Part shown: positions 1 through 64,000 of the stretch, one piece after another | How positions within the stretch are numbered: position 1 is the first letter of the stretch | How the letters are laid out: the number at the start of each line of letters is the position of its first letter | Sequence record: OZ035757.1 | Length of the DNA stretch: 64,000 bases | Strand: one strand, 5' to 3' | Source of the DNA: Felixounavirus LF82P9 | Notes under the pieces: model-generated | Database searches by the model: none | What the model was told of the DNA's origin: nothing | The model's input: only the letters and a program-made list of their open reading frames with translations | Made by a program: the position numbers and the translations under genes

Positions 1-458
1 CGCTAGCTGTTAGTAACTTACCATCACACACCCATAGTTTCTCTGCTACCACTTCATCTTTTGATTATGGTACGAAGAACACTAATAGTACTGGTGGTCA
101 TACTCACTCTGTAAGTGGTACAACAAGTGCTGCTGGTAACCACGCCCACCACTTAGGTCTGCTATTGGTTAATGGTGGTGATGCTCAGTATGGTTACACA
201 ACTGTTAGCAACAGCAAGACAAGAACTCTTGACTGGCTTGACAGAAAAGACAATAAATTCCCTAACACTAACACAACTGGTAACCATACACATACATGGT
301 CTGGTACTACAAGCGGTGCTGGTGACCATTCCCACTCTGTAGGTATTGGTGCTCACAGCCACACAGTTAGTGGTAATACTGGTAGTACAGGTTCTGGTTC
401 AGCATTTAGTGTTACTAACCAGTTCTACAAGTTAATGGCTTGGGTAAGAACTGCTTAA
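1..458 (+). CDS. tail fibre protein, C-terminal part (5' end outside window)
   Basis: Frame open from nt 3 to stop at 458; six G-x-H-x-H-(S/T) repeats (SHTHS, GHTHS, NHAHH, NHTHT, DHSHS, AHSHT) as in phage fibre-tip HxH repeats. Confidence 0.55.
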
Positions 459-537
459 TCCCTTGTTGACTGATTGTTAAGATGGTGTTAATATTCTTTA
501 TGGGTATTCTCACCATCTTGGCTGATGAGGTGATTAA

Positions 538-732
538 ATGCCTACAATCCTAGCAATTCTTCTAAAAAATCTAGGTAGCTTCTTCTGGAAACTCATTTTA
601 TCCCTTCTAAGTGAATACATGATTGAGAAAGTGTTCTTTAAGCTTGCAAGATACCTTGCGAGTAAAACAGACACGCCTATTGATGATGAGTTCGTAGATA
701 ACTTAGAAAAAGCTTTTAAGGGGGAGAAATAA
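538..732 (+). CDS. small hydrophobic protein
   Basis: ORF track; hydrophobic N-terminal half (ILAILLKNLGSFFWKLILSLL); follows tail-fibre gene. Confidence 0.35.
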   Translation: MPTILAILLKNLGSFFWKLILSLLSEYMIEKVFFKLARYLASKTDTPIDDEFVDNLEKAFKGEK

Positions 733-1104
733 ATGAAGTGGCTAGAGGAAGCTTTTAAAAATAATATTGGTGCAATTGTAGTTGGTATTTTTAGTGTTAT
801 TGGGATGTATACCACTATGCAAGTTTCAAGTGGTAAGCAAGAAGTGTCTGTCACAACAAAGTTACAGCAGCTAGATAATTATTCCAAAAGTAACTATTCA
901 GCTATTCGTGATTTACAGTCTGACATGAGACTGATTCAGCTAGGGATGGAGAACCAGAAAGTTCAGTTAGAGAATGTTAAGGGTGAAAACGCAAAACTTA
1001 CCAAAACTCTTGATAAATTCTCTGACAGTGTGAACAATCTGGCTCAATCAGTATCAGCCCTCCAAGCTATTACTGAAAAGAACACAAAGAATACTGAAAA
1101 ATAA
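733..1104 (+). CDS. membrane-anchored coiled-coil protein (possible lysis or fibre-associated function)
   Basis: N-terminal TM segment (IGAIVVGIFSVIGMY) then heptad-rich region; start abuts upstream stop. Confidence 0.45.
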   Translation: MKWLEEAFKNNIGAIVVGIFSVIGMYTTMQVSSGKQEVSVTTKLQQLDNYSKSNYSAIRDLQSDMRLIQLGMENQKVQLENVKGENAKLTKTLDKFSDSVNNLAQSVSALQAITEKNTKNTEK

Positions 1105-1109
1105 AGTTT

Positions 1110-1137
1110 AAGGCTCCTTTTTACGGGAGCCTTTTTT
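1110..1137 (+). terminator. rho-independent terminator
   Basis: Stem aaggctcc/ggagcctt with 8-nt loop followed by TTTTTT; lies between convergent genes. Confidence 0.6.
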
Positions 1138-1140
1138 GTT

Positions 1141-2040
1141 TTACTTACCTACTGACAGAGGTGCTTCAATCTTCCCTGCATGTTGGTAGTTGTTAATTCC
1201 ACCAATAAAGTCACTTGCAGTAAGATGTTTTAAGTCACTTAAAGTGTTAAGCTGTACACCAATCTCAAAAGTAGGTGCATGAAACTCTTCATTGTTCATC
1301 AGTTCATAGACCTGCTTCATATGGTTATGATAAATCTGAGTATCTCCAAAGACACCTATCAAGTATCGTGGAGTGTATCCAGTCATCTTGCAAAGAACTT
1401 CCAGAATAAAACCATAAGATGCAATGTTAAACGGAAGTCCTAAAAAGGTGTCTACAGAACGTTGATACCATTGTAAGTCAACTTCACCTTCGTTAGTGAT
1501 ATAAATCTGAAACAGAACATGACAAGGTGCTAAAGCCATTGAGTTAGCTGCAATATCTGCTGCATTCCAAGCATTAACAAGCATGTAACGGTCTGTGATA
1601 TCACCTTTCATCTTCGTTACTAAGGTCTCTAACTGGTCTACAACACAACCATTATGACCTTCAAAGTTTCTCCACTGAACCCCGTAGATTCTCCCACCTG
1701 CATCCTCTAACCAATCTTGTTCAGAAGAATAGTTAGAGCTTAACCAGCGTTTAAAATCATCTGACCAGATAGTCCAGCGTTCCCCATCATTTTCACCCCA
1801 AGTACGGTAACGAAGTTCACCAAGCTTATTCTCACCGTTCAGGAACCATAAAGCTTCCCCAATAACTTGCCTTGTAAACACCTGTTTAGATGTTAAGAGT
1901 GGGAAACCAGTACGCATATCAAAACGAAACTGTGGTGGAGCAAATGCAGAGATAACATCTCCAGTTCTTGTAGTACGCAGTTCACCAACGGATAAAACAT
2001 GGTTCAGGATATTTTTGTAACTTGTATCTGCTTGTGACAT
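1141..2040 (-). CDS. thyA: thymidylate synthase
   Basis: 299 aa; ThyA-like N-terminus and length; adjacent to DHFR. Confidence 0.9.
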   Translation of the reverse strand: MSQADTSYKNILNHVLSVGELRTTRTGDVISAFAPPQFRFDMRTGFPLLTSKQVFTRQVIGEALWFLNGENKLGELRYRTWGENDGERWTIWSDDFKRWLSSNYSSEQDWLEDAGGRIYGVQWRNFEGHNGCVVDQLETLVTKMKGDITDRYMLVNAWNAADIAANSMALAPCHVLFQIYITNEGEVDLQWYQRSVDTFLGLPFNIASYGFILEVLCKMTGYTPRYLIGVFGDTQIYHNHMKQVYELMNNEEFHAPTFEIGVQLNTLSDLKHLTASDFIGGINNYQHAGKIEAPLSVGK

Positions 2041-2041
2041 A

Positions 2042-2587
2042 TCAAAAGTGTCCTTTTACTTGTGGAACATAAATTTCAAAGGTTGCTTTACCATCCTCTG
2101 ATGGTTTTGACTGTACCTTTGTAAATACACGGTTATCATACAGCTTCTCAAAGAAGTTTTCAAAAGGTAAATACACAGTGGCCTCTTCAGTAACTTTATG
2201 GAAAACTGTATGGAAAACTACACCAGCATATGGTAAAGCATTGACAAGGACACCTGCACCACCAATTACAAAGATATCTTCATCAATAGAGCTATCGAGA
2301 TACTTCAAAAATGCTCCAAAGGATTCTTTGCTGGCCTTAGCATACATTACCTCATCTTTGCCAAAGTCTATGCCTAAGTATGGTACAGAGTTTGTTAAGA
2401 TGAGGTTTGCACGTTCTGGTAAAGGTTTACTACCCAGAGTCTTGAAAGTCTCATTCCCCATCACTACTAAGTTGTTTTTAGTGAGTCTCTTAAACTCTTG
2501 CATGTCCTGTTTATGTCGAGGCCACGGCATACCAGTTGGAGTACCAAATTCACCGTTTTCACCACTTGCAAATATTAGCTTAATCAT
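2042..2587 (-). CDS. folA: dihydrofolate reductase
   Basis: 181 aa; MIKLIFA..GENGEFG..MPW N-terminus typical of DHFR; coupled to thyA. Confidence 0.85.
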   Translation of the reverse strand: MIKLIFASGENGEFGTPTGMPWPRHKQDMQEFKRLTKNNLVVMGNETFKTLGSKPLPERANLILTNSVPYLGIDFGKDEVMYAKASKESFGAFLKYLDSSIDEDIFVIGGAGVLVNALPYAGVVFHTVFHKVTEEATVYLPFENFFEKLYDNRVFTKVQSKPSEDGKATFEIYVPQVKGHF

Positions 2588-2844
2588 TTTGTAAACCCTT
2601 TCTTAATGAACCAGTTGATGACACTCTTCACAACTTTACTACGATGGTAGATAAAATGTGGAGAGGGTTGGTATGAACCATAAGCCCAGAAAGCGATAAT
2701 TTCATTACACCCTGTGCATCGGGTACTTTCTTCAGCAATATGACCGTTGACTATTTCACTTACCTCACCTTGTAAGTCTGTACACCCACAATGTGGACAT
2801 CGGATAGGTGTCCCATCAGACTCATAGCAGTGTTCAATTTTCAT
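2584..2844 (-). CDS. zinc-ribbon protein
   Basis: CPHCGC ... CTGC cysteine pairs; 4-nt overlap with DHFR start. Confidence 0.5.
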   Translation of the reverse strand: MKIEHCYESDGTPIRCPHCGCTDLQGEVSEIVNGHIAEESTRCTGCNEIIAFWAYGSYQPSPHFIYHRSKVVKSVINWFIKKGFTK

Positions 2845-3360
2845 TTATTTAACCTCAAAAACTGGCTCAAGAACCAATATAAAGTCTACACAGTCATCTT
2901 CTTCATCCAGAATACCATCAAAGTTCTTAGGAACGAAGTCGAAGAGGCTCATAACAAAACAGTCAGAAGTGACCTTGATAGTTCCTCCCATGTTCTCTAC
3001 AGTCAACACTGTACGACTTTCTTTTACCTCCCTCAGAAGATTACCCACAAAGTCATCTAAGAAGTACTTCATCAGTGACTTAAAACCTTTAGGGTAATCT
3101 GTACCAGAGTATGTTTCAATCTGAGGCACAAGCTTAACATTTATACTAGTCTTTGTTAAGAACGTGTTAGAGAACATGCTATCAGGTAACTTACAAACAG
3201 TCTTTCCAGTATCTTCATGTTCAATCTCAACAAAACCAGCTTCGTCGCCACATGTGACTATTTTAAAAGATGCTTCATTATCACCCTGTGAAGCCATAAA
3301 CTTTTTAAGCATCGTTTTAAGGAAATCTGCATGAGCATCTTGTAAGTAGATATCAATCAT
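2845..3360 (-). CDS. hypothetical protein
   Basis: ORF track; tandem packing on minus strand; no recognisable motif. Confidence 0.5.
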   Translation of the reverse strand: MIDIYLQDAHADFLKTMLKKFMASQGDNEASFKIVTCGDEAGFVEIEHEDTGKTVCKLPDSMFSNTFLTKTSINVKLVPQIETYSGTDYPKGFKSLMKYFLDDFVGNLLREVKESRTVLTVENMGGTIKVTSDCFVMSLFDFVPKNFDGILDEEDDCVDFILVLEPVFEVK

Positions 3361-3373
3361 AGTTAATCACCTA

Positions 3374-3733
3374 TTATGGGAACAGACACTTAATGTCGTC
3401 GTTTTTGAAAACAAAACTCGTGTAGTTATGACCGTCAACATCCAGCCAAACAGCCTGAACATCTACACCATCAAGATTCTGGTAAAGCTCTTTGATGAAG
3501 TGGTCTTTCACAATCTGACTGCTAGTTGTTTCCAGCTTAATGTTCGAGATTGCTGAACCTACAGCCATATAGCCCATGACACGTTTCTTCTCAGTATGCT
3601 TAATCTTACCATCTTTGTAAGCCATAATGAGATTGGAGAGAATCTTCACACCATAATACTTTTCAAGGTGAGTAGGTACACCATAAAAGCCTAATGCGAA
3701 GTTTTCAGAGTGGATAATGTTTTCACGTTTCAT
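3374..3733 (-). CDS. hypothetical protein
   Basis: ORF track; tandem packing; no recognisable motif. Confidence 0.5.
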   Translation of the reverse strand: MKRENIIHSENFALGFYGVPTHLEKYYGVKILSNLIMAYKDGKIKHTEKKRVMGYMAVGSAISNIKLETTSSQIVKDHFIKELYQNLDGVDVQAVWLDVDGHNYTSFVFKNDDIKCLFP

Positions 3734-3734
3734 A

Positions 3735-4064
3735 TTAATCTGCCAGCCTTAAATTGAAATTAACACCAAATTTTTCACATACTTCCAACATATACTCAAG
3801 GGAGACATTACCAGTGAGGTGGATTATGTTGGATACGCGAGCCTGAGAGATACCACAAATTTTAGCAACTTGCTCTTGAGAAAGACCTCTGGATTTAATC
3901 TCTTTCTTAAAACGGTGTGCAACGAAATCTCTCATTTCGTCTACATCCATTGGACAAACATAACTCTCCATTTCAGCCTCTCTGTCAGCCTCCCAATCAT
4001 CTTGTGGAGCATAAGGGTCAAAAACTTCATTCATCTTTCTTCTTCCGTTTACGTGAAGTGTCAA
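3735..4064 (-). CDS. helix-turn-helix DNA-binding protein
   Basis: C-terminal LSQEQVAKICGISQARVSNI resembles XRE-type HTH. Confidence 0.55.
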   Translation of the reverse strand: MTLHVNGRRKMNEVFDPYAPQDDWEADREAEMESYVCPMDVDEMRDFVAHRFKKEIKSRGLSQEQVAKICGISQARVSNIIHLTGNVSLEYMLEVCEKFGVNFNLRLAD

Positions 4065-4239
4065 TTAATGAATCTATGTTTGTAGCCCTAACCTTTTCAC
4101 GTTCATCGTTAAGATAATCATCAAGAGCCTTTTCAATCTGTGAATCATCTTGACAGATGACTGTAAATACTGTAAAGCCGTCTGTATCATCGACTATCTT
4201 ACCATAACCGCTTCTGGGATGTAACTTTTTAAGAGCCAT
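4027..4239 (-). CDS. hypothetical protein
   Basis: ORF track; overlaps downstream gene by 38 nt so start uncertain. Confidence 0.3.
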   Translation of the reverse strand: MALKKLHPRSGYGKIVDDTDGFTVFTVICQDDSQIEKALDDYLNDEREKVRATNIDSLIDTSRKRKKKDE

Positions 4240-4240
4240 A

Positions 4241-4624
4241 TCAAATACCTGTGCAGCTTCTGTTTTCTAAGAAATACTCAACACCATACATAGCTTTTTG
4301 CATCAAATCTTCTTTAAACTGGATACGATGATTTAGCATAGCCTGTACATCAATATCTTCATGGTGCTTCTCTTTAATGTTTGCAGATTGCAGGAAATAC
4401 TCTGCAAGAACACGATACTGATAGTCAGTTACTTTATCAGTCATCTCTGTCAAAGACTCTTCAGAGATTGGTTTAAGTAGCTCACCATTAGCTAGAGCAA
4501 CACCTTTAACAATCTGGCAAGTATCTTCTGGAACACCTGATAAGTCCACATTTGGAAGTTCTGTTGCATTAACTGGTAAATTCATTGCCATAACCATTGC
4601 AGCAGCTAATAAAACCTTTTTCAT
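4241..4624 (-). CDS. secreted protein with signal peptide
   Basis: MKKVLLAAAMVMAMNLPVNA signal-peptide-like N-terminus. Confidence 0.5.
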   Translation of the reverse strand: MKKVLLAAAMVMAMNLPVNATELPNVDLSGVPEDTCQIVKGVALANGELLKPISEESLTEMTDKVTDYQYRVLAEYFLQSANIKEKHHEDIDVQAMLNHRIQFKEDLMQKAMYGVEYFLENRSCTGI

Positions 4625-4740
4625 AATGACCTCAAAGTTATATTAAATTTTGTATTACATTGAGTATAAAAATAAGCTATAACACCTGACTTGTCAACAG
4701 ATTTTATAGCTTATTTGGCAGATTTTTTATAAGGCTACTG

Positions 4741-5100
4741 CCATCCTTCCATACCCTACCTTACCACACCCAACCATACCTAACCAAACTACACCATACA
4801 ATACCTTATTAAAAGACCCTCTTAAAGACCTTTTAAAAAGGTAAGTCTCATTTTAATGTAGCTGAGACTAACTACCCGCACCGAACCTCACCTGACCTGA
4901 CCGCGCCATACCTAACCGCGCTTTACCACACCTCACTTAAAAACCCTATGAGATACTCTATCGAATATAATTTAAAGACTCTTAAGTGATGTAATCGAAT
5001 TTTTATGTAGCTCCGATTAACTACCCGCACTTTACCAAACCTCACCCTACCCTACCAGACCTTACCTAACCGCGCCGTACCTCATTAAAAGACCCTCTTA
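4741..5100. repeat. composite intergenic element, copy A (C/A-skewed tracts plus conserved palindrome-hairpin core)
   Basis: C/A-rich tracts (taccNcacc-like) flank ~72-nt core containing palindrome ACCTTTTAAAAAGGT and hairpin agtctca/tgagact; core recurs almost identically at 6343-6416. Confidence 0.6.
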
Positions 5101-5133
5101 AAGACCTTTTAAAAAGGAGCCTCCGAAGAGGCT
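5101..5133 (-). terminator. rho-independent terminator (minus strand)
   Basis: On minus strand: stem agcctc/gaggct with 4-nt loop, then TTTTT; directly downstream of the gene ending at 5145. Confidence 0.55.
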
Positions 5134-5144
5134 ACCTAGTCAAC

Positions 5145-5585
5145 TTAGAAAGGTTTTCTACGTTGCTTGTTAATGTTAGCTTTCATAGCAGCTAAATGGT
5201 TTTGCTGTTCAATCAGTCGTGAACGTTCTTGATGACTAAGTGCCATAGTATTCACATTCTCAATCGCTTGAGTGGCTTGCTTTAAAGCACGACCAATCTT
5301 ACCAGACATTTTACGTTTTGCAATAGTTGCTTGATGCTTAGGTTCAACCACACGATAACCAACACCCATTGAAGCAACCAGATAAATCTTCTCTTCTTTA
5401 AGAAGCTTTTCAATAAACTTCTCAAGTCGGTTTAGACGTGTAAGTGCATAAGCCTTCATTTCATCTTCGTACTTAACAATGTCACCTTGATAAGTTGGCT
5501 TCACAATACCTAAGAAGGTGTCCATCTCAGAATGTGATACAGTGTCACCGTAACTAAACTTTGCTGCTAATGCTTTTGTATTCAT
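5145..5585 (-). CDS. hypothetical protein
   Basis: ORF track; no recognisable motif. Confidence 0.5.
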   Translation of the reverse strand: MNTKALAAKFSYGDTVSHSEMDTFLGIVKPTYQGDIVKYEDEMKAYALTRLNRLEKFIEKLLKEEKIYLVASMGVGYRVVEPKHQATIAKRKMSGKIGRALKQATQAIENVNTMALSHQERSRLIEQQNHLAAMKANINKQRRKPF

Positions 5586-5587
5586 AA

Positions 5588-6193
<606 letters not shown>

Positions 6194-6249
6194 TTAGTTG
6201 ATTGTTAAGTTGTTTGTAAAGAACCCTCAACAGAAGACTCTTTAGAAAC

Positions 6250-6516
6250 TTGGTAGATTTTTAACGTGGATACTACCATCCACCCATACCGTGCCACACC
6301 ACACCGGACCGTACCATGCCCAACCCTACTACACCAGACCTTATTAAAAGACCCTCTCCAAAGACCTTTTAAAAAGGTAAGTCTCATTTTAATGTAGCTG
6401 AGACTAACTACCCATACATTACCGCACCATATTATACCCTACCCCACCATACTTCACTGCACCGAGCCACGCATTACATCACTTAAAAACCCTTTTCAAA
6501 GACTCTTAAGTGATGC
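6250..6516. repeat. composite intergenic element, copy B
   Basis: Same architecture as 4741-5100: C/A-skewed tracts, near-identical 72-nt core (6343-6416), cacttaaaaaccc...ctcttaagtgatg block. Confidence 0.6.
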
Positions 6517-6729
6517 TGGTGAGTACCCGTTGGTTTATGATGCTCAGTATACTCACCAAATTTCCTATGTCAACAACTTTTATAAAAAAGTTCTGATAGC
6601 TATATGCGTCACGAAACAAAAGATTGTAAACAAGACACCCATTGCAAAAGATGTGTCCAAAAGCTTACTTGCAACGTATGACAATACAAAGACAACCAGT
6701 ATAAATAGAATGACTGTACTGAACATAGT

Positions 6730-7833
6730 TTACTCATAATCCCTAATAACTAGCCCTACAGGAAACTGTAAAGAACCTTTACGAGTCATCTTCTGGAACT
6801 GAACAGTTAAAGGTTTCCCGATAAACTCTTCAGGATGTTCAGCAAGATACTGTTTCTTCTCGTGTGTAGTTTTCCATGAAACATCTACAAAGACGTTAGG
6901 AAGAGTCTCTACAACGAACTTACCATGACCACGCTTATCGGTCTTTACACCAGTCACTTTAAACTCTTCAGTGTGCATCTTCTTGTGCTTAATCAAGAAG
7001 TATGAACGGTGACAACACTCATAGAAGGAGTCTTCAGAGATTGAACGGTACATTGCACCTTCAAACTTAGCTTCAACCCACTTATCATGAGCTTCATCAA
7101 ACTCTTCCCAAGAATTTACACGACGAGATTTAACAGGAACAACTTTACAGCCGTCTCTAAAGTCATTCAATGGTGAAGTCTCAATAATATCTCTACGCTC
7201 AGGCCACGTTTTAGTACTGTCACAGATATCATACCAGTAGAACTTAAGTAAGTGTCTGTCAGGATTGTCTTCATTTTTAATCATAGAGACAATATCTTCT
7301 AAGTCCCACCCATGAGCATAAATCTCACCATCAAATTCATCAACATCTTTATGGAGCCTCAACATTGCCATAATGTCAGGTATTAGCTCAGTAGGAATTT
7401 TATAAATAGTGTTCTCACGAGAATATGCTGTAAATACACTGCCAATACTCAAGTGTCTTGAAATTCTACAACGGACACCATCAAGTTTTGGTTGAGCATC
7501 AGCAGGGAACTTCAGATACTTTGCATGGCTAACCTTTGCAGCATCATGAGCAAGCTGTACACCTACCTTCTCAGTATTCTGTGCAGACTCTTTTGTGTAA
7601 GCATAACCTTTGCGGTCTACTTGCTTTTTATACTTAGCAGCAACTTCAAAGAGAGCTTGCTGTTCAGCATTACGCTCATTCTTTTTACCGATGTTTTTAG
7701 GTTCTGCTGTATACTCTTCAAACATCATCTTGCCATTTTCTTTACCGTAGGTTGTAATAACTTTGTCACCTACAGCAACACATGACCAGACGTTAAAAGA
7801 GCCGTCTTTATTTTGTTTGTACAGAATTGTCAT
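6730..7833 (-). CDS. ATP-dependent DNA ligase
   Basis: 367 aa; KLDGVRC matches ligase adenylation motif I (K-x-D-G). Confidence 0.75.
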   Translation of the reverse strand: MTILYKQNKDGSFNVWSCVAVGDKVITTYGKENGKMMFEEYTAEPKNIGKKNERNAEQQALFEVAAKYKKQVDRKGYAYTKESAQNTEKVGVQLAHDAAKVSHAKYLKFPADAQPKLDGVRCRISRHLSIGSVFTAYSRENTIYKIPTELIPDIMAMLRLHKDVDEFDGEIYAHGWDLEDIVSMIKNEDNPDRHLLKFYWYDICDSTKTWPERRDIIETSPLNDFRDGCKVVPVKSRRVNSWEEFDEAHDKWVEAKFEGAMYRSISEDSFYECCHRSYFLIKHKKMHTEEFKVTGVKTDKRGHGKFVVETLPNVFVDVSWKTTHEKKQYLAEHPEEFIGKPLTVQFQKMTRKGSLQFPVGLVIRDYE

Positions 7834-8036
7834 TTTCTCTTACCACCAATCTCTACGTCGATAACTTGAACATCGCCAGCAACATCAAACTTATGTATGA
7901 TGCTTTCCACAGTATAAGTCCAACCATCAATGCGAACCATCTCACCTTCTCGTGGAACTATTGGATTACGTTGAGCTACAGTTGTAGTGGAGTGAACAAC
8001 ATCATAACGATAGATATAGTTTACTAGGACTTCCAT
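7830..8036 (-). CDS. hypothetical protein
   Basis: ORF track ORF 7830-8135, start moved to internal Met to avoid overlap with 8047-8307. Confidence 0.35.
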   Translation of the reverse strand: MEVLVNYIYRYDVVHSTTTVAQRNPIVPREGEMVRIDGWTYTVESIIHKFDVAGDVQVIDVEIGGKRK

Positions 8037-8046
8037 CGTGAAAACC

Positions 8047-8307
8047 TCACTCAATAACCGTAGTATGTGATTGTCCATTTTTGCCATAGCTGTAAGATGT
8101 TGTTGTTTGAGAGTTTGGACATCTGACAACAACAATATCTCTGCTTATAGCATCACCATGTAACTTGTATACTCTGCAATCTTGCATCTCTGGTGGGAGG
8201 CTATAAGAAGCATTTTTATCTTCATAAGAAGGGTTGCAGCCAGATAGAAAAATAACACCAAGCGCAATTACCACTTTCCACATAACACTACTCCTATTAC
8301 TGTTCAC
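8047..8307 (-). CDS. small lipoprotein
   Basis: Signal peptide ending in lipobox FLSGC; ~65-aa mature part with 3 Cys. Confidence 0.55.
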   Translation of the reverse strand: MNSNRSSVMWKVVIALGVIFLSGCNPSYEDKNASYSLPPEMQDCRVYKLHGDAISRDIVVVRCPNSQTTTSYSYGKNGQSHTTVIE

Positions 8308-8539
8308 GATGTTCTACTTCTCTGTACGTTCGTTGATAGTATATAATAAGCTGTGCTAACTCGTTGCTTTTAACATCTGAACGTAGCAGTTGCCAATCAA
8401 AACCTTTACCGACTCTTCCATATAAACTAAACAGTTTTACTTTGCGTTTCATTTTGGTATACCAATACTCAGAAGTCAATATTAATACGTTCGCCCTTAA
8501 GGACTCCAGTACGGTCTCTTGCAATCTTGCCGTCAACAA
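8297..8539 (-). CDS. hypothetical protein
   Basis: ORF track; no recognisable motif. Confidence 0.35.
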   Translation of the reverse strand: MLTARLQETVLESLRANVLILTSEYWYTKMKRKVKLFSLYGRVGKGFDWQLLRSDVKSNELAQLIIYYQRTYREVEHREQ

Positions 8540-8696
8540 TAAGGATATGTGCAGCCCTTAAAGAGTCACTATTAAAAGCTTTTACGAACTTACTAGGCAT
8601 CACTACAATGGGCATCTCCTGAATCAACTCTGGAGTATAGCAATTGTCGTGAAGTTGCTGAATAACGTCTGCAAGTGTCATTTTTGATGTCTCCAA
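8469..8696 (-). CDS. hypothetical protein
   Basis: ORF track; overlaps neighbour so start uncertain. Confidence 0.3.
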   Translation of the reverse strand: METSKMTLADVIQQLHDNCYTPELIQEMPIVVMPSKFVKAFNSDSLRAAHILIVDGKIARDRTGVLKGERINIDF

Positions 8697-8887
8697 TACT
8701 CAATGTCAATAAGTTCTTGTGCAATGCTTTTAAGGTTACCTTTCAAGAAAACCTTCTCAGAACCTGAAAGAGATGAATTGTCAATTAACCTGTTCATTCT
8801 CTCAAACAACTTCTGCTTACGATTTTTGATAGTCTCCTTTGAAGCACCTTTCATCATTGCTGCATGGGTTCTTCCACGATGGCTCAT
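8678..8887 (-). CDS. hypothetical basic protein
   Basis: ORF track; Lys/Arg-rich. Confidence 0.35.
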   Translation of the reverse strand: MSHRGRTHAAMMKGASKETIKNRKQKLFERMNRLIDNSSLSGSEKVFLKGNLKSIAQELIDIEYWRHQK

Positions 8888-8938
8888 AATCCCTCCTATA
8901 CAAGATGTAGTATAAGGTACTCTTCCCTGAGCACCTTG

Positions 8939-9454
8939 TCAACTTAGTTTTGCAAACTCTCCGTGGAGTTTAATAGCAGCTTCACAGTAAGCTTTATGGG
9001 CTTCTTCTTCCGTTGTGTATGTTCCTATATGTATAGTCTTGCCGTTATGGTTAATCTGGGCTATCCACTTACCAGACTTGCTTCTACTTGTACCTTTTAA
9101 GTTTTTTGATGTTCTAGGTTGTCTCCTATTAGACATGTTCTGTTCTTTTGTGGCCTCTCTTAGATTGTCCCAAGCGTTATTCAAACCATCTCCATCTTTG
9201 TGGTCAATGTGTTTGTCAGGCCACTTACCTGTCATCCAGAACCAAGCAATTCGGTGATTGCCTGTCCTGTATCCTAAAATCTGTGTGTGTATATACACAC
9301 CAGACCTTGTGCGCTTAATTGCTCCGGCTTGGCTTCCAATAACCACCCTACTACTATGTGGAGGTCTGCCAATCCATGTTAAGACCCCTGTTTCGGGGTC
9401 ATAATCTAACCAAGACTTTAACTGTTCATGTGTGAATCCACAATCTCTCATCAA
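8939..9454 (-). CDS. HNH homing endonuclease with AP2-like DNA-binding tail
   Basis: HIDHKDGDGLNNAWDNL HNH core plus C-terminal GKW..NGKTIHIGTYTTEEEA..HGEFA; overlaps 3' end of the polymerase gene by 4 nt. Confidence 0.8.
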   Translation of the reverse strand: MMRDCGFTHEQLKSWLDYDPETGVLTWIGRPPHSSRVVIGSQAGAIKRTRSGVYIHTQILGYRTGNHRIAWFWMTGKWPDKHIDHKDGDGLNNAWDNLREATKEQNMSNRRQPRTSKNLKGTSRSKSGKWIAQINHNGKTIHIGTYTTEEEAHKAYCEAAIKLHGEFAKLS

Positions 9455-12180
9455 TGCACCTCATACCAGCTTTTACCAACCTTACCAGTACCTGTAACAA
9501 GTGTTTCTTTCTTAAGACCTAAGTTTTTAGAAGCTTGTCCATAATACCAGTCAGTAACTGCTTTCACCTCTGCTGTCATACTTTCTGGACATTCCCAGCT
9601 TGTTTCATCGTGATATGCGCAGAGCAAACGAGCACCAATAGCTGGTTGACGACCATTCAACTTCATCAAACCTTCGTCAATCATACGACGACAAGCAAGG
9701 TTGATTGCCTCATTTTGAATCTGAGCCTCTGAACCCATCAAAAGGTAGTTCAACAGTTTGTGTGGAGATTTACACCACAACCAAGCTCCAGCAACCTTTA
9801 CGAAGCCCCCTTTAGAGATTGCAGCGGTCTTACCAAACACCTCTTCAAGTGCCTTTTTAGTTGCTTTGTAGTCAGCTTCCAAGTTATCTAATAGTTTCTT
9901 AATCTTTGGCAAACGCACAAAGTAAGTCTGTTTAGTTAATGCGCCTTCCTGAGTAGTTGCAGCTTTAATCGTCTTAGCAAACTTCTCATCCCCTGCACCG
10001 AACAGTAGTGCATAGATACCATTCTTAGCTTTCTTACGACCTTTGCTAATCTCATGGAGAAGATTCTCATCCTGAGTAGCTCGACAAGTCAAGATATCCT
10101 GCTCATCGTTCAAGCTAAAGTAGATACTGTTCAGTGTATGTGCATCAGTCCCTGAATAAACAACGTACAGGTCATTCTCAGAGTCATAGCGAAGGTACTT
10201 ATCAATCTCTGGGTTGAGGTACTCATCAAAATGTTTACAGTAATAACGTCCATCTTCTTGACGAATAAACTCAATCTCTTCTTTACCTTGTGTTACCGCT
10301 TTGGTGAACTCTTTATCACCCATAAAGTTACAAAGTAGAACTAACTGGGCTGAGTTCATATCAACAGAGACTACGTTGGTTCCCTCTTCACAAATCCACA
10401 CTGCCCTCATTGGTTCTCCATAGACAGCAGCACCAGACGGTACGTTCACAATACCATACTGTGTCATACGTCCAGTTGAAGTACCAAACACCATTGCACC
10501 AGCACTAAGGCGACCATCAGGACGAATCTGGTTCAACCAACCTTTTTCATCATCCTTTGAGTTCTCAATAGTTCTGCGTCGGTGCATCAAAGTATAGTAC
10601 TTAGCAATCTTCTGTCCAAGCTCACCTTCAATCGTATCATAAGATGATTCAGTAAGTTTTGGTGAAGTACGGATTAAGCAAGGCTCAAGCAAATCTGTGT
10701 ACTTCTTCACAGACCAGTTATGCTCAATGTACTGAACACCTTCATGTTCAACATAACTTAAACCACAACGTTCTACCATCTCCTGCCACTTAGGATGTTT
10801 TGTAATCATCTTTTTATTGTCTTTGAAACGACAAACTTTGACAGGGCGGCCGTCTGAGTCTTTCTTGTAGTTCCAGTCATCTGGAATCCAACCAACTGAT
10901 TTCAAGTAGTCTTTAACAACTGCTACCTGAGTCATACGAGAAACTTCAAACTCAATTGGTGTATATGGTGCATCAATCAAACCTGTGTAGCGACTTGACT
11001 CAAGTTCAAAGTGGTTAACAACGTGGCTGTTATAGTACTTCACAGTTTTGACTGTTTTTACTGGCTTCCAGTCTTTGCATTTCTTACCAATCTTTGCATT
11101 CAACTCATTGCAAATTGCACGAGCATCCTTCATTGCTACAAAGCCTTCCTTGTACTCTTCCCCAGTTACAGAGTTGGTTGGTGTATAGCAATTCCTCTTT
11201 TCAATGTTAAAAATCTTTGTAGTTGGCTTACCAAATGGCTTGATTTCGTATGTCTGCATCTCACCGTTACGCACCTGTTGACGGTACTTCGTCTTAGGAT
11301 ACTTGGTAATTCTTTTCAGTCCATCTGCATGACCAAATGCTTCAACATACTCATTCCAAGCTTTTGCAAACTCTTCTCCAGTAACTTTACCTTTGGTCTT
11401 AATAGTTGGAGGTAGATGTGGTTCAACCTCTGAAGCAAGCTCATTAGTCAACTTGTCAAGTTCCTTTACATGGAACTCCATAAGCTCTTTATCAGCTTTC
11501 CAGCCATTGATAGCTTGTTGACTCATCCAAAAAGATGTTTCTTTAGCTCGCATGTAGGTTTCATAAGTATCTATGCCACACTTCTTAAGCTTGAGATATT
11601 CATTATCAAGTGCCCGTTTAGTTTTGGCGTTAATACGGATATCTTCTACAACACGAGTGAAGATTTCTGCATTCCACACACCCCAATGTTCAATCTCTGG
11701 TTTACGAACACCGACACGAGCACCCCATGCAGCCAAACCATGAGCACCTTTATAACCCTTTGGAGTTGGTCTATCCATCCACTGAACACGAGACTGGATA
11801 AGAGAATCCTGAAAGAAATTACTCCACGGTTTACACTTTGGATTATCAAAGTTCCATAAATCAGGTGCAATGTGATTGAAAACCCACCAGTCATAACCGA
11901 GACCGTTATGGATGCAAAGACGTTTTGCCTTTAACGCAAACTCAATACCTTCACGTAAGCCACCCTTAATGTACTTGGTATACTTGTGACCGAGGATAGG
12001 CTCATCTGTAAAGACCCATACAGGCGGCTCTTCATCGTCAGATTTATAGTCTGCGAAAGCCATTACGTGCACTTTAGTGAACTCAAGGAGTAAACCATCA
12101 GTTTCTGTATCACCAACTAAATGTAAGTTTTTAAAATCTACGTTTTCCATTTTTACTCCCTCTAAAATCATTAACCTCAT
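9451..12180 (-). CDS. DNA polymerase, family A (T7-like)
   Basis: 909 aa; DTETDG exonuclease motif, Pol I motifs (VDMNSAQL, YALLFGAGDEK, AYHDETSWE) alignable to T7 gp5. Confidence 0.9.
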   Translation of the reverse strand: MRLMILEGVKMENVDFKNLHLVGDTETDGLLLEFTKVHVMAFADYKSDDEEPPVWVFTDEPILGHKYTKYIKGGLREGIEFALKAKRLCIHNGLGYDWWVFNHIAPDLWNFDNPKCKPWSNFFQDSLIQSRVQWMDRPTPKGYKGAHGLAAWGARVGVRKPEIEHWGVWNAEIFTRVVEDIRINAKTKRALDNEYLKLKKCGIDTYETYMRAKETSFWMSQQAINGWKADKELMEFHVKELDKLTNELASEVEPHLPPTIKTKGKVTGEEFAKAWNEYVEAFGHADGLKRITKYPKTKYRQQVRNGEMQTYEIKPFGKPTTKIFNIEKRNCYTPTNSVTGEEYKEGFVAMKDARAICNELNAKIGKKCKDWKPVKTVKTVKYYNSHVVNHFELESSRYTGLIDAPYTPIEFEVSRMTQVAVVKDYLKSVGWIPDDWNYKKDSDGRPVKVCRFKDNKKMITKHPKWQEMVERCGLSYVEHEGVQYIEHNWSVKKYTDLLEPCLIRTSPKLTESSYDTIEGELGQKIAKYYTLMHRRRTIENSKDDEKGWLNQIRPDGRLSAGAMVFGTSTGRMTQYGIVNVPSGAAVYGEPMRAVWICEEGTNVVSVDMNSAQLVLLCNFMGDKEFTKAVTQGKEEIEFIRQEDGRYYCKHFDEYLNPEIDKYLRYDSENDLYVVYSGTDAHTLNSIYFSLNDEQDILTCRATQDENLLHEISKGRKKAKNGIYALLFGAGDEKFAKTIKAATTQEGALTKQTYFVRLPKIKKLLDNLEADYKATKKALEEVFGKTAAISKGGFVKVAGAWLWCKSPHKLLNYLLMGSEAQIQNEAINLACRRMIDEGLMKLNGRQPAIGARLLCAYHDETSWECPESMTAEVKAVTDWYYGQASKNLGLKKETLVTGTGKVGKSWYEVH

Positions 12181-12210
12181 ACATTACTGCAAAAAATTAT
12201 AAAAAGCAAG

Positions 12211-12240
12211 TTGACAATGCACTTGACAAGGTGTTAATCT
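12211..12240 (+). promoter_or_regulatory. sigma70-like early promoter (tandem TTGACA boxes)
   Basis: gTTGACAatgcacTTGACAAGGTG then TGtTAATCT; same 29-nt module at 56156; in divergent intergenic region. Confidence 0.4.
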
Positions 12241-12407
12241 TTGCGAAGTGGGTTTTTACTTAAAAGGTTACTTAACAGTTTAACTATACAGATACTTTAA
12301 AACTCTTAAAAGATTATTTAATAGCTTTTAAAAAGCTTTAAAGTATAACGTATAGAATACGTTAAGATAAAAGATTAAAACTTAATAGTTACTTAAAAGA
12401 GGCTTAC

Positions 12408-12830
12408 ATGCAGAAAATGTTTGTTCACCCAGACATAGCTGACTTTGTTAGAGCTTTGCAGAAGTTGGAAGAACTTGACATTGCTGCTCAACGGGAATAT
12501 GCTCACCATCACAGGAGAATGGTTGATATACAACATGAAATAGAGTTGTCTGAAGACTATGAAGATGACTTAAAATGCTCTGTATTTGAGCATATGAAAG
12601 ATGTTGCTACAGCGAGACGTAAAGCTAAAGACACAGTTGCTTTACTAGATTCTCTTAAAAAGAGGTTGCAAAGTGGTACAGACCTGTGTAATCTAGCATC
12701 ACTGATTAACGATGTTGAAACTTCTTGGGATAGGCACTATTATCCACGTTCTGAAAAGACACTTGACTTTTCTTCATCCGAAAACTTAAAATGTTCTAGA
12801 AAGAAACTTAACCAACTGAGAGAGAAATAA
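12408..12830 (+). CDS. hypothetical protein
   Basis: ORF track; first gene of plus-strand block. Confidence 0.5.
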   Translation: MQKMFVHPDIADFVRALQKLEELDIAAQREYAHHHRRMVDIQHEIELSEDYEDDLKCSVFEHMKDVATARRKAKDTVALLDSLKKRLQSGTDLCNLASLINDVETSWDRHYYPRSEKTLDFSSSENLKCSRKKLNQLREK

Positions 12831-12831
12831 T

Positions 12832-13644
12832 ATGAATATCAATGTAGAACAAATGCTTGAAGAAAAAGGTATTGACGAAGCATTCTTAATCAATGCCGTA
12901 GAAAGCATGGCTATGATTCTTCGTGGAAACAACTATACAGAACAGTTTATGCCTGCAAGCTATAACCTGCCTAAAGACAAGTCTGATAACGGTGCTTTTG
13001 CAGAACAGGTTAATATGATGCTGTGTGACAAAACACTTGCTTTAGCATCTATTGTTGTAGGTGTTGATGCTCTTGCAGAGTTCATTTTTTATGAGATGCA
13101 GAAAAATGACTATATTGCCATGACCTCTGAAGAAAAAGACTCGCTACTGCTCTTAGGTTATGATGAGCTAGTTAACCTGTTAATTTCGTCAACGAGTGCT
13201 GTTATGGCTGCTCTTGAGAAGCGAATGGAAGAGAAGCTGTCACGATATGAAAAGCTTGATTGGGGTGTAGAAGAGTTAAACCCACGAATCAAAGAGATTA
13301 TCCAGCAAACCAAAGATTCTTTGGAAGAAGCTGTGAAAAATGATTCTGTAGCTGACATAGAGCCACTTCAGGTGAAAGTTGCATTGATGATTCCAGCCAT
13401 CTCCACGATGATGAATATCGTTGCACTAATCCAGCTTTCACAGATGATGGGCACAAGCATTGAGTTCATTGAGAGTATGACTGGTGGTGTGAGTATGCAA
13501 GCAATCAATGATGTTCTGGTGAGCATTGGTGCTTCAATCATTGAAGAGAAGCTGCGCATTAACTTTGGTGATGATTTTGTGAAGCAAATCTCAGCTATGG
13601 CTGAAAAAGAGTATTCACAGACTAATACTGACCAACTGCACTAA
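12832..13644 (+). CDS. hypothetical protein
   Basis: ORF track; 270 aa; no recognisable motif. Confidence 0.5.
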   Translation: MNINVEQMLEEKGIDEAFLINAVESMAMILRGNNYTEQFMPASYNLPKDKSDNGAFAEQVNMMLCDKTLALASIVVGVDALAEFIFYEMQKNDYIAMTSEEKDSLLLLGYDELVNLLISSTSAVMAALEKRMEEKLSRYEKLDWGVEELNPRIKEIIQQTKDSLEEAVKNDSVADIEPLQVKVALMIPAISTMMNIVALIQLSQMMGTSIEFIESMTGGVSMQAINDVLVSIGASIIEEKLRINFGDDFVKQISAMAEKEYSQTNTDQLH

Positions 13645-13662
13645 GTCTTTATAAACCTTACA

Positions 13663-13686
13663 AGCCTCCTTAGTTGGGGGCTTTTT
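13663..13686 (+). terminator. rho-independent terminator
   Basis: Stem agcctcc/gggggct then TTTTT. Confidence 0.5.
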
Positions 13687-13705
13687 AGTAATTAAGGGAG
13701 ATAGA

Positions 13706-14449
13706 ATGAGTAATATTATCGCATTTACTGGAAAGGCACGTTCTGGAAAAGACACCTCATGTTCTATTGTTAAGAATATCCTAGAAGATGAGTATGGCTA
13801 CAATGTTGCAGTAATGGCCTATGCAGACAACCTTAAACTCTCTGCATCAAGGATATTTGACTTGACTTGGAATGACCTGTACGGTGAAACTAAAGAGACT
13901 CCACAGGTTTTTGATTTATCATACTCTGAACTGATGTTCAAGGTCACAGAAGCTATGGAGTTTACCTTCAGAGGCGAACGTTATCATACGGACTTCAAAC
14001 TCATGTCAGAGTTAACCGGACGATTAATTATGGAACTAAAGAAGGTTGCTAAACCGACTCTATTAACACGTCTGGGATTTAGTAAAAAGTATAAATTTTC
14101 ATCAAGACAGATTCAACAGATTTGGGGTACTGAAGTTATCCGTAAAGTTATGGGTGACAAATTCTGGGCTAAAGACCTCGAAAAACGAATGGTAAATTTC
14201 TTTGACGTTTGCTCACTTAAGAATCAGGACGGTGTTGTTTTAATCAGTGACTTAAGGTTTGACTCTGAAGCTGAGTGGCTGAGCAGATTTGCACACCAAA
14301 CTATTGAAGTAAAAAGAGACAATGTGGATAAGGTTTCGTCACATGTTTCAGAAAATGGGATTTCTACCAAATATGCGCGTGACATTATTCATAATAATGG
14401 TACTCTTGCAGACCTTGAAAGCAAGTTAAGAGCCATCATTAAAGTTTAA
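13706..14449 (+). CDS. deoxynucleoside monophosphate kinase (T4 gp1-like)
   Basis: N-terminal IIAFTGKARSGKDT P-loop resembles T4 dNMP kinase. Confidence 0.65.
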   Translation: MSNIIAFTGKARSGKDTSCSIVKNILEDEYGYNVAVMAYADNLKLSASRIFDLTWNDLYGETKETPQVFDLSYSELMFKVTEAMEFTFRGERYHTDFKLMSELTGRLIMELKKVAKPTLLTRLGFSKKYKFSSRQIQQIWGTEVIRKVMGDKFWAKDLEKRMVNFFDVCSLKNQDGVVLISDLRFDSEAEWLSRFAHQTIEVKRDNVDKVSSHVSENGISTKYARDIIHNNGTLADLESKLRAIIKV

Positions 14450-14457
14450 AAGAGAGA

Positions 14458-14658
14458 ATGAAGATGAGAGTAAAAGACAATTTTAAAGTTATTGACCACC
14501 GTTTAGTGGAACTCTCATCTCTTTCCAATGAGGTAATGATTGAACGTCTTAAGAGAGTTGAATCACGAAGGAAAGAGATTGCAGATGAAATTCATGAACT
14601 GGACAAGATTGAAAAGGGATTGAAGGAAGAACTACAACGAAGAGGTGCTAATGTCTAA
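14458..14658 (+). CDS. hypothetical coiled-coil protein
   Basis: ORF track; charged heptad-like sequence. Confidence 0.4.
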   Translation: MKMRVKDNFKVIDHRLVELSSLSNEVMIERLKRVESRRKEIADEIHELDKIEKGLKEELQRRGANV

Positions 14659-16636
14659 AGGTCGTAAATTGAAAGAGGCTGGTCAGTTTGTTGGTCATTG
14701 CGCATGTCCACGTTGTGGTTCATCAGATGCTGGTTCAATCTATCATCATGACGATGGTTCTTATTCAATGACTTGCTTTAGTTGTAACAAAGGTTTCCCA
14801 GAGTGGGATTTTGATAAAGGACAAATCGTGAGCACTTATTCTACTGGTTCAGACAATAAAAACCGTACTTTCCGTGGAATGGATTTAGACGATGTGAAAG
14901 AAAACCTTGAAGCGATGGACTTGAAAGACAGGAAGATTCCTGCAAAAGTTCTTGAGCGTTTGGGTATCAAGGTTGACATTGACAGCGATGGTGAAATTGA
15001 CGCGCATTTCTACCCAACTTACAAACGCAATGAAGATGGCAAGCTAGAGCATGTTGGATACCGTGTTCGTCACCGTTACCCAGAAGACCATCCAAAAGAG
15101 CACCTACGAGGTAAGTTAAAAGACTTTTCTGGTGGTGTTGGAGACATTAAAGGTGAACTGGCAATGTTCGGTTCATGGATTGCTCCAGAAGGTGGTAACC
15201 GTCTATTCATCTGGGAAGGTGAGATGGAATGTGCGACAGCAATCTATATGACTTCTCTTGCGATTAAGGACAAATCTCGTCGTAAGAATTACTGTCACGT
15301 ATCTGTTCCATCAGGTGCAAACATCAAGTCTATCAAGGATAACTATCAGTACATTACATCATTTGATGAGATTTACTTGTGCTTTGATAACGATGAAGCA
15401 GGTGCTAAAGCCACTAAAGAGGCTGCTGGTATCCTACCTATTGAGAAGGTTCGTTTATTCCAGTATCCAGAAGGTGTAAAAGACCTTAACGAATGGTGGA
15501 CAAAGTTCTATAAAGAAAAAGATACAGTTCTGGAAGGATTTAAGCAGCGTATCTACAATGCACCCCGTTACTGCCCTGCTGGTATCAAGAACTTCGCAGA
15601 TGGTTTTGAGGCAATGAAGAATCGTGGTCAGATTCCATTGATTCCTTTCCCAGAATCTTTCGGAGATTTGAACAGGCTGACTTATGGTGGTTACGGTTTA
15701 GGTGAGATTACAACTATTGCAGCACCATCTTCAGTAGGTAAGTCAGCTTACACTCGTGAGATGATTTACTCAGCTTGGAAAGAAACTGATTATAATATCG
15801 GTGTAATTCCTGTAGAAGATACCTATGAAGAGTTGATGGAGATGCTCTGTGCAATCCACCTGAGCAAGCAGATTTCTGAGATTCCTTATGACGAACGTGA
15901 TTGGGATGAATTGAAGAAGGCACACGCAGAACTGTCTAAAGGTCGTCGTATCCACATCGTTGACCATCAAGGGGCAATTGACCAAGATAACTTGCTGGAG
16001 TTTGTTGACTATCTTGTTAACAGCTTAGACTGTAAGATTATTATTCTTGACCCTATTACGTTGGCTCTGTCACGTTCAGATACGGATGAAGAGGAAGTTT
16101 TATCTGAGCTATTGCGTCGTTGCAAACGCTACCAGTATGCACAGGTGAACGTCTGTCACGTTCGTAAGAGTGCAGGTGGTCAGAAGGCTAACTCCGAAGG
16201 TGGAGATATCTCTGAAGAGGATATTAAAGGTTCTGGTGCGTATTTCCAGATTTCTATGAACAACATTCTGTTAATGCGTAACAAGGTTGACCCAGACCCT
16301 GTTAAGAAAAACTTGACAAAAATCAAGTTAACTAAATGCCGTCGTCACGGTAAGTCAACAGGTATTGCTGGTCATACTTGGTACAATCCAGATACAGGAC
16401 GTCTCATTAAAGCCTCTGGTTGTGGAGTTGACATTGATGGTGCAGCAGAAAATATTCGCCAACAGTTTGGTATTGGTGAAGCTGAAGACCATTACGATGA
16501 CTCTTTGCCACATTATGAGGATGAAGTGTTTGACCGTGAGACTGGTGAAGTCTATACTGAAGAGCAGCGTCAAAGCTCAACGATTCCACCTGTATTAAGT
16601 GAGGATGCAGATGACTGCCCGTTCGAAACTGAGTGA
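14645..16636 (+). CDS. DNA primase-helicase
   Basis: N-terminal Cys4 zinc-binding (CPRCG ... CFSCN) plus central Walker A (APSSVGKS), DnaB/gp4-like. Confidence 0.8.
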   Translation: MLMSKGRKLKEAGQFVGHCACPRCGSSDAGSIYHHDDGSYSMTCFSCNKGFPEWDFDKGQIVSTYSTGSDNKNRTFRGMDLDDVKENLEAMDLKDRKIPAKVLERLGIKVDIDSDGEIDAHFYPTYKRNEDGKLEHVGYRVRHRYPEDHPKEHLRGKLKDFSGGVGDIKGELAMFGSWIAPEGGNRLFIWEGEMECATAIYMTSLAIKDKSRRKNYCHVSVPSGANIKSIKDNYQYITSFDEIYLCFDNDEAGAKATKEAAGILPIEKVRLFQYPEGVKDLNEWWTKFYKEKDTVLEGFKQRIYNAPRYCPAGIKNFADGFEAMKNRGQIPLIPFPESFGDLNRLTYGGYGLGEITTIAAPSSVGKSAYTREMIYSAWKETDYNIGVIPVEDTYEELMEMLCAIHLSKQISEIPYDERDWDELKKAHAELSKGRRIHIVDHQGAIDQDNLLEFVDYLVNSLDCKIIILDPITLALSRSDTDEEEVLSELLRRCKRYQYAQVNVCHVRKSAGGQKANSEGGDISEEDIKGSGAYFQISMNNILLMRNKVDPDPVKKNLTKIKLTKCRRHGKSTGIAGHTWYNPDTGRLIKASGCGVDIDGAAENIRQQFGIGEAEDHYDDSLPHYEDEVFDRETGEVYTEEQRQSSTIPPVLSEDADDCPFETE

Positions 16637-16892
16637 TAGCTATAAAAGAGAGGGGTTCACACCCTTCTTTGAAGAAAAAAGTTTAAATAAATTTCATGAA
16701 GAGTGTTTGACAAAGATTGATAGGTTCTATAGAATGCTCCACATGAAATGCGATGGAGAAGTTGAAATAGAACAACAGTTCCATCAAAGTATGATTACAG
16801 TCATCATTACACTGCCTCAGCATAATATTGGTTGGCTGTTTATAATGAAAGAAAATGTGTTTGAATATCAAGTATATCGGAGAATATCATGA
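16599..16892 (+). CDS. hypothetical protein
   Basis: ORF track; overlaps helicase 3' end. Confidence 0.3.
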   Translation: MRMQMTARSKLSDSYKREGFTPFFEEKSLNKFHEECLTKIDRFYRMLHMKCDGEVEIEQQFHQSMITVIITLPQHNIGWLFIMKENVFEYQVYRRIS

Positions 16893-17038
16893 AACACTCT
16901 AAAGCATTTGAAAAAGTTTTTGGGGATTCCTTAAAAGCCACTGCTGGAAAACCAGCAAAATACTATGAAGAAAAACGTGTAAGAACTGGAAAAACTGCAC
17001 GTAAAGCAGCTTCTAAAGATAAGCACAACTTCCAGTAA
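16889..17038 (+). CDS. small basic protein (49 aa)
   Basis: ATGA start/stop overlap with upstream ORF; below ORF-track size cut-off. Confidence 0.3.
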   Translation: MKHSKAFEKVFGDSLKATAGKPAKYYEEKRVRTGKTARKAASKDKHNFQ

Positions 17039-17110
17039 TTAGTATTTGACAATAGAGTATCAACAAATTAGAATTGGTACTCTTCATAAATTGAGATAGA
17101 GGTTTAAATA

Positions 17111-17968
17111 ATGTCTAAAGTTGTTAAAATGAAAGCTCCGGTAGAGAAGTACAACGGTACTGAACGTCAAACTCTGCGTTACCTGCTGAAAGATGTCTGG
17201 TTTTATTACCTGAACACTTCACCACGTCCGGGTAAAGGTAAATCTATTGACAAGAAATTCCCAGGAAAAGATTGTAACTACAGCGTATCAATTCTGGCAG
17301 AAGACGGTAACAAACTCTTTAAAGAGTTTACTAAGTCTAAGAAGAACCCAGAGGGTTGGGATAAAGTTACTACTGAAGCAGTTGATGCAGATGACTTCGA
17401 AGAGAAGTTTGGCTGCAAACCACCATTTGAAGCAGACACTTACTACATCTTGAAAGTAAGTCGTGCAGCAGCTTATAAAGATGGTGCTGTATGGACAGCT
17501 AAACAGTCATTCCCTGTAATGCTGATTGAAGAAGTGAATGGTAAGCGTGTAGCTGTTAAGCAGCCGATGAAGAAAATCAAAGCTCAAGCATCTGATAAAC
17601 ATGAAGATGACAAGAACTATGATGTAATTCATCCAGATATCGCAGTTGGTAACGGTTCTTTTGGTAGTGTGATTCTTTCTACTCACTTCTACACTTTTGA
17701 GAACAATGTTCTGACAAAACCTATTCAGGAACAGTTTATCATCGATACCCTTGTACCTTACACTGGTGGTAACGGTGCTAATGGTGAACCTGAACTGGAT
17801 GAAGATGAACTGGCTATGCTTGGTCTTGATGGTGTCGAAGATAACGGTGAAATCACTGAAGAAGACGCAACAGACCATAAATCTTCGAATGATTCTGATG
17901 ATGGTGATGATGAAGATTTGCCAGACCCAGATGACGAAGAAGATGAAGACTTCGATACAGAAGACTAA
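17111..17968 (+). CDS. single-stranded DNA-binding protein-like
   Basis: Highly acidic C-terminal tail (DDEDLPDPDDEEDEDFDTED) typical of phage SSBs; sits among replication genes. Confidence 0.5.
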   Translation: MSKVVKMKAPVEKYNGTERQTLRYLLKDVWFYYLNTSPRPGKGKSIDKKFPGKDCNYSVSILAEDGNKLFKEFTKSKKNPEGWDKVTTEAVDADDFEEKFGCKPPFEADTYYILKVSRAAAYKDGAVWTAKQSFPVMLIEEVNGKRVAVKQPMKKIKAQASDKHEDDKNYDVIHPDIAVGNGSFGSVILSTHFYTFENNVLTKPIQEQFIIDTLVPYTGGNGANGEPELDEDELAMLGLDGVEDNGEITEEDATDHKSSNDSDDGDDEDLPDPDDEEDEDFDTED

Positions 17969-17986
17969 TCTCTAAAAGTTACTTTA

Positions 17987-18014
17987 AAGCCCTGTACTTA
18001 GTATGGGGCTTTTT
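17987..18014 (+). terminator. rho-independent terminator
   Basis: Stem aagccc/gggctt then TTTTT. Confidence 0.5.
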
Positions 18015-18030
18015 CATATGGAGAGCCATA

Positions 18031-19071
18031 ATGGAGAAGTACACATTAACAAAACTTCCCGATTCAGTTACACATGTTTTTATTGACTCTGACAGCATTG
18101 CCTATAAAGGTGCTTGTGTAGTTGAGAAAGCAAAATATAAATACGTCAATAAACTCACAACAGAAGAATCTGAACCATTTGACAATGCGAAAGATGCTGC
18201 AAGATGGTTAGCAGACCAGAGAATCCTTGTGGAAGAACTTGGCCTGACATTTGATGAAGATGAATGGGAAAGACAGACTTGGAAAGAAGCTAAGAGTGAA
18301 AAAGAAGCTATCATGGCTACTCAACAGGTGCTTCAGGAATGGCTTAAGATTGTTGGTAAAGAAAGAACTTGGGTAGGTTATTTAACAGAGAAAGGTGTGC
18401 ATAAACATAAAGACATTAAAGGTCTTGAGCACCAATATCAAGGTAACCGTAAAGATGCTGTCACACCAACACACTTAGTCGCTTGTCGTGAATACCTTCT
18501 GTCAAGACCAGAGTTCAAACTCTTAAAGGGAGGATTCGAAGCCGATTCAATCGTAATTGCTAAAGCTGAAAAGATGGGTAAGAAAGCTGCTCTTATGAGT
18601 ATTGACAAAGACCTTCGACAAGCTGAAGGAACTTATTGTATTGATATGACTTATGAAAAATCACCACTAATTTTTATTGCTGATAATAATGTTGGTGATA
18701 TCTGGGATTGTCCTATCAAATCAAAACCAAAAGCTGCAAAAACAGTTGGTGTAGGTTTTAAATTCTTGTGTTATCAGGCTGTTGCTGGAGACAATGCAGA
18801 CAACTACTTCGGCCTAAAAGGGGCTGGTAAAGTAGCTGTGATGAATGCTTTAGATGGTAAAGAGACCTACAAAGAGTGTCTTGATGCTATCTATGAACTT
18901 TATGCTAAAAAAGACTCTTATACCTATGTGTCATGGGATGGACAGACTATTACCAAAACACCATTAGAGTTAATGGAACAGCATTTCTGGATAGCGTATC
19001 AAGAGAGAAATCCAAAAGATAATTTCTCTTTTAAGAAATATAATTGGGAGCCGTGTATGAATGAAGATTAA
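18031..19071 (+). CDS. 5'-3' exonuclease / RNase H (FEN family)
   Basis: VFIDSDSIAYKG and GDNADNYFGLKGAG resemble T4 RNase H motifs. Confidence 0.75.
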   Translation: MEKYTLTKLPDSVTHVFIDSDSIAYKGACVVEKAKYKYVNKLTTEESEPFDNAKDAARWLADQRILVEELGLTFDEDEWERQTWKEAKSEKEAIMATQQVLQEWLKIVGKERTWVGYLTEKGVHKHKDIKGLEHQYQGNRKDAVTPTHLVACREYLLSRPEFKLLKGGFEADSIVIAKAEKMGKKAALMSIDKDLRQAEGTYCIDMTYEKSPLIFIADNNVGDIWDCPIKSKPKAAKTVGVGFKFLCYQAVAGDNADNYFGLKGAGKVAVMNALDGKETYKECLDAIYELYAKKDSYTYVSWDGQTITKTPLELMEQHFWIAYQERNPKDNFSFKKYNWEPCMNED

Positions 19072-19558
19072 AGGATTTGGCAATTGCCCTACCTATGGTC
19101 ATTGGGTATCTTTATGTGGGGAAGTTGACCCCACTAAACATTTCGGCTTTGTCTATTTAGTACACTGTAAGAAGACTGGACAATATTATATTGGAAAGAA
19201 ACAGCTTAACAGTGTGACCAAAAGAAAAGTTGCTGGGAAGACTCGGAAGAAGGTAGTCACTAAGGAAAGTGATTGGATGACTTACGAAACCTCTTCTGAG
19301 TATATTAAAAAAGATATTGAGAGCTTTGGAAAAGAATTTTTTGACTTTTACATTATCCAAACCTACTACACAAAAGGTGGCCTAGTCTATGGTGAAGCAA
19401 ACCTTCAACATAAATTCGATGTAATGACAAAAAGGATTGACTCGAAGCTCAGACTCTTCTACAATGCCAATATTGCAGCAATTAAGTTTATTACTAAAGA
19501 AACTTATGAAGATGCTGAAAAAAGAATCCATAAGGTAATGAAAGCAAATTGTGCTTGA
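19061..19558 (+). CDS. GIY-YIG homing endonuclease
   Basis: FGFVYLVHCKKTGQYYIGKK matches GIY-x10-YIG. Confidence 0.65.
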   Translation: MKIKGFGNCPTYGHWVSLCGEVDPTKHFGFVYLVHCKKTGQYYIGKKQLNSVTKRKVAGKTRKKVVTKESDWMTYETSSEYIKKDIESFGKEFFDFYIIQTYYTKGGLVYGEANLQHKFDVMTKRIDSKLRLFYNANIAAIKFITKETYEDAEKRIHKVMKANCA

Positions 19559-19564
19559 TAACTA

Positions 19565-19810
19565 TTGAGAGAGAATAAAATGTTTAACAAAAGTAAAGCT
19601 GTGAGTCATGTAGCAAAAGTTGACAGTAAGATTGAAGAACTTGAGCGCATTCTTGCAAATGCTAGAGAGTCAATAATTAAAGAAGTTGAAGCTGTTGAAT
19701 CACAAATGCAGCATCTAATGCTTAAACGCCAAGAGCTACGTGAGCATCTGGAATATATTGAAACACGAGAGCTAAAGGTTAACAGATTTTTAAGGAGTCC
19801 AAATGTTTAA
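19565..19810 (+). CDS. hypothetical coiled-coil protein
   Basis: ORF track. Confidence 0.4.
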   Translation: MRENKMFNKSKAVSHVAKVDSKIEELERILANARESIIKEVEAVESQMQHLMLKRQELREHLEYIETRELKVNRFLRSPNV

Positions 19811-20558
19811 CTCAAGAGAAGCAGTAAAAAACTGGAATCTTCGTTGTGGAAACACTCAAAAGCAACCTTACAGTGATGAGTATTGGGAATCTTTAAAATC
19901 CCAGTCTCTGTGTATGCTGGAAGAAGCAAAAGAGCTTGTAAAAGCAATTGAAGAGAAAGACCCCATTGAGACACTGGATGCTCAGGCAGATTTGCAATAT
20001 GTTCTTGACGGTTTGATTTACCTGTCACAACATGACCATAACGGTGCTATGAAAGCTGTTTGCCGTAATAATGACCTGAAGTACACAGATGACTATGAAG
20101 AAGCTTTAAAACGTCTTGCAGATATTGAGAAGCGTACTGGTCAAGAGTGTATTATCAGAATGTCAGTAGTTGATGGTAAAGAGTGGTATGCCATTGTTCG
20201 TGCAGCAGATGGGAAGATTATGAAGCAATCGAATCTCCCTAAAGTACAGCTTGGTGAATACATTGTAGAACTTGAAAGCCAAGAACTTTTTGTGGTAGTA
20301 TCTGAGACATGCGTTATCTGCAAAGGTATTGTAGATAGTTTAAAGGATTTGGGTGTAGATGGTTTTGTAGAAGTTAATCCAATTACCTCTAAAGCAGATA
20401 AAGACTTCTGTAAAGAGAATGGACTATGGATTGCAGATATTGTCTATTATGATGGTGAGCAGTTCCATGTAACCTCATACCCGAAACTGAATTATGATGC
20501 TAATAACCTGAAGTGCTGGTTAAAAGGGGTTGGTTATAATGGATTCACAGAACATTAA
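19803..20558 (+). CDS. MazG-like nucleotide pyrophosphohydrolase domain protein
   Basis: N-terminal EEAKELVKAIEE...DAQADLQYVLDGL resembles MazG E-x-x-E ... D motif. Confidence 0.45.
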   Translation: MFNSREAVKNWNLRCGNTQKQPYSDEYWESLKSQSLCMLEEAKELVKAIEEKDPIETLDAQADLQYVLDGLIYLSQHDHNGAMKAVCRNNDLKYTDDYEEALKRLADIEKRTGQECIIRMSVVDGKEWYAIVRAADGKIMKQSNLPKVQLGEYIVELESQELFVVVSETCVICKGIVDSLKDLGVDGFVEVNPITSKADKDFCKENGLWIADIVYYDGEQFHVTSYPKLNYDANNLKCWLKGVGYNGFTEH

Positions 20559-20862
20559 TAAAGAGGGTGTGGCTCAGAAGAGCCACTTCTCAAACTACAA
20601 TATTTCTATGACGGTGTTCATGAATGACCCGTTACTAGAAAAATATGGTGAGACTCCAGATACACTTCTGGACAATGAACAAGTTTTAAAAGCAGTCCTG
20701 TACAAATATGGGATTGATATTGAGAAAGAATATTCCTTTGAAATCTGCCAACACAGGAATACTTTCGGTAAAGTTGTGATGGCTCCACTCTTTATGGGTG
20801 TAGAAAGGACTGACTATAGTTGGTTATATCTAAAAAGAAACTTGGAGAAATACCGTGTCTAA
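20530..20862 (+). CDS. hypothetical protein
   Basis: ORF track. Confidence 0.4.
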   Translation: MVIMDSQNINKEGVAQKSHFSNYNISMTVFMNDPLLEKYGETPDTLLDNEQVLKAVLYKYGIDIEKEYSFEICQHRNTFGKVVMAPLFMGVERTDYSWLYLKRNLEKYRV

Positions 20863-21193
20863 AGCAAAAAAGCTATCTTATGATGATATTGTCTCAGGTG
20901 CTAAGTTAGGCGTTGACAGCCTCGGACAAGATGTTAAGCACGGGGACACAGTTATGTACTGTGATGACCGAAGAGGTAGAAGTGCAATCTTGTTTGGAAG
21001 AATTGTTTGCAAGATGCGAGGCAATTACGTTGTTGCAGACATGGATGTGAACGTTACACAAAAACTTGAAACACTTATGGATGATAATACATCATCATGG
21101 TTCTCCCTGAATTGTATGCACACTTCTTCAGTCACAAAAGTAAGTGATAAGTTTTACGATATGTGGCAGAATGAGCAAATTTTCAAGATTTAA
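20855..21193 (+). CDS. hypothetical protein
   Basis: ORF track. Confidence 0.45.
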   Translation: MSKAKKLSYDDIVSGAKLGVDSLGQDVKHGDTVMYCDDRRGRSAILFGRIVCKMRGNYVVADMDVNVTQKLETLMDDNTSSWFSLNCMHTSSVTKVSDKFYDMWQNEQIFKI

Positions 21194-21199
21194 ACTAGG

Positions 21200-21221
21200 G
21201 AGCCTCTTCGGAGGCTCTTTT
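21200..21221 (+). terminator. rho-independent terminator
   Basis: Stem gagcctc/gaggctc with UUCG loop then TTTT. Confidence 0.6.
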
Positions 21222-21239
21222 CATCTGTAGGATTCAAAA

Positions 21240-23474
21240 ATGATTAAGACAATTAAAAAATCAAACGGTACAGTAGTAAGCTTTGACCCAGAAAGACTGA
21301 ATAAGTGGGCATCATGGGCAGATAAACGTGGAATTATCTGGTCAGAAGTCACTATGGAAGCTATGAAACGTGTCTATGAGGGTTGCACTACAAAAGAGAT
21401 GCACCAAGCCATGATTGATGTTTGTGTTGATAAACAAACTCAAGAGTACTCAGATATGGCTGGACGACTGCTTTTGGGTATTATCTACAAAGAAGCCTTT
21501 GGAGGCTTTACTAAGGTTCCTACGCTGATTACCTTCGTTAAAAATATGGAGAGAGCAGGACTTTGGGAGAAGATGGACTATTCACAGGAAGAGCTTGAAT
21601 ATCTGCAAGGTTACATCGTACACTCAAAAGATATCTCTTACGGCTATGCAGTATTGAAACAGTTTAGGGACAAGTATGGTATCCGTGATATTAAAACGGG
21701 AAGACTTTTTGAGTCACCACAATTTATGTTTATGGGTATGGCTATGAAAGCCTTTGAGAAGCAACCAAAGCACCGTAGACTGCAAGATGTTATCAAGCTG
21801 TACACTTACCTATCTGACCTGAAGATTAACGCTCCTACGCCTTATTTAAACGGTTTGAGGGCAACTAAATCAGGTTATGCGTCATGCTGCTTGATTAAGG
21901 CAAACGATACTGCTGAATCACTTGGTATTGCTGCAAAGGTTGCTTATGATATGACTACAAAGCAAGCTGGTATTGGTATGCTGATGGAGACACGTACTAT
22001 TGGTGATGGTATCCGTCAAAATACTATTGAGCACATGGGTAAGCTACCTTATTACAAGCTTGTACGTTCATCTGTAGAGGCAAATAAACAGAAGAGTCGT
22101 GGTGGTTCAGCTAATAACTTCTACACTGCTCTAGACCCGCAGATTGAAGATTTACTGCGTTTGAAGCACCCTACAACGGTTCCTTCTAAACGTATTAATG
22201 AGATGGACTACTCATTCGGCACAAACGATTATTTCTGGCAGTGTGTTCAGTATGATACAGATTGGTTGCTATTCTCTTACAAAGATGCACCAAAACTCTA
22301 TGACATGTTCTACACAGCATCTGCTGATGAGTTTGCTATGGCAGTTGGTCACGCAGTACATTCAGGAGTTAAGCACAGACGAGTCAAGGCTCGTGAAATT
22401 GCTAAGCTGTTTATTCAACAGCGTTATGCTACAGGTCGTGTGTATCCATTCTTCACTAACAACGCAAACACACATACACCATTTAAAGAGCCTTTGAAGA
22501 TGTCAAATCTTTGTATGGAAATTGTGTTGCCAGTGTACGGCTTTGAGAAAGAGACAGACCTTTACAGAGATGATGCTGTGAAAGAGGATGGTGAGGTAGC
22601 TCTTTGCTTCCTAGCTAGTTTGGTTGCAGGGAGAATTTCAGAAGATGAATACGCTGACGTTGCTTATTATGCTCTTGCAATGGTTGACTCCGTTATTGAC
22701 CTTATGGATTATCCGTATCCGTCGATGCGTAACCATGTTCAGAAGCGTCGTTCTGTTGGTATTGGCCTTACAAATGTGGCTCATTACCTTGCGAAGAACT
22801 ACGTGAACTACTCTTCACGAGCAGGTAAAACGAAACTTCATGAACTGGCAGAGATGCACTCTTACTATCTGCATGAAGCCTCTCTGAGACTTGCTAAAGA
22901 GCGTGGCGTTCCAGAGTACATGAAGTTCACTAAGTATCCTGAAGGCTGGGTTCCTCCAAAGACAGCTAACAAGAAGATTGATGAAAAGCATGATGCAAAA
23001 CTACGATATGATTGGGATGACTTAGCACAACGTATCAAAGAAAATGGTGGAATCCGAAACTCTGTATTAGAAGCTTACATGCCTAATGAGAGTTCTTCAC
23101 TAGCAACTAATACGACAAATGGCTTGTACCCAATTCGTGACTTTATTTTAACTAAAAAGTCTGCAACTGGTAACGTGCTGTTTATTGTTCCAGATTATGA
23201 AGAGTTGAAGTATGTATATGAAATTGCTTGGGGTATTGACACCTTTGACCTGATTGATTGTTATGCAATTGTTCAAAAGTTCACTGGTCAAGCTATCTCT
23301 TCAGATTTCTATGTTGACTATGCAAAGTCTAAGAAGGTATCATTGGCTCAAGCTTTGAAGTACATGATTTATGCTAACTCGGTAGGTATGAAAACCATGT
23401 ACTACCTTAACAGTCGCATTGGTGTAGGTAAATCTGCACTGCAAGATGCTTATTGCGAGGGTTGTGGTGTTTAG
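21240..23474 (+). CDS. nrdA: ribonucleotide reductase class Ia large subunit
   Basis: 744 aa; N-terminal ATP-cone-like region; followed by nrdB. Confidence 0.9.
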   Translation: MIKTIKKSNGTVVSFDPERLNKWASWADKRGIIWSEVTMEAMKRVYEGCTTKEMHQAMIDVCVDKQTQEYSDMAGRLLLGIIYKEAFGGFTKVPTLITFVKNMERAGLWEKMDYSQEELEYLQGYIVHSKDISYGYAVLKQFRDKYGIRDIKTGRLFESPQFMFMGMAMKAFEKQPKHRRLQDVIKLYTYLSDLKINAPTPYLNGLRATKSGYASCCLIKANDTAESLGIAAKVAYDMTTKQAGIGMLMETRTIGDGIRQNTIEHMGKLPYYKLVRSSVEANKQKSRGGSANNFYTALDPQIEDLLRLKHPTTVPSKRINEMDYSFGTNDYFWQCVQYDTDWLLFSYKDAPKLYDMFYTASADEFAMAVGHAVHSGVKHRRVKAREIAKLFIQQRYATGRVYPFFTNNANTHTPFKEPLKMSNLCMEIVLPVYGFEKETDLYRDDAVKEDGEVALCFLASLVAGRISEDEYADVAYYALAMVDSVIDLMDYPYPSMRNHVQKRRSVGIGLTNVAHYLAKNYVNYSSRAGKTKLHELAEMHSYYLHEASLRLAKERGVPEYMKFTKYPEGWVPPKTANKKIDEKHDAKLRYDWDDLAQRIKENGGIRNSVLEAYMPNESSSLATNTTNGLYPIRDFILTKKSATGNVLFIVPDYEELKYVYEIAWGIDTFDLIDCYAIVQKFTGQAISSDFYVDYAKSKKVSLAQALKYMIYANSVGMKTMYYLNSRIGVGKSALQDAYCEGCGV

Positions 23475-23529
23475 TTTTAACAACTATGAGGGTCGTAAAA
23501 GACCCTCTAAAAATAACTTTGGAGAGACC

Positions 23530-23787
23530 ATGAAAGATTTAATAGAAAAACATGAGCGACCAATATACTTGCTCTACAAACCCCGCAAAACATTGTACTA
23601 TGTGAGCAGCACAGGTATCATGATAAAGCAGAATGATGACTTATGGGTCACCGGAGCCTCTTACATCTCTACAGCAGATGGTAAAATCTACGCAAGACCT
23701 TATGAAATGTTTAACAAAGAAAATTGGGAAGTTTTAGACAGAAAACAAGCCTTAGAAATGATAAAGAAAGGAGAAATCACGCTATGA
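23530..23787 (+). CDS. hypothetical protein
   Basis: ORF 23446-23787 trimmed to internal Met after nrdA stop. Confidence 0.35.
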   Translation: MKDLIEKHERPIYLLYKPRKTLYYVSSTGIMIKQNDDLWVTGASYISTADGKIYARPYEMFNKENWEVLDRKQALEMIKKGEITL

Positions 23788-24857
23788 TTAACCAGCACCC
23801 AATCTTTTTAGGTGGTGAGAGAAAAACTTTTGACTCACTCAATAAGCACTACCCAAAAATCTTTGAACTTTATAAACAACAAAAAGCACAAGACTGGTCA
23901 GAAGATGAGTTCCCTTTTGAACAATCACGTCTTGATTTTGAGAGTGTCCCAGCATCAATGTCAGGTGTAATGCTTGAGATTCTTAAGTGGCAATGGGAAG
24001 CAGATACTCAAGTTGCTAAGAGCTTGGCATTTGCCTTTGCACCATTTATCTCTGATGACATCTATGCAACTGCAATTATGAAGCAGTCTGAGATTGAAAA
24101 CCTACATGCTCTTACTTACTCAGAGATTGTAAGGCAATGTATTAAAAACCCTGAAACAATCTTAGATGAGATTAACCAGAATGTTGCTGTACAAGACCGA
24201 TTAAAAACTGTGAATCGTGTTCTTGAAGAATTACTGGATGAAGGCATAAACTATCGTCTCAGTTATGTGCGTGACTCACTTCTGGACAAAGACCCTTTAC
24301 ACTTCCATAAAGTGATTCTGAAAGGGCTGTTTGCAGTGACTGCACTTGAAGGTATATCTTTTATGGCATCCTTTGCATGTACTTTTGCACTTGATGCTCA
24401 AGATAAATTTCAGGGTATTGCTCAAGCTGTCCAGAAAATTATGCTTGATGAAATCCTTCACACTAAAATTGATATTGAAGTTTTAAAAGAAACTTTAAGA
24501 GATGATGAGTGGCAGAAAGCTTTTCAACAAATTCTTCCAGAGATTAAAGTAATCTTAGATGAAGTAGTTGAAAGTGAAGAGAAATGGTCGTATTATATCT
24601 TCTCCGAAGGACGTGCTGTAGTTGGCTTAAATACAAAGCTTCTTCATGAGTGGGTTTACTATAATGCTGCCCCACTGTATGATATGTTTGGCATTCCCAG
24701 AGATTTTGTAGCTCCTAAAGAACCACCTTTGAAGTACATGATTAAGAAGATGGAAATTGATAAAGAGCAGAATGCTAATCAGGAGCAACAGAACGGTGCG
24801 TACCTGTTGAATACTGTTGTAGATGATTTGAATAGTGGATTTTTAGAGGTTCCTTAA
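23784..24857 (+). CDS. nrdB: ribonucleotide reductase class Ia small subunit
   Basis: Start set at MINQHPIFLGG (RBS aaggag upstream); length and context fit NrdB. Confidence 0.85.
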   Translation: MINQHPIFLGGERKTFDSLNKHYPKIFELYKQQKAQDWSEDEFPFEQSRLDFESVPASMSGVMLEILKWQWEADTQVAKSLAFAFAPFISDDIYATAIMKQSEIENLHALTYSEIVRQCIKNPETILDEINQNVAVQDRLKTVNRVLEELLDEGINYRLSYVRDSLLDKDPLHFHKVILKGLFAVTALEGISFMASFACTFALDAQDKFQGIAQAVQKIMLDEILHTKIDIEVLKETLRDDEWQKAFQQILPEIKVILDEVVESEEKWSYYIFSEGRAVVGLNTKLLHEWVYYNAAPLYDMFGIPRDFVAPKEPPLKYMIKKMEIDKEQNANQEQQNGAYLLNTVVDDLNSGFLEVP

Positions 24858-25099
24858 TGACTTATGTAATTTACTCCAAAACTGGATGCCCTCAGTGTGA
24901 GACTGCAAAGAATTTTGCAAAAGCTCGTGGTATTGACCATGTTGTGAGAATGTTAGGGCAGGACTATGAACTATCAGACCTGATGGATATTGCACAGATG
25001 CCAGTGCGTCAGATGCCATTCATCATGAAAACTGATGGGCAAAACCTAAAGCCTGTTGGAACGCTACAGAATTTTATGGCAGAGGTGAATAATGCTTAA
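24857..25099 (+). CDS. glutaredoxin/NrdH-like redoxin
   Basis: 80 aa with CPQC active-site motif; coupled to nrdB. Confidence 0.7.
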   Translation: MTYVIYSKTGCPQCETAKNFAKARGIDHVVRMLGQDYELSDLMDIAQMPVRQMPFIMKTDGQNLKPVGTLQNFMAEVNNA

Positions 25100-25298
25100 A
25101 CGCCTTTGGGAAGGTTTGGTTGTTGATGCACCAGCTATTGTGATTGGTATGCTTATTGTTAACCTATTTACTGACTTTGAACAAGGTTCATTGTTTGGAG
25201 CTATGTTACTATGGGTTATCTTCGAAATATTAGAGATACAGTTAGGTATCACTGAAAAACTAAGAGAACTCTTTTCGAAGTTTTCTAAAAAGATTTAA
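25092..25298 (+). CDS. small membrane protein
   Basis: ORF track; two hydrophobic segments. Confidence 0.35.
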   Translation: MLKRLWEGLVVDAPAIVIGMLIVNLFTDFEQGSLFGAMLLWVIFEILEIQLGITEKLRELFSKFSKKI

Positions 25299-25306
25299 AA
25301 TGAAAG

Positions 25307-25327
25307 GGTCTCTTCGGAGACCTTTTT
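25307..25327 (+). terminator. rho-independent terminator
   Basis: Stem ggtctc/gagacc with UUCG loop then TTTTT. Confidence 0.6.
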
Positions 25328-25346
25328 AGCATGTAAAGGGGCAATA

Positions 25347-27491
25347 ATGAACAAAGTACAGATTATTAAAAAGAACGGCTCACTTGAAGAACCTGATATC
25401 AAAAAAGTTTTAGCAGCAGTCACAAAGTCAGCTAACAGAGTTGGTTATAAAGAGCTTCCACCAGATGTTACTCAAGCTCTTGAGTCAGCATTTATGAGGA
25501 TTCTGGTAAAGTCCACTAAGCAGAATAATTTGCTAATTTCTGTAAATGATATTCACAGTATTGTTGAAGGTGCTTTGGCAGAAGTTAATCACGAGATTTA
25601 TGAGTCTTACTCAACATACAGAAATTACCGTAAAGAGGTTGCTCAAAATTGGGATGAACTCTACCAGAAGACTAAAGATACACTCTTCTTAGGTGACCGT
25701 GAAAATGCTAACTTTGACAGCAGTTTAATTTCTACGAAAGGTTCAATTATCCGTGGTTACCTGACTAAAGAAATCTTTAAACAGTACCATTTAACACCAG
25801 AGGAACTTGAAGCCATTGAAAAAGGATTTATCTATATCCATGATTTAAGAGACCTAATTTTTGGTGGTATCAACTGTTGCCTGTTTGACATTGGTAAAGT
25901 CCTGAAAGGTGGCTTTGAAATGTCTGGCATCGAATATTGTGAACCAAAGTCTGTACTGTCGGCCTTACAGGTTATAGGTGACGTAGTTCTTTCAGCAACT
26001 GCACAGCAATTTGGTGGTTTTACTTTAGCAGAGATTGATAAGGTACTCATACCGTATGCTAAGAAGTCTCTACGCTATCATGCTGAGAAAGCAGCATCTT
26101 ATGGTATTCCTAAAGAACATTACCACAATTATGTCATGGAGCAGCTACAGATTGAACTGACTCAAGGTTTCCAGTCACTTGAAATGAAACTAAACACTGT
26201 ACCTTGTAGTCGTGGGGATTTTGCATTTACAACTTTAACATTTGGGTTGCTCGACTCAGATATGTCTAATGAAGACAACCGACTACAATACATGATTGCA
26301 AGTACTCTCCTAGATGTTCGTATGAATGGACAAGGTAAGAGCAAGAAGCCTGTTGTATTCCCTAAACTGGTTTATATTTATGACCAGAAGAGACATAATG
26401 AGAATATCTGTCAAGGCCACCTGTACAGTAAAGCTATAGAGTGTTGCTCTAAAGCGATGTATCCAGATTTCTTAAGTGTATCTGGTCATGGTGCTGTAGC
26501 AGAGGCTTTTGAGCGTTCTGGCAAGGTTATTTCGCCGATGGGTTGCCGAGCGTTCTTATCTCCGTATCTTAACGAGAATGGGGAAGAGTTCTACGTTGGT
26601 CGTGCTAACATTGGTGCTGTATCTTTGAACTTACCAATGATTTACCAGTATTCTAAAGAGAATGGTTTAGATTTCTGGAAAGAGCTTGATAAGTACCTAG
26701 AGATGATTCGCAGCTTCCACAAGAAACGCTACGAAATGATTGCTAATATGCCAGCAAGTTCTAACCCTCTTGCATTCACACAAGGTGGTCTGTACAAAGG
26801 GACTAAGAAACCTACTGACAAGGTTGGTTGGGATATCGTGAAGTCCTTCACAGCTTCTTTTGGGGTTACTGCTCTTGATGAACTGTCTGTTCTTGCTGAA
26901 GGTAAACGACTTCATGAAGTTGGAAGATATAGTTTTGCATACGATGTTCTGGAATACATCAACATGAAAACTGAAGAGTTTAAGAACGAAGATGGCTTCT
27001 TGTATGCGGTATATGGTACTCCAGCAGAATCACTTTGTGGAACTCAGTTAAAACAGTTCAGAGATATGTTTGGCGTTATTAAAGGTGTCTCTGACAAGGA
27101 ATACTTTACAAACAGTTTCCATATGAATGTTGCAGCAGACATCTCACCATTTGAGAAGCAGGACTTAGAAGAGCCATTCTTCCATATCTGTAGAGGTGGC
27201 AGAATCCAGTATGTAAGGGTAGCTAACCCAGAAAACTTAACAGCACTTAAAAGTTGTATTACCAGAGGGATGTTGAAGGGTTTTTATCAGGGACTTAACT
27301 TTGACTTAGCAATCTGTGAACATTGTGGTAACAGACCAAAGGCTGATGTTGAAGAATGTGAGGTTTGCCATTCACATGATATCTCTGTGATTAACAGGGT
27401 GTGCGGGTATCTTGGGTGGACCAAGATTAAAGGTGAATCCCGAATGAACGATGCAAAAATCGCTGAGATTCGTGATAGAGTCTCTATGTAA
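25347..27491 (+). CDS. nrdD: anaerobic ribonucleoside-triphosphate reductase
   Basis: 714 aa; C-terminal Cys cluster (CEHCG ... CEVCH) and glycyl-radical motif RVCGYLG. Confidence 0.9.
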   Translation: MNKVQIIKKNGSLEEPDIKKVLAAVTKSANRVGYKELPPDVTQALESAFMRILVKSTKQNNLLISVNDIHSIVEGALAEVNHEIYESYSTYRNYRKEVAQNWDELYQKTKDTLFLGDRENANFDSSLISTKGSIIRGYLTKEIFKQYHLTPEELEAIEKGFIYIHDLRDLIFGGINCCLFDIGKVLKGGFEMSGIEYCEPKSVLSALQVIGDVVLSATAQQFGGFTLAEIDKVLIPYAKKSLRYHAEKAASYGIPKEHYHNYVMEQLQIELTQGFQSLEMKLNTVPCSRGDFAFTTLTFGLLDSDMSNEDNRLQYMIASTLLDVRMNGQGKSKKPVVFPKLVYIYDQKRHNENICQGHLYSKAIECCSKAMYPDFLSVSGHGAVAEAFERSGKVISPMGCRAFLSPYLNENGEEFYVGRANIGAVSLNLPMIYQYSKENGLDFWKELDKYLEMIRSFHKKRYEMIANMPASSNPLAFTQGGLYKGTKKPTDKVGWDIVKSFTASFGVTALDELSVLAEGKRLHEVGRYSFAYDVLEYINMKTEEFKNEDGFLYAVYGTPAESLCGTQLKQFRDMFGVIKGVSDKEYFTNSFHMNVAADISPFEKQDLEEPFFHICRGGRIQYVRVANPENLTALKSCITRGMLKGFYQGLNFDLAICEHCGNRPKADVEECEVCHSHDISVINRVCGYLGWTKIKGESRMNDAKIAEIRDRVSM

Positions 27492-27494
27492 AAC

Positions 27495-27539
27495 TTGACA
27501 AGGTGATGTGGGTCTTGATAGGCTTACATCACCTTTTTT
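27495..27539 (+). promoter_or_regulatory. TTGACA-containing module overlapping terminator hairpin
   Basis: acTTGACAAGGTG then 18 nt then TAGGCT; same span forms stem ggtgatgt/acatcacc followed by TTTTTT, so promoter and terminator signals overlap. Confidence 0.4.
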
Positions 27540-27645
27540 ATTGGATGTTAGATATGGCAGAGAGTATTATTGGGTTGTTCATAGGTTCTGTCTTACTAGG
27601 GTTCTTTTTAGGACTCTCTTATTGTGAATTGAAAGGTAAGTTAAA

Positions 27646-27846
27646 ATGTTTAAGATATCAAAAGCGTTGATATACATACTCCATATTCTAGTCTTCTTCT
27701 TTGGGGTTAGTGTTATGGTATGGGGTTTTTCAGACCCACAATGGGGTTTCTCATATCATGGTCAGATGGATTTATGGTCATGCTTCAAACCATTTTTAGG
27801 GTTAGTCATAGCATTCAGTGCATTACCAACTAAGGTGAAATTATGA
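27646..27846 (+). CDS. small membrane protein
   Basis: ORF track; hydrophobic. Confidence 0.35.
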   Translation: MFKISKALIYILHILVFFFGVSVMVWGFSDPQWGFSYHGQMDLWSCFKPFLGLVIAFSALPTKVKL

Positions 27847-28238
27847 TTAAGTTGAGCCAAAAACAGTTAGAGTGGATTAAAGATTATGCCTTAGAGTGTG
27901 GCTCTTGTGAAAAGAATCACGTAAGATACTCAACATTCCACACGGTCTTCACATTGTATATCGGCGACAATGTTCTAAGTGATTCTGTAGAAGATGGTGT
28001 AGCATTGCCTAATGAATTGCTTGACAAATTAGCTGTAGTCACTGGAACTTGGTCTGAAGAAGATGGTCACGAACTATCTGATGATGTTGTCTTCTACAGT
28101 CTTGAAAACATCATGAATCCAGAGTACATTATGCTAATGACTTGCGCACAAGATTGTGTACCATTACAAAACTTCATTAAAGAGCACTGTGAAGAATTTA
28201 TTACTAAACAGGTTCCTTGTCAGGTGGTGTTTGAATGA
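27843..28238 (+). CDS. hypothetical protein
   Basis: ORF track. Confidence 0.4.
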   Translation: MIKLSQKQLEWIKDYALECGSCEKNHVRYSTFHTVFTLYIGDNVLSDSVEDGVALPNELLDKLAVVTGTWSEEDGHELSDDVVFYSLENIMNPEYIMLMTCAQDCVPLQNFIKEHCEEFITKQVPCQVVFE

Positions 28239-28534
28239 GTAAAACAATTCGAAGAAAAGGTTTAAAGAACGTTCATGGACTTTATGAGTGGAGAAATGAG
28301 GTACGTAACAGAGAAAATGCTTCAGATGTCTACTTCCATTCTGATATGATGTCCAGAAAAGGTGGCTCTTATGACTTTACAAGTCAGCCTTGTAGAGAGA
28401 TTAAGAAGGCTACTAAACGTCTTACAAGAACACAAATAAGGCAGCTTTCTAAGACATCCTTCTTAGATGAAGACTTTGACATTGACAGTAAGTCTCCGAA
28501 GAAAGCTGCTAAGAACACTTATATGTATTGGTGA
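28235..28534 (+). CDS. hypothetical protein
   Basis: ORF track. Confidence 0.4.
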   Translation: MSKTIRRKGLKNVHGLYEWRNEVRNRENASDVYFHSDMMSRKGGSYDFTSQPCREIKKATKRLTRTQIRQLSKTSFLDEDFDIDSKSPKKAAKNTYMYW

Positions 28535-28543
28535 GGTAACTGG

Positions 28544-29029
28544 ATGAATTACATGGAGATTCGACCATTTGACACAGCTAATGGTGAAGGGGTTCGTGTA
28601 AGCCTCTTCGTAGCTGGTTGTAAGCATCACTGTGAAGGCTGCTTTAACAGGGAGTCTTGGAAGTTTAATGCTGGTAAAGTATTTACTTATGCAAACCTCT
28701 ACGGCATCATTAAGCTAATGGATGATGAGGCCATCAGTGGGTTGTCAATACTTGGTGGGGAGCCTCTGGATGATAGAAACATTCAAGAGGTCACCAACAT
28801 ATGCAAGCGTATTAAAACTGTTTATCCAGAAAAGTCTATATGGCTTTGGACAGGTTTTCAACTGCACGAAAAAATCCACTTAGATGTGATGAAATATGTT
28901 GACGTGGTGATTGATGGTAAGTATGATTCATCTAAACCAACAGTTAAACCATATCGTGGTTCTGATAACCAAAACCTCTGGAGAAAAGAGTATGGGTGGC
29001 AAGGTGATTGCCAATGGCGAGCAGAATGA
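28544..29029 (+). CDS. nrdG: anaerobic RNR activating protein (radical SAM)
   Basis: CKHHCEGC radical-SAM cysteine motif near N-terminus. Confidence 0.85.
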   Translation: MNYMEIRPFDTANGEGVRVSLFVAGCKHHCEGCFNRESWKFNAGKVFTYANLYGIIKLMDDEAISGLSILGGEPLDDRNIQEVTNICKRIKTVYPEKSIWLWTGFQLHEKIHLDVMKYVDVVIDGKYDSSKPTVKPYRGSDNQNLWRKEYGWQGDCQWRAE

Positions 29030-29267
29030 TTATTCTGGTAAGTGGACTTATGACATCAACAAGTTAGATGCCTGGATGATTTATACGAGAGAAAAATTTG
29101 GTGCACGTTCATTATGTGCTCTTGCAACGATGGTGAAGAACGTTACCTTTGAAATTCATGAATCAGATAAGTTTGGAGACTTCTACAGGATTCAAAACAT
29201 CAGAGAAGGTATAACTCCAATCGGTATCACTGAAGAAGAACTTCATAAGTTCTGTATTAAACTTTAA
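28992..29267 (+). CDS. hypothetical protein
   Basis: ORF 28911-29267 trimmed to internal Met; still overlaps nrdG 3' end. Confidence 0.3.
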   Translation: MGGKVIANGEQNDYSGKWTYDINKLDAWMIYTREKFGARSLCALATMVKNVTFEIHESDKFGDFYRIQNIREGITPIGITEEELHKFCIKL

Positions 29268-29548
29268 TGAGAGAGACTAAAATGGGAATTTTAGGCAATA
29301 TTAAAGCTGGCTTTTTGAAGGCACTGGCAAAAGCAGCAGCAATCATTTCTATGACTGGGAAGCAGGTTGGTGTAGATGCTTCAGCAATTGCACAGGTTCT
29401 TGCAAGCCAAATTGAACAGCAGCCTTACATCTACGTAGGCCGTGGCAAAGGTGGTAAGAAACAAGCACATCGACCAACTGGTGCAGCAGCAATTAAACGT
29501 GCAGCTAAAAAAGCTCGTAACCGTAAACATAACAAGAAGGCTAAATAA
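29267..29548 (+). CDS. basic protein
   Basis: Lys/Arg-rich C-terminus. Confidence 0.4.
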   Translation: MRETKMGILGNIKAGFLKALAKAAAIISMTGKQVGVDASAIAQVLASQIEQQPYIYVGRGKGGKKQAHRPTGAAAIKRAAKKARNRKHNKKAK

Positions 29549-29550
29549 TC

Positions 29551-29871
29551 ATGAGCAAAGTTTATAACACTCGTAAATTACAGATTTTCGTACTGTGCCA
29601 GTTTATGGCTAAAGAGCATAATTACTACTATTGTGGTACAGGGTTCATTAGTGACAATGACGGTTCATATCTACCATTCAAAGAGGCTGTAAAACTCTTC
29701 AATGAAGAGAAAAGCTCTAAGAAAGATATTGAAAAGGTTAAGCTAACCTACAGCAAGAAAGATAAGAAGATTATCTGCCTAGATAACTTTGTAAAAGTTA
29801 CTGGAGAAGCAAAAGAGTTTATGGATGAGAGTGAGATTTCATTCACAAGCATCTTGAAAGTAGCTCAGTAA
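29551..29871 (+). CDS. hypothetical protein
   Basis: ORF track. Confidence 0.45.
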   Translation: MSKVYNTRKLQIFVLCQFMAKEHNYYYCGTGFISDNDGSYLPFKEAVKLFNEEKSSKKDIEKVKLTYSKKDKKIICLDNFVKVTGEAKEFMDESEISFTSILKVAQ

Positions 29872-29884
29872 ACAGATACTATAA

Positions 29885-29908
29885 GGGAACTGTAAAGGTT
29901 CCCTTTTT
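29885..29908 (+). terminator. rho-independent terminator
   Basis: Stem gggaac/gttccc then TTTTT. Confidence 0.55.
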
Positions 29909-29922
29909 ATTTTGGAGATAAT

Positions 29923-30438
29923 ATGTATCTGTCAAATCTAAAACGTTCGGCTGCAATGTCAGTTCTAAGACTAAGCTTTGAGGAACGTCAAGAGTTCATT
30001 GACTCCCACCAATACGACCCTTCTAACTCAAATCACATGATTCTCTGGAATCGTGATAACTTCCGTGAAAGAGCACTTGTCCGTTATTACCCACACTACA
30101 CAATAGATAACCTGTATGAATGGTGTGTCGTGAAGAACACTATTGCAACACTGAACAATCTTTGCAGGTATACAGGTAAGCAAACATTCACATTAGGCCA
30201 CCACAAGCCTGTTACAAAAGGTGGTGAACATCACTGTGCGAACTGGTTTATCCAAACTAAAGCTGATAACCAGAAGCAAGGAGATAGACTCCTAAGCATC
30301 CCTAAGATGACCTATGAAGAGCAAGAGAAATATATCAAAAATAATATGCCAGATGTGCTTGACAACAACTATACAGATTTGGCAATATCTCTCCTGTTGA
30401 AGTTCGAGACAGTTTATAGGGCAACTTACAATGGCTAA
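29923..30438 (+). CDS. HNH endonuclease-like protein
   Basis: LGHHKPVTKGGEHHCANW ... N..K resembles HNH motif. Confidence 0.5.
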   Translation: MYLSNLKRSAAMSVLRLSFEERQEFIDSHQYDPSNSNHMILWNRDNFRERALVRYYPHYTIDNLYEWCVVKNTIATLNNLCRYTGKQTFTLGHHKPVTKGGEHHCANWFIQTKADNQKQGDRLLSIPKMTYEEQEKYIKNNMPDVLDNNYTDLAISLLLKFETVYRATYNG

Positions 30439-30709
30439 AGAGAAGTGGGAGATTTTACCACTAGTTAGTGAGGGTGGCAATGGTTGTGAAATGTACATGA
30501 TACGTGGTCATGTTCCAGAACCAATTGCACTTGAGATGATAAACAATTTTACAGATGGTTCTTACAAAGACTTAGGAGAACCAACTGTCAAGCAACAATG
30601 GGTTAAACCTGTACCAGACAGCACAGGTAACTGTAGTGTACTTTATCACGTTGTAGACCCTGTAAAATGCAAATCTGCAATGGCAGTAACAAACGTAACT
30701 TTTGATTGA
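30431..30709 (+). CDS. hypothetical protein
   Basis: ORF track. Confidence 0.4.
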   Translation: MAKEKWEILPLVSEGGNGCEMYMIRGHVPEPIALEMINNFTDGSYKDLGEPTVKQQWVKPVPDSTGNCSVLYHVVDPVKCKSAMAVTNVTFD

Positions 30710-31602
30710 GAGAGAAAACTATGAAAACATCTATCCGTGTTACAGTTCATTCACCAACTAAAGGAACTCATGAAGAAGAGTTTAACATCATCCAATTCCC
30801 TTCTGGTGAGATTGGTGGAAACTTTTCACCAGAGTTTGTTGATTTTACTGCTTATGCAGCATCATCTATCAACAATGTGATTATGATTGTAAAAGGTTAT
30901 GATAAAGATACATTGTTTGCTGTGGCACTTGCTAAAGAGGCGGTGGACAACTTAGTTCCTCATAAGTTTGCTATGAAGACCATTATCTTTTACTATTTGC
31001 CAAATGCACGTTATGACCGTCACATGTTTAAAGGTGATGCAGCAGCTTTGAAAGTGTTTGCACAACAGGTTAATGCAATGGGTTTTGATGCAGTCTGTGC
31101 AGTTGACCCTCACAGCTATGTACCAGATAACCTGTTTAACTGCTTCCAGAGTATTCCTCAAAAGGAAATTGCAGTCCACTATGCAAATGACCCACTAGTT
31201 GATTACTTAGTAGCCCCAGATGCAGGTGCTGCTAAGAAGATTGCAGAGACTGCTAAAGAGGTGGATAAGCCATACATCACAATGTCTAAAGTACGTAACC
31301 TTAAGACTGGTGAAATTACTGGTATGCGAATCCTTGATGATGTTGATTTGACAGATAAAACCGTCATGATTCTGGATGATATTTGTGATGGAGGACGGAC
31401 CTTCATAGAAGCAGCTAAACATCTTCGTGAAGCAGGTGCAAAACGCGTGGAACTCTATGTAACACATGGTATCTTCTCTAAAGATGTTGAAAACCTTCTT
31501 GACAATGGTATTGACCACATCTACACTACAAACTCTTTAGGGGAAGCTAAAGACCGTGGCTTAACACATTATGGTCAAGTTACTGTAGCAAATTTGGACT
31601 AG
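30706..31602 (+). CDS. prs: ribose-phosphate pyrophosphokinase (PRPP synthetase)
   Basis: VMILDDICDGGRTF PRPP-binding signature. Confidence 0.85.
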   Translation: MREKTMKTSIRVTVHSPTKGTHEEEFNIIQFPSGEIGGNFSPEFVDFTAYAASSINNVIMIVKGYDKDTLFAVALAKEAVDNLVPHKFAMKTIIFYYLPNARYDRHMFKGDAAALKVFAQQVNAMGFDAVCAVDPHSYVPDNLFNCFQSIPQKEIAVHYANDPLVDYLVAPDAGAAKKIAETAKEVDKPYITMSKVRNLKTGEITGMRILDDVDLTDKTVMILDDICDGGRTFIEAAKHLREAGAKRVELYVTHGIFSKDVENLLDNGIDHIYTTNSLGEAKDRGLTHYGQVTVANLD

Positions 31603-31610
31603 GTAACAGT

Positions 31611-32102
31611 ATGAATAAGGGTTATTTTGAAAAATACCTAATATATGAACCAGATACAGGTTTATTAATTTGGAGAGTAACCCTTTGCAGTACCGCTATT
31701 GCTGGTAATGTGGCTGGCACAAGGTCTAAAAAGGGTTATATCCAAGTCCAGATAAATAAGAAGAGGTACTATGCACATAATATTGCATGGATTATGTCTG
31801 GTGGTGAGATACCAAGTGGATATGAGATAGACCACATAGACCTTGATAAAGCTAATAATAAGTTGGAGAACTTAAGACTTAGCACAAAGTCACAAAATCA
31901 GAGGAATAGAGGTATACACAAGAATAATAAAACTGGTGTGAAGGGTGTAAGTTTTTGTAAACAAACAGGTCTTTACAAAGCAAGAGTCATGCTTTACCAT
32001 AAAGAATACTTTTGTGGAAGATTTAAAACGGTAGAAGAAGCAAAAGAAGCTGTAATTAAAAAGCGAATAGAACTTCATGGTGAGTTTGCAAGACATAACT
32101 AA
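31611..32102 (+). CDS. HNH homing endonuclease with AP2-like tail
   Basis: EIDHIDLDKANNKLENL HNH core plus C-terminal AP2-like segment; paralogous to 8939-9454; inserted between prs and nadV. Confidence 0.8.
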   Translation: MNKGYFEKYLIYEPDTGLLIWRVTLCSTAIAGNVAGTRSKKGYIQVQINKKRYYAHNIAWIMSGGEIPSGYEIDHIDLDKANNKLENLRLSTKSQNQRNRGIHKNNKTGVKGVSFCKQTGLYKARVMLYHKEYFCGRFKTVEEAKEAVIKKRIELHGEFARHN

Positions 32103-32117
32103 GAGAGAGATATAAAT

Positions 32118-33899
32118 ATGAGTAAGTCACTTTACGCAGTACCAGCAGGTCTTAATGCAGATGCTTACAAGGCATCACATATATATCAGTATCCAGATGC
32201 TACACAGTATCTTATGTTGAACCTGACACCACGTAGTGATAAATGGTTTAACAGCCCTTTAGCAATTGATGGTGTAGTTGCTTTTGGTATTCAACGTTTT
32301 GTTAAAGACTACCTAATAGACCACTGGAACGCCACCTTCTTCGAACGTGACAAAAAAGAAGCAATTGACGAAATCTTAGAAGTCATGAACGGTGTTCTGG
32401 GTAAAGATGCTATTGGTCGAGAGCATTGGGAAGCACTTCATGACTTAGGTTATCTACCAGTTGAAGTATACGCTGTAGAAGAAGGCACAGTTGTCCCTAT
32501 GCGTGTACCAATGATTGTCTTCCAGAACACTGTTTCAGGTTTCCATTGGGTAGCGGGGTATCTGGAAGATGCTTTCTCTGCTGAGATTTGGAAGGCTTGT
32601 ACCATTGCAACTATTGCATTGCACTACAAACGTATCTGTAAGAAGTGGGCTGACCTTACTTGTGACAACGACTTGCATTTACCTTATCAGTGCCATGACT
32701 TTGCTATGCGTGGTATGTCCGGCTTTACTGATGACGCATTTAACGCTGTAGGCCACTTAACCAGCTTTAAAGGAACTGATAGCTTCCCTGCTGTGTATAC
32801 GGCTAAACGAATCTATGGACAGTCCTACCCAATCTCTGATATTGGTAGCTCTGTACCAGCCACTGAGCACTCTGTAATGTGTGCAAACATTGCTTGGGAA
32901 GGTGGTAATGAGTTGATTGAAGAAGAAAGACGCTTTAAAGGTGAGTTACAAACCTTCCGTCGTTTCTTAACAGAAACTTACCCAACTGGTATTGCAAGTA
33001 TTGTTTCAGACACTTATAACTTCTGGAGAACTGTGTCAGAAATTTTACCAGCACTTCGTAAAGAAATTATGGAACGTGATGGCAAACTGGTAATTCGTCC
33101 TGACTCTGGAGACCCTGTACATATTGTCACAGGTTATAAAGCAATCCACTTAGAATGTGCTAAAAAGGCTTATTACGAACACTTAAGCAAGCTTGAAGCC
33201 AGCGACACAATGTTGAATGCTGTTCTGAACATGAAGCTTGAAAACATAAATTATGGTATTGCTGGATGGCTACTGTCAGAAGGCTACGAAATGGTTGTTG
33301 ACAGAGAAGACTTTGAAGTTGCTGATACAGTGCTGTTGAAAAACGCTTATATGGTTGGTTCTGCAAACGTTGTAACACGTCCTGTAGCTGAGATTGATGG
33401 AGCTATTAAGACACTGTACAACATCTTTGGGGGAACTATTAACTCTAAAGGATTTAAGGTACTGGATGAGCATATAGGACTTATCTATGGTGACTCTATC
33501 ACGCTGGAACGTGCAAACGAAATCCTGAAGCGTCTGTATGAAATGGGTTTTGCAAGCTCTAACGTAGTGTTTGGCGTAGGTTCTTACACTTACCAGTACA
33601 TGACTCGTGACACCTTTGCATTTGCTGTCAAAGCAACTCTTGCAAGCATTGGTGGTAAAGAGATTATGCTTGCAAAAGACCCTAAAACAGATAGTGGTGT
33701 TAAGAAATCTGCCTTTGGTGGTGTAGCACCTATGTGGGATGGTGACAAGCTGAAAGCCGTAGATGGCTATGGATTCCAGAGTTTTGCAGATGTACTTGAC
33801 CACCCAGCTTGTGCCTTACGTTTAGTCTTTAGTGACTCTGAGCAGTTCGGTTACACAACTCTTGGGGATATTCGAAATAATATTGACAAGCAGCTTTAA
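32118..33899 (+). CDS. nadV: nicotinamide phosphoribosyltransferase
   Basis: N-terminal ADAYKASHIYQYP resembles NAMPT family; 593 aa is longer than typical. Confidence 0.8.
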   Translation: MSKSLYAVPAGLNADAYKASHIYQYPDATQYLMLNLTPRSDKWFNSPLAIDGVVAFGIQRFVKDYLIDHWNATFFERDKKEAIDEILEVMNGVLGKDAIGREHWEALHDLGYLPVEVYAVEEGTVVPMRVPMIVFQNTVSGFHWVAGYLEDAFSAEIWKACTIATIALHYKRICKKWADLTCDNDLHLPYQCHDFAMRGMSGFTDDAFNAVGHLTSFKGTDSFPAVYTAKRIYGQSYPISDIGSSVPATEHSVMCANIAWEGGNELIEEERRFKGELQTFRRFLTETYPTGIASIVSDTYNFWRTVSEILPALRKEIMERDGKLVIRPDSGDPVHIVTGYKAIHLECAKKAYYEHLSKLEASDTMLNAVLNMKLENINYGIAGWLLSEGYEMVVDREDFEVADTVLLKNAYMVGSANVVTRPVAEIDGAIKTLYNIFGGTINSKGFKVLDEHIGLIYGDSITLERANEILKRLYEMGFASSNVVFGVGSYTYQYMTRDTFAFAVKATLASIGGKEIMLAKDPKTDSGVKKSAFGGVAPMWDGDKLKAVDGYGFQSFADVLDHPACALRLVFSDSEQFGYTTLGDIRNNIDKQL

Positions 33900-33914
33900 A
33901 AGTATATGATAAGA

Positions 33915-33935
33915 GGCTCCTACGGGAGCCTTTTT
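33915..33935 (+). terminator. rho-independent terminator
   Basis: Stem ggctcc/ggagcc then TTTTT. Confidence 0.55.
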
Positions 33936-33952
33936 AATTTCTGGAGAAAACT

Positions 33953-34288
33953 ATGAAAATCAAAGAGATGAACATCAACATTGTCTTAGAAGAACGTTGG
34001 GAGAACATCAAGAAGCCTGAAGATGGTCATAAGTTCCTTAACAAAATCTTGGTAGCAGCTAAAGAAGAACTGACTGGCAAGGTCGCAGCAGCAATCACAA
34101 TAAAGGTCTGCGTAAAAGGTCTTCCGCAACATCACCAATTTGCACTTGACGAGTTTAAAGAGAGCTTCTACAATCCAAACAAACAGATGCTTGAAAGTAA
34201 CTTTGCAGTGTCTACAAGTATTGTCCATGACAGAAGCTTTATCCTTTACAAGAATATGAGAGGTGAGTCATGCAAGCATATTGGATAG
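33953..34288 (+). CDS. hypothetical protein
   Basis: ORF track. Confidence 0.45.
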   Translation: MKIKEMNINIVLEERWENIKKPEDGHKFLNKILVAAKEELTGKVAAAITIKVCVKGLPQHHQFALDEFKESFYNPNKQMLESNFAVSTSIVHDRSFILYKNMRGESCKHIG

Positions 34289-34446
34289 AAATTTTACTGT
34301 CACTTGGTAGTGTAGCAGTATTTGTTTACCTCCTTTGTAAGTACTTTGCAGAGCACAAAAAATGTGACTACTGTAATGGAGAGGGGTACATAAGGGCAGG
34401 ATGTTGCCCTATGTGTGGTGGTTCTGGTAAAATGTTTAATAAGTAA
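34270..34446 (+). CDS. small membrane zinc-ribbon protein (58 aa)
   Basis: Read by eye: hydrophobic N-terminus then CDYC ... CPMCG; below ORF-track cut-off. Confidence 0.3.
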   Translation: MQAYWIEILLSLGSVAVFVYLLCKYFAEHKKCDYCNGEGYIRAGCCPMCGGSGKMFNK

Positions 34447-34474
34447 TTTAACAGTAAACTGAGAGGAAAGTATT

Positions 34475-36841
34475 ATGCGCATGGTAAACGACCACGCAGA
34501 AGTGATTAAGAGTTCAACTTCTTTAGAGACGTCTCAAGCACAGATTACAATGACACCTGAAATGTTCAGCCTTTTGAGTTCTGGTGTATATACCTTTAAA
34601 GAAAGGGCAGTGATTCGTGAACTGTCATGTAACGCAGTAGATGCTCAGAAAGAAGCTGGAAAAGAGAATATTCCGTTCCATGTGCATTTACCTACTCGTT
34701 TTGAGCCTTACTTTGAAGTCCGTGATTTTGGAACTGGATTGACTCATGATAAAGTTATGAGTTTGTACCTAAACTACGGGGCTTCTACGAAGAATGACTC
34801 TAATGATTACATTGGTGCAATGGGTATCGGCTCAAAATCTCCATTTGCAATTGCTCAGTCATTCACAGTATCTAGCTATGTTGACGGTGTTGTTAATAAG
34901 TACTCAGTTTACCTTGAGAATGGTATCCCTCAAGTAACTAAGCTTACTACCAACCCAACAAAGGAACCTAATGGCTTAGCTGTACGTGTAGCAGTTGCTG
35001 ACCATCGTATCTCAAAATTCTTTGAAGAAGCTGGTCACGTATACTCATACTTTGCTGTAAAACCAGAAAGCAATATCGAGTATGACGATGTATTAGCAGA
35101 TATGAACGTCATTGCCCGTGAAGAAGGTGTTTATGATGCTATGATTCATAAGCAAAGCTGGCGTTCTAGTGGCAACAGGACAGATTTTAATGTGGTAATG
35201 GGTAATATTGCCTACCCAGTTAATATGGAAGCATTACTTGGTGATGATTTCTTCAAAGTCTTGCCAGAATTTTTCCGTAGGAGCGTAGACCTTGTAAACA
35301 TCTACATGCCTATTGGTTCAGTGGCTATTGCAGCTTCTCGTGAAGCATTGCAGATGAATGATACGACAAAAAATGCCATCATTGAGGCTACCAAAAAGAT
35401 AACTGAAGCAATTACAAGGGATGTTATCAAGAAAGTTAACAGCCAACCTACACTCATGGATGCTGCACAGGCTTATGCTGAGTTACGTTTGAACTCACGA
35501 GAGATGTTTAATGCTGTGTGTCCAAAGCTAGAGTGGGGAGGCGTTAAGCTTGATTCTCTGGAAGAAGAATTACTAAACATTCGTCGTGGGATTATCTACG
35601 CAGAAGACGGCTCAGTCATTTATGAACGTGACGGCAAAGGCAATATTAAGGTTGACAGCAAAGGAAACAATATCCCTAAAGTTGACTACCTATACAATCC
35701 AGTTGCTTATGTCAAGTTCAACTCTTTAGAGAGTAAGATTCGTGCAACAGCACTTTCCTACACTCAAGAGGCAAGTATGTTCAATATCTTTGGTGCAATG
35801 CGTAAAAGTCAAATTGAACAGTTTTTGTTTGTTATTAATGACCGTCGCAATAAAAACGGTACTGAGAAGACTGTAGGCCGCAATCAGATTCTGCGTGGTG
35901 CATGTCGAGACTACGCCAGTGAGTCCAGTCTGTTTCACAGATATAATGGCATTGTGTTTGTATTCTCGACTGAAAAAGAGTTAGATGATTTAATCAATCT
36001 ACACAAACTTGATAAAAGCTTGTTAAAGATTGTGAAAATGTCTGATAAGGAGCACCATTACCAGCGTAAAGAAGCTGTAAGAGGTGTTGTAAAACTCTGG
36101 AAAGCTGTTCCAGCAGAAGGTGTAGCTTCCTATAAAGAGGTTTCAGAAGACTTTGATACAATTGAAGAGCCTCAGCTTTACATTAAGGCAGTTGGTGACA
36201 CAGTTGATGGCGAATGTTTTTGCTCATCTCCAGAAGATGTAGCCAAGTCAGTTGCTAATGTTACAGGGAAGACAGTCTATGTTTTCCGAAAAGCAAATTG
36301 GAAAAAGATACCAGAAGACTGGATTGAAGTAGATGAGAAACTCTTGAACGATAGCTTAACTGATGTTCATTGGATTAATCATAACAGGTATATGACACGT
36401 ATCTATATGAATGGTGTCCTTGACCTTACAAGCAGTTGGATTATTGCCAGAAACTTTACGTTCAATAACAGGAAGATTTCTCGTGGCTATTGCTATTCAC
36501 GGGATACAAACAAAACTATCTTCCTAGAAGGTAATGAAGAGGCTGTAGAGGCAATGTTTGGTAAAATCCAGTATGTTGCTGCACCATTTGCATACACTTA
36601 CACTATTAGTGTGTTGAAAACTTTGAAAGATTGTCTTGACAACGATACAAAGCTCTACAAGAAAATTAAGAAAGCTGGTGACCGTATGGTTATTAAGGTG
36701 ACAAACTACCTTTCAAAAAGAAAACAAGAAAACTTCTTGCTTTCCCATTTAGATTGGAATAAAGTGTCACCCATCGAAGTGAGTAAGTTCTTAGGTTTTG
36801 ATGTGAAGTGTGTTCCAGAAGGAACTACAGTTTACGATTAA
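34475..36841 (+). CDS. rIIA: rIIA protector from prophage-induced early lysis
   Basis: 788 aa; N-terminal ATPase-like block (RAVIRELSCNAVDA, EVRDFGTGLT, SNDYIGAMGIGSKSPF) alignable to T4 rIIA. Confidence 0.9.
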   Translation: MRMVNDHAEVIKSSTSLETSQAQITMTPEMFSLLSSGVYTFKERAVIRELSCNAVDAQKEAGKENIPFHVHLPTRFEPYFEVRDFGTGLTHDKVMSLYLNYGASTKNDSNDYIGAMGIGSKSPFAIAQSFTVSSYVDGVVNKYSVYLENGIPQVTKLTTNPTKEPNGLAVRVAVADHRISKFFEEAGHVYSYFAVKPESNIEYDDVLADMNVIAREEGVYDAMIHKQSWRSSGNRTDFNVVMGNIAYPVNMEALLGDDFFKVLPEFFRRSVDLVNIYMPIGSVAIAASREALQMNDTTKNAIIEATKKITEAITRDVIKKVNSQPTLMDAAQAYAELRLNSREMFNAVCPKLEWGGVKLDSLEEELLNIRRGIIYAEDGSVIYERDGKGNIKVDSKGNNIPKVDYLYNPVAYVKFNSLESKIRATALSYTQEASMFNIFGAMRKSQIEQFLFVINDRRNKNGTEKTVGRNQILRGACRDYASESSLFHRYNGIVFVFSTEKELDDLINLHKLDKSLLKIVKMSDKEHHYQRKEAVRGVVKLWKAVPAEGVASYKEVSEDFDTIEEPQLYIKAVGDTVDGECFCSSPEDVAKSVANVTGKTVYVFRKANWKKIPEDWIEVDEKLLNDSLTDVHWINHNRYMTRIYMNGVLDLTSSWIIARNFTFNNRKISRGYCYSRDTNKTIFLEGNEEAVEAMFGKIQYVAAPFAYTYTISVLKTLKDCLDNDTKLYKKIKKAGDRMVIKVTNYLSKRKQENFLLSHLDWNKVSPIEVSKFLGFDVKCVPEGTTVYD

Positions 36842-36846
36842 AGTGT

Positions 36847-36876
36847 TTGACAAGGGGCTTCAAAGCCCCTTAGAAT
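36847..36876 (+). promoter_or_regulatory. sigma70-like promoter for rIIB
   Basis: TTGACA, 18-nt spacer containing hairpin ggggct/agcccc, then TAGAAT. Confidence 0.5.
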
Positions 36877-36920
36877 ATCCTCACAAAATGATTTATTAAC
36901 TAACAAGAGAGAGTAATAAG

Positions 36921-38030
36921 ATGACTACTAAAACTAAAGCACAGATTGACGCAGAAATTTACAAACTGGTTAAAGAAGGTAAGCTGACTAAAACAGCTAT
37001 TGCACAGAAATTTAATACTTCAACCCGTTCAGTCGGTCGTGCTGTAGAGCGTCATGAAGCAACATTAAAAGGGAATAAGAAGGTAACTTCTACACCAGCT
37101 ACGAAGACTTTGAAGCAAGTTGCTAAGACCTTTAAAAAGAAAGCTGACAAACCAGTTGAAAAGGTTGTTAAAGATTCTGTACAGAAAGCTCCAGTAAATA
37201 AACTGCACGAAGCTATGCAGAAAGATGACAAGATTGAGTACATGATTACTGGTGACTCTGTAATTATGACTTACGGTTCAGAATCTGAAATTGTTGAGTC
37301 TACTCATCCGAACTATCAAGAGATTGTAGTTCATGTTGTGAAAGGTGAGTTCAAGAAAGCCTTTGAACTGATGAACATTCGTAAGTCTATCGAAAACTTC
37401 ACGCAGGGAGCTATCACAATCAAAGGCGACAAACTATTCTACGGTGCTGTTGAGATGCGTTCTACTCTGGTTGACCGTATTCTTCACATGATGAAGGCTG
37501 GAGATAAAGGTTTCGAACGCCTTGTGATGTTCTTCGAAAAACTGATGGAAAACCCATCTAAAGATTCCGTAGAACAACTTTGGGGCTTCGTATCTCACCT
37601 TGATGTTGAAATTGATGAAGAAGGCTACATCATTGGTTGGAAGAAAGTATCTACTCGTGAAGGCAAGCTGGTTGACTCCCACACCTACAGAGTACCTAAT
37701 GATTTGGGTAACATTGTAGAAATGCCACGTTGGATGGTTGATAATAACCGTAACGTGACTTGCTCTCAAGGTCTTCATGTTGGTGCTTGGGATTATGTTC
37801 GTTGTTTCTCAGGTGATACAATTCTGAAGGTTCGTGTCCATCCACGAGACGTTGTATCCGTACCAACTGATTACAACGATATGAAGATGCGCTCGTCTCG
37901 TTATGAAGTTGCAGCAATCGTTGATAATCAACGTAAAGTGCTGAAAGCATGGGATGGCAAGACTGAAGCTTTACATGTCATCGTTGGTACTGCTGGAGAA
38001 CTTATCTCCCAACGTAAACGTGAAATCTAA
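36921..38030 (+). CDS. rIIB: rIIB protein
   Basis: GDKLFYGAVEMRSTLVDRIL, ENPSKDS and HPRDVVSVPTDYNDMKMR match conserved T4 rIIB blocks. Confidence 0.9.
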   Translation: MTTKTKAQIDAEIYKLVKEGKLTKTAIAQKFNTSTRSVGRAVERHEATLKGNKKVTSTPATKTLKQVAKTFKKKADKPVEKVVKDSVQKAPVNKLHEAMQKDDKIEYMITGDSVIMTYGSESEIVESTHPNYQEIVVHVVKGEFKKAFELMNIRKSIENFTQGAITIKGDKLFYGAVEMRSTLVDRILHMMKAGDKGFERLVMFFEKLMENPSKDSVEQLWGFVSHLDVEIDEEGYIIGWKKVSTREGKLVDSHTYRVPNDLGNIVEMPRWMVDNNRNVTCSQGLHVGAWDYVRCFSGDTILKVRVHPRDVVSVPTDYNDMKMRSSRYEVAAIVDNQRKVLKAWDGKTEALHVIVGTAGELISQRKREI

Positions 38031-38046
38031 TAAGTAATTTCTTAAA

Positions 38047-38069
38047 AGGCTGCTTCGGCGGCCTTTTTT
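38047..38069 (+). terminator. rho-independent terminator
   Basis: Stem ggctgc/gcggcc with UUCG loop then TTTTTT. Confidence 0.6.
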
Positions 38070-38130
38070 ATTTGTATTTTGTGCAGAGTGCTGTATAATT
38101 GTTGTCACGATAAACTAAACAGGAGAACCA

Positions 38131-38679
38131 ATGAAGAAATTGATTCTAGGTTTGTGCTTAATGTTTACAGCACACTTATCTTATGCAGTTGACTGCCCAG
38201 AGCTATCAATTAGCCAAAAAGTAAACATGTTAAAAGCTTACCAGTATGGTGAGAATAACATGGGTAAAGGTTGGGGTATCACTCTAGCTGCTATAGCCTT
38301 ACAAGAGTCAGAGTTAGGTCTGAAGGTAGAGAATAAAAAGACACATGATTATGGTATTTTCCAGAATCACTTGAAGACTGTTGTAAAGCGTAACAAAATT
38401 AGTCCTAATGTGGCTAAAAAGAAACTCTTAAAAGACTTTGACTATGCTGCAAAGGAAACGCACAAAGAACTTGAATTTTGGACAAAGGTGCATGGTCAGC
38501 CAAAGTCAAAGAAGACTTTACAAAAAGTTTTAGCATCATATAATGCTGGGTATTCGTACAGAATCCCTAAAGCTAAGAAATATTCTCAAGATGTCTATAA
38601 CAACATGAAAGTCATCGCTCAATGTGAATTTGCAACAAACATTTCTAAGGTAAACCATGAAAAAATTAAGAAAGTCTGA
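38131..38679 (+). CDS. secreted lytic transglycosylase-like protein
   Basis: Signal peptide; ALQESELG, DYGIFQ and SYNAGYS resemble SLT-domain motifs. Confidence 0.5.
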   Translation: MKKLILGLCLMFTAHLSYAVDCPELSISQKVNMLKAYQYGENNMGKGWGITLAAIALQESELGLKVENKKTHDYGIFQNHLKTVVKRNKISPNVAKKKLLKDFDYAAKETHKELEFWTKVHGQPKSKKTLQKVLASYNAGYSYRIPKAKKYSQDVYNNMKVIAQCEFATNISKVNHEKIKKV

Positions 38680-39352
38680 TGAAGTCCTGTGTCATGCTTA
38701 TGACTTGCATCCTCATGAGTTTGGTCTTGATTCCTGTGTATGGACTCCAGAACAGTGCAGGGATTTTGAAGACACAGCAAGAGAAGTTGTATGTTCACTT
38801 GAAGAGTTCCACACATCAGAGCCAATTGTGAATGTTGTAGATAAAGAGACTGGACAAACTATAGGGGTAAGTCGTGATAGTTTAGTCATAGTCAATAAAG
38901 ACCTTGTAGAAAAAGGTAACCTCATCTTAGCAGATATTGATGGTGTTCTTACAAATTTTAATCACGAAGATTGCTCAACGGAATTGACTGATGGGTCATT
39001 CTCACAGTACACTAATCTTCTTGACTCTGTAAGAGCAAAACCAACGTATGTTTTTAGTATTATTGATGCAATTGCTAATCATGCTGCCATTGGACTCTTG
39101 ACAGCGAGAGGTGAATCTCAGAGAATACCTACTGAGATGTTTTTAAGGCATAACATAGAGCATGACTACATGCTTTTTATGCGTGGTTTTGGGACTAACT
39201 CTATAAGTGCAGAAAGTTTGAAAGTGAGGATGATTCAGTCTTGCATTCTGCCTTACTTTAATATAGTATGTTTTATAGAAGACACAGAGAAGAATGTGCA
39301 GAAGGTGAACAGAATACTTCCACACATCAAAACCATGTTAGTTAAACATTGA
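38657..39352 (+). CDS. HAD-like hydrolase domain protein
   Basis: LILADIDGVLT resembles HAD motif I; start uncertain (overlaps upstream gene). Confidence 0.35.
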   Translation: MKKLRKSDEVLCHAYDLHPHEFGLDSCVWTPEQCRDFEDTAREVVCSLEEFHTSEPIVNVVDKETGQTIGVSRDSLVIVNKDLVEKGNLILADIDGVLTNFNHEDCSTELTDGSFSQYTNLLDSVRAKPTYVFSIIDAIANHAAIGLLTARGESQRIPTEMFLRHNIEHDYMLFMRGFGTNSISAESLKVRMIQSCILPYFNIVCFIEDTEKNVQKVNRILPHIKTMLVKH

Positions 39353-39362
39353 GAGAAAACTT

Positions 39363-39827
39363 ATGAACAATATCATTACGGTAGCACTGGACGTTACGGC
39401 AAACAAATCTGAAGTAGTTCGTAAAATGATTCAAGGTAACTTTGAAGGTAAAATTTTCCGTGCTGTTAATGTAAAAGCTGATGGCAGCATTCGTGAATAT
39501 CGTGCATTGTTGAACGTTAAGAAGCACGTAAAAGGTGTTGGTTCAACGACTGCACACAAAGAAAACCTGATGACTATCTATGATATGGGTAAGGCTTCAG
39601 AGTTAGGTGCTGAAGGTATCGTTAAAGAAGGTGCTCCGTATCGCTCTTTCAATCTGGAAACTACCCTTATGCTTTCCTTTACAAGTGGTTCCAAAACAAT
39701 CACTTATCTCTTTACTGATGCTGCAACGGTATCTGCTATTAAGGATAGCACTGTCAAAGCTGGCGTAGTTGCTGCTGCAAAAGCTTCTTCGATGGCTGCG
39801 AATATCCTTGCTAAAGTCCTCGGTTAA
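39363..39827 (+). CDS. hypothetical protein
   Basis: ORF track; followed by terminator. Confidence 0.5.
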   Translation: MNNIITVALDVTANKSEVVRKMIQGNFEGKIFRAVNVKADGSIREYRALLNVKKHVKGVGSTTAHKENLMTIYDMGKASELGAEGIVKEGAPYRSFNLETTLMLSFTSGSKTITYLFTDAATVSAIKDSTVKAGVVAAAKASSMAANILAKVLG

Positions 39828-39838
39828 GGTTAAGATAC

Positions 39839-39860
39839 AGGCTCCTTCGGGAGCCTTTTT
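39839..39860 (+). terminator. rho-independent terminator
   Basis: Stem aggctcc/ggagcct with UUCG loop then TTTTT. Confidence 0.6.
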
Positions 39861-39879
39861 CATTTCAGGAGATTGTTAA

Positions 39880-40227
39880 ATGACATTTAAAGAGTTCTGT
39901 CAAGCTACTTTCATAATTGTTTTCTTAGTTGGGACAGGTGTCTGGGGAGGATACTCTTACAGAGACTACCAAGTTGCTGAAACTGAGCTAAATAATGAGA
40001 AACTAATAAGTGTTGCCAAAGATGCTTATCAGGAAGGTTTAGCCACACTCAGCACCAATTACAAAAATGATTTGAAAGATGTGCTTGCTAAGAATAAGCA
40101 CACAAAAGAGGTACTAACGTATGAAAAAACTAAGCCAGAGTTTTATAATGTTTGTGTTACTGATAATTATGTCAGGGTGTTCAACGAACAAAGTGAACAG
40201 TACATTCAAAAACTCCCAAGTAAGTGA
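39880..40227 (+). CDS. candidate i-spanin
   Basis: N-terminal TM (FIIVFLVGTGVWGGY) then coiled-coil-like region; overlapped out-of-frame by a lipoprotein ORF. Confidence 0.4.
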   Translation: MTFKEFCQATFIIVFLVGTGVWGGYSYRDYQVAETELNNEKLISVAKDAYQEGLATLSTNYKNDLKDVLAKNKHTKEVLTYEKTKPEFYNVCVTDNYVRVFNEQSEQYIQKLPSK

Positions 40228-40387
40228 GAGTGATAAGTACACTCAAGAAGATTCAAGATTTACTATCAAAGGTAATACTGGTAGTGATGTGGCAGCAGCC
40301 CTTGAGTTCTATCGTGATGGATTTTACCAGTGCACAATCAAAGCTAATAACCTTATTGATATGATTTTATTAGGGAATAAGCAGTAA
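40121..40387 (+). CDS. candidate o-spanin lipoprotein
   Basis: Signal peptide with lipobox-like IMSGC; starts inside 39880-40227 in another frame; GAGG RBS upstream. Confidence 0.4.
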   Translation: MKKLSQSFIMFVLLIIMSGCSTNKVNSTFKNSQVSESDKYTQEDSRFTIKGNTGSDVAAALEFYRDGFYQCTIKANNLIDMILLGNKQ

Positions 40388-40659
40388 TGACACAAAGTAA
40401 TGATGAAACTTTCTACACAGAAGGTTACTTACTTCTACCGAGACCGAAAGATACTTACATGAGGATTGATTTCTTACCTACGATTATGGATAATGTAATG
40501 TGTCACATCTTTATGCAAGGTATCACAGCACAGCTTAAGCATGTTGGTAAAGAGTGCAAAATAAAGGTTGACACTCATCCAGAAATCAAAGAGAATCACT
40601 ACACATGGTTCTTACCAGACTCTAAAGAAATCTTAGCAGTTCTCAAAACGAGGAAGTAA
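40387..40659 (+). CDS. hypothetical protein
   Basis: ORF track. Confidence 0.45.
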   Translation: MTQSNDETFYTEGYLLLPRPKDTYMRIDFLPTIMDNVMCHIFMQGITAQLKHVGKECKIKVDTHPEIKENHYTWFLPDSKEILAVLKTRK

Positions 40660-40661
40660 CT

Positions 40662-40988
40662 ATGCAGATTAATGGAAGAGACTTTGTAGCCGTTTACTAC
40701 GAGAAAGGTAAAGAAGTTGGCGTAGCGCAAGTATCTTATGGCAATGGTGGGTGGCTATATGGAACAATCGCAGTAGTTGGAACGAGAAGTGATACAAAAA
40801 CTTTTAAAGATTGTGTTGACCTTCTTGAAGAATCCATTCAGAATCATTGGTGTCTGATATGGATGACTGACAACGAAGTGATAGAACGCTTCAAAAAGAT
40901 TGATATCAACATTGATAGTATTGAGCATGTTGATTTATATGAGCTAACTGAGAAGGTAAATTATGAGAGTAATTCTAGCCAGAGATAA
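40662..40988 (+). CDS. hypothetical protein
   Basis: ORF track. Confidence 0.45.
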   Translation: MQINGRDFVAVYYEKGKEVGVAQVSYGNGGWLYGTIAVVGTRSDTKTFKDCVDLLEESIQNHWCLIWMTDNEVIERFKKIDINIDSIEHVDLYELTEKVNYESNSSQR

Positions 40989-41190
40989 AAAGACACGGAA
41001 ACTCGTCCGGTCAGCAGTATTCATTGGAAGAAATGAAGTCATCCCGTTTACAGCAAACGATGTGATAGCCTACAGGAAAAACTTAGTATTTAGTGATTGC
41101 TTGCGTGGCTTCATCTCCCAACCATTGGAAGACTTTAAAAGCCGTTGTGGTAAAGGTATCATCATTCAAGAGGCAATTATCAATGGCTGA
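40963..41190 (+). CDS. hypothetical protein
   Basis: ORF track. Confidence 0.35.
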   Translation: MRVILARDKKTRKLVRSAVFIGRNEVIPFTANDVIAYRKNLVFSDCLRGFISQPLEDFKSRCGKGIIIQEAIING

Positions 41191-41383
41191 CTTCTGCAAA
41201 GACTGTTCTATAGAAATGTTTGGACGTGATACAGGTGACTTAAAAGGTCTTATCACTGAAGATGACTTTAAAGCTGGTTATGCAATGCCAGTAATCTGTG
41301 AAGGTTGTGGATGTATCTGGGTAGACCATGAGGGGCAACGTGTAAAACCTTCAGAAGATAAAGAATCTTGGGAGAGATGTTAA
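41183..41383 (+). CDS. small zinc-ribbon protein
   Basis: ORF 41093-41383 trimmed to internal Met; CKDC ... CEGCGC. Confidence 0.35.
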   Translation: MADFCKDCSIEMFGRDTGDLKGLITEDDFKAGYAMPVICEGCGCIWVDHEGQRVKPSEDKESWERC

Positions 41384-42169
41384 ATGGGTATTGTAAAAAT
41401 AATCAATGGTGATATCTTTGCCGCATTTGATAAAGGTAAGTTTGACATCATCGGTCACGGTTGCAACTGTATGAATTTAATGGGTGCAGGTATCGCTGAC
41501 AAGATTTCTAAACTTTACCCAAAAGCATATGAAACCGATACAGAAGTTTATCTATATGCAGGTGGTATAGGACACAAACCCTGTGAAAATTTACTGGGTA
41601 ATTTCTCTGTAGCGCGTTTAAAACAAGGTCGTATAGCTAACCTTTACACTCAGCTTAAGACTGGTAAAGATGCCCGATACAGTGCTTTAGAGTCATCTTT
41701 GAAACAGCTTAACAGATACTGTGAAGTCAATCAGTTGAAGAAAGTCGGGTTACCTATGATTGGTGCAGGTATCGGTGGGCTAGACCCTCAAGCCGTCACA
41801 GTTATCATTAATCAGGTGATGAAGAGTGTAGATGTTTATCTATATGTCTATGAAGGAGAGATGTACCACAAGTTACGCTCAGGTTGGAAGAACTACTGTG
41901 AACCAGAATACTTTGCAGGTGTAGTTGTGTTCACGGATAATGCAGTTACCCTCTTCAGACGAAGAAAAGGTAAGATACATCAAAGTAACCCTCCGGTTGA
42001 AAAGATGTCTCTAAGTAACGCTCTAGTTACCCACCTGTCGAAGAGCAATCACAGGATTGCAGTAACATTTGGCAGTGATGCAGATACTTACATCTATGCA
42101 AGAACTGATGAGGATATCGAGACAGTTTTCTCTTCGCCAGAAGTTACCTTCTTAGACGCAAAGAGCTAA
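41384..42169 (+). CDS. macro-domain-like protein (ADP-ribose binding/processing)
   Basis: N-terminal IVKIINGDIF...DIIGHGCNCMNLMGAGIA resembles macro-domain glycine-rich motif; C-terminal ~100 aa unassigned. Confidence 0.5.
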   Translation: MGIVKIINGDIFAAFDKGKFDIIGHGCNCMNLMGAGIADKISKLYPKAYETDTEVYLYAGGIGHKPCENLLGNFSVARLKQGRIANLYTQLKTGKDARYSALESSLKQLNRYCEVNQLKKVGLPMIGAGIGGLDPQAVTVIINQVMKSVDVYLYVYEGEMYHKLRSGWKNYCEPEYFAGVVVFTDNAVTLFRRRKGKIHQSNPPVEKMSLSNALVTHLSKSNHRIAVTFGSDADTYIYARTDEDIETVFSSPEVTFLDAKS

Positions 42170-42241
42170 GAAACTTCGTAGGGTATTCACAATAGACTAA
42201 GCCTTTCTTATCTGGTAAATTTTTCAGGTAAGGAGGGCTTT

Positions 42242-42421
42242 TTCATTTCAGAATTGTGCAGGTATATCTCTGTAGAGAAATCTGTAGAGAGAATTTTGAA
42301 CTCCAAAGAGAAAATTCATTTTCAAACTGTGCAGGTAATCTCCAAAGAGCTTTTTCATTTTCAAAACGTGCAGACCCCGCTCAGGTCGGGCAAGAAAAAT
42401 CATTTTAGAATTGTGCAGGTA
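42242..42421. repeat. four direct repeats of ttcatttTcaaaNtgtgcaggta plus tandem atctgtagaga
   Basis: Copies ending near 42265, 42337, 42373, 42421; two copies embedded in ~40-bp tandem unit ctccaaagag-N-ttcattttcaaa-N-gtgcag. Confidence 0.6.
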
Positions 42422-42440
42422 GGTTTTTATAGACAGCCAG

Positions 42441-42476
42441 CCCAACCCCTCTCCCCCTCTTACTCCCCCTCTCCCC
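42441..42476. repeat. C-tract array (G-quadruplex-prone on minus strand)
   Basis: CCC, CCCC, CCCCC, CCCCC, CCCC runs with 2-6 nt spacers in an AT-rich genome. Confidence 0.5.
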
Positions 42477-42597
42477 AAAAGTCAATAGAAAAATTTGTAG
42501 CGGATTGAAAAATAATTCTTGATTTGCGTTCTGTTTTGTGGTAGTCGTGCGCACCCGTTTCATTACAGTTTTGCCAAAAATATTTTTAAAATTTTTA

Positions 42598-42626
42598 TTG
42601 ACTCTTTGAACGTGGTTATCTAATAT
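42598..42626 (+). promoter_or_regulatory. sigma70-like promoter
   Basis: TTGACT, 17-nt spacer, TAATAT; heads the small-ORF array. Confidence 0.55.
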
Positions 42627-42636
42627 TTACATCAAC

Positions 42637-42657
42637 GGGGAGGGAATGACCTTCCCC
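42637..42657 (+). promoter_or_regulatory. conserved intercistronic hairpin, family A (copy 1)
   Basis: ggggagggAATGAccttcccc followed by actaaataaa and RBS context taaactggagattcaaaaATG; copies at 45252, 45849, 46179. Confidence 0.55.
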
Positions 42658-42689
42658 ACTAAATAAAATCCTAAACTGGAGATTCAAAA

Positions 42690-42878
42690 ATGGCATCAAG
42701 AAAAATTAAAGTTGGCGATGAGGTTAACATTAAGCACGAATACTCTTACAAAATGCTAACTATACGCTCTTATAAGGTTTATCAGGTGGAAGCTATCCAC
42801 AAAGATAATACTTTTTCCTTAAAAGGGTATAGCGAACGTTTCCCTGCTGAACTCTTTGAGAAATGGAGCGCGAAATAA
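42690..42878 (+). CDS. small hypothetical protein
   Basis: ORF track; own hairpin-RBS cassette. Confidence 0.45.
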   Translation: MASRKIKVGDEVNIKHEYSYKMLTIRSYKVYQVEAIHKDNTFSLKGYSERFPAELFEKWSAK

Positions 42879-43084
42879 TGCTTTACAGTCGTGAATTGAT
42901 GGTTACAACTAACGTTAACACAAAGGTAAAACGTTTTTACATGCAAATTTGTGGCGTATGGTCCAGAATATCAGAAGCCGACTATTGCAACTATGTAGAA
43001 ACGGCTATTAATTCTAATTGCTACCTTACAAGAAACACTAAGAAATTTACAAGGCAGACAGCGATTTACTACTACGACAAATAA
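42878..43084 (+). CDS. small hypothetical protein
   Basis: Start set at TAATG overlap with upstream stop. Confidence 0.4.
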   Translation: MLYSRELMVTTNVNTKVKRFYMQICGVWSRISEADYCNYVETAINSNCYLTRNTKKFTRQTAIYYYDK

Positions 43085-43096
43085 AGTACTTTACAG

Positions 43097-43125
43097 GGGG
43101 CTTAAAAGCTGATATCTTAAGCCCC
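43097..43125 (+). promoter_or_regulatory. conserved intercistronic hairpin, family B (copy 1)
   Basis: ggggcttaa/ttaagcccc stem then agataaagagctttac; copies at 43569, 43916, 44518 with compensatory changes. Confidence 0.55.
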
Positions 43126-43172
43126 AGATAAAGAGCTTTACTAAATTAACCCTTAAACTAGGAGATTCAAAA

Positions 43173-43556
43173 ATGGCTTATCGTGCACCGAAATTCATCA
43201 ACAAAGACAACTTCCGCAACGCACTGGAGAAGTCACTTGATGAAAAATTTAACGGCAAATTGATTGTTGTTCACGCATTCAATTTTAAGTATGATATTAA
43301 CGGGAATAAAATCAACCATTACACGGCAACCATGTTAGATGGTACACTATCAAGTGAAAAAGCTGTACTGAATGCACTTGCAGGACGTGGTAAAAACCTG
43401 ATAAGATGCGATAAGAGACGTTATCAGGGTGGCGCATATGGTTATGATGATGCTGTTTATCATCTTGAAAATATGGGCTATTCAGTGGAAAAAGCTGGAG
43501 TATCTCAAATAATCGGCAGCGATGGTTATGTAACTATCTTCAAAATTAACAAATAA
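43173..43556 (+). CDS. hypothetical protein
   Basis: ORF track; cassette gene. Confidence 0.5.
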   Translation: MAYRAPKFINKDNFRNALEKSLDEKFNGKLIVVHAFNFKYDINGNKINHYTATMLDGTLSSEKAVLNALAGRGKNLIRCDKRRYQGGAYGYDDAVYHLENMGYSVEKAGVSQIIGSDGYVTIFKINK

Positions 43557-43568
43557 AGTACTTTACAA

Positions 43569-43597
43569 GGGGCTTATAGTTCGATAAAGTAAGCCCC
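43569..43597 (+). promoter_or_regulatory. family B hairpin (copy 2)
   Basis: ggggctta/taagcccc then agataaagagctttac. Confidence 0.5.
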
Positions 43598-43642
43598 AGA
43601 TAAAGAGCTTTACCACTAAATCCTAAATTGGAGAACTTAAAA

Positions 43643-43900
43643 ATGGCTATTATCAAAAACGTTGTAATTACCGCAAAGACTCGTGATGACGCTCGTATCA
43701 TGGCTAAAAAGTTATGCGGGAAAGTGGTTGACAACGGGAAACAGTCTGCCGTAAGATGGGGCGTAAAGGCTGATAAACAGTTAAACCTAAAACGCAGTTC
43801 AAATAACCTTTTTAAAGGTGTAAAAACACTCGGTAAAGTGAATGTTTTCACTAAACAAGGTTACAAAATGCACTTATCATTAACTGGCAATTTAATCTGA
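43643..43900 (+). CDS. small hypothetical protein
   Basis: Start moved to MAIIKNV behind ggag RBS. Confidence 0.45.
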   Translation: MAIIKNVVITAKTRDDARIMAKKLCGKVVDNGKQSAVRWGVKADKQLNLKRSSNNLFKGVKTLGKVNVFTKQGYKMHLSLTGNLI

Positions 43901-43915
43901 TAAAGTACTTTACAA

Positions 43916-43944
43916 GGGGCTTAAAAGTTGATATCTTAAGCCCC
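43916..43944 (+). promoter_or_regulatory. family B hairpin (copy 3)
   Basis: ggggcttaa/ttaagcccc then agataaagagctttac. Confidence 0.5.
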
Positions 43945-43988
43945 AGATAAAGAGCTTTACTACTAAGTCCTAAACTGGAGATTCAAAA

Positions 43989-44501
43989 ATGAAAACTGTA
44001 GACGCTACCTTTGAAGTTGTAAAAGAAAAATTCACTATTATTTATGAAGCTGTCAATTGCTTTGAAGCAAGCCATAATCTTGATAATTGGGAGTTTACAG
44101 ACACCCATCAGGGCGGCGTGACTATTAAAAACCCCAACTGTCAGCGTAATGATTTTAAATATGCAATCCCTTTGCATTACAGCCTTAAACAGCTTTCAAG
44201 TGACTATGCAAAACAAGGCCGGGAAAATCCATCAAAAGAGGCTTACACAAGCTTACAGAAAGAATTAGAAAGAGATTTAGAGGCTTCAGAATACAACCTT
44301 GCCGCGAAAGTTGTCGATGCAAATGGTCAAACAATTTTAGACAGTTTTTATATTGGCTACGCTTTTGATTGGTGCTATAGTGACGGCGATGATTTAGAGG
44401 ATAGACTAAAAGAAGAGGTGAACAATTCAGACGCAGAATCTGAAGTATTAGAACGTTTGGAATCACTAAAAGATTCAGTGATGAATATCTTTAAGAACTA
44501 A
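43989..44501 (+). CDS. hypothetical protein
   Basis: ORF track; cassette gene. Confidence 0.5.
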   Translation: MKTVDATFEVVKEKFTIIYEAVNCFEASHNLDNWEFTDTHQGGVTIKNPNCQRNDFKYAIPLHYSLKQLSSDYAKQGRENPSKEAYTSLQKELERDLEASEYNLAAKVVDANGQTILDSFYIGYAFDWCYSDGDDLEDRLKEEVNNSDAESEVLERLESLKDSVMNIFKN

Positions 44502-44517
44502 ATAGATTTCTTTACAC

Positions 44518-44545
44518 GGGGTTATCAAGCTGGTAGGATAGCCCC
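44518..44545 (+). promoter_or_regulatory. family B hairpin (copy 4)
   Basis: ggggttatc/gatagcccc (compensatory variant) then agataaagag. Confidence 0.5.
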
Positions 44546-44593
44546 AGATAAAGAGATTTATCAAATAAAGCCCTTAAACTAGGAGATTCTAAA

Positions 44594-44890
44594 ATGAAAT
44601 TATCAAATCAAGTGCGTGAAAATCTAAGCAAATTACTCAACAAAATTGATTTCATTGAAACATCAAGGAATAATCATGATGTTATGGAATGGTTACACGG
44701 CAAAATAAAAGGCCGTCGTGTAGTGATTTGCTTATGGAACAGTTGCAGGGAGTATAAAAAACCTGTATTGCAAGTTAATATCTATGATGATACTTTTAAA
44801 AGTCCTGTAAAGTCTAAAAGCGATTTATTAGAATCCTATGAGATAACTGTAAATGGCAAAGTATCACGTAAAGAGGAAACACCATGTTAA
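44594..44890 (+). CDS. hypothetical protein
   Basis: ORF track; cassette gene. Confidence 0.45.
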   Translation: MKLSNQVRENLSKLLNKIDFIETSRNNHDVMEWLHGKIKGRRVVICLWNSCREYKKPVLQVNIYDDTFKSPVKSKSDLLESYEITVNGKVSRKEETPC

Positions 44891-45216
44891 TGACTGGTAT
44901 CACTGCAATCATTGCCATTTTCGCGCTATATAAGGCATATAAAGCCTATAATCTAGCAAATAAGGCAATCACACAGCAGGTTAGTAATAGCCTTGTAGAA
45001 AGCTTTCTAGGGCGCCTCAGTGATGAGCAAATAAAGCGGCTAGAGATGAGCTTCAGATATAAAGCGAAAACCTATCAGATAAGTGACATCTTCAAAGATA
45101 ATTTTCAGTTAGTTGATGATTATAATTCTCTGATAAATGCTTTAAATGTCAGTGACTTAAAAGACTACTACGCTGTAATTGTTCAAGAATTGAGCAAACG
45201 AAAACAAAACTGTTGA
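44884..45216 (+). CDS. hypothetical membrane protein
   Basis: N-terminal hydrophobic segment. Confidence 0.45.
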   Translation: MLMTGITAIIAIFALYKAYKAYNLANKAITQQVSNSLVESFLGRLSDEQIKRLEMSFRYKAKTYQISDIFKDNFQLVDDYNSLINALNVSDLKDYYAVIVQELSKRKQNC

Positions 45217-45251
45217 CACTGGTTTTTAGATAGATTAAATTACACATCAAC

Positions 45252-45272
45252 GGGGAGGGAATGACCTTCCCC
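45252..45272 (+). promoter_or_regulatory. family A hairpin (copy 2)
   Basis: Identical ggggagggaatgaccttcccc 53 nt upstream of ATG. Confidence 0.55.
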
Positions 45273-45304
45273 ACTAAATAAAGTCCTAAACTGGAGATTC
45301 TAAA

Positions 45305-45835
45305 ATGAACAAATTTCAAGCTATCAACTTCATTCGTTCAAATGCTGTAATGTCTAAGCCTGTAAAAGATACATATGAATTTCGTTGTAATGGGGTACAC
45401 TTTGCAACCATCACTAAGTCAGAAAACGGGGCTTATTATGTACATCGTCGTAATGTTGCAACCGTTGTAGTCTCTCACTTTATGCAAGCTGTAGCGGAAT
45501 TATTACCGTTATTCTTAGAGATTTACTTAGATGAGTGTAAAAACGTTCACAACCACGTTAAAAACCTTTTAAACGGTTATAAAATGGCTTATGAACGTTC
45601 TATCAAGTCACTAAACAAGTTTTACAATGCACCTGCAAATACTGTTTCAATGGCTTATGATGTAAACGGTGAGTTAGTTAGTCTCTTTAAAGTGGAAGAA
45701 ATTAAACTGTATAATCTACGTCCTAGTGGTTACTCTAAGACTCTTGGTGAAGGTTTAACGTTCAATATCAAGAACTTAGAAAAAACTTTAAAAGATATTG
45801 AAAAAGATATTGACGAGACAATAAAAAGTCTGTAA
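45305..45835 (+). CDS. hypothetical protein
   Basis: ORF track; cassette gene. Confidence 0.5.
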   Translation: MNKFQAINFIRSNAVMSKPVKDTYEFRCNGVHFATITKSENGAYYVHRRNVATVVVSHFMQAVAELLPLFLEIYLDECKNVHNHVKNLLNGYKMAYERSIKSLNKFYNAPANTVSMAYDVNGELVSLFKVEEIKLYNLRPSGYSKTLGEGLTFNIKNLEKTLKDIEKDIDETIKSL

Positions 45836-45848
45836 ATTGTCAATCAAC

Positions 45849-45869
45849 GGGGAGGGAATGACCTTCCCC
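45849..45869 (+). promoter_or_regulatory. family A hairpin (copy 3)
   Basis: Identical hairpin 53 nt upstream of ATG. Confidence 0.55.
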
Positions 45870-45901
45870 ACTAAATAAAGTCCTAAACTGGAGTTATCAA
45901 G

Positions 45902-46165
45902 ATGGAAAACGTAGAATTAACCACACTTTTACAAATTGCAACTGACAAAGAAGATGTAGCACTGTTTCACCGTATCGAAAGCGATTTATTCAATGGTGAA
46001 ATCATCAAAGAATCTTATGAAGTTGTCGGATTCAAAGATGGTAAAGCGTTTGGCTTTTTTGACCTCGACAAAGGCAACGCTGTCACAAAGTATGATGTCG
46101 TATCTTGTGAGATTCTTACAAAATACAACGAAAAAAGGCTTGCAACATACGCCAATATGCAGTAA
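45902..46165 (+). CDS. small hypothetical protein
   Basis: ORF track; cassette gene. Confidence 0.45.
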   Translation: MENVELTTLLQIATDKEDVALFHRIESDLFNGEIIKESYEVVGFKDGKAFGFFDLDKGNAVTKYDVVSCEILTKYNEKRLATYANMQ

Positions 46166-46178
46166 ATTACTAATCAAC

Positions 46179-46197
46179 GGGAGGCGATAACCTCCCC
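46179..46197 (+). promoter_or_regulatory. family A hairpin (variant copy 4)
   Basis: gggagg-cgataa-cctccc then actaaataaaa. Confidence 0.45.
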
Positions 46198-46231
46198 ACT
46201 AAATAAAACCCTTAAACTAGGAGATTCAAAA

Positions 46232-46480
46232 ATGGCAACTATCCGCGCTACTGTCAATGCCTATGGCTGTTATACTCTGGACGTTAAATTCGATATTGGT
46301 GGAACTGATGAGTGTTTTTCATTAGTGAAGACAGTTATCAAACAAGTTATTCCAGATTATAACCCTACTGATGACTTCTGGAAAGATGCTGTAAAAGAGG
46401 CATTAAACGACGAGCATCACTATCATTACTGGGGTGACTTGATTGTTTCCCTGTACTACAATAAACAAGGTTACAACTAA
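46232..46480 (+). CDS. small hypothetical protein
   Basis: ORF track; last gene of plus-strand block. Confidence 0.45.
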   Translation: MATIRATVNAYGCYTLDVKFDIGGTDECFSLVKTVIKQVIPDYNPTDDFWKDAVKEALNDEHHYHYWGDLIVSLYYNKQGYN

Positions 46481-46490
46481 TCGACGCAAC

Positions 46491-46543
46491 GGGGCTAAAT
46501 AGCCCCAGATACCTCAACAGCCCCTGTTTAAAGGGGCTTTTTT
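46491..46543 (+). terminator. tandem-hairpin rho-independent terminator
   Basis: ggggct-aaat-agcccc, then agcccct/aggggct followed by TTTTTT. Confidence 0.6.
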
Positions 46544-46545
46544 AC

Positions 46546-48162
46546 GTCTATTGAATCCTTATACAATCCCTTTCCAGAATCTTATCAGACCTTAAAAGCA
46601 ATAACTCTATAGTCTACTCTATAACCTCTTATCAAATCAACTTAAATAAAAGCCAATAACCCCCAGAAAGGGGATGGCCCATTTAAACGCTCTATAAAGC
46701 TCTATAACAGCCTTATCAACCTAACTTAAGGGATTGCATTAACCAACCTTAAAAAGCTCTTTACAGGGCTTTATAGAGACTTAAAAGAATCTTATAAGGG
46801 TGTAAGCTTTATTATCTCATTAGTATTCTTGTGAATATCTAAACAACCCCTTGATAGTCACTAAAAAGTATGTTATAGGGGCTTTAAAGTTACTTTGAAG
46901 TAGCTTAAAAGTTACGTAAAAGAGGCTATAAAGTTACGTAAATGCTAGCCCCCTTAACATTTTCTTAACAATTTCTTAACAAACCCTACATAGTTATGCT
47001 TTTAAGGCACTTGTTAGCAACTTGTTAGCCCCTTGTTAAATCTCTGTTACAACCATGTAAAAGCCTTGTAAGAACCTTTGACATAGCCTTAAAAGCTCCT
47101 GTAAAGCCCTATAAAGAGGTATCTGTACAGTTGGGGGATAGATACTAGGAAGAGGCTTAAAAGAGCTTATAAAGAGCTATAGAGAGCTTTTAAGAGGTAT
47201 GTTTAAGGAATCACTAAGAAAGCAAAGGGAACGATAAGAAAAGAGTAGTGACCATGTTAATAGCTTGTTAAAAAGATTAAACACTTGTTAGAAACTTATT
47301 AATTATCTTAACAAAATAACTCTTCAAAATTAACTTGTTAGCTCTTGTTAGTCATCTGTTAAGATTCTGTAAAGCCTATGTATCAACTGTTAAGAAACTG
47401 TTAAGCTCTTGTTAGTTCTGTTAAGAATCTGTTAAGACCTTTGAAGAGTTGTTAAGAAGATGTGAGAACTGTTAAGAGATTGTTAAGGATATTTTAAAAT
47501 TTTGCAAAGTACTTGTAAGGGAGCTGTTAAGGGCTACCAAGCAGATATACATCTTCTACAGATATTTTTCAGTTCCTTCAGAGACCCTAAAAAATAACTT
47601 GATAGTCCTATTTTATAAAAATTTTAAGATTCTGAATAATTACCTATACAGCCTTTTAAAAATACAGGTAATAACAGGCTTATAAGATACCTTGTTAGTA
47701 CCGTGTTAGACCTTGTGAGATAAGGTCTGTAAAGATATTCCTGTTAAGTTTGTTAAAACAGTCTATATAGAGGCTTAGTAATACCTAGTGAACACCTATA
47801 GAGAGTGTCATAGCTAACCTAGAGATTAAGAGGTGTATAGGAGCTTCTAAGAGGATGTAGAGAGATGGTTAAGGTGATTGTATAGGTTGTTAAGAGGGCT
47901 TGTTAGAAGAGTGTTTAGATGGCTATTTAGAAGGGCTATACAGAGGGCTATTAAGACCACTAGATAGTTACTAAGATACTATATAGTACTATATAACTAT
48001 ATAGAGAGTAAGATTAAGAAGGTTGTTAAGAAGGATAGATATTTTATTCACATATGATGGTGACCCAGAGGTTGGGACAACCGATAAAATTTTATAAAAA
48101 ATATAAATTTCGTAAATTTTACTCAATAAAAAGCCCCCAATTAAGGAGGCTCTTAAGATATT
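46546..48162. repeat. ORF-free repeat array (candidate protein-binding array, origin or packaging region)
   Basis: No ORF of 60 aa or more on either strand; many copies of (C)TGTTA(A)G in both orientations, phased at ~10-12 bp around 47385-47530; second family CTATAAAG. Confidence 0.6.
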
Positions 48163-48786
48163 TTAAATCAGTGTTTCCAGAACTGTCTTCAGTGATGACT
48201 TGGTTGTCTGATAAAAATGAGTAAAACCATTGTTGTTATCGAATATCTGCATCATGATATCATCACCCTTGATTGGGTAAACTCGGATATCATAGTGAAA
48301 ACCATTAAAGATACAAGAGCCATTACAGAATGCACTAAAGTCATCAACTGAGATATACTCTTCATGTCCTGTGATTTTTATACAAACGCCTTTACTCGGT
48401 CTCTTAGGGTTGATATCTTCCATAATAGACATACTCTGTCCACCAAGAGATACCATAGTGACCACTTTACGGTTCTTCTGTCTAAAGTACATTTTAACTT
48501 TCTGTAAAGTGTCTTCATAGAACGGGTAAGACCTTTCTACAAAGATTCCTTCAAGTGGCTCTTTACCATTTTCAACTTCTCTGTTATGCCGTACTGCAAA
48601 GATAATTTGTTCGAACCAGTCAAGATTTTCTTCGGAGAGTGCTTCTCGAACATCACTCCAGTCAAGTACTAGGTAGTTACCTTCAACTTCTTTTAAGTTA
48701 TCTTTTTCCATAGATATCACACCATTATCGTAAAACTTGATATTCTGGTACTGCGAATTTATTACTATTGTTCTTGATGAGGTCAT
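48163..48786 (-). CDS. hypothetical protein
   Basis: ORF track; 207 aa; start may be internal Met given 62-nt overlap. Confidence 0.5.
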   Translation of the reverse strand: MTSSRTIVINSQYQNIKFYDNGVISMEKDNLKEVEGNYLVLDWSDVREALSEENLDWFEQIIFAVRHNREVENGKEPLEGIFVERSYPFYEDTLQKVKMYFRQKNRKVVTMVSLGGQSMSIMEDINPKRPSKGVCIKITGHEEYISVDDFSAFCNGSCIFNGFHYDIRVYPIKGDDIMMQIFDNNNGFTHFYQTTKSSLKTVLETLI

Positions 48787-49189
48787 CCTCTGAAACTAAA
48801 AATGTAATACCACATAAGTGTCTGTAACGACTATCATACTCGAATATCTTAAACAGATATTTACCATCATGATAAACCTGTTGCACTTCACCTTCTGCAA
48901 CAATCTCGCCTGTAATAAAATTTTTTAGTTTATACACATTACCAACCTTAGGTACTGTTTTCATCTCAGGCTCTTTTAGTGCTACACCTATTTTTACATC
49001 ACCGAGTAAATGAGAACTCTCAAAAGCTACGTGTTTCATATAGGCTTCTGAGCATTCCCAAATAAAACAATGTACAAGAACCTTAGCAGCATGTCTTGAG
49101 CAGTTCAACTTATCACAAATTTCTGTGTACATCTCATCTTTAGTAGAATTGTCAAGCATTGCTCTTTGTACTATCTCTTTAACCTTCAT
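48725..49189 (-). CDS. hypothetical protein
   Basis: ORF track; Cys-rich. Confidence 0.45.
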   Translation of the reverse strand: MKVKEIVQRAMLDNSTKDEMYTEICDKLNCSRHAAKVLVHCFIWECSEAYMKHVAFESSHLLGDVKIGVALKEPEMKTVPKVGNVYKLKNFITGEIVAEGEVQQVYHDGKYLFKIFEYDSRYRHLCGITFLVSEDDLIKNNSNKFAVPEYQVLR

Positions 49190-49601
49190 AAGCTCTCCGA
49201 ATAACCCTATTAAGCATCTCTAAAGTCAGCTTTCCAGATTCTAAATGTGGCATAACAAGCTTTAAAGCTTTTTCAACATCATGCACAACATCTATTATAC
49301 CTTCTGCATAGGCTTCCACAAGGATATCTTTTACACCGATATAGCCTTCATTGATAATGATTTGCATATCAAAATCTTCTGATTGCTTGTTTAACTTACC
49401 TCTCCAATACCCATCAGCATTAAAAGATATCACTTCACACTCTTTAAAATCCATATCATCTGCATGGAATGGAGTAATTATTGTGCATTGGATTGGGTAC
49501 TCTACACCAGTGGTGTCAACATCAAAGACCTTCACAGAAGTAAGTGGTTTCTTTGTTTTAGAGCAGTAAACTGTCAATCTTTTACCAATAAGCTCTTTCA
49601 T
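49179..49601 (-). CDS. hypothetical protein
   Basis: ORF track. Confidence 0.5.
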   Translation of the reverse strand: MKELIGKRLTVYCSKTKKPLTSVKVFDVDTTGVEYPIQCTIITPFHADDMDFKECEVISFNADGYWRGKLNKQSEDFDMQIIINEGYIGVKDILVEAYAEGIIDVVHDVEKALKLVMPHLESGKLTLEMLNRVIRRAYEG

Positions 49602-49654
49602 TTCGCTACCTTCTAAGTTCTATAAAGGGGCTATCAAGTAACCCCCTCAAGTTA

Positions 49655-49879
49655 CTACTCAGACTTTTCAGTCTTCTTATCGGATTTCTTGCTAGTCTTC
49701 TTCTCAGCTTTCTGCTCAGGTTCCTTCTCAGAAGTTGCCTTGATAACCATATCAAGAAGTTCTGATAAGTCACTCTTCAGAAGCGTTACAGGCTGCTCAT
49801 TATAGAAGTTTTTGTCAAGATAAACTTTAAACTCTTCTATAGAAGGAAATCCAAAAATTGGTACAGGTGTCTTAATCAT
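49655..49879 (-). CDS. small charged protein
   Basis: ORF track; Lys/Glu-rich C-terminus. Confidence 0.4.
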   Translation of the reverse strand: MIKTPVPIFGFPSIEEFKVYLDKNFYNEQPVTLLKSDLSELLDMVIKATSEKEPEQKAEKKTSKKSDKKTEKSE

Positions 49880-49955
49880 TACTTAGTCTCTCCATAGGCA
49901 TCTTTTAAGATTGCCTTGTTAATCATTTCAGCGATTGCAAAACGAACACATACAG

Positions 49956-50489
49956 CTATAATTGTAGGTTGCATTCTTTACTTACCTCTTCAAGTTTAAC
50001 CTCAGAGTCCTTAAGTCGTTTCTTATGAACTCTGAATATCATTAGTGAGATGATGATACCAACTAAAGGAGCAGTATACAAGTACCAGATATCATGTAGC
50101 TTTGCAGTAATCTGTGTAATGGTCAAGTCTTGAGCTATGTAGCTGATTGCTGATACGGCTAGTAATGTTGCTAAGAAGAAAACCAGTATCATAACAATAT
50201 TCAGACAACCTCTGGCGTGGTATTCATGCTTAATGCACTTATTCTTCTCTTCAACAACCCTGTTGTAGTCATTTGTAAAGTCTCTGTAGAAAGCTTTCAA
50301 GTATTCTTGAGTGTAGCCTTCAAAGCAACCTGTACCGTACCAATAATCACCACCAAAATGTGCTATGATACCGGTATCTCCATTCGGTTTGGTTACTCTA
50401 AGAGAAGTATGATGACCAGTCTTCTGGTAATCTATTTTGTATCTTTCTTCGTAAATCATTTCCCAACCCCTCTCAATCGTTTGTTCCAC
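49956..50489 (-). CDS. membrane protein
   Basis: Two hydrophobic helices in C-terminal half. Confidence 0.45.
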   Translation of the reverse strand: MEQTIERGWEMIYEERYKIDYQKTGHHTSLRVTKPNGDTGIIAHFGGDYWYGTGCFEGYTQEYLKAFYRDFTNDYNRVVEEKNKCIKHEYHARGCLNIVMILVFFLATLLAVSAISYIAQDLTITQITAKLHDIWYLYTAPLVGIIISLMIFRVHKKRLKDSEVKLEEVSKECNLQL

Positions 50490-50674
50490 TCAAGGTCAAC
50501 AAGCCTTTGCAGGACTTTCCCTCTAGGTGTTACACCTTTTAAATCTGCATCGTAGCAACGGTAAAAGTCACCTTCAGCGTGTTTACCATAGCATTTTCTG
50601 ATATTCTGGCTCCTACGATACTGCTCTAACAGGGATAGTTTGTAGTAATCTTCAACTGTAGTTAACTTTTTCAT
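50456..50674 (-). CDS. hypothetical protein
   Basis: ORF track. Confidence 0.4.
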   Translation of the reverse strand: MKKLTTVEDYYKLSLLEQYRRSQNIRKCYGKHAEGDFYRCYDADLKGVTPRGKVLQRLVDLEWNKRLRGVGK

Positions 50675-51216
50675 TCTTTCACCATAGCATTTCTGAACTG
50701 GCGTTGTGTTTCTCTTGTAATTTCGTTTGGAGTAAACCCTGCTTTTAGCATATCTCTGAAAAGAACTTCTAAATGGTTCCTCTCAATGATGTAAATAGCA
50801 TTCTGAGTAGCTGTTTTACGCTCCTTCAGGTCACTACTAAGCTCTTCGCACTTACTGGTAAGCTCTGTGTCAACTTTCTTATAGACTGGCATAACATGTG
50901 CGTAGCAACCTTTATTAGTCTCCATGAAAAATTTAAAAGATTCTTCAGAGTCCTTTAGAGCAATCCCTATAAAGTTTTTGTAAGCACCTGTGAAAGATAA
51001 TGACTCAATCTCAGCAGTTGAGTATACAGTCCCTGCACACAGTCTTGCAGAAGTACTAAATGTGTGGTTTGGTGTTGTGTCAAAGTCTAAGTTCTTCAGT
51101 GGTCGGAAATAAACTGTACCGTTGTGTGAGATGTGTGTTACAACAGCCTCAACACTCTTTGAAGGATTCTGTTTAACATACAAAATGATTTTATCGTGTT
51201 CTTTCACTTTAGCCAT
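50671..51216 (-). CDS. hypothetical protein
   Basis: ORF track. Confidence 0.5.
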   Translation of the reverse strand: MAKVKEHDKIILYVKQNPSKSVEAVVTHISHNGTVYFRPLKNLDFDTTPNHTFSTSARLCAGTVYSTAEIESLSFTGAYKNFIGIALKDSEESFKFFMETNKGCYAHVMPVYKKVDTELTSKCEELSSDLKERKTATQNAIYIIERNHLEVLFRDMLKAGFTPNEITRETQRQFRNAMVKE

Positions 51217-51288
51217 ATCTACTCTCCAGAAACTAAAAAGGGAACTACCTCTCGATAGCTCCCATCATAATCAATATTATATACTCGG

Positions 51289-51870
51289 TCAAGAGTATTT
51301 TTTAGGCAGTAATGCACTGCGCTTGTTACTCTCTTCACTCAACAATGCAATGAAATCATCACTTTTACCTTTCCACGGGCTGAATGAAGGGATATGTTCA
51401 CGGATAGCCTCGATAACCGTCTTAAGTGCCGTGTTCTTCATCCACCAATCAGAATCTGCTGATGCTACCACGTAGTATCCACCGTCATCAGTTAAAATTG
51501 GCTCTGAAATACATGGTGAAATCAAAGTGGTGATGATTGAACCATTGTTCATGTAGTATGTGCGCTTCATAACCTTTTCAAGAAGCTTGTGAAGGTCACC
51601 AAACAGTGTTACAAGTTCTTTGTGGTCGATGTCTTTTTCGAGATTTGCTCGGTACTTCAATAGTGCAGCATCAACCTCTCTGTCATTAAACTTGAAGTAC
51701 TGGACTTCATCAACAAGGCAAACACTGATATTGTTAACATTCATAGTCAACTTGCAAACTTTTGCAGGAGAGTTGATACTTGGTTGAAAAAGTGCAATAC
51801 ACCCTTCAATGTTTCCAAAATGTTGGACTAGTGTTACTTGTGGAGTGATATTCTGTTGCTCTTCGGACAT
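51289..51870 (-). CDS. hypothetical protein
   Basis: ORF track. Confidence 0.5.
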   Translation of the reverse strand: MSEEQQNITPQVTLVQHFGNIEGCIALFQPSINSPAKVCKLTMNVNNISVCLVDEVQYFKFNDREVDAALLKYRANLEKDIDHKELVTLFGDLHKLLEKVMKRTYYMNNGSIITTLISPCISEPILTDDGGYYVVASADSDWWMKNTALKTVIEAIREHIPSFSPWKGKSDDFIALLSEESNKRSALLPKKYS

Positions 51871-52214
51871 TACAGTTTCCTCATTAAATACTTTTTAAGT
51901 TGTGTGTTAGGTTTCTCAAAAACTTCTATAGAAGATATCTTAACAGCTTCACCACGCATACCTGTATGTTTGAATATGTAGTACTCTAACATCCCTATGT
52001 ACTTTGCTGGTAAGTCATGCTTGACATACACCGTCACAGAATCTTCAAATTCAACGACCTTTGTACCATCTTTGTAGTTAAACTCTTTAGGATGGTTGTA
52101 GTTATCTATGTCGTACATTAAAAAGAGTCTTTTACGTTGTAAGTCAAGCTTATTTGTTAAAGACTCTTTGATATCTGAGAAGTTTTTGTACACTGTGACA
52201 TGGAGCTTACTCAT
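51870..52214 (-). CDS. hypothetical protein
   Basis: ORF track. Confidence 0.5.
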   Translation of the reverse strand: MSKLHVTVYKNFSDIKESLTNKLDLQRKRLFLMYDIDNYNHPKEFNYKDGTKVVEFEDSVTVYVKHDLPAKYIGMLEYYIFKHTGMRGEAVKISSIEVFEKPNTQLKKYLMRKL

Positions 52215-52500
52215 CGTTAAACTCTCTGACGAAGAAATAGTTGACTTTGTTATTACCTACCATAAGGTCAAAGCAGGTATTCTCAAAAGGTTTGTTGTAG
52301 GCATCATATGAAACATATGAGTCAGCTACTTGTTTAGTATTGAGCTTTTTACTTGATGGGTTTAAGAGGCCACCATATAGCTTCTTGATAGCCTCTTCTA
52401 CAACAGACCAGATAATTTCGTCAGTAATTTCTTCGTACAGGTCAAGTTCACGCTCTAGTGAGAAGTCACAAATAGGGAAAACAACCTGTACTTTACTCAT
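52207..52500 (-). CDS. hypothetical protein
   Basis: ORF track. Confidence 0.45.
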   Translation of the reverse strand: MSKVQVVFPICDFSLERELDLYEEITDEIIWSVVEEAIKKLYGGLLNPSSKKLNTKQVADSYVSYDAYNKPFENTCFDLMVGNNKVNYFFVREFNDE

Positions 52501-52889
52501 TAACGAATAACCTGTGAGACTTGAATTGCTTCAGTTACTGACAAATCACCTACTTTCTCTTCTTTGATAAAAGTGAAGGTGAGTTCAACAGGCTCTTGCT
52601 CTTCTTGCTCAACTGGAATGCCATTAAGCTCATCGCGGATTGATTGAGTTGTCCAGTCTTCTCCACCATCTGGATAATGGATGGCGTAACGAGGAAACTC
52701 CATATCATACCAGCCAAATACAGGGCAACCATCTTCATCATCTCGCATTCTGCGAAGGGTGCTACCTGAGCCTGTAAAGCGAAGACTAATATTCCCATTA
52801 CACTCAAAAATCACTGCGTCGGCAAGTCCAGCATCTTCTCGACCATCATGTCCAAAAGTGTCAACTTTTACTTGAATCTCTTTATTCAT
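52500..52889 (-). CDS. hypothetical protein
   Basis: ORF track. Confidence 0.5.
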   Translation of the reverse strand: MNKEIQVKVDTFGHDGREDAGLADAVIFECNGNISLRFTGSGSTLRRMRDDEDGCPVFGWYDMEFPRYAIHYPDGGEDWTTQSIRDELNGIPVEQEEQEPVELTFTFIKEEKVGDLSVTEAIQVSQVIR

Positions 52890-53280
52890 AAAAACCTCTC
52901 TCTGCTTGTTCGATTTTTGCTCTTAAAACTTCACAACGTTCTATGTGATATCTGGCCTCATGCTCATGTGTTGCCAAAGTCCTTTCAAGAACTGTTTTAT
53001 AGTAACTCGCAAGCTGCTCTCTTGTCAAGGGGTGTTCTGAAATAATATCAAGGCCACTTTCCCCTAGAGTATTAAACTGCCCGTGTTCATTTACATGGTA
53101 AGTCTCAAACTTGAACAGGCCGTTGTTAGCAGATTCAATAGGTGAGAGTTCAGCCAACTCAACAGTGAACATTGTGTGTACCCTATCACCAATTGTGACA
53201 ATGTTACTCCCAATGATTCTCACCATTGAGCCATTACGAGTGTACTTAAAAGTCCCAACATCATCAGCCCAAAGTTTCAT
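52882..53280 (-). CDS. hypothetical protein
   Basis: ORF track. Confidence 0.5.
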   Translation of the reverse strand: MKLWADDVGTFKYTRNGSMVRIIGSNIVTIGDRVHTMFTVELAELSPIESANNGLFKFETYHVNEHGQFNTLGESGLDIISEHPLTREQLASYYKTVLERTLATHEHEARYHIERCEVLRAKIEQAERGFYE

Positions 53281-53290
53281 AGTTTTCTCC

Positions 53291-53322
53291 TTAGAAAATA
53301 AAAAAGGCTCCCGAAGGAGCCT
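53291..53322 (-). terminator. rho-independent terminator (minus strand)
   Basis: Minus strand: stem aggctcc/ggagcct, 4-nt loop, then TTTTTATTTT; downstream of endolysin gene. Confidence 0.6.
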
Positions 53323-53331
53323 ATGAAGATA

Positions 53332-53796
53332 TTACTTTGGATATACACTGTCAAGATAAATGTCAGCTTCCATTCTACGTCTGTTTTTCAGGCCGTTTGA
53401 AGTGACCTTCTTACCTTTGACTGTGACCTTGTTCCACCACTGCATAGCTTCTGCACAACCAACCTTATTACCAGCATTGTGGCGCTTGATAAATGTGGAG
53501 TCCTGCATAGCCGTGATACCAATGTTGTATGTTTCACTTACAAGTGCATCAAACTCATTCTGAGAAGTTGGAACCTTGATAGCTTTGTTAACTGCTGCAA
53601 CGAATTTTTCAACATCTGCAAGAAGATACTGTTCAGCTTGTTCAGCCGTAATTTTCATACCCATCTTAACAGGCTTCCCACCAATACGGATTGTTCCATA
53701 CCCAATTGTGGGGATTCCAGCAGAATCTTCGTAAGCCTCTAGCTTAAGACCTTCAAAGAACTTAATAGCTTCTAAACCTTTTCTTGAGAGTTGCAT
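53332..53796 (-). CDS. endolysin, T4-lysozyme-type muramidase
   Basis: EGLKLEAYEDSAGIPTIGYGT matches the T4 lysozyme family catalytic block. Confidence 0.85.
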   Translation of the reverse strand: MQLSRKGLEAIKFFEGLKLEAYEDSAGIPTIGYGTIRIGGKPVKMGMKITAEQAEQYLLADVEKFVAAVNKAIKVPTSQNEFDALVSETYNIGITAMQDSTFIKRHNAGNKVGCAEAMQWWNKVTVKGKKVTSNGLKNRRRMEADIYLDSVYPK

Positions 53797-54680
53797 TATG
53801 CCTCCCCTGCTGGATTAACTGTAACTGTTGCCGCATTAGATGTTACAGAGCCGCCTGCACCAGTCACTACACAAGTGTAGCTTCCTGCATCAGCGGTGGT
53901 TGCACCTTCTTTGGTGTAAGTTGCAGTAGTTGCATCGAGGATGTCTTCCTCACCTTTCTTCCACTGGTAACCTGTCGCACCTGTTGCCACAACATTCAGC
54001 GTTAAGGTATCACCTTCAGTGATTTCTTGATTGGTTGGTTGCTGAGTGATTACCGGAAGTGCGTTCACAGTCACTGTTGCTGCATCTGAGGTAACACTTG
54101 TTCCACCCTCTCCAGATACAACACAAGTGTATGAACCAGCGTCAGAAGGTGCTACTGACTGTTTTGTGTAAGTTGCAGAATTGGCACTAGGGATATCCTC
54201 ACCATCCTTCTTCCACTGATATCCAGTGGCGTTAGTTGCTAGAATGCTTAGAGTAAGTGTGCCACCCTCTTTGACTGTTTGACCTGTTGGTTGCTGAGTA
54301 ATTGCTGGTGGCTTAATAGCATCCTTCAACTTAGCATTCAACATTGAGAACGGCTTAACTCTTGCCAACCATTCACAGTAAATTGTGTCAACATCTTTAC
54401 CATTGATGATTGCATACTGCAAATCCATGAAGAAATCAGCAGTTCTCATCTGTGCACCAACACTGTAAAGGAGTTCATCACTAAAAGGAACTTTGTAGTC
54501 TGGTTTGTAGTCAAACTTCTCAACTTCTGCAATATCAGCTTCAGGCCAATATGAACTATAGGTAAGTGGTAAAATAGCCTCTTGATATGTTCTAAAATCA
54601 TATCTCTTACCAGCCTTTACATTTGCAATGAAACCCTTCACAAACTCTTTGAAGTCTGGGTAAGTCTTTGCTTTAATCAT
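53796..54680 (-). CDS. protein with N-terminal conserved domain and two Ig-like repeats
   Basis: Two ~85-aa repeats each ending GSYTCVV..G...VTS..ATVTVN (Ig-like); N-terminal ~120 aa paralogous to 54677-55048. Confidence 0.5.
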   Translation of the reverse strand: MIKAKTYPDFKEFVKGFIANVKAGKRYDFRTYQEAILPLTYSSYWPEADIAEVEKFDYKPDYKVPFSDELLYSVGAQMRTADFFMDLQYAIINGKDVDTIYCEWLARVKPFSMLNAKLKDAIKPPAITQQPTGQTVKEGGTLTLSILATNATGYQWKKDGEDIPSANSATYTKQSVAPSDAGSYTCVVSGEGGTSVTSDAATVTVNALPVITQQPTNQEITEGDTLTLNVVATGATGYQWKKGEEDILDATTATYTKEGATTADAGSYTCVVTGAGGSVTSNAATVTVNPAGEA

Positions 54681-55048
54681 TTCTTTTTAGCCTCTAAATG
54701 TGCGTTTAGTCTAAAATAACCTTTGTGATGCGGAGATACATCACCAACAACAATACCTTTAACCTTATAGCCTTTACCAATTACATACTGGATATCCATA
54801 AGGAATCTCCCAAGACCAACAATATGGAACATTGGGTATAATAGGTTCTCAGAATCTGGAATATTGATTTCAGGTTTGTAGGTACGTTGTTTGCTTGTTG
54901 GTGTAATATCTTCTTCAGGCCATTTACTGAGTCTCCATGTCAAAGGTGTTGGGATAACATCATTAAGGTTGTACCTTTCACCATTTTGCACGGAATTGAT
55001 ATAGGATTGTAGGAAGCAATAAAAGTCTTTTGCACTCTTAGCTTTCAT
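54677..55048 (-). CDS. paralogue of N-terminal domain of 53796-54680
   Basis: Shared blocks (KAK..DF..F...YI..V..G.RY, WPE.DI, YKP, LLY, FLMD.QY.I). Confidence 0.5.
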   Translation of the reverse strand: MKAKSAKDFYCFLQSYINSVQNGERYNLNDVIPTPLTWRLSKWPEEDITPTSKQRTYKPEINIPDSENLLYPMFHIVGLGRFLMDIQYVIGKGYKVKGIVVGDVSPHHKGYFRLNAHLEAKKK

Positions 55049-55059
55049 TAAATATCCTT

Positions 55060-55087
55060 ATAAATAGTTAAAGGGGCATCAGCCCCT
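55060..55087 (-). terminator. possible terminator (minus strand)
   Basis: Stem aggggc/gcccct with 4-nt loop; weak A/T tract. Confidence 0.35.
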
Positions 55088-55095
55088 ATTCACAC

Positions 55096-55686
55096 TTAAG
55101 CTTTGGTCTTAAGTAGGTTCTTAAGTTTTTTAAGATTCATACTCTCATCAAACTTAAAACCAAATCCATTGACATAATCAATGAACTCGGATTTCTTACT
55201 GAGTGACAATGCGTAACTCATATCAAAGTTCTTACTTGTTTCTGCGTCTGGACTAGAGTTCACATCAAATGAAATTTCCGTAGGCTCTTGCTTACTTTTT
55301 CTCATATTATCAACCAACAAACATGTATAGTTTGCTGGATAGAAATTTACACTACCATCAACGTAGCTGTACTTATTATTATGGATAAGGTTGGAAAATA
55401 CCTTAAGGAATGTTTCTGAGTCGTGGCAAACAAGTTTGAATTGGCTGCTCTCTCCAAGCGCAACTAATGAGTACGGACTTTCACTATCAAAGTCATAATT
55501 TTGATTCGATGCCGTTACTGTTACACGCATCAAGTTATTAGCAATAGTCTTCTGTTTAAAAGAATTTTGAACATAGTGAAGACCTCTATCACACTGATTG
55601 ACTAGCTCTTTAAGCAGGTCATTTGCATATGGTGAATTAATTGATACAGAGCCATCACTATTGTAATTAAAACTTACTGTTAACAT
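55096..55686 (-). CDS. hypothetical protein
   Basis: ORF track. Confidence 0.5.
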   Translation of the reverse strand: MLTVSFNYNSDGSVSINSPYANDLLKELVNQCDRGLHYVQNSFKQKTIANNLMRVTVTASNQNYDFDSESPYSLVALGESSQFKLVCHDSETFLKVFSNLIHNNKYSYVDGSVNFYPANYTCLLVDNMRKSKQEPTEISFDVNSSPDAETSKNFDMSYALSLSKKSEFIDYVNGFGFKFDESMNLKKLKNLLKTKA

Positions 55687-55913
55687 TTTTCAGTTCTCCT
55701 GCGGTTTATAATTTTGCTGCAATAGAGAAACGAAGTAAACTCACTGGAAGAAACCATTAAGTGTTGTTCACTAGATTGAGCCATTGCCCTGAAATACATT
55801 CCAGTCAAAGCATCATAGTGACTATTCTTTCCAATTGAGGTTATATAGCCATGACTCTTTGCAGTTTGATATAAATCTATAATATCTGCGATTTCTAATT
55901 GGGAACTACACAT
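55680..55913 (-). CDS. hypothetical protein
   Basis: ORF track. Confidence 0.4.
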   Translation of the reverse strand: MCSSQLEIADIIDLYQTAKSHGYITSIGKNSHYDALTGMYFRAMAQSSEQHLMVSSSEFTSFLYCSKIINRRRTEKC

Positions 55914-56077
55914 AGATAATCCTCTTGTCTTCTGTAATTTTGAAAGAACAGGTACAGACCAATTTCAGAGGATGAATAGTAGAGTAACTCTACCCTTTTT
56001 GATTCCTTACAGTGATTGGTATTTTTACCTTTCTTCGGGTTGTTTGATTTTCTCATTAAGTCTCCTTTGTAGAACAA
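55895..56077 (-). CDS. hypothetical protein
   Basis: ORF track; first gene of minus block. Confidence 0.3.
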   Translation of the reverse strand: MFYKGDLMRKSNNPKKGKNTNHCKESKRVELLYYSSSEIGLYLFFQNYRRQEDYLCVVPN

Positions 56078-56155
56078 GGCAGACCTACAGCTTTAAGTAA
56101 GATGGTACAGTAATCCATACAACAAGTCAAGAACTATTGCAAGTTAAAAAAGTTG

Positions 56156-56184
56156 TTGACAAAGTACTTGACAAGGTGTAGGCT
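56156..56184 (+). promoter_or_regulatory. sigma70-like early promoter (tandem TTGACA boxes)
   Basis: gTTGACAaagtacTTGACAAGGTG then TAGGCT; same module at 12211; divergent intergenic region with inverted repeat AGATATC-N6-GATATCT downstream. Confidence 0.45.
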
Positions 56185-56305
56185 TATAAATACTTAGAAG
56201 ATAACTTAAAAGGTTCCTCTAAAAAGGCTATTTAAACAGATATCTTTCTGGATATCTATCTTTTATCTTAAAAGCCTTTTAAGAGGTCTTATAAGAGGCA
56301 TACCA

Positions 56306-56677
56306 ATGAAAAACAGAACAAACAAAGGCCAGTTTAAAAAAGGCCAGTCTGGAAACCCATCTGGAAGACCAAAAGGCTCTCGTAACAAAAGTTCACTCGT
56401 AAAAGCTCAACTGACCATTGATAATTCTGCTGAGTTCGCTGCAAAGCTGTTTGAGGCGATTGTTACAAGGGACGCGGCTAAGCTTGCAGAGTTCGGGTTA
56501 AACACAGATGACGTAACCATCAAGAGTATGATTGAGGTCGGTAAAACTATCTTTACTCACTCAGCAGGTGAGATGAAAGCACTTGCAGCAGACACTAAGA
56601 AGACTCCTGAGAATGGTGGTCAACAACAGACAGATAACAAACCAACGTTCTCTGCTGTAGCGACTCTTAAAAAATAA
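56306..56677 (+). CDS. basic protein with AT-hook-like N-terminus
   Basis: KGQSGNPSGRPKGSRNK motif near N-terminus. Confidence 0.45.
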   Translation: MKNRTNKGQFKKGQSGNPSGRPKGSRNKSSLVKAQLTIDNSAEFAAKLFEAIVTRDAAKLAEFGLNTDDVTIKSMIEVGKTIFTHSAGEMKALAADTKKTPENGGQQQTDNKPTFSAVATLKK

Positions 56678-56758
56678 TTTTAAAAGGTGTTGACAGACTC
56701 TACAAAGTTGCTCTAAAGTCTGTCACATCAAACAACAAATGAGAGAAGAGAGTAAAAT

Positions 56759-58174
56759 ATGAGCGAATTATTTAAACATGCGCACCTTCATGCAGGTCGA
56801 ACTGAAAATGGTGCTGTAAACCATACTTCATCAATGTCTGCTCTTGTGGACTTTTACAAAGCTGCTGGTTCTAGCCGTAGCAATGTAGAAATCTTACCAG
56901 ACTTGTTCTACAAAGCTTTGCATGAGGATGTTGATGTTGCAGTTCGTATTTTACTGCATATGCGAGATGTACGAGAAGGTATGGGTGAGCGTAAAGCTTT
57001 CCGAACTGTTTTACTTCAAGCGATTGAAGATAAAGTTCTAGAGTCTACACAGGTTCTTCGCATTATGGATAAGATTGCAGAGCTTGGTCGCTTTGATGAT
57101 TTCAAAATCTTCGTGGGTACTCGTTTCGAGACAGATGCCTTCAAGCATTTAGAAGCAGCATTACTAGACCCTGCAACAGCAGGTTTGGCAGCTAAGTGGT
57201 TACCACGAGTCAAACCACGTCATAAGCAGTTTGTAAAACGTTTCTGCAAGTTTGCCAACTTGAGTGAGAAAGAGTACCGCACACTGTTGTCTGCACTATC
57301 TGATACAGTTGAGCAAAAAATCTCTGCTAATGAGTTTGGTAAGATTGACTACAGTAAGATTCCTTCACTTGCTGCTGCACGTTACCAAAAACTGTTTAAC
57401 CGTAAAGATGGAGAGCGTTACAAAGCTTACATCGAGTCCTTATCAAAAGGTGAGACTAAGATTAACGCTGGTGCTGTTTACCCATACGATGTGATTAAAT
57501 CTGTCAAGTATGGTAATGCAGATGTTGCTAATGAGCAGTGGAAAGCACTACCAAACTGGATGGCAGAAGGTGAAAACATCTTGTGTATGTCTGATGTATC
57601 AAGTTCAATGTCTTGGGTGAATTTTGGCTCCATTACTGCTCTGGATATTGGTGTATCACTTGCCTTGTATGTAGCAGAACGCAATACAGGTTGCTTTAAG
57701 AATGAGTTAATGGTTTATTCAACAAACCCTCACTTCATCGAACTGAGTGGTGATTTACGAAACCGTCATCGTCAGGTGATGCGACACGTTGAATATGGCT
57801 CAACTAACTTACAAGCAGCTTTTGACCGCATTCTTGAAACAGGTAAAAGAAACAACTTGACTCAGAAAGATATGCCAAGTAAGCTTATCATCTTCTCCGA
57901 TATGGAGTTCAATCAGGTTGATGGAGCTAACGGTCGTACAAACTTTGAAGCAATTCAGAGTAAGTACAAAAAAGCTGGATATGAGATGCCACAACTGGTA
58001 TTCTGGTACTTAGCAAACCGTAATGGTACTTGCGAAGTATCTGTTAAGGATAACGGTGTAGCAATGGTATCAGGGTTCTCTCCAGCCACTTTAAAAGCTC
58101 TGCTTGGTGGTGAGAAGTTTGACCCAATCAGTGTAATGCTCAAAGCAGTAATGATTGACCGTTATATCTGGTAA
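56759..58174 (+). CDS. vWA-domain protein with large N-terminal helical domain (Ro60/TROVE-like architecture)
   Basis: C-terminal region has MIDAS-like D-x-S-x-S (CMSDVSSSM), downstream T and D (LIIFSDMEF); ~280-aa N-terminal domain; directly upstream of tRNA array. Confidence 0.5.
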   Translation: MSELFKHAHLHAGRTENGAVNHTSSMSALVDFYKAAGSSRSNVEILPDLFYKALHEDVDVAVRILLHMRDVREGMGERKAFRTVLLQAIEDKVLESTQVLRIMDKIAELGRFDDFKIFVGTRFETDAFKHLEAALLDPATAGLAAKWLPRVKPRHKQFVKRFCKFANLSEKEYRTLLSALSDTVEQKISANEFGKIDYSKIPSLAAARYQKLFNRKDGERYKAYIESLSKGETKINAGAVYPYDVIKSVKYGNADVANEQWKALPNWMAEGENILCMSDVSSSMSWVNFGSITALDIGVSLALYVAERNTGCFKNELMVYSTNPHFIELSGDLRNRHRQVMRHVEYGSTNLQAAFDRILETGKRNNLTQKDMPSKLIIFSDMEFNQVDGANGRTNFEAIQSKYKKAGYEMPQLVFWYLANRNGTCEVSVKDNGVAMVSGFSPATLKALLGGEKFDPISVMLKAVMIDRYIW

Positions 58175-58192
58175 AAAGTTTTAAAAAGGGTA

Positions 58193-58221
58193 TTGACAAT
58201 GTGTTTAATACCCTTTAATAT
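58193..58221 (+). promoter_or_regulatory. sigma70-like promoter overlapping hairpin
   Basis: TTGACA, 17-nt spacer, TAATAT; -35 lies in loop of stem aagggtatt/aataccctt. Confidence 0.5.
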
Positions 58222-58339
58222 GTTCTACATAGAAGCGAAATGAGAGCTTTTCTAAGATACTGAAAAATATTTTAAAAAAGTTCTTGACAACCACTAAAAA
58301 ATAATGTTAAAGTGGTTACATAGAGTTTGAAAAGTTTAT

Positions 58340-58416
58340 CTCTGTTTAGCTCAGCTTGGTAGAGCGTTCCGTTTGGGGCGGTAAGGCCGGAGGTTCAAGT
58401 CCTCCAACAGAGACCA
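58340..58416 (+). tRNA. tRNA-Pro(TGG)
   Basis: Cloverleaf; acceptor ctctgtt/aacagag; anticodon loop ttTGGgg; T-loop TTCAAGT; CCA encoded. Confidence 0.75.
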
Positions 58417-58423
58417 AATTAAT

Positions 58424-58501
58424 GTTCCAGTAGACAAAATGGTAAAGTCACCACTCTTTCAAAGTGGATATCTGAGGGTTCAAATCCCTTCTGGAACGCC
58501 A
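58424..58501 (+). tRNA. tRNA-Glu(TTC)
   Basis: Acceptor gttccag/ctggaac; anticodon loop ctTTCaa; T-loop TTCAAAT; CCA encoded. Confidence 0.8.
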
Positions 58502-58508
58502 GTTTTGA

Positions 58509-58581
58509 CAGAAGACCAATTACAGCAAACTTAATCTTATTCATCTGAAGGTAAATCGGACAAAGAAGAGATTTGGTCTGG
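58509..58581 (+). other. box-bounded spacer element E1 (candidate small structured RNA)
   Basis: 5' box CAGAAGACCaaTTACAGCAAA, 3' box tGGTCTGGt; AGACC/GGTCT can pair; family recurs at 58676, 59133, 59220. Confidence 0.4.
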
Positions 58582-58592
58582 TCATTAAGAAT

Positions 58593-58669
58593 TGCGGGTA
58601 TAGAGAAAGGGCGTCTCACATGTCTCATTAGCATGGTATCGGCAGGTTCGACTCCTGCACCCGCCTCCA
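58593..58669 (+). tRNA. tRNA-Met-like(CAT), atypical
   Basis: Anticodon loop ctCATta; T-loop TTCGACT; CCA encoded; 1:72 mismatch (U-C) and extra nt before D-stem. Confidence 0.5.
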
Positions 58670-58675
58670 AATTTA

Positions 58676-58741
58676 CAGAAGACCGTTTACAGCAAAATTG
58701 AATGAAATTTTTAGCGGAAAAAATTGAAAGATACGGTCTGG
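58676..58741 (+). other. box-bounded spacer element E2
   Basis: 5' box CAGAAGACCgtTTACAGCAAA, 3' box cGGTCTGGt. Confidence 0.4.
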
Positions 58742-58754
58742 TAATACTAAACAT

Positions 58755-58831
58755 GGTTAGGAAGCACATAAGGTATGTGCGGTCGCCTGTTAAGCGAATG
58801 GCACAGGGTTCGAATCCCTGACTAACCGCCA
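58755..58831 (+). tRNA. tRNA-Asn(GTT)
   Basis: Anticodon loop ctGTTaa; T-loop TTCGAAT; CCA encoded. Confidence 0.8.
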
Positions 58832-58900
58832 AATTTAGGAGAGAAGCGATTGCTCACCGATTTGTAAGGTGCAAGTCCTTAGCCTGAATAGAAATTAAAT

Positions 58901-58988
58901 GTGTCGTTATCCCGTAGATGGTAGCGGTGGGGACTGTAAATCCCTTGTCATTGAGACTCGGTAGGTTCGACTCCTACACGGCACACCA
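58901..58988 (+). tRNA. tRNA-Tyr(GTA)
   Basis: Anticodon loop ctGTAaa; long variable arm; T-loop TTCGACT; CCA encoded. Confidence 0.8.
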
Positions 58989-58993
58989 ATAAA

Positions 58994-59071
58994 GGTTATG
59001 TAGTTTAATTTGGTTAAAATACTCCCCTGTCACGGGAGATGATGAGGGTTCAAATCCCTTCGTAACCGCCA
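58994..59071 (+). tRNA. tRNA-Asp(GTC)
   Basis: Anticodon loop ctGTCac; T-loop TTCAAAT; CCA encoded. Confidence 0.8.
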
Positions 59072-59132
59072 ATTTTGAGAGGGCTATTTAGCCCCTCCCT
59101 TAAAGGGTTCTTACGAGTATCCTTTAAAGGAG

Positions 59133-59206
59133 CAGAAGACCAAATACAGCAAGAACGTATGAAATTTCAAGCCAATTTAATTTTGAAAATTTAAAACTTG
59201 GTCTGG
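59133..59206 (+). other. box-bounded spacer element E3
   Basis: 5' box CAGAAGACCaaaTACAGCAAg, 3' box tGGTCTGGc. Confidence 0.4.
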
Positions 59207-59219
59207 CTCAACAAATTTA

Positions 59220-59351
59220 CAGAAGACCGTTTACAGCAAAACTTAAACAATCTATTTCTCCGGTAAAGAAAAGGCGAAGGTTCGATTCCTTCACTCGGCA
59301 GAGGTCGAGTTGGTGTAATGGTAGCACTTAAGATGATAAACAACGGTCTGG
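59220..59351 (+). other. box-bounded spacer element E4 (contains tRNA-fragment-like segments)
   Basis: 5' box CAGAAGACCgtTTACAGCAAA, 3' box cGGTCTGGt; interior holds T-arm plus 3'-acceptor-like segment without a matching 5' acceptor. Confidence 0.4.
59276..59300 (+). pseudogene. tRNA 3'-half-like remnant (T-arm only)
   Basis: gaagg-TTCGATT-ccttc followed by actcggc; no complementary 5' acceptor strand found within 200 nt upstream. Confidence 0.35.
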
Positions 59352-59500
59352 TAATTATCTTTGTAGATAAGTTATTAAGCTTACCTGTGAGTATGCGACC
59401 ACAAAGGGTGAAAGGGTAAATTCTAGATTTAAACCCAAAAAGGCACATCGCTACAGACCTTAAGCAAGTCTGGGTAGCTTATCTACAAAGATAATTTAAT

Positions 59501-59576
59501 GGAAGTGTAGCAGAATGGTGATGCGGCAGACTTTTAATCTGACAGGCGATGGGTTCGAATCCCTCCACTTCTACCA
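59501..59576 (+). tRNA. tRNA-Lys(TTT)
   Basis: Anticodon loop ctTTTaa; T-loop TTCGAAT; CCA encoded. Confidence 0.8.
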
Positions 59577-59581
59577 AAAAT

Positions 59582-59658
59582 GGTTCAGTCGCAGATAAGG
59601 TAATGCAAGGGTTTCATAAGCCCTATGAATGTGGGTTCGATTCCCACCTGAACCTCCA
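59582..59658 (+). tRNA. tRNA-Met(CAT) (or Ile-lysidine type)
   Basis: Anticodon loop ttCATaa; T-loop TTCGATT; CCA encoded. Confidence 0.75.
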
Positions 59659-59659
59659 A

Positions 59660-59735
59660 GCTGGTATAGTTAAGAAGGTTATAACACTCCCCTGATAAGG
59701 GAACATCGGTGGTTCGATTCCACCTACCAGTACCA
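59660..59735 (+). tRNA. tRNA-Ile(GAT)
   Basis: Anticodon loop ctGATaa; T-loop TTCGATT; CCA encoded. Confidence 0.8.
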
Positions 59736-59750
59736 ATTTCAATAAAGTTG

Positions 59751-59779
59751 TTGACATTGAGATGTGACTACTTTATAGT
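59751..59779 (+). promoter_or_regulatory. sigma70-like promoter inside tRNA array
   Basis: TTGACA, 17-nt spacer, TATAGT. Confidence 0.55.
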
Positions 59780-60010
59780 AACCTTAGTTTTCGTTGCGTA
59801 GCGTCTATTTTGCAAATTTAAAATAAATGCAAACGACAATGTTTTTCTGGCAGTAGCTTGATAGGCTAAACACCAGTGAGGTCTTCCAATCCCTCATCAA
59901 AGAATTTGGCGTACTAGCCCACGGTATGATTAATAAGGTGGGCAACATTCTAAAGGGTATCCCTTATGGGGCTTGGCTTAAATGCAATAAGTACCCTTTA
60001 AAATGTTAAT

Positions 60011-60087
60011 GCACCCTTAGTTCAATTGGATAGAGCAACGGTCTTCTAAATCGTTAGTTACAGGTTCGAATCCTGTAGGGTGTACCA
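60011..60087 (+). tRNA. tRNA-Arg(TCT)
   Basis: Anticodon loop ctTCTaa; T-loop TTCGAAT; CCA encoded. Confidence 0.8.
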
Positions 60088-60229
60088 AATAGTTAGCAGA
60101 TTGCTTAGACGACCTTATCGGGTCTCCGTGTAAGGAGGTGGTCTGTATCTCATGTTTTCCAGAACATGTAAATAATCTGAGAAGGGGCTTGACAGTGTTG
60201 AGATAATACGGTAAGCTTCGAATTGTAGT

Positions 60230-60312
60230 GTGGGACGATGTTAAGACTCTAAGGCATGAGCAACGGCCTCCAAAACCGTTTCAAAGGGGTTCAACTCCTC
60301 CGTCCCATGCCA
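60230..60312 (+). tRNA. tRNA-Trp-like(CCA), atypical
   Basis: Acceptor gtgggac/gtcccat and T-loop TTCAACT clear; anticodon loop ctCCAaa; ~8 extra nt between acceptor and D-stem. Confidence 0.4.
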
Positions 60313-60325
60313 AAGTCTTATTAGG

Positions 60326-60413
60326 GGTAGGTAGCGGCTAATGGCAGCCAAACAGTCTTGAAAACTGTTGCCACTGTAGAGATACGGTGAGGGTTCGACT
60401 CCTTTACTTACCG
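60326..60413 (+). tRNA. tRNA-Ser(TGA)
   Basis: Anticodon loop ctTGAaa; long variable arm; T-loop TTCGACT; CCA not encoded. Confidence 0.8.
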
Positions 60414-60671
60414 CCTAATAAGATTTTACACCGTCCATGCTTGCTCGCATTTTCGGTTTATCCCTCGTGTATTGTCGTACACACTGATAAAGCACCTAGT
60501 AGGTGTCACGGAGAAGAGATAATATCAAGCTCTCCAAAGGTTCTAGTCACCGGATTAAACAAGACTATGCAAAGACCTTTTTAGGTCTTTTTAGAGGGCT
60601 TCTAAGGTTATTACAGCTTGTTGTGGAACCTTGTTGCTTAGGTTCTTAGAAGTTCTCTAAAAAGATTTAAT

Positions 60672-60749
60672 GGGAGATTGACGGTAATTGGTAAACCTAC
60701 CATCCTTAGAAGTTGGTGTTTGAGGGTTCGAATCCCTTGTCTCCTACCA
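60672..60749 (+). tRNA. tRNA with anticodon TAG (Leu by anticodon), short variable arm
   Basis: Acceptor gggagat/gtctcct; anticodon loop ctTAGaa; T-loop TTCGAAT; CCA encoded; A73; anticodon stem has one mismatch. Confidence 0.5.
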
Positions 60750-60756
60750 AATTAAT

Positions 60757-60832
60757 GCAGGTGTAGCAAAATGGTTATGCGGCTGACTCTTAATCAGTAA
60801 GACGATGGGTTCAATTCCCTCCACCTGTACCA
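60757..60832 (+). tRNA. tRNA-Lys(CTT)
   Basis: Anticodon loop ctCTTaa; near-paralogue of tRNA-Lys(TTT); CCA encoded. Confidence 0.75.
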
Positions 60833-60838
60833 AAAAAT

Positions 60839-60914
60839 GGGGTCATAGTTTATATGGTTAAAATTCGAGTTTTGCAAACTTGGGAACTGAGTTCAATTCT
60901 CAGTGACTCCACCA
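60839..60914 (+). tRNA. tRNA-Ala(TGC)
   Basis: Anticodon loop ttTGCaa; G3-U70 wobble pair in acceptor stem; CCA encoded. Confidence 0.8.
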
Positions 60915-60920
60915 ATTAGT

Positions 60921-60995
60921 GCATCCATAGTTTAAACGGGAAAATTACAGTCTTCCAAACTGAGGTTGAGGGTTCGATTCCCTCTGGATGCTCCA
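60921..60995 (+). tRNA. tRNA-Gly(TCC)
   Basis: Anticodon loop ctTCCaa; T-loop TTCGATT; CCA encoded. Confidence 0.8.
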
Positions 60996-61002
60996 AATTA
61001 AT

Positions 61003-61078
61003 GCTCCTATCGTATAATTGGCTATTACGGTTGCCTTGTAAGCAACTTATCAGGGTTCGAATCCTTGTGGGAGCACCA
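61003..61078 (+). tRNA. tRNA-Thr(TGT)
   Basis: Anticodon loop ctTGTaa; perfect anticodon stem; CCA encoded. Confidence 0.8.
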
Positions 61079-61174
61079 ATTCAGAGGTCAAGTGAAAGAC
61101 CGCTTTGAGTCAACTGAAGACCGTAACAAATTCCACGGAGTTGAGTTAGCGGCACAACTTCAGACCTCTTTCAC

Positions 61175-61249
61175 ACTCGCTTAGTTTATATGGTAAAACA
61201 CCACCCTTACAAGATGAAGAAAAAGGTTCAAGTCCTTTAGTGAGTACCA
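61175..61249 (+). tRNA. tRNA-Val-like(TAC)
   Basis: Acceptor, D and T arms good; anticodon loop ctTACaa but anticodon stem only 3 of 5 pairs. Confidence 0.5.
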
Positions 61250-61250
61250 T

Positions 61251-61328
61251 GTTCCAGTATCCCAATTGGCAGAGGATGCAAGCTCAAACCTTGTATTAGT
61301 GACGGTTCGAATCCGTCTTGGAACACCA
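61251..61328 (+). tRNA. tRNA with anticodon CAA (Leu by anticodon), short variable arm
   Basis: Anticodon loop ctCAAac; 3-bp D-stem with long D-loop; 6-nt variable region; A73; CCA encoded. Confidence 0.55.
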
Positions 61329-61333
61329 ATTTT

Positions 61334-61409
61334 GCAGGATTAGTTCAAATGGATAGAGCAACAGTCTACGAAGCTGTTAATAGGGGTTCGAACCCCTTAT
61401 CCTGCACCA
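61334..61409 (+). tRNA. tRNA-Arg(ACG)
   Basis: Anticodon loop ctACGaa; T-loop TTCGAAC; CCA encoded. Confidence 0.8.
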
Positions 61410-61427
61410 GATAAGCAAGAGGAATTT

Positions 61428-61670
61428 ATGCAAACATTAATCGTCGTTGAACATGAAAATTCCAATAGTATTGAGTTTGTAAGGGTTCCCACTATAGATA
61501 CCCACATTTTCTTAAAAGTCGGATGGGAATGCGACCCAATAAAAGTAGAAAGATTTATTGGTCATTGCTTTGGTGGAAGACAACTTAAAAGTGTCAATTT
61601 TGAGACAATGTTACCAGAAAGCTCAGAAACAAGTAATAATGCTTACCTCCTTACGAGGGTTAGACAATGA
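61428..61670 (+). CDS. hypothetical protein inside tRNA array
   Basis: ORF track; starts 18 nt after tRNA-Arg. Confidence 0.4.
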   Translation: MQTLIVVEHENSNSIEFVRVPTIDTHIFLKVGWECDPIKVERFIGHCFGGRQLKSVNFETMLPESSETSNNAYLLTRVRQ

Positions 61671-62224
61671 GATACTTAAAATATGCTTCATGGATTTTCT
61701 TAGCTTTGCTAGAACCACTTGCAGCAATACTAGCAGTTATCTTAGCACCTTTTGTAGTTCCATTCTACAGTGAGAAGAAAGGACACTTACCTTTCGGGTT
61801 CAGATGGATGGAGACATATGACAACCCAATTGATGGTGATGAAGGTCACGTTAAAAGATGGGCTAATATCAGATGGATTGGTAAACTAGGTGTCTACATG
61901 CAAAGAGTCGGATGGCTCTGGAGAAACAAAGCTTATAACTTCTCTTACCATGTATTAGGAAGAGATGTAAAAGATGTTACTAAGTGGAAAGGTAATATCA
62001 ACGTAAGTTCTGACCCTGAAGATAATCAGACAGGTTATCTCCTAATGTGGAACAGTAATGCTTGGGGATTATTCGCTTTTATCCCATCAATTAAAATCTT
62101 TGGTAAACAATTTTACTGGAGAATTTATATTGGATGGAAACTAAAAAGTGTTGTCCCAGAAGAAAGAGCATTCTCAAGGGAAAGAGTTATGTTGGCATTC
62201 TTTATTCATCCACTGAGAAAGTAA
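61667..62224 (+). CDS. Trp-rich membrane protein inside tRNA array
   Basis: N-terminal TM (WIFLALLEPLAAILAVILAPFVV); ATGA overlap with upstream ORF. Confidence 0.45.
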   Translation: MRYLKYASWIFLALLEPLAAILAVILAPFVVPFYSEKKGHLPFGFRWMETYDNPIDGDEGHVKRWANIRWIGKLGVYMQRVGWLWRNKAYNFSYHVLGRDVKDVTKWKGNINVSSDPEDNQTGYLLMWNSNAWGLFAFIPSIKIFGKQFYWRIYIGWKLKSVVPEERAFSRERVMLAFFIHPLRK

Positions 62225-62232
62225 AGATTTAA

Positions 62233-62308
62233 AGGGGATTAGTTTACAAGGTTAAAACCTCGGTCTTTGAAATCGAAGAAGTTGGTTCAATTCCAACATC
62301 CCCCGCCA
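62233..62308 (+). tRNA. tRNA-Gln(TTG)
   Basis: Anticodon loop ctTTGaa; T-loop TTCAATT; A1-C72 mismatch; CCA encoded. Confidence 0.75.
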
Positions 62309-62310
62309 AT

Positions 62311-62389
62311 GCTCCATTACTCCAATTGGCAGAGAGGCCAGACTTAAAATCTGTGTTATGTATCGGTTCGAATCCGATATGGAGTACCA
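62311..62389 (+). tRNA. tRNA with anticodon TAA (Leu by anticodon), short variable arm
   Basis: Anticodon loop ctTAAaa; D-arm paralogous to the CAA tRNA; A73; CCA encoded. Confidence 0.55.
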
Positions 62390-62394
62390 AATTT

Positions 62395-62470
62395 AGCGGC
62401 ATAGCATAACTGGCAATGCAGCAGTCTCTGAAGCTGTCTTATTAAGGTTCAAATCCTTATGCCGCTGCCA
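62395..62470 (+). tRNA. tRNA-Gln(CTG)
   Basis: Anticodon loop ctCTGaa; T-loop TTCAAAT; CCA encoded. Confidence 0.8.
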
Positions 62471-62501
62471 CTTCTAAGGATTCTTACGAGAGTCCTTAAA
62501 T

Positions 62502-62577
62502 GTGGCCTTATCATAAATGGTAATGACCCATGCTGTGAACATGGTCTATACGGGTTCAAATCCCGTAGGTCACCCCA
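62502..62577 (+). tRNA. tRNA-His(GTG)
   Basis: Anticodon loop ctGTGaa; perfect anticodon stem; C73; CCA encoded. Confidence 0.8.
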
Positions 62578-62582
62578 ATTTA

Positions 62583-62659
62583 TAGTCCAAGTAGCTTATA
62601 TGGTTAAAGCGCGTGTCTGAAAAACATGAGAAGAGGGTTCAAATCCCACTGGACTACCA
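62583..62659 (+). tRNA. tRNA-Phe(GAA)
   Basis: Anticodon loop ctGAAaa; D-arm ta-gctt...aagc; acceptor register ambiguous by 2 nt. Confidence 0.65.
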
Positions 62660-62675
62660 ATTTCAAAGGTGCTTA

Positions 62676-63410
62676 ATGAAAGAGATGACAGAACAAGGTA
62701 AGGAGATTTTCAATCTCTTAAAAACCGGTAAAGGGTTTTCTAACCCCCTTATTACTGGTGCAGCAGTTCTCGGTGGAACCGTAGCTGCCTCTACATCACT
62801 TGTAAGCTCTATTAGCTCTGTATCAGACCCTGCAGTAAAGGATAAGCTTGTTGCTGCTGGACTTACAACAGTTCTGCTTAACAGCTTTACCACGAGTCTG
62901 ACAAGCACTACATCAACTACCAAAACACTAACAGATTACGGTCAAAAGTCCATTGATGAGTTTTCATCACGTATGCAGGTAGCAAAAGGTTACTCTAATG
63001 TTATGGGTGCAGCAGGTGAACAAGTTGGCTGTACACCATTTAGTGGTATTATGGGTGTTGCTACAGAGTATGGTCAAAAAGCTATTGATACGATTAACAG
63101 TGCACTAGATAGTGTTAATGGTGTGTTAAGTGACTTACAAGATGCTATTGACAAAGGTCTTGATACTATTTCTGATTTAGCTGAGCAAGCTGTTAGTAAG
63201 ATTAATGAAGGTATTTCAAAAATTACAGCTTATGCAGATGAAGTTGTGCAGATGATTGAAGAAGAAGCTGCTCTTATTGCAGAGTACCTTAAAACGAATA
63301 TCAATGGGTTCTTAGCAGGTATCTTACCAGACTGGTTTGATGATGCTTGTAAAACTGGTGTAATTGACACTATTGCAACACCAGAAATGAAGAACGCATT
63401 ACAGAAATAA
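62676..63410 (+). CDS. Ser/Thr-rich membrane protein inside tRNA array
   Basis: ORF 62613-63410 trimmed to Met after tRNA-Phe; hydrophobic segment then S/T-rich tract; stop 2 nt before tRNA-Ser. Confidence 0.45.
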   Translation: MKEMTEQGKEIFNLLKTGKGFSNPLITGAAVLGGTVAASTSLVSSISSVSDPAVKDKLVAAGLTTVLLNSFTTSLTSTTSTTKTLTDYGQKSIDEFSSRMQVAKGYSNVMGAAGEQVGCTPFSGIMGVATEYGQKAIDTINSALDSVNGVLSDLQDAIDKGLDTISDLAEQAVSKINEGISKITAYADEVVQMIEEEAALIAEYLKTNINGFLAGILPDWFDDACKTGVIDTIATPEMKNALQK

Positions 63411-63412
63411 AT

Positions 63413-63505
63413 GGAAGATTAACCCTAAAAGGTAAGGGAGCAGTTTGCTAAACTGCCAGTAGCTGAGAAATCGGTGTACCAGTTCAAGTCTGGTATCTTC
63501 CTCCA
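63413..63505 (+). tRNA. tRNA-Ser(GCT)
   Basis: Anticodon loop ttGCTaa; long variable arm; perfect acceptor ggaagat/atcttcc; CCA encoded. Confidence 0.85.
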
Positions 63506-63509
63506 ATTT

Positions 63510-63585
63510 GAATCCGTGACAGAAATGGCTATGTGCCTGTCTGCAAAACAGGTTTATAAGGGTTCGAGTCCCTTCGGATTCTCCA
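63510..63585 (+). tRNA. tRNA-Cys(GCA)
   Basis: Anticodon loop ctGCAaa; perfect anticodon stem; CCA encoded. Confidence 0.85.
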
Positions 63586-63621
63586 ATTTATTTTACTCTC
63601 TCTCAATTAAAATAATAATAA

Positions 63622-63681
63622 TGCCCTGCTATAAGTATTCTTCCTTTCGCTACCGAAGAGTATTTTTAGACAGGGCTTTTT
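63622..63681 (+). terminator. rho-independent terminator closing tRNA array
   Basis: Long imperfect hairpin closed by gccctg/cagggc then TTTTTT. Confidence 0.6.
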
Positions 63682-63807
63682 TACAGAGTTATACTTTATA
63701 AGAAGCCTTATACAGTATGTCTCTGACGTACATTGTGGTTTCTCCTTGACGGTCTCTGTACCGTCTTTTTTAAGGGGAAACATGATTAACTATTTGGAGA
63801 AAACATA

Positions 63808-64000
63808 ATGAGCGAGACCATTTATAAAGAACTTTATGAAGCTAATAAGAAGCTAGAATTTATGCAGAATACTATCATGGCAATTGCAGACAGATTGTCT
63901 GTAGCAACAGGTATTGATATTAAAGAAGCATCTATGGATGCACTTCTTGATGCTGTTGATGCAAAGTTCGAAGTTAAGAAAGAAGAGACTGCTACAGACT
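63808..64000 (+). CDS. hypothetical protein, N-terminal part (3' end outside window)
   Basis: ATG at 63808 behind GGAG RBS; frame open to window end. Confidence 0.4.
   Translation, partial: MSETIYKELYEANKKLEFMQNTIMAIADRLSVATGIDIKEASMDALLDAVDAKFEVKKEETATD

What the first reader, a model, noticed from the sequence alone, without database searches (positions are those of the whole stretch)
41384..42169. Phage-encoded macro-domain-like protein
The N-terminus (IVKIINGDIF..DIIGHGCNCMNLMGAGIA) resembles the glycine-rich nucleotide-binding motif of macro domains, which bind or hydrolyse ADP-ribose adducts. In a lytic phage this suggests reversal of host ADP-ribosylation, for example DarT-type DNA ADP-ribosylation or other ADP-ribosylating defence toxins. 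The C-terminal ~100 aa are unassigned. The gene sits immediately upstream of the repeat-rich regulatory region at 42242-42630.
Basis: inference. Interest (0 to 1): 0.6.

Follow-up and report, generated by a model that had tools for sequence, protein, structure and literature searches.

The report
Phage macrodomain enzyme with extra domain
This Felix O1-type phage gene encodes a genuine macrodomain (an ADP-ribose-removing enzyme fold) related to the phage T4 protein that disarms the bacterial DarTG2 defence, fused to a fast-evolving 100-residue tail domain seen only in this phage group; it is a plausible but untested counter-defence gene, not a new kind of system.

Summary
The ORF at 41384..42169 (+, 261 aa) is real. 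The window is a Felixounavirus, 99.8% identical to phage KhF2. Residues 1-156 are a true macrodomain: Pfam Macro scores 32.3 bits against a cutoff of 22, and the AlphaFold model matches TARG1 and DarG with TM 0.82-0.83. This domain is 35% identical (E 3e-24) to T4 Tk.4/AdfM. A 2025 preprint showed genetically that T4 needs Tk.4/AdfM to resist DarTG2. The two proteins share the signature HGCNC...MGAGIA...NLYTQ...IGAGIG. The catalytic lysine of DarG (K80) and TARG1 (K84) is an invariant glutamine (Q90) here and in T4 AdfM. Streptomyces SCO6735 has the same glutamine; it cleaves thymidine-ADP-ribose and is inactivated by Q85A. Residues 157-261 form a beta-rich domain with no Pfam, NCBIfam, PDB or viral-structure match. 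Among 1.84 billion representative proteins it occurs only in this two-domain family. It is under purifying selection (dN/dS about 0.19, against about 0.03 for the macrodomain). Erwinia-type relatives carry an unrelated tail in its place. Databases call the protein "phosphatase". Verdict: a new architectural variant of a known counter-defence kind, of moderate interest.

The parts
41384..42169 (+). Complete CDS, 261 aa plus TAA stop; two-domain macrodomain protein
   Evidence: ORF list. Annotated as 'putative phosphatase' or 'hypothetical protein' in near-identical Felixounavirus genomes. PHROG 335 full length at 1e-113.
41370..41376 (+). Shine-Dalgarno-like GGGAGAG, 7 nt upstream of the ATG. 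It lies inside the 3' end of the upstream small ORF, whose TAA stop (41381-41383) abuts the ATG.
   Evidence: Read directly from the sequence.
41384..41851 (+). Macrodomain, residues 1-156 (TARG1/DarG-like, 'ALC1-like' class)
   Evidence: Pfam Macro 32.3 bits against cutoff 22. NCBIfam DarG positions 4-153 of 338, 47.8 bits. PADLOC DarG 47.7 bits. AF2 model pLDDT 85, pTM 0.86. Foldseek TARG1 TMt 0.83, DarG TMt 0.82. dN/dS about 0.03-0.04.
41456..41497 (+). H25-G-C-N28-C...M33-G-A-G-I-A38: first ADP-ribose/phosphate-binding loop. N28 aligns with DarG N22. H25 aligns with Poa1p H23 and TARG1 H32.
   Evidence: Invariant in 19 family members. MAFFT alignment with DarG and TARG1. phmmer alignment with Poa1p wild type and its H23A and S30A mutant chains. 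HGCNC occurs in 73 of 79 related viral loci.
41639..41653 (+). N86-L-Y-T-Q90 motif. Q90 (41651-41653) occupies the position of the catalytic lysine of DarG (K80) and TARG1 (K84).
   Evidence: Three independent alignments agree: phmmer, profile hmmsearch and MAFFT. Q is invariant in the family and present in T4 Tk.4/AdfM.
41753..41785 (+). P124-M-I-G-A-G-I-G-G-L-D134: second glycine-rich (diphosphate-binding) loop. G131 occupies the position of TARG1 D125.
   Evidence: Alignments; invariant columns.
41852..42166 (+). C-terminal orphan domain, residues 157-261: linker helix 158-167, then six beta strands (179-239) and a short helix (245-249).
42199..42240 (+). Terminator-like hairpin (17 pairs) followed by a T-run; likely 3' end of the transcription unit that ends with this gene
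   Evidence: Consensus scan. A rho-independent terminator is annotated at the same place in phage ASO1A.

Best explanation
The gene encodes an AdfM-type phage counter-defence enzyme. Its N-terminal macrodomain binds ADP-ribose attached to thymidine in single-stranded phage DNA, the mark written by the host toxin DarT2, and hydrolyses the base-ribose bond. This restores replicable DNA and lets the Felixounavirus grow on DarTG2-carrying E. coli or Salmonella. Because the position of the DarG/TARG1 catalytic lysine holds an invariant glutamine (Q90), catalysis is inferred to follow the SCO6735 scheme. In that scheme the Gln positions the distal ribose and the transition state, and a backbone-held water acts as the proton donor. 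No lysine participates as it does in DarG/TARG1. The C-terminal 105-residue beta-rich domain is a lineage-specific accessory module. Its role is unknown. My best guess is an adaptor that binds a partner (the toxin, or a replication or ssDNA-associated protein), not a catalytic element. SHOWN: the ORF, the macro fold, homology to T4 AdfM and to DarG/TARG1, the K-to-Q state, the orphan status of the C-domain, and selective constraint on it. INFERRED: the substrate, the catalytic mechanism, the anti-DarTG2 role and the role of the C-domain.
For: The macrodomain is established by Pfam, above the curated cutoff, and by fold: TARG1 TMt 0.83 and DarG TMt 0.82, E about 1e-9 to 1e-8. The only NCBIfam and PADLOC hits are DarG. 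The domain is 35% identical (E 3e-24) to T4 Tk.4 over the whole macrodomain, with the same HGCNC / NLYTQ / IGAGIG signature. A T4 tk.4 (adfM) knockout is sensitised to DarTG2 (preprint). Chimallivirus AdfM removes DarT2-made ADP-ribose from DNA in vitro (PMC13309987). N28 aligns with DarG N22. A Gln at the catalytic-Lys position is compatible with thymidine-ADPr hydrolysis: SCO6735 has Gln85 at the position equivalent to K80/K84, cleaves dT-ADPr DNA, protects against DarT, and Q85A/E is inactive (PMC9411070; PMC9967889). The macrodomain is under strong purifying selection (dN/dS about 0.03) and the C-domain under weaker purifying selection (about 0.19). The gene sits in a conserved rIIA-rIIB-lysin-PNKP...macro block, even in relatives with 33-35% identity. 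It is present in most Felixounavirus genomes: 204 of 239 matching records hold at least 80% of the region.
Against: No experiment exists on this protein or on any Felixounavirus homologue; literature searches found none. The T4 AdfM evidence is genetic only and comes from a preprint. DarG W83, said to stack on thymine, is not conserved: T93 aligns there. Overall sequence similarity to SCO6735 itself is weak (5e3b E 0.51). The Q90 = Q85 equivalence is therefore transitive, combining my alignment to K80/K84 with the papers' statement. TARG1-class macrodomains also act on protein Asp/Glu-ADPr, O-acetyl-ADPr, RNA U-ADPr and phosphate-linked nucleic-acid ADPr, so the substrate is not fixed by fold. 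The 105-aa extra domain is absent from T4 AdfM, which may signal a different target or regulation.
Confidence: 0.6

Rival explanations
1. It is an ADP-ribosyl hydrolase, but its relevant substrate is not DarT2-modified DNA. Candidates are ADP-ribosylated protein (Asp/Glu), ADP-ribosylated RNA (uracil-linked or phosphate-end), or O-acetyl-ADP-ribose. It would then counter a different ADP-ribosylating or NAD-consuming defence, with the C-terminal domain providing that specificity.
For: TARG1-class enzymes, including the Gln-type SCO6735, are promiscuous: they act on protein-ADPr, T-ADPr DNA and U-ADPr RNA. The extra C-domain distinguishes this protein from T4 AdfM. The phage carries NAD-salvage genes 8-10 kb upstream, NAMPT at 32118-33899 and a PRPP-synthetase-like gene at 30706-31602. 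In Vibrio phages Quinn and Gary the macro homologue lies beside ribose-phosphate pyrophosphokinase. This hints at a wider NAD/ADP-ribose theme.
Against: The only experimentally anchored close homologue (T4 Tk.4) has a DarTG2 phenotype. The best defence-library and NCBIfam models are DarG. No specific alternative target is indicated by any result.
Confidence: 0.2
2. It is a non-catalytic (or mainly non-catalytic) ADP-ribose binder. The loss of the catalytic Lys/Asp pair would mean the macrodomain only binds ADP-ribose, ADP-ribosylated DNA or the toxin. It would then shield or sequester rather than hydrolyse, possibly helped by the C-domain.
For: K80/K84 is replaced by Q90 and TARG1 D125 by G131. 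Catalytically dead SCO6735, DarG and TARG1 still inhibit DarT by interaction. DarG K80 mutants still counteract DarT partly.
Against: In SCO6735 the Gln supports fast hydrolysis and is essential for it. Q90, H25 and N28 are invariant, and dN/dS is very low (about 0.03), as expected of an active site.
Confidence: 0.08
3. It is an ADP-ribose-1''-phosphate phosphatase (Poa1p-like), as the database label 'phosphatase' implies. It would process a by-product of RNA repair or splicing, or of NAD metabolism, perhaps linked to the nearby polynucleotide-kinase-like gene and the 26-tRNA cluster.
For: The N-terminal 40 residues align with yeast Poa1p, including its H23 (E 0.003-0.005). T4 Tk.4 is annotated 'contains A1pp phosphatase motif'. 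A PNKP-like gene lies at 38657-39352. 26 tRNA genes lie at 58340-63585.
Against: Similarity to Poa1p is confined to one loop. Poa1p S30 is L32 here. Whole-domain similarity is better to TARG1 and DarG. From general knowledge, T4-type PNK/ligase RNA repair produces no 2'-phosphate and hence no Appr>p or Appr-1''-p, so no source of substrate is evident. The 'phosphatase' name is inherited annotation, not a tested activity.
Confidence: 0.07
4. It reverses or tunes ADP-ribosylation written by the phage itself, an eraser for a phage ADP-ribosyltransferase analogous to T4 Alt/ModA/ModB.
For: T4, which carries the homologue Tk.4, encodes three ADP-ribosyltransferases.
Against: No ADP-ribosyltransferase is annotated in the Felixounavirus genome stretches inspected. 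I did not scan every ORF. T4-type ARTs modify arginine, which is not a known TARG1-class substrate (general knowledge).
Confidence: 0.03

Closest known systems
T4 Tk.4 = AdfM (anti-DarT factor Macrodomain), T-even phages; bioRxiv 10.1101/2025.11.20.689424
   Same: Homologous over the whole macrodomain (35% identity, E 3e-24). Same HGCNC, MG(A/S)G(I/V)A, NLYTQ and IGAGIG motifs, including Gln at the DarG K80 position. Both belong to lytic Enterobacteria phages, and both are annotated 'phosphatase'.
   Different: T4 AdfM is a single domain of 155 aa. The Felixounavirus protein has an additional 105-aa C-terminal domain with no counterpart in T4. The genomic neighbourhoods differ (tk-vs in T4, rII-PNKP block here). 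The anti-DarTG2 phenotype is shown for T4 only.
DarG2 antitoxin macrodomain (Thermus aquaticus 5M31/5M3E, M. tuberculosis 5M3I)
   Same: Same fold (TMt 0.78-0.82). It is the best NCBIfam and PADLOC model. N22 is conserved as N28, and both glycine-rich loops are conserved.
   Different: The catalytic K80 is Q90 and W83 is T93. DarG's C-terminal DarT-binding domain is not detectable: HMM matches stop at position ~150 of 329-338, and the C-domain alone hits nothing. There is no adjacent darT. The score of 47.8 bits is far below the family cutoff of 250.
SCO6735 (Streptomyces coelicolor, PDB 5E3B), a Gln-type TARG1/ALC1-branch hydrolase
   Same: It has Gln (Q85) at the position of DarG K80 / TARG1 K84, as Q90 here. 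It lacks the Lys/Asp pair yet cleaves thymidine-ADPr on DNA and protects against DarT. Residues mutated in that study (H24, N27) appear, by their near-identical numbering, to correspond to H25 and N28 here. I have not aligned them directly.
   Different: Overall sequence similarity is only weak (E 0.51). It is a bacterial DNA-damage-inducible gene and a single domain. Its lysine-bearing mobile loop is not obviously conserved.
Human TARG1/OARD1 (4J5R/4J5S)
   Same: It is the best PDB match by sequence (E 1e-5, or 4e-11 with the family profile) and by structure (TMt 0.83).
   Different: K84 is replaced by Q90 and D125 by G131. It is eukaryotic and a single domain.
Chimallivirus AdfM (PhiKZ gp104 and relatives; PMC13309987)
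   Same: A phage-encoded macrodomain that counters DarTG2. ADP-ribose removal from DNA is shown biochemically.
   Different: It retains the DarG-type lysine (K78) according to the paper. It is imported into the phage nucleus. It is a different clade of macrodomain from the HGCNC/NLYTQ clade.
Yeast Poa1p (6LFQ), ADP-ribose-1''-phosphate phosphatase
   Same: It shares the H-x-C-N-C...G-x-G-I-A...YPKA stretch, including H23 = H25. This is the source of the 'phosphatase' label.
   Different: Similarity is limited to about 40 residues. S30 is not conserved. The rest of the domain is closer to TARG1 and DarG.

Membership tests
Macro domain superfamily (Pfam PF01661) | Profile-HMM score above the curated gathering threshold | tested here: met
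   32.3 bits against cutoff 22, E 1e-7, residues 25-141 covering profile positions 2-117 of 118.
Macro domain superfamily (Pfam PF01661) | Three-layer alpha/beta/alpha macro fold | tested here: met
   AF2 model pLDDT 85, pTM 0.86. Foldseek finds 231 PDB matches at E <= 1e-3; the top 50 listed are macrodomains or serine hydrolases designed on one, led by TARG1 (TMt 0.83) and DarG (TMt 0.82).
Macro domain superfamily (Pfam PF01661) | Two glycine-rich ADP-ribose/diphosphate-binding loops | tested here: met
   M33-GAGIA38 and I126-GAGIGG132 are invariant or nearly so and align with the DarG and TARG1 loops.
TARG1/DarG-type (Lys-dependent) ADP-ribosyl glycohydrolases | Catalytic lysine in the T-K motif (TARG1 K84, DarG K80) | tested here: not met
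   Q90 occupies this column in phmmer, hmmsearch and MAFFT alignments. Q is invariant in all homologues collected.
TARG1/DarG-type (Lys-dependent) ADP-ribosyl glycohydrolases | TARG1 Asp125 partner residue | tested here: not met
   G131 aligns with D125.
DarG2 antitoxin (NCBIfam NF048014 / PADLOC PDLC02990) | Full-length equivalog score, including the C-terminal DarT-binding domain | tested here: not met
   47.8 bits against cutoff 250. Only model positions 4-153 of 338 (NCBIfam) and 18-146 of 329 (PADLOC) are matched. The C-domain alone gives no DarG hit.
DarG2 antitoxin (NCBIfam NF048014 / PADLOC PDLC02990) | Operon partner darT toxin gene | tested here: not met
   The + strand neighbours are small ORFs of at most 115 aa upstream, with a terminator and repeat region downstream, in a lytic phage genome. 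None was individually profiled for DarT.
DarG2 antitoxin (NCBIfam NF048014 / PADLOC PDLC02990) | Active-site Asn (Taq DarG N22) | tested here: met
   N28 aligns with N22 and is invariant in the family.
AdfM, T4 Tk.4 type (phage anti-DarTG2 macrodomain) | Significant homology to T4 Tk.4 across the macrodomain with shared signature motifs | tested here: met
   BLASTP 35% identity, E 3e-24, residues 3-157 against 1-151. HGCNC / NLYTQ / IGAGIG are shared.
AdfM, T4 Tk.4 type (phage anti-DarTG2 macrodomain) | Required for phage growth on DarTG2-expressing hosts | not testable with these tools
   This needs a phage deletion mutant and plaque assays. It is shown only for T4.
AdfM, T4 Tk.4 type (phage anti-DarTG2 macrodomain) | Stand-alone single-domain architecture (~150 aa) | tested here: not met
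   This protein is 261 aa with a folded 105-aa C-terminal domain. Most other phage homologues are 145-186 aa.
SCO6735-type (Gln-dependent) thymidine-ADPr hydrolases | Glutamine at the position of DarG K80 / TARG1 K84 | tested here: met
   Q90 aligns to K80/K84. The literature places SCO6735 Q85 at the same position. The equivalence to Q85 is therefore transitive.
SCO6735-type (Gln-dependent) thymidine-ADPr hydrolases | Direct sequence relatedness to SCO6735 | tested here: inconclusive
   5e3b_A matches residues 4-146 at only E 0.51. I could not display a residue-level alignment.
Poa1p-like ADP-ribose-1''-phosphate phosphatases | Residues targeted by the deposited Poa1p mutant structures (H23, S30) and whole-domain similarity | tested here: inconclusive
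   H23 = H25 is conserved and S30 = L32 is not. Only residues 17-55 align (E 0.003-0.005). The fold match to Poa1p (TMt 0.74-0.75) is weaker than to TARG1 and DarG.

The most novel reading that the evidence does not exclude
The orphan C-terminal domain is a second, non-enzymatic anti-toxin module. It would be a functional analogue of DarG's DarT-binding domain, without being its homologue, and would bind and block DarT2 or another host ADP-ribosyltransferase directly. The Felixounavirus protein would then be a convergently assembled 'complete antitoxin' with two modes of action. The rapid turnover of the domain (dN/dS five-fold higher than the macrodomain, outright replacement in Erwinia-type relatives) would reflect an arms race with variable host toxins. 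A variant of this reading is that the domain retargets a Gln-type macrodomain to a substrate not yet known in phage defence.
Probability: 0.15. Interest if true: 0.6.

Novelty: new variant of a known kind. Interest (0 to 1): 0.35.

Why it matters
Phage macrodomains that erase DarT2-written DNA ADP-ribosylation were first reported only in 2025-2026, in T4 Tk.4/AdfM and chimallivirus AdfM. This finding extends that counter-defence family to the Felix O1 group (Ounavirinae). These are therapeutic and typing phages of Salmonella and E. coli, and in them the gene is near-universal.

It also brings out two points that the searchable literature does not state. First, the T4-type AdfM clade, including this protein, carries Gln rather than the DarG/TARG1 catalytic Lys. 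It should therefore work by the SCO6735-type water-mediated mechanism. That is directly testable with a Q90A mutant and bears on inhibitor and specificity studies.

Second, in Ounavirinae the enzyme is fused to a constrained but fast-evolving orphan domain that is swapped between lineages. This is a candidate specificity or toxin-binding module. If the function is confirmed, the gene would predict the host range of Felix O1-like phages on DarTG2-positive strains.

Tried and rejected
1. C-terminal domain identity. All of the following gave nothing significant:
- Pfam scan of 16 members; best hit was the PH domain at E 0.06-0.16, below threshold.
- NCBIfam scan.
- PDB profile search; best hit BamB at E 0.018, with no matched stretch passing the threshold on its own.
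- Foldseek against BFVD; only the phage SUSP2 homologue.
- HMMER profile against 1.84 billion representatives; only the same family plus weak multi-stretch hits in three or four very long proteins (P0033, P0034, P0037, P0038), which I took to be repeat or composition artefacts and did not follow.

2. Foldseek against afdb50 was not available on the machine.

3. DNA mimic or DNA binder? The net charge and pI of the C-domain vary from -5 to +4 across the family with no consistent sign. I rejected both readings as unsupported.

4. Homology between the Felix-type and the Erwinia-type C-terminal extensions: hhalign probability about 0.1%, so rejected.

5. A conserved partner gene. The upstream small Zn-ribbon-like ORF abuts the start codon here, and a different CxxC protein does so in L004, but L005 has an unrelated 103-aa protein. 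It is not a conserved pair.

6. I could not obtain a residue-level alignment to SCO6735 (5E3B). The five TARG1 sequence variants always fill the five alignment slots, so the Q90 = Q85 equivalence rests on transitivity.

7. The LeRoux 2022 DarTG paper is not in the held library. Searches for Felixounavirus with macro domain or with DarTG returned nothing relevant.

8. I considered whether the four downstream repeats are a genome-wide promoter motif. They occur only at 42243-42419 in this window.

9. Model coordinates are not exposed. I could not inspect the pocket, the position of Q90, or whether the C-domain contacts the active-site cleft.
Full report
**What is there.** It is preceded by GGGAGAG seven bases upstream. 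The 1.8-kb region is 99.8% identical to Enterobacteria phage KhF2 and 95-98% identical to many Felixounavirus genomes. In those genomes the gene is labelled "hypothetical protein", "putative phosphatase" or "phosphatase". The window is therefore a Felix O1-like (Ounavirinae) lytic phage.

The gene is the last in a + strand run that begins after a terminator-like hairpin at 39839-39856. It ends at a strong terminator-like hairpin at 42199-42240. An equivalent terminator is annotated in phage ASO1A. The neighbourhood rIIA-rIIB-lysin-PNKP-like-small ORFs-macro is conserved, even in metagenomic relatives whose macro protein is only 33-35% identical.

**The macrodomain is real.**
- Pfam Macro (PF01661) scores 32.3 bits against a gathering cutoff of 22 (E 1e-7) and covers essentially the whole profile.
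- PHROG 335 ("phosphatase") matches the full length at 1e-113.
- The only NCBIfam and PADLOC hits are DarG. In both, only the N-terminal macro part of the model is matched, and the score is far below the equivalog cutoff (47.8 against 250).
- Sequence searches of the PDB return TARG1/OARD1, DarG from Thermus and Mycobacterium, Poa1p and viral macrodomains.
- An AlphaFold2 model built from 19 family members is confident (pLDDT 85, pTM 0.86).
- Foldseek places the model closest to TARG1 (TMt 0.83) and the DarG macrodomain (TMt 0.82), then Poa1p and viral macrodomains.

I could not inspect the ADP-ribose pocket itself, because model coordinates are not exposed. Its presence is inferred from the conserved binding loops and from superposition on ligand-bound macrodomains.

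**Which macrodomain.** A tblastn search of 50,697 phage genomes finds relatives in 2,848 records. Only 257 of these cover at least 80% of the protein. The rest match only the first ~155 residues at 28-45% identity.

In T-even phages the match lies next to the valyl-tRNA synthetase modifier gene, that is, at tk.4. T4 Tk.4 (155 aa) is 35% identical to residues 3-157 (E 3e-24). It shares the signature HGCNC...MG(A/S)G(I/V)A...NLYTQ...IGAGIG.

A 2025 preprint reports that tk.4 is the single T4 gene that becomes conditionally essential on DarTG2. It also reports that a clean knockout is sensitised, and it names the gene adfM. A 2026 paper shows that a chimallivirus macrodomain, also named AdfM, removes DarT2-made ADP-ribose from DNA and protects PhiKZ.

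**An active-site twist.** Three independent alignments (phmmer, family-profile hmmsearch, MAFFT) put Q90 in the column of the catalytic lysine of TARG1 (K84) and DarG (K80). They put G131 in the column of TARG1 D125. I recovered the real DarG sequences from the PDB search output for this purpose.

N28 aligns with DarG N22. H25 aligns with Poa1p H23 and TARG1 H32. The Gln is invariant in the 19 two-domain proteins. It was found in every homologue where the motif could be located: 68 of 79 related viral loci, with no variant residue at this position; in the other 11 my pattern did not find the motif. It is also present in every macrodomain-containing protein hit and in T4 AdfM itself.

According to the paper, PhiKZ AdfM keeps the lysine (K78). 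The T4/Felix clade is therefore not a DarG-type enzyme in the strict sense.

There is a published precedent. Streptomyces SCO6735 belongs to the same TARG1/ALC1 branch and lacks the catalytic pair. It has Gln85 at the position equivalent to K80/K84 and cleaves thymidine-linked ADP-ribose from DNA efficiently. It protects against DarT and is inactivated by Q85A/E. The proposed mechanism uses the Gln to position the distal ribose and a backbone-held water as proton donor. I infer the same mechanism here. The Q90 = Q85 equivalence is transitive, because direct similarity to 5E3B is weak (E 0.51).

**The C-terminal domain.** Residues 157-261 fold, in both the full-length and the stand-alone model, into a helix followed by six strands and a short helix. 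The stand-alone model has pLDDT 79. The domain matches nothing outside its own family:
- no Pfam or NCBIfam family;
- no PDB sequence;
- in BFVD, only the homologous protein of phage SUSP2.

A profile search of 1.84 billion representative proteins recovers only the same two-domain family, fragments of it, and a few weak hits in very long proteins. It shows no similarity to the DarT-binding C-terminal half of DarG.

The domain is nevertheless a real, constrained coding region. Across 28 distinct alleles, pairwise dN/dS at low divergence is about 0.18-0.19. The macrodomain is at about 0.03-0.04. Against the window protein, amino-acid identity in the C-domain falls to 45-52% where the macrodomain keeps 76-81%. 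It falls to 13-19% where the macrodomain keeps 40-53%.

In Erwinia-type Ounavirinae the protein has the same length (260 aa), but its last ~105 residues show no detectable similarity to this domain. Other lineages carry still other tails or none. Net charge is inconsistent across the family, so neither a DNA-mimic nor a basic DNA-binding role is supported. The domain is best described as a lineage-specific, rapidly evolving accessory module. A partner-binding role is a guess.

**Alternatives.**
- The database label "phosphatase" traces to the A1pp/Poa1p motif. Similarity to Poa1p is limited to ~40 residues and one of its two probed residues, and no source of ADP-ribose-1''-phosphate is evident. 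I rate this reading low.
- A different ADP-ribosylated substrate (protein, RNA, O-acetyl-ADPr) cannot be excluded, because TARG1-class enzymes are promiscuous. The phage also carries NAD-salvage genes nearby: NAMPT at 32118-33899 and a PRPP-synthetase-like gene at 30706-31602.
- A purely binding role is unlikely, given the SCO6735 precedent and the invariance of H25, N28 and Q90.

**Verdict.** The protein is a new architectural variant (macrodomain plus orphan domain) of a recently recognised kind, the phage AdfM anti-DarTG2 macrodomains. It is not a new kind of system. Interest is moderate. The two useful leads are the Gln-type active site shared with T4 AdfM and the swappable C-terminal module.

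Noticed in passing
window 42243-42419: Four direct copies of a ~20-nt motif (TCATTTYNRAANYGTGCAGG) lie immediately after the terminator-like hairpin at 42199-42240. They occur nowhere else in the 64-kb window (0.08 matches expected by chance). A sigma-70-like promoter match at 42598-42626 follows, before the next ORF at 42690.
   Followed up: partly
window 41183-41383: A small ORF (66 aa) with CxxC...CxxC spacing (FCKDCS...ICEGCGC), zinc-ribbon-like, whose TAA stop abuts the macro gene's ATG. A different CxxC...CxxC 63-aa ORF overlaps the macro start in the distant relative L004, but L005 has an unrelated 103-aa ORF there. It has no Pfam family.
   Followed up: partly
window 30706-31602 and 32118-33899: NAD-salvage genes lie 8-10 kb upstream on the same strand. 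One is a PRPP-synthetase-like protein (Pribosyltran / Pribosyl_synth). The other is a 593-aa nicotinamide phosphoribosyltransferase (NAPRTase + NAMPT_N). With rIIA/rIIB, the PNKP-like gene and the macrodomain they form a stretch rich in likely counter-defence functions.
   Followed up: partly
window 58340-63585: A cluster of 26 tRNA genes on the + strand (ARAGORN), covering most amino acids.
   Followed up: no
L035 1498-2280 and L036 1498-2280 (IMG/VR contigs of ~84.6 kb): Erwinia-type Ounavirinae-like relatives encode a 260-aa macro protein. Its macrodomain is 44-45% identical to this one, but its C-terminal ~105 residues have no detectable similarity to the Felix-type C-domain (hhalign probability about 0.1%). 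The tail has apparently been replaced or has diverged beyond recognition.
   Followed up: partly
P0026 (339 aa, metagenomic) and L062 1501-2250: Other members of the HGCNC/NLYTQ macro clade carry quite different C-terminal additions. P0026 carries a Pfam PF20274 domain. L062 has a low-complexity Lys/Glu-rich tail. This suggests the Gln-type macro core is combined with varied accessory modules.
   Followed up: no
Phage records MT460516 (Vibrio phage Quinn) and MW344054 (Vibrio phage Gary): In these Vibrio phages the macro homologue lies beside or overlapping a gene annotated ribose-phosphate pyrophosphokinase. This is a possible recurring link between phage macrodomains and NAD/PRPP metabolism.
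   Followed up: no
P0033 (2851 aa), P0034 (1239 aa), P0037, P0038; Very long proteins give several weak matches each to the C-domain profile (E 9e-10 to 9e-4, up to 7 stretches). They may be beta-repeat proteins matched by composition, or they may hint at the origin of the fold. I did not examine them.
   Followed up: no

Follow-up and report, generated by a model that had tools for sequence, protein, structure and literature searches.

A candidate iteron-type cis-element with an exchangeable G/C-run tract in the early region of Felix O1-like phages

Iteron origins such as R6K gamma, F ori2/incC, P1 incC/incA and lambda ori carry 3–9 direct, asymmetric repeats of ~17–22 bp. In iteron replicons, the conserved positions of the repeat lie about one helical turn apart, the neighboring DNA is A/T-rich, and a site for rep autoregulation is present. 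T4-type phages are said to carry promoter-early-stem-loop (PeSL) cassettes, reportedly described by Arbiol et al. in Genome Biol Evol in 2010. In phage T4 itself, the iterons of oriE are conserved in the syntenic regions of relatives and initiator binding is suspected, with no proven role in replication (PMC3016281). At the PLE origin, the iterons are bound by RepA, and both the iterons and the origin have been mapped (PMC7145576). For the Ounavirinae, no origin, temporal regulator or description of the array analyzed here was found in the searchable literature, and the direct repeats listed in the Felix O1 paper are others than the four described below.

The window (the whole stretch of 64,000 nucleotides that was analyzed) derives from a Felix O1-like myovirus of the Ounavirinae, genus Felixounavirus. 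It contains a non-coding gap, put at ~500 bp in the original prediction and found to span 520 bp, that is 99.8% identical to Enterobacteria phage KhF2 and is matched by 288 phage records. The gap lies within an early, plus-strand region of small genes, with a tRNA cluster further on at 58–63.6 kb, and the genes downstream of the array differ among relatives. The gap, its neighbors and its features are as follows.

41384–42169: macro-domain ('Tk.4/phosphatase') gene, upstream neighbor of the gap
42170–42689: non-coding gap, 520 bp, with a terminator, four direct repeats, a TCTGTAGAGA pair, a C tract and a sigma-70 promoter
42199–42245, plus strand: intrinsic terminator that closes the early operon upstream, with an 8-nt loop on a 17-pair stem and a T tract (terminator scan)
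42239–42265, plus strand: iteron r1, TTTTTCATTTCAGAATTGTGCAGGTAT, 34.0 bits, kept in all groups
42269–42278 and 42281–42290, plus strand: tandem TCTGTAGAGA pair, 12 bp apart
42312–42338, plus strand: iteron r2, AAATTCATTTTCAAACTGTGCAGGTAA, 34.4 bits
42351–42377, plus strand: iteron r3, TTTTTCATTTTCAAAACGTGCAGACCC, 30.7 bits, both half-sites intact, 3' flank diverged
42396–42422, plus strand: iteron r4, AAAATCATTTTAGAATTGTGCAGGTAG, 32.6 bits, orthologue of copy 3 of the Erwinia phages
42441–42476, C on the plus and G on the minus strand: polypyrimidine C tract, five C-runs (3, 4, 5, 5, 4)
42444–42478: perfect polypyrimidine mirror repeat, 16+16 arms around a 3-nt centre, TTA
42477–42526: near-invariant 50-bp block AAAAGTCAATAGAAAAATTTGTAGCGGATTGAAAAATAATTCTTGATTTG, common to Felixounavirus and Mooglevirus (alignment)
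42598–42626, plus strand: sigma-70-type early promoter TTGACT-17-TAATAT, with an A/T-rich stretch just upstream
42629–42690, plus strand: 5'UTR of the small ORF, with a G/C hairpin (42637–42657) and a ribosome-binding site
42690–42878: 62-aa ORF, a small early gene and downstream neighbor of the gap

The array is a transcription-free island: its start falls within the T tract of a strong terminator, and ~180 bp separate its end from the early promoter that comes next. The terminator is annotated as rho-independent in the wV8, KhF2 and ASO1A records, its stem pairing is preserved through G-C to G-U changes across 10 genomes, and its T tract doubles as the first 5 nt of r1. At the other end, the promoter predicted at 42598 is a match to the consensus; its TTGAC and TA.TAT are invariant in 16 genomes, and ASO1A carries a promoter annotation there. 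The 5'UTR that follows is part of a dispersed promoter/leader cassette, separate from the iteron array, with further copies at 45244–45305 (97%), 45843–45893 (98%) and 46173–46232 (87%), and the wV8 record annotates copies of this cassette as DR_1 to DR_9. Like PeSL, the downstream promoter and 5'UTR hairpin form a dispersed repeat that flanks small variable early genes at mosaic breakpoints. This likeness is limited to 42598–42690; the iterons lie outside the cassette and occur as an array at one locus only. Upstream of the promoter, the near-invariant block at 42477–42526 contains GAAAAAT twice, 21 bp apart, and in relatives an inverted pair, TCAAGA/TCTTGA.

All four of the direct repeats that had been predicted are present. 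Scored with a position matrix trained on genomes other than this one, they reach 30.7–34.4 bits, whereas the next best match on either strand of the 88-kb KhF2 genome reaches 11.8. The consensus given in the original prediction has three matches at ≤3 mismatches, against 0.01 expected, and the degenerate third copy was recovered by a repeat search and also by the other-genome matrix. The repeat unit is 26 bp (coordinates are given for 27-mers) and follows the pattern W5-TCATTTY-N6-GTGCA-GGTA. The half-sites TCATTT and GTGCA are invariant across lineages, and the AT-rich spacer of 6–7 nt between them is variable; over four to five lineages, information content is 1.9–2.0 bits in the half-sites and 0.6–1.6 bits in the spacer. 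The W5 part is either T5 or A4T, and the 3' flank reads GGTA in enterobacterial phages versus TAGR in Erwinia phages. Two repeats, r2 and r3, lie in a tandem unit of 39 bp (34-nt units, 82% identical), close to the ~40 bp first proposed, and the tandem pair of short boxes noticed at the same time corresponds to the two copies of TCTGTAGAGA. The first of these begins 9 nt past the GTGCAG of r1, and r4 is likewise followed after 9 nt by TATAGACA (42428–42435); the T(G/A)TAGAGA found at this distance from both r1 and r4 is a decayed -10-like box. Boxes related to TCTGTAGAGA are also seen in Mooglevirus (TGTAGAAC and CTGGACAGA) and, as an inverted repeat TATCTGTA..TACAGATA, in Si3-type phages.

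The array was observed in Felixounavirus, Mooglevirus (Mordin and Sf14), Kolesnikvirus (Erwinia phages phiEa21-4 and Coenus) and L028, an 88-kb metagenomic phage, always after the macro-domain gene and in every case ~180–230 bp upstream of an early promoter. Mooglevirus is ~72% identical over the gap, and the syntenic proteins of L028 are only 29–44% identical to those of the source phage. Copy number (3–5) and position are retained among these relatives. The start-to-start spacings in the three genera are 73/39/45, 75/41/45 and 37/37/39 bp, and the iteron spacing of 37–45 bp shows no helical phasing that holds across genera. Nucleotide identity to phiEa21-4 is 0.65 for the array versus 0.62 for the adjacent macro-domain gene (protein 34%), and identity to Mordin is 0.81 versus 0.74. 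By these values the array is conserved at least as much as the adjacent gene, which points to purifying selection. When metagenomes were scanned for iteron pairs, most hits were unrelated chance matches, and after matrix filtering only Ounavirinae-like contigs were left.

The repeats are not a product of chance. Because they occupy a single locus, are conserved across genera and consist of bipartite half-sites, they look like a functional cis-element. Since the two invariant half-sites lie about one helical turn apart, with a free spacer and with A/T strand flips tolerated, the element appears to be DNA that is read by a protein. Judged from the sequence, this half-site pattern is the signature to be expected of a sequence-specific protein contacting two successive major grooves, and we consider it probable that the repeats are functional and bind a protein.

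Several other readings of the repeats were rejected. Coding repeats are ruled out: r2–r4 are in frame in this genome, but the spacings elsewhere differ by non-multiples of 3. Since no reading frame can be conserved, the ORFs placed here by annotators cannot be conserved genes, and those annotated in the gap of Felix O1, wV8, Mordin and Sf14 differ in strand and frame among records. A CRISPR-like mini-array would be expected to have repeats of 28–37 bp, unique spacers of ~32 bp and likeness to a host CRISPR repeat; the period here is 37–45 bp, the inter-repeat sequence is conserved, and no match to a CRISPR repeat model was found. A global phage promoter motif was also discarded, as the 88-kb genome holds no more copies apart from one weak site.

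Among described systems, the array resembles T4 oriE in that direct repeats are clustered in the genome of a lytic myovirus, are syntenically conserved and sit beside early transcription signals. Unlike those of oriE, the repeats are 26 bp, bipartite, spaced 37–75 bp apart and present in four copies, and they share no sequence similarity with the T4 iterons; no repE-like gene was recognized near the array, and the source phage has a primase-helicase and DNA polymerase set and not the T4 replisome. The direct, asymmetric repeats and their conserved halves about one turn apart are shared with iteron origins, the A/T-rich neighboring region may be a further parallel, and a lone related site at the promoter that drives the upstream operon (see below) is reminiscent of rep autoregulation. 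In contrast to iteron origins, the iterons are not contiguous and are not phased at 11 or 22 bp, no Rep/O-like initiator is recognized, and DnaA and IHF sites are lacking; the genome is linear with terminal repeats. From its sequence, the array can be classed as an iteron-type cis-element that is new to the searchable literature.

A protein bound to the array could act on transcription. A possible fifth site was found at 38.1 kb, next to a promoter element.

38064–38087, plus strand: solitary TTTTTTATTTGTATTTTGTGCAGA, a possible iteron-like site that comes right behind the rIIB terminator
38092–38099, plus strand: extended -10 element TGTATAAT, starting 5 nt past the GTGCAG of the solitary site (read by eye)

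The solitary site came to light when metagenome and viral contigs were filtered with the matrix, and it scores 14.6 bits here and 24.3 bits in Mooglevirus. Its halves are conserved and its centre is variable in both Felixounavirus and Mooglevirus, and another weak match lies 73 bp downstream, the same spacing as between r1 and r2. On our reading of the sequence, the TGTATAAT promoter drives the operon that has its 3' end at the array, and the iteron-binding protein could also regulate this 38.1-kb promoter, either in a Rep-like manner or as a plain repressor or activator. The weight of the solitary site is limited because no such site is present in the first 20 kb of phiEa21-4.

These observations bear on the possibility of an operator array, in which a phage or host DNA-binding protein would occupy the four sites and the solitary site and would time or insulate the early transcription units, whether by repressing the 38.1-kb promoter, by blocking read-through of the terminator or by acting on the promoter at 42598. 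This reading is tentative, and it stands close behind that of a replication origin or control locus taken up below. The solitary site covers the -35/spacer region of the extended -10 promoter and is conserved in two genera, a location that suits a transcription factor as well as a replication protein. The array itself lies between two early transcription units at a similar distance from an early promoter in each group, and the phage encodes an XRE-type HTH protein. However, XRE-type regulators usually bind palindromes, whereas the iterons are asymmetric. In addition, >170 bp lie between the sites of the array and the -35 of the promoter at 42598, the same promoter cassette occurs elsewhere in the genome without iterons, the terminator T tract accounts for half of the similarity of the solitary site, and phiEa21-4 keeps the array although its first 20 kb lack the solitary site.

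The resemblance between the two loci can also be read historically, since the array may have evolved by duplication of a terminator/promoter junction. On such a view, the array would be mainly a by-product, a tandemly duplicated terminator/promoter/gene-start module that now provides only homology for module shuffling and has no dedicated binder. Consistent with this, r1 and its flank are paralogous to the rIIB terminator/promoter junction, the junction has a second weak match at the same 73-bp distance, and TGTAGAGA and TGTATAGG, two decayed -10-like boxes, occupy the position of TGTATAAT. Homology breakpoints and cassette swaps also occur at or beside the repeats. Among relatives, breakpoints are found at r3, immediately ahead of the promoter and within the hairpin of the 5'UTR; that of ECML-1, Si3 and VpaE1_ev035 falls at window position 42355, within r3, and in Si3/ECML-1-type phages a different 3' end of the macro gene is joined inside the array, leaving three iterons. 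Nevertheless, the half-sites are invariant in every copy and the spacer is free, though the neighboring proteins are only 34–44% identical, and copy number and position are retained. We therefore regard a mere by-product as improbable. The recombination hotspot suggested by the original prediction fares somewhat differently. Given the breakpoints, the Si3/ECML-1 junction inside the array, the exchanges of the tract described next and the dispersed promoter/hairpin cassette, a hotspot is plausible, as a side effect.

Downstream of r4, the five C-runs of 3–5 nt noted originally are present at 42441–42476. Quadruplex or i-motif sequences are expected to have at least four runs of at least three G (or C), loops of ≤7 nt and a G4Hunter score above ~1.5. 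The proposed G4 scoring gave a 25-nt G4Hunter value of -2.36, larger in absolute terms than anywhere else in the 64 kb and beyond the maximum of 1.96 in 100 Markov simulations; only two loci in the window reach an absolute value of 1.5, and the tract is the only canonical four-run pattern. By sequence it thus qualifies for a G-quadruplex on the minus strand and an i-motif on the plus strand, and GGGGAGAGGGGGAGTAAGAGGGGGAGAGGGG is the corresponding oligonucleotide for the quadruplex question. H-DNA requires a homopurine-homopyrimidine mirror repeat. The mirror repeat at 42444–42478 is the longest in the window (the longest arms in 30 simulations were 12 nt) and is 86% pyrimidine over 35 nt, with a single purine in its 31-nt core, which fits the H-DNA motif definition of arms of at least ~10 nt and a short spacer. 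The 16+16 mirror repeat and the five C-runs therefore place the tract, on sequence alone, within both definitions.

Unlike a fixed H-DNA or G4 element, however, the tract is an exchangeable allele. Across ~203 Felixounavirus records, it is found in 62 and is replaced in 141 by an unrelated segment of ~55 bp in the same slot, GGTGGGTGCAGGTGGGGATGTCGCCATTTCTCACAAGGCTACCACATCTGAAAAG, with the iterons and the downstream block intact; the exchange is bounded exactly by r4 and the next conserved block. The replacement is mildly G-rich on the opposite strand (G4Hunter +1.5 to +1.7) and has only two-tetrad potential. In Mooglevirus a shorter C tract scores -1.9 to -2.2, and the mirror core TCCCCTC-TTA-CTCCCCT is kept in Mordin, while the Kolesnikvirus tract, also shorter, scores -1.6 and has no canonical quadruplex motif. 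Conservation in relatives, the check named in the original prediction, is therefore mixed: a C tract is kept in Mooglevirus and, more weakly, in Kolesnikvirus, but is exchanged in most Felixounavirus records. With intact repeats but no tract in about two-thirds of Felixounavirus records, the tract is dispensable for the role of the array. Under the refuting condition set in the original prediction it is not essential, and its casting there as the central feature is not upheld. Even so, a G/C-run tract with an absolute G4Hunter value of at least 1.5 stands beside the last iteron in all four named groups, on either strand, and not in L028. As the tracts of the named groups and the replacement allele both reach 1.5, and only two loci in 64 kb do so, a strand-agnostic preference for G/C-run DNA beside the last iteron is possible. 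The locus is a subfamily-conserved, DNA-level cis-element made of an iteron core and an exchangeable G/C-run accessory.

The tract could in principle be the functional unit itself, acting as a G4, i-motif or H-DNA switch on the downstream promoter or as a replication pause, with the repeats incidental. The extremes in G4Hunter score and mirror-repeat length, the C-rich tracts of the two related genera and the G-run-rich replacement would suit such a role, as would the several public assemblies that break or show adapter junctions exactly there. With 141 of ~203 records lacking it, a replacement limited to two tetrads on the opposite strand, a non-canonical version in the Erwinia phages and a distance of 120 bp from the promoter -35, this is the least probable of the readings considered, and we think it very doubtful.

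The assembly breaks have another bearing. Andreotti starts and LMP34 ends in the tract, as do contigs L015 and L023 at their breaks, and the VpaE1_ev035 junction there consists of a Nextera mosaic end flanked by a 14-bp duplication; L023 also carries a Nextera adapter. Such a concentration of assembly ends and adapter junctions suggests that the tract is awkward for library preparation or assembly. It is no physical genome end. The idea of a terminus was prompted by Andreotti, LMP34, TH10 and two metagenome contigs that start or end in the tract, and the Andreotti end proved to be an inverted-duplication artefact. A genome terminus or pac site was rejected: the identical 542-bp ends of UAB_Phi87 map to 61892–62433, ~19.5 kb away. 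For that phage, a direct terminal repeat (DTR) of 608 bp has been mapped experimentally (PMC4837284). A Rho-dependent rut site, which calls for a transcript segment conserved as C-rich and G-poor, was likewise discarded: only the C-rich allele has this character, and on that strand the more common allele is rich in G.

A non-coding RNA transcribed from either strand would offer a different account, with the repeats as protein- or RNA-binding modules and the C- or G-rich stretch as a seed or ribosome-binding region. By eye in the alignment, a minus-strand -35-like TTGACT by the tract is invariant, with TAAGAG, TAATAG or TAGCCT 17 bp downstream. The tract contains CCUCC-like (anti-Shine-Dalgarno-like) motifs, and several annotators have placed minus-strand ORFs and ribosome-binding sites here. 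However, the candidate -10 has no critical final T in the C-tract allele, and the promoter scan detected no promoter inside the array on either strand. An Rfam search of the gap gave no match with an E value below 0.4. Folding over 290 nt gave a weak consensus structure of -22 kcal/mol, and RNAalifold detected no covariation on either strand outside the terminator stem; the compensatory pairs numbered 0 and 2 on the two strands, none of them in a convincing helix. As no Rfam family, own promoter or covarying structure was found, a non-coding RNA gene was rejected. The W5 flips between T5 and A4T and the switch in tract polarity between alleles argue, in addition, for constraint at the DNA level. 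An RNA is accordingly a highly improbable explanation.

With the protein-binding DNA repeats preferred, we consider what they might serve. The reading we tentatively favor, by analogy with T4 oriE, plasmid iterons and the PLE origin, is that of a replication origin or a replication-control locus; this is possible, although well short of probable. A phage early protein would load cooperatively on the iterons, and the resulting nucleoprotein complex would serve as the origin or control site, a role proposed for the oriE iterons of T4 and demonstrated for iteron origins of plasmids and satellites. Easily opened DNA would come from the non-B-DNA tract alongside and from the promoter region, which is A/T-rich and strongly transcribed. 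In line with this, the operon that has its 3' end at the array possesses a promoter overlapped by the solitary iteron-like site, which resembles rep autoregulation in iteron replicons. At a scan length of 50 bp, the segment 42579–42628 ranks among the least stable 0.25%; at 100 bp it ranks only among the least stable 2.8%. A more specific version, in which the iterons and the G/C-run tract together form the, or a, Felix O1-like replication origin or control locus, is rather unlikely. In this combined version, the early protein would assemble on the iterons and a G4, i-motif or triplex would open or mark the neighboring duplex; a non-B structure able to form on either strand would explain why two unrelated G-run alleles are tolerated.

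Against an origin, no initiator or DNA-binding gene is recognizable beside the array. Pfam, PHROGs and PDB sequence searches of the neighboring proteins recognized no DNA-binding or Rep family. The gap contains no DnaA, IHF, Fis, CRP or GATC sites, with only single-mismatch matches at chance level and no GATC, and resemblances to Fur, PhoB and sigma-54 sites in the gap are poor by eye. The least stable DNA of the window lies at ~12.3 kb and 47–48 kb, at strand-switch and GC-skew turning points. There, at 46.5–48.1 kb, 1.6 kb of non-coding DNA is packed with CTGTTAAG/CTTGTTAG motifs at a period of ~11 bp, and on classical criteria this region is the better origin candidate. L028, however, shows a related architecture that counts in favor of an origin at the iterons: right behind them lies an A/T-rich array of TTAACA, and the two repeat systems may for this reason be related. 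The TTAACA of L028 is the other-strand form of the 46.5–48.1 kb motif of the source phage.

Typing, biocontrol and therapy directed at Salmonella and E. coli make wide use of Felix O1-like phages. At present, the region of the array is filled with spurious ORFs by genome annotators, and the tract seems to break short-read assemblies, a practical concern when these genomes are finished. The array offers a bait for its binding protein and a candidate origin or control site for engineering, and the two tract alleles amount to a natural allele-swap experiment on non-B DNA in a phage genome. If the combined reading of iterons and tract were true, the Ounavirinae would gain their first defined origin, and the locus would exemplify, in a bacterial virus, an iteron origin that is assisted by DNA structure.

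ORFs have been annotated across the iteron array in public records (window 42248-42508, with equivalents in relatives' records L001, L005, L007 and L010), and these calls are mutually inconsistent. They include ORF31-34 of Felix O1, gp013 of wV8, gp014 of Mordin and gp118 of Sf14. Since strand and frame disagree between these four records, the ORFs are most likely spurious calls on a non-coding element.

Public assemblies also break off precisely at or within the C tract, or show artefacts there:

Assembly breaks and artefacts at the C tract
L052 (VpaE1_ev035, LR699048.1), ~1016-1031
L004 (Andreotti, MN850610.1), 3267-3289
L023, contig end
L015, contig end
MK482690.1, record end

In VpaE1_ev035, a Nextera mosaic-end junction (CTGTCTCTAGAGACAG) with a flanking 14-bp duplication was observed at the tract, one metagenome contig breaking there ends in adapter sequence, and the Andreotti record carries an inverted-duplication artefact at its end. 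The two ends of the UAB_Phi87 record, 542 bp each and identical, correspond to window 61892-62433, inside the tRNA cluster. A 608-bp DTR is reported to have been mapped experimentally in that phage (PMC4837284), and 61892-62433 is probably the site of the physical genome ends in this phage type.

Several further features were identified in the window and in a metagenomic relative:

Further features
12190-12400: very A/T-rich stretch at a strand switch, with the DNA polymerase gene nearby
38064-38099 (including the -10): solitary iteron-like site TTTTTTATTTGTATTTTGTGCAGA, directly 3' of the rIIB terminator
41183-41383: 66-aa zinc-ribbon-like protein (CxxC...CxxCxC), phrog_2210 (function unknown)
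42629-42690: early promoter and 5'UTR hairpin/RBS cassette, a dispersed repeat
43140-43173, 43965-43989, 45244-45305, 45843-45893, 46173-46232: further cassette copies
46540-48140: 1.6-kb non-coding region flanked by convergent gene blocks
L028 (IMGVR_UViG_3300045988_063805, 88-kb metagenomic phage), 440-1200, minus strand: array region

The solitary site lies 5 nt upstream of an extended -10 (TGTATAAT) and is kept in Mooglevirus (24.3 bits); a second, weak match is located 73 bp downstream, where the next gene encodes its signal peptide. The gene for the 66-aa protein runs up to the macro-domain gene's start codon, and the Erwinia phage has no such CxxC protein at the corresponding position. 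Cassette copies, annotated as DR_1 to DR_9 in wV8, flank small variable ORFs and coincide with mosaic breakpoints, resembling the promoter-early-stem-loop cassettes of T4-type phages.

Among the phages of the collection, L028 has no close isolate. Between its syntenic early genes and those of this phage, identity is 29-44%, and its short macro protein (148 aa) is preceded by a Dam-type methyltransferase. Its array region has approximately five iterons and lacks a C tract; directly 3' of these iterons lies a TTAACA array, in which the motif of the 46540-48140 region recurs.

Within 46540-48140, CTGTTAAG, CTTGTTAG and CTTAACA motifs are densely repeated with a period of ~10-11 bp (20 per kb, versus an average of 0.94 per kb). 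The least stable DNA of the window and the cumulative GC-skew maximum both fall here, and the region resembles a large protein-coating array, a candidate for either origin or centromere-like site. The cumulative GC-skew minimum is observed at 12190-12400, together with CTTAAAAG-type repeats and a near-palindrome with 27-nt arms (12292-12346). This stretch is a further origin-like spot, of the classical kind.

Follow-up and report, generated by a model that had tools for sequence, protein, structure and literature searches.

The segment at positions 42598-46543 of the 64,000-nucleotide Felixounavirus stretch analysed here (the window) quite probably represents the early region of a Felix O1-like myovirus, a hyperplastic (highly variable) region that consists of self-contained cassettes for expression, of the promoter-early stem-loop (PeSL) type. 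PeSL cassettes are known from the T4-like phages RB49/phi1, T4/PST and KVP40/nt-1 (PMC2839356; PMC4122927), and this reading would place an architecture already described there in another phage subfamily. The segment is the counterpart of Felix O1 genes 14-23, is matched by 258 Felix O1-like phage records and is bracketed by two intrinsic terminators, which are t13 and t23 of Felix O1 (Whichard 2010, PMC3185647). The left one, identical in sequence to t13 in Table 2 of that paper, closes the upstream transcription unit and forms the left edge of the variable region. At the right edge, the array ends at tandem hairpins, as the initial annotation stated: a promoterless remnant, CAACGGGGCTAAATAGCCCCAGATA, with Family A-like and Family B-like sequence on its flanks, and then the canonical terminator.

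Between these edges, ten plus-strand ORFs (42690-46480) are held in eight cassettes with eight putative promoters. The assignment of each ORF to its own cassette therefore had to be corrected, since two of the ORFs, starting at 42878 and 44884, overlap the preceding ORF and have no element of their own. Each cassette opens with a repeat of some 90 nt in which a putative sigma70 promoter and a G/C-rich stem-loop precede an A/U-rich leader, a strong GGAG ribosome-binding site and the ATG; one or two small accessory ORFs come next. The common ribosome-binding context reported upstream of the cassettes is present. The promoters would serve the host sigma70 RNA polymerase; Felix O1 has no RNA polymerase gene of its own (Whichard 2010, PMC3185647), and its purified genome yields phage in an E. 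coli cell-free transcription-translation (TXTL) system.

Table. Features of the cassette array and its edges (promoter-like sites given as -35 hexamer; -10 hexamer)
Feature	Position	Strand	Promoter-like site	Hairpin	Remarks
Intrinsic terminator t13	42199-42250	+			17-pair stem, then T run
Family A element 1	42598-42689	+	TTGACT 42598-42603; TAATAT 42621-42626	42637-42657	8-bp stem; -17.9 kcal/mol, z -3.4; GGAG, ATG 42690
Cassette 1, 62 and 68 aa	42690-43084	+			ORFs 42690-42878 and 42878-43084, overlapping at TAATG; PHROGs 15633, 5293
Family B element 1	43084-43172	+	TTTACA 43090-43095; TATCTT 43113-43118	two-part 43084-43138, inner stem 43097-43125	-21.6 kcal/mol; then ribosome-binding site
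Cassette 2, 127 aa	43173-43556	+			PHROG 4495
Family B element 2	43556-43642	+	TTTACA 43562-43567; TAAAGT 43585-43590	two-part 43556-43610, inner stem 43569-43597	
Cassette 3, 85 aa	43643-43900	+			basic, pI 10.6
Family B element 3	43903-43988	+	TTTACA 43909-43914; TATCTT 43932-43937	two-part 43903-43957, inner stem 43916-43944	
Cassette 4, 170 aa	43989-44501	+			acidic, pI 4.5
Family B element 4, variant	44505-44593	+	TTTACA 44511-44516; TAGGAT 44534-44539	two-part 44505-44558	stem GGGGTTATC/GATAGCCCC; -23.9 kcal/mol
Cassette 5, 98 and 110 aa	44594-45216	+			ORFs 44594-44890 and 44884-45216, 7-nt overlap; N-terminus of 110-aa ORF hydrophobic
Family A element 2 and recombination junction	45213-45304	+	TTGACA 45213-45218; TAAATT 45236-45241	45252-45272	
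Cassette 6, 176 aa	45305-45835	+			
Family A element 3	45810-45901	+	TTGACG 45810-45815; TAAATT 45833-45838	45849-45869	-35 within end of upstream ORF
Cassette 7, 87 aa	45902-46165	+			acidic
Family A element 4, variant	46140-46231	+	TTGCAA 46140-46145; TAAATT 46163-46168	GGGAGG/CCTCCC, 46179-46196	-10 overlaps stop codon; -13.6 kcal/mol, z -3.5
Cassette 8, 82 aa	46232-46480	+			last array gene; found in 20/20 complete regions
Right edge, hairpin remnant then t23	46488-46544	+		remnant 46491-46506; t23 46519-46544	-28.2 kcal/mol, z -4.6

Structure and conservation of the two element families

The elements have predicted hairpin energies of -13.6 to -23.9 kcal/mol (z-scores -2.5 to -3.5). Family A occurs at 42633, 45248 and 45845 with the same 35 nt (no copy expected by chance) and as a variant at 46179; the 53-nt spacing from hairpin start to ATG, first noticed in three cassettes, is exact in all four copies. 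Each hairpin begins 10 nt 3′ of the -10 hexamer of a sigma70-like site with a 17-nt spacer. This geometry is conserved far beyond the window: a G-led hairpin lies 10 nt past the -10 hexamer at 148 of 149 sites with an A-type promoter, while the stem sequences are of at least 8 different kinds. Across 107 distinct contexts of this family, the -35 position is occupied by TTGCAA, TTGACA, TTGACG, TTGACT, TTGATT or TAGACA and the -10 position by TAAATT, TAAAGT, TAGTAT or TAATAT; the spacer is low in information, and an A/T-rich tract lies upstream.

Family B likewise occurs in four copies not expected by chance, with the inner hairpins at 43097, 43569, 43916 and 44518 as originally located, but the element had been described too small. 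An outer helix, AAGU.CUUUA with UAAAG.AGCUU, surrounds the inner 9-bp stem, which explains the conserved tail 'agataaagagctttac'; the resulting two-part helix has about 18-19 bp and a 3x3 internal loop. Every copy has a built-in promoter-like site (TTTACA, 17 nt, TAnnnT). TTTACA is kept in all 111 distinct copies, and a set of 40 diverse copies, Erwinia phage copies among them, shows no variation at T-12, A-11 and T-7. Since these three positions sit in the hairpin loop, pairing cannot explain their conservation.

The proposal that pairing is kept between variant Family B stems, implying selection on the hairpin, is supported by covariation. Among 91 distinct copies, 98.5% of cells are paired over 19 pairs, with compensatory changes at 6 pairs; shifted registers reach 32-59% and none of 500 shuffles reached the observed pairing, although such tests overstate significance because many copies are orthologues or gene-conversion products, so that the covariation rests on a handful of independent changes. 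Restricting the count to the 16 unambiguously aligned pairs gives 98.0% pairing and a covariation score of 0.111 vs 0.062 for shuffled alignments (reached by 0/500). Element 4 carries compensatory changes in outer and inner helix alike, and the Erwinia phage copies have a GGUG/CACC stem in place of the GGGG/CCCC of others, while the outer parts (GGGG/CCCC and CTTTA/TAAAG) are otherwise nearly invariant. The frequent G.U pairs indicate that the structure forms on the sense-strand RNA.

All eight elements score as sigma70-like sites, each with a conserved promoter of this type, which argues against the single promoter 5′ of the array, and the single transcript to the terminal terminator, that had been assumed. 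Several -10 hexamers match TATAAT at only 4 of 6 positions, and promoter activity is predicted from the hexamers and their conserved spacing. The GenBank record of AYO145A annotates promoters at two Family A copies. In Felix O1, RT-PCR placed the peak of ORFs 16, 20, 21 and 22 of the region at 5 min post-infection and ORFs 14, 17, 19 and 23 at 25 min, with crude timing; a search of the literature on the Felix O1-like group found no transcript data. The repeats themselves were printed earlier: a 57-bp repeat, equal to the Family B element, and a 39-bp repeat, equal to the Family A promoter, between genes 15/16, 19/20, 18/19 and 20/21 (Whichard 2010, PMC3185647). They were given no function and left off the promoter list, and the same paper states that how transcription passes the terminators is unknown.

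With its position 10 nt past the -10 hexamer, the Family A hairpin is predicted to begin 2-4 nt after the 5′ terminus of the cassette mRNA, where it may shield its own mRNA against 5′-end-dependent decay; any read-through RNA from upstream would carry it as well. In Family B, the two-part hairpin encloses the whole predicted promoter: the -35 belongs to the 5′ strand of the outer helix, and the -10 is shared between the loop and the 3′ strand of the inner helix. RNA begun at this promoter would lack the hairpin, which could fold only in RNA arriving from the upstream cassette and may attenuate, end or 3′-protect that message. By acting on the upstream message, Family B would insulate neighbouring cassettes from each other.

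Cassette content and recombination

Consistent with the initial annotation, none of the ten ORFs has a recognisable motif (no Pfam match above cut-off), and the PHROG families of all ten are of unknown function. No PDB relative was found for the cassette 2 product, and a fold search with the AlphaFold model of the cassette 4 product (pLDDT 86) gave no convincing match. Searches by sequence and by fold found no match that would link the array ORFs to host takeover or anti-defence.

All element copies of the window are confined to this 4-kb stretch, and across about 250-290 phage genomes neither family occurs outside this region or on the opposite strand. In 27 related loci, 209 copies lie downstream of a phosphatase gene, whereas 247 kb upstream in these loci gave one spurious Family A-like match and the minus strand none. 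BLAST searches with the elements found matches in Felix O1-like phages only.

The suggestion of a modular, recombination-prone accessory array was borne out by 20 complete regions, in which the same flanks enclose 9-20 genes out of a pool of 28 gene clusters. Three of the 28 clusters are universal; both cassette 5 clusters were found in all 20 regions. The cassette map shows presence/absence differences, replacements and clusters 18 and 20 in swapped order, and the element family that precedes a given gene can differ between phages. Internal homology end points fall inside elements in 110 of 132 cases (83%), while elements make up 20% of the region; as nearly every gene boundary has an element, however, any mechanism that breaks at boundaries would place breakpoints in elements. 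Chimeric Family B elements mark precisely the places from which cluster 11 is absent. The window itself lacks a block of 6-7 genes, with the deletion junction inside a Family A element and placed within about 55 nt of it. The left part of Family A element 2 matches the element 5′ of gene cluster 15 in phage XTG1, its right part matches the element 5′ of cluster 27 in other phages, and homology to XTG1 stops at window position 45307. In principle, this junction could be an assembly error across the repeat. Being 60-100 nt long, nearly identical and in one orientation, the units probably act as homology patches for the phage recombination machinery, which would delete, insert, replace and reorder cassettes while leaving their expression signals intact.

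Known systems and alternative explanations

The closest likeness is to PeSLs, whose promoter and terminator activity was shown by reporter assays (Arbiol 2010, PMC2839356; Comeau 2014, PMC4122927). Both systems have an intergenic repeat of about 70-100 nt (upstream stop, A/T-rich tract, sigma70-like promoter, GGGG...CCCC stem-loop, Shine-Dalgarno, ATG), with the stem-loop between -35 and -10, overlapping -10 or just past it. In both, units cluster among small ORFs without known relatives, and the units are sites at which close relatives differ by indels and replacements. The Family B site (TTTACA, 17 nt, TAnnnT) is also close to the T4/PST consensus TTTACW, 17 nt, TAYWAT. In contrast, the lineage here is Ounavirinae, not T4-like, and the elements share no detectable sequence similarity with PeSLs. 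The elements here fall into just two families, both tightly conserved and in a single array adjoining the genome end; Family B adds the outer helix around the whole promoter, and covariation is documented. The Felix O1-like elements are known from sequence, PeSLs also from promoter/terminator assays and mini-circles.

Other systems share single features. The array genes resemble morons in being autonomous accessory genes with their own putative promoter, but morons occur as lone insertions with a promoter and a true terminator at their flanks, whereas the genes here form an array that shares its junction repeats. Stem-loops at the 5′ terminus, such as the ompA 5′ UTR hairpin, stabilise mRNA against 5′-end-dependent RNase E attack. 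The Family A hairpin, 2-4 nt from the predicted start, has the position of such protective stem-loops, although here the transcript start is predicted solely from the -10 hexamer.

RNase III cleaves between the genes of the T7 early region, and the 3′ hairpins that remain are protective. It is conceivable, though unlikely, that the promoter at 42598 alone drives one long early transcript, with the hairpins as processing or stability signals and the promoter-like hexamers as by-products. The covariation-supported Family B helix recalls T7 sites R0.3 to R1.3, hairpins between early operon genes with an upper stem, a lower stem and an internal loop, and if cut, it would leave the upstream message with a 3′ hairpin. 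Both hairpin families are followed by A/U-rich single-stranded tails, and no canonical terminator interrupts the array between the two that bracket it. However, the T7 sites have no promoters and lie downstream of three clustered promoters at the operon start, whereas here each site has a putative promoter. Pairing explains neither the invariant T-12, A-11 and T-7 nor the invariant unpaired CA of TTTACA in Family B, and Family A keeps -35 TTG and -10 TAnnnT across its variable 17-nt spacer. The Family B helix has about the minimum length of an RNase III substrate, and the Family A stem (6-8 bp) is too short. These points contradict only the single promoter; processing is compatible with separate promoters.

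We consider it very unlikely that the inverted repeats act as DNA, either as operators through which a phage regulator turns early promoters off or as structure-specific recombinase or nuclease sites that move cassettes. The repeats do overlap promoters just where a repressor would bind, their outer parts are nearly invariant, breakpoints concentrate at them, and the PeSL GGGG...CCCC motif was speculated to be the target of a DNA-binding protein (Arbiol 2010, PMC2839356). Yet a protein site should keep its sequence, while the inner pairs vary and remain complementary; a G.U pair becomes an A.C mismatch on the other strand, with loss of cruciform or dimer symmetry. Crossovers are spread over the hairpin, tail and ribosome-binding part instead of one position, which fits ordinary homologous recombination, and the annotations of relatives show no recombinase gene beside the array. 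That the hairpins are ordinary terminators, making the array a row of monocistronic units with full stops between them, seems highly improbable, even though PeSL stem-loops cut downstream lacZ expression as strongly as rrnB T1 (Arbiol 2010, PMC2839356) and the XTG1 record lists the Family A hairpins as minus-strand Rho-independent terminators. No minus-strand genes are present to terminate there, and an efficient terminator in the Family A position, 3′ of its own promoter, would shut off the very gene it precedes. A U run is absent after both hairpins, on both strands, making classical intrinsic termination unlikely, and a terminator scan finds t13 and t23 only. In relatives, cluster 22 has a true terminator with a T run upstream, which indicates that the phage uses the canonical form when one is needed.

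Layout and occurrence of the cassette array

The region is matched by 258 phage records, all of them Felix O1-like myoviruses (Felixounavirus and relatives), with phage XTG1 as the closest at 97% identity; no phage record reaches at least 80% query coverage in one place. Because the flanking terminators have the sequences of Felix O1 t13 and t23, the array corresponds to Felix O1 genes 14–23. All ten ORFs of the initial annotation were recovered on the plus strand. However, they form eight cassettes and not one per ORF as had been proposed, since the ORFs at 42878 and 44884, which each overlap the preceding ORF, possess no element (the unit of promoter, hairpin and ribosome-binding site before a cassette). 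The ribosome-binding context described as common to all is likewise found at eight of the ten ORFs and is missing from these two. The unit fills the whole intergenic gap (66–92 nt): it starts at the preceding stop codon and leads via an A/T-rich tract and the Shine-Dalgarno sequence to the next ATG. Both hairpin families were confirmed, Family A with three identical 35-nt copies and one variant and Family B with four copies, against a chance expectation of zero in each case. Furthermore, the 53-nt spacing between hairpin start and ATG, noted for three cassettes, holds in all four Family A copies. Combined, the initial observation was largely correct and lies well beyond chance.

Positions of the array and of other features (window coordinates unless a related locus is named)
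Feature	Position	Remark
Non-coding gaps with repeats	4625–5144; 6191–6729	between minus-strand genes
Macro-domain 'phosphatase' gene	41384–42169	precedes the array
Terminator t13	42199–42250	
~26-nt motif	42243–42433	four copies
C-rich tract	42440–42478	
Array	42598–46543	plus strand
Family A elements	42598–42689; 45213–45304; 45810–45901	
Family A variant element	46140–46231	
Family B elements (from)	43084; 43556; 43903; 44505	
Terminator t23	46519–46544	
Repeat-rich non-coding DNA	46560–47900	
Start of terminal repeat annotated in UAB_69	46946–46970	
Repeated segments at putative tRNA genes	58400–63600	
Felix O1 ORF19 region	3984–4301 of L002	
~26-nt motif in relatives	3599–3743 of L009	four copies
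Tandem duplication of Family A element	4150–4310 of L038	90 bp

All eight copies lie within 4 kb of the 64-kb window and on the plus strand only. The comparative work used XTG1 (L001), Felix O1 (L002), L011 and 29 IMG/VR loci. In 27 related loci, 209 cores (90 of Family A, 119 of Family B) are situated downstream of the phosphatase gene. The only hit in the 247 kb upstream was Family A-like and spurious, and no copy of either family lies on the minus strand. Among phage records, Family A occurs in 250 and Family B in 288, of which 29 are Erwinia phages. A blastn comparison of the two elements with 50,697 phage records returned almost only Felix O1-like phages, with Escherichia, Salmonella, Shigella, Citrobacter and Erwinia as hosts, plus single records labelled Staphylococcus and Campylobacter.

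Regarding the ORF products, Pfam gave only sub-threshold noise for the ten ORFs, with none above the cut-off, and PHROGs placed all ten in families of unknown function. PDB sequence searches with the 176-, 170-, 127- and 110-aa ORFs returned nothing meaningful, and the single-sequence AlphaFold model of the 170-aa ORF (pLDDT 47) was unusable. In the PhageMaP study of Bas63, the segment at ~46–66 kb was non-essential; it reaches no further than the start of the Bas63 array (~64.4 kb) and so weakly supports dispensability.

Predicted promoters and conserved hairpins

The initial annotation had assigned a single promoter to the array. Instead, all eight copies (four Family A, four Family B) score as sigma70-like sites, and every cassette is predicted to be expressed by its own host-type promoter. 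In the window, Family A combines TTGACT, TTGACA, TTGACG or TTGCAA with TAATAT or TAAATT after 17 nt, and its hairpin begins 10 nt past the -10 hexamer. Across 107 distinct Family A contexts of related phages, the -35 (TTG...) and -10 (TA...T) positions are conserved, the 17-nt spacer is variable and of low information content, and upstream there is an A/T-rich tract, which is the pattern expected from a functional sigma70 promoter. Family B opens with TTTACA in 111 of 111 distinct copies, followed after exactly 17 nt by TATCTT, TAAAGT, TAAGAT, TAGTAT, TATGAT or TAGGAT; about half of the copies carry TG at the extended -10 position. T-12, A-11 and T-7 are invariant in 40 diverse aligned Family B copies, four of them from one Erwinia phage, and since these bases sit in the hairpin loop, their invariance is not due to pairing. 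In addition, two Family A copies coincide with promoters annotated in the GenBank entry for phage AYO145A. Indirect support for the predicted promoters comes from the lack of an own RNA polymerase in Felix O1 (Whichard 2010, PMC3185647), from published RT-PCR in which Felix O1 ORFs 16, 20, 21 and 22 of this region peak 5 min after infection, and from the ability of an E. coli cell-free transcription-translation (TXTL) system to produce Felix O1 when supplied with its purified DNA. A literature search turned up neither RNA-seq nor start-site mapping for phages of the Felix O1-like group.

The two families place their hairpins differently. At 148 of 149 sites with the Family A promoter type, a G-led hairpin stands 10 nt past the -10 hexamer. 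In the window, the Family A stem has 8 bp (6 bp in the variant), with predicted energies of -13.6 to -19.7 kcal/mol for 60-nt leaders. The stems filling this position are unrelated in sequence: GGGGAGGG/CCUUCCCC, GGGAGG/CCUCCC, GGGC/GCCC and GGGA/UCCC, and further GGGGC/GCCCC, GGGAGGU/ACCUCCC and GGGAGGC/GCCUCCC. The Family B stem-loop is situated between the -35 and -10 hexamers, overlapping the latter, and is a two-part hairpin (-21 to -24 kcal/mol predicted). Its outer helix, AAGU.CUUUA with UAAAG.AGCUU, includes the -35 hexamer and is followed by a 3x3 internal loop and an inner 9-bp stem. The conserved tail flagged in the initial annotation thus corresponds to the 3' strand of that outer helix.

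Alignment of the hairpins, proposed earlier as a check for covariation, supports selection on pairing. Over 91 distinct Family B copies, 98.5% of the positions in 19 pairs are paired and six pairs show compensatory double changes, with few independent events behind this covariation, as many hairpin copies are orthologues or conversion products. None of 500 shuffles reached the observed pairing, and shifted registers gave 32–59%. This count used our own arm-anchored alignment, because MAFFT introduced a gap into one stem type's 3' arm; that alignment alone served for counting the three apical pairs. For the other 16 pairs, which MAFFT aligned unambiguously, the pair-counting tool found 98.0% paired and a covariation score of 0.111 versus 0.062 in shuffles (0/500). 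The Erwinia phage copies possess GGUG/CACC, whereas all others possess GGGG/CCCC. G.U pairs are frequent (inner pair 5 in 42 of 91 copies, one outer pair in 82 of 91). This makes the structure sense-strand-specific and favours RNA over a DNA cruciform or a symmetric protein site. The covariation provides sequence-based evidence for selection of the stem-loops as sense-strand structures. Rfam 15 gave no match with E up to 1 on either strand of 42100–47900.

In the proposed mechanism, the predicted Family A start (CA of ATCAAC) would place the hairpin 2–4 nt from the 5' end, where established work on RNase E and 5' stem-loops locates stabilisers of mRNA. The predicted Family B start falls past the inner 3' arm, and this hairpin would therefore be formed only by RNA from upstream. 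There it would attenuate read-through, or else terminate and stabilise the message from upstream. By the T7-type RNase III criterion (helix of at least ~20 bp, frequently interrupted by an internal loop), Family A with 6–8 bp is too short, while Family B, with 9–10 plus 9 bp around its 3x3 internal loop (~19 bp), is a substrate of borderline length, so that processing is possible. We regard it as improbable that Family B is dual-purpose, a promoter within an RNA processing or termination hairpin. If so, messages started at the element and messages cut from read-through would have an identical leader and 5' ends that almost agree, close to the A of CCCCAGAUAAAG; primary and processed ends would coincide, and gene expression level would be fixed regardless of the upstream sequence. 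As an additional, similarly improbable option, a dedicated phage factor may recognise the conserved stems and drive cassette exchange in an integron-like manner.

Other readings of the hairpins fit less well. Rho-independent terminators would need a U run, and neither hairpin has one (the stem runs into ACUAAAUAAA in Family A and into AGAUAAAG in Family B), which makes classical termination unlikely; a plus-strand terminator scan returned t13 and t23 only. The minus-strand terminators annotated in XTG1 lack both a T run and minus-strand genes to serve. One candidate, a mini-ORF (ATG ACC TTC CCC ACT AAA TAA) within the loop of Family A, is missing from the variant copies. In Felix O1, the annotated ORF19 start seems to be an ATG within a Family A hairpin loop (GGGAATGACC), as the 3' arm of that copy is without one C; the real start is probably the ATG following the common ribosome-binding site. 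As for T4 middle promoters activated by the phage proteins MotA and AsiA, the MotA box (TGCTTtA) is expected near -30, about 12–13 bp from the -10 hexamer. T(A/G)CTTTA is present here but ends 19 nt from the -10, the wrong spacing for a MotA-dependent middle promoter ('PmSL' variant; Comeau 2014, PMC4122927), and no proteins modifying the polymerase were found in Felix O1 (Whichard 2010, PMC3185647).

Gene content and cassette exchange

Gene clusters, numbered across the related regions, and element types were mapped in 27 loci and the window. The 20 complete regions contain 9–20 genes each from 28 clusters, only three of which are universal. Clusters 6, 18, 19, 20 and 23 are preceded by Family A in one phage and by Family B in another, and hairpin variants shift from gene to gene. 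XTG1 carries the order A-18, B-20 versus A-20, B-18 in the related locus L012. Where cluster 11 is absent, cluster 12 is preceded by the hairpin type normally before cluster 11; in locus L031, a cluster-11-type hairpin is fused to the usual cluster-12 tail, yielding a chimeric element. Among the 20 complete regions, clusters 15, 16 and 23 are missing together only from the window. Here, the left part of the second Family A element is identical to the XTG1 element preceding cluster 15 and its right part to the element preceding cluster 27 in locus L015, which locates the crossover in a ~55-nt stretch of hairpin and leader, unless the joining of clusters 14 and 27 is an assembly error.

BLAST alignments with relatives gave 132 internal end points, of which 110 (83%) fall inside elements, which make up 20% of the region; counted as unique positions, 35 of 49 do. 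The comparison of gene content across relatives, suggested initially, thus revealed insertions, deletions and replacements with junctions at the units, and the cassette map, the end points and the covariation bear out the earlier view of a modular, recombining array under structural selection. Since nearly every gene boundary carries an element, these end points identify the cassettes as the unit of exchange, with junctions in the repeats, and do not prove a special mechanism. A reading as integron-like attC sites or mobile elements is countered by three points: the annotation of relatives has neither an integrase nor a transposase in the vicinity, the repeats are situated 5' of the ORFs and contain promoters, and crossover points are scattered.

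In locus L038, a tandem duplication of a Family A element creates an 'empty cassette' whose ATG leads directly to the spacer of the following promoter; it reflects either unequal recombination between elements or an artefact of assembly. Cluster 22, a gene block missing from the window, is preceded in relatives (for example XTG1 and L015) by a canonical terminator (GCCCCT...AGGGGCTTTT) that has a T run and is joined to AGGAGG and the ATG with no promoter in between; the array therefore also has classical attenuator junctions.

Comparison with PeSL cassettes and neighbouring sequence

The closest known system is the promoter-early stem-loop (PeSL) cassette of T4-like phages, for which experiments demonstrated excised mini-circles as well as activity as promoter and attenuator (Arbiol 2010, PMC2839356). 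By definition, its stem-loop (in most cases GGGG...CCCC) is located between the -35 and -10, shares bases with one of the two hexamers or stands just past the -10 (Arbiol 2010, PMC2839356). Every feature of this class that can be tested from sequence is found in the array, PeSL-type cassettes being an operational class and not a homology family (Arbiol 2010, PMC2839356). Both systems share a sigma70-like promoter with -35 and -10 ~17 nt apart, the part order and the set of positions that the stem-loop takes with respect to the promoter, a concentration among small accessory ORFs in a hyperplastic region, and insertions, deletions and replacements at the units between close relatives. In contrast, the array sits in another host lineage, and blastn revealed no sequence relatedness, so that the resemblance is architectural only; similarity is not required by the definition. 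The array appears to be a clean, well-conserved PeSL-type example in an important phage group.

Earlier work on Felix O1 listed 57-bp and 39-bp direct repeats without function and declared the organisation of its transcription not known (Whichard 2010, PMC3185647). The 57-bp repeat is a Family B element and the 39-bp repeat a Family A promoter. In the literature, no paper connecting PeSLs with Felix O1-like phages was found, and the VpaE1, UAB_Phi87 and Gifsy-defence papers do not mention the elements.

Felix O1 and its relatives are widely used in Salmonella typing, biocontrol and phage engineering. The cassette reading would give this phage eight predicted early promoters, and relatives up to ~15, would account for the strong differences in gene content at this genome end between near-identical isolates, and would mark natural, expression-ready insertion sites for engineering. 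It further suggests that the PeSL design is not confined to T4-like phages and arose or persisted with unrelated sequence in a second myovirus subfamily, which supports the idea of regulatory repeats as a general vehicle of accessory-gene shuffling.

Several repeats were observed around the array. The 350-nt non-coding stretch from t13 to the first cassette promoter contains four copies of a ~26-nt motif (TCATTTynrAAnnGTGCAGGTA), which also occurs four times at the same place in Erwinia phage and Mooglevirus loci and is conserved throughout the subfamily. Given a genomic G+C of 39%, the C-rich tract CCCAACCCCTCTCCCCCTCTTACTCCCCCTCTCCCC in the same leader is unusual. Past the array, position 46946 matches exactly where the direct terminal repeat of Salmonella phage UAB_69 is annotated to start, and the array therefore stops ~400 nt short of the linear genome's physical end; the non-coding, repeat-rich DNA there is probably the terminal repeat. 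Elsewhere, the two non-coding gaps between minus-strand genes show a 5-nt periodicity (CCnnA ~8 times) and contain three copies of a 125-nt repeat, and repeated GGTTCGAATCC-type segments appear to mark a large tRNA gene cluster.
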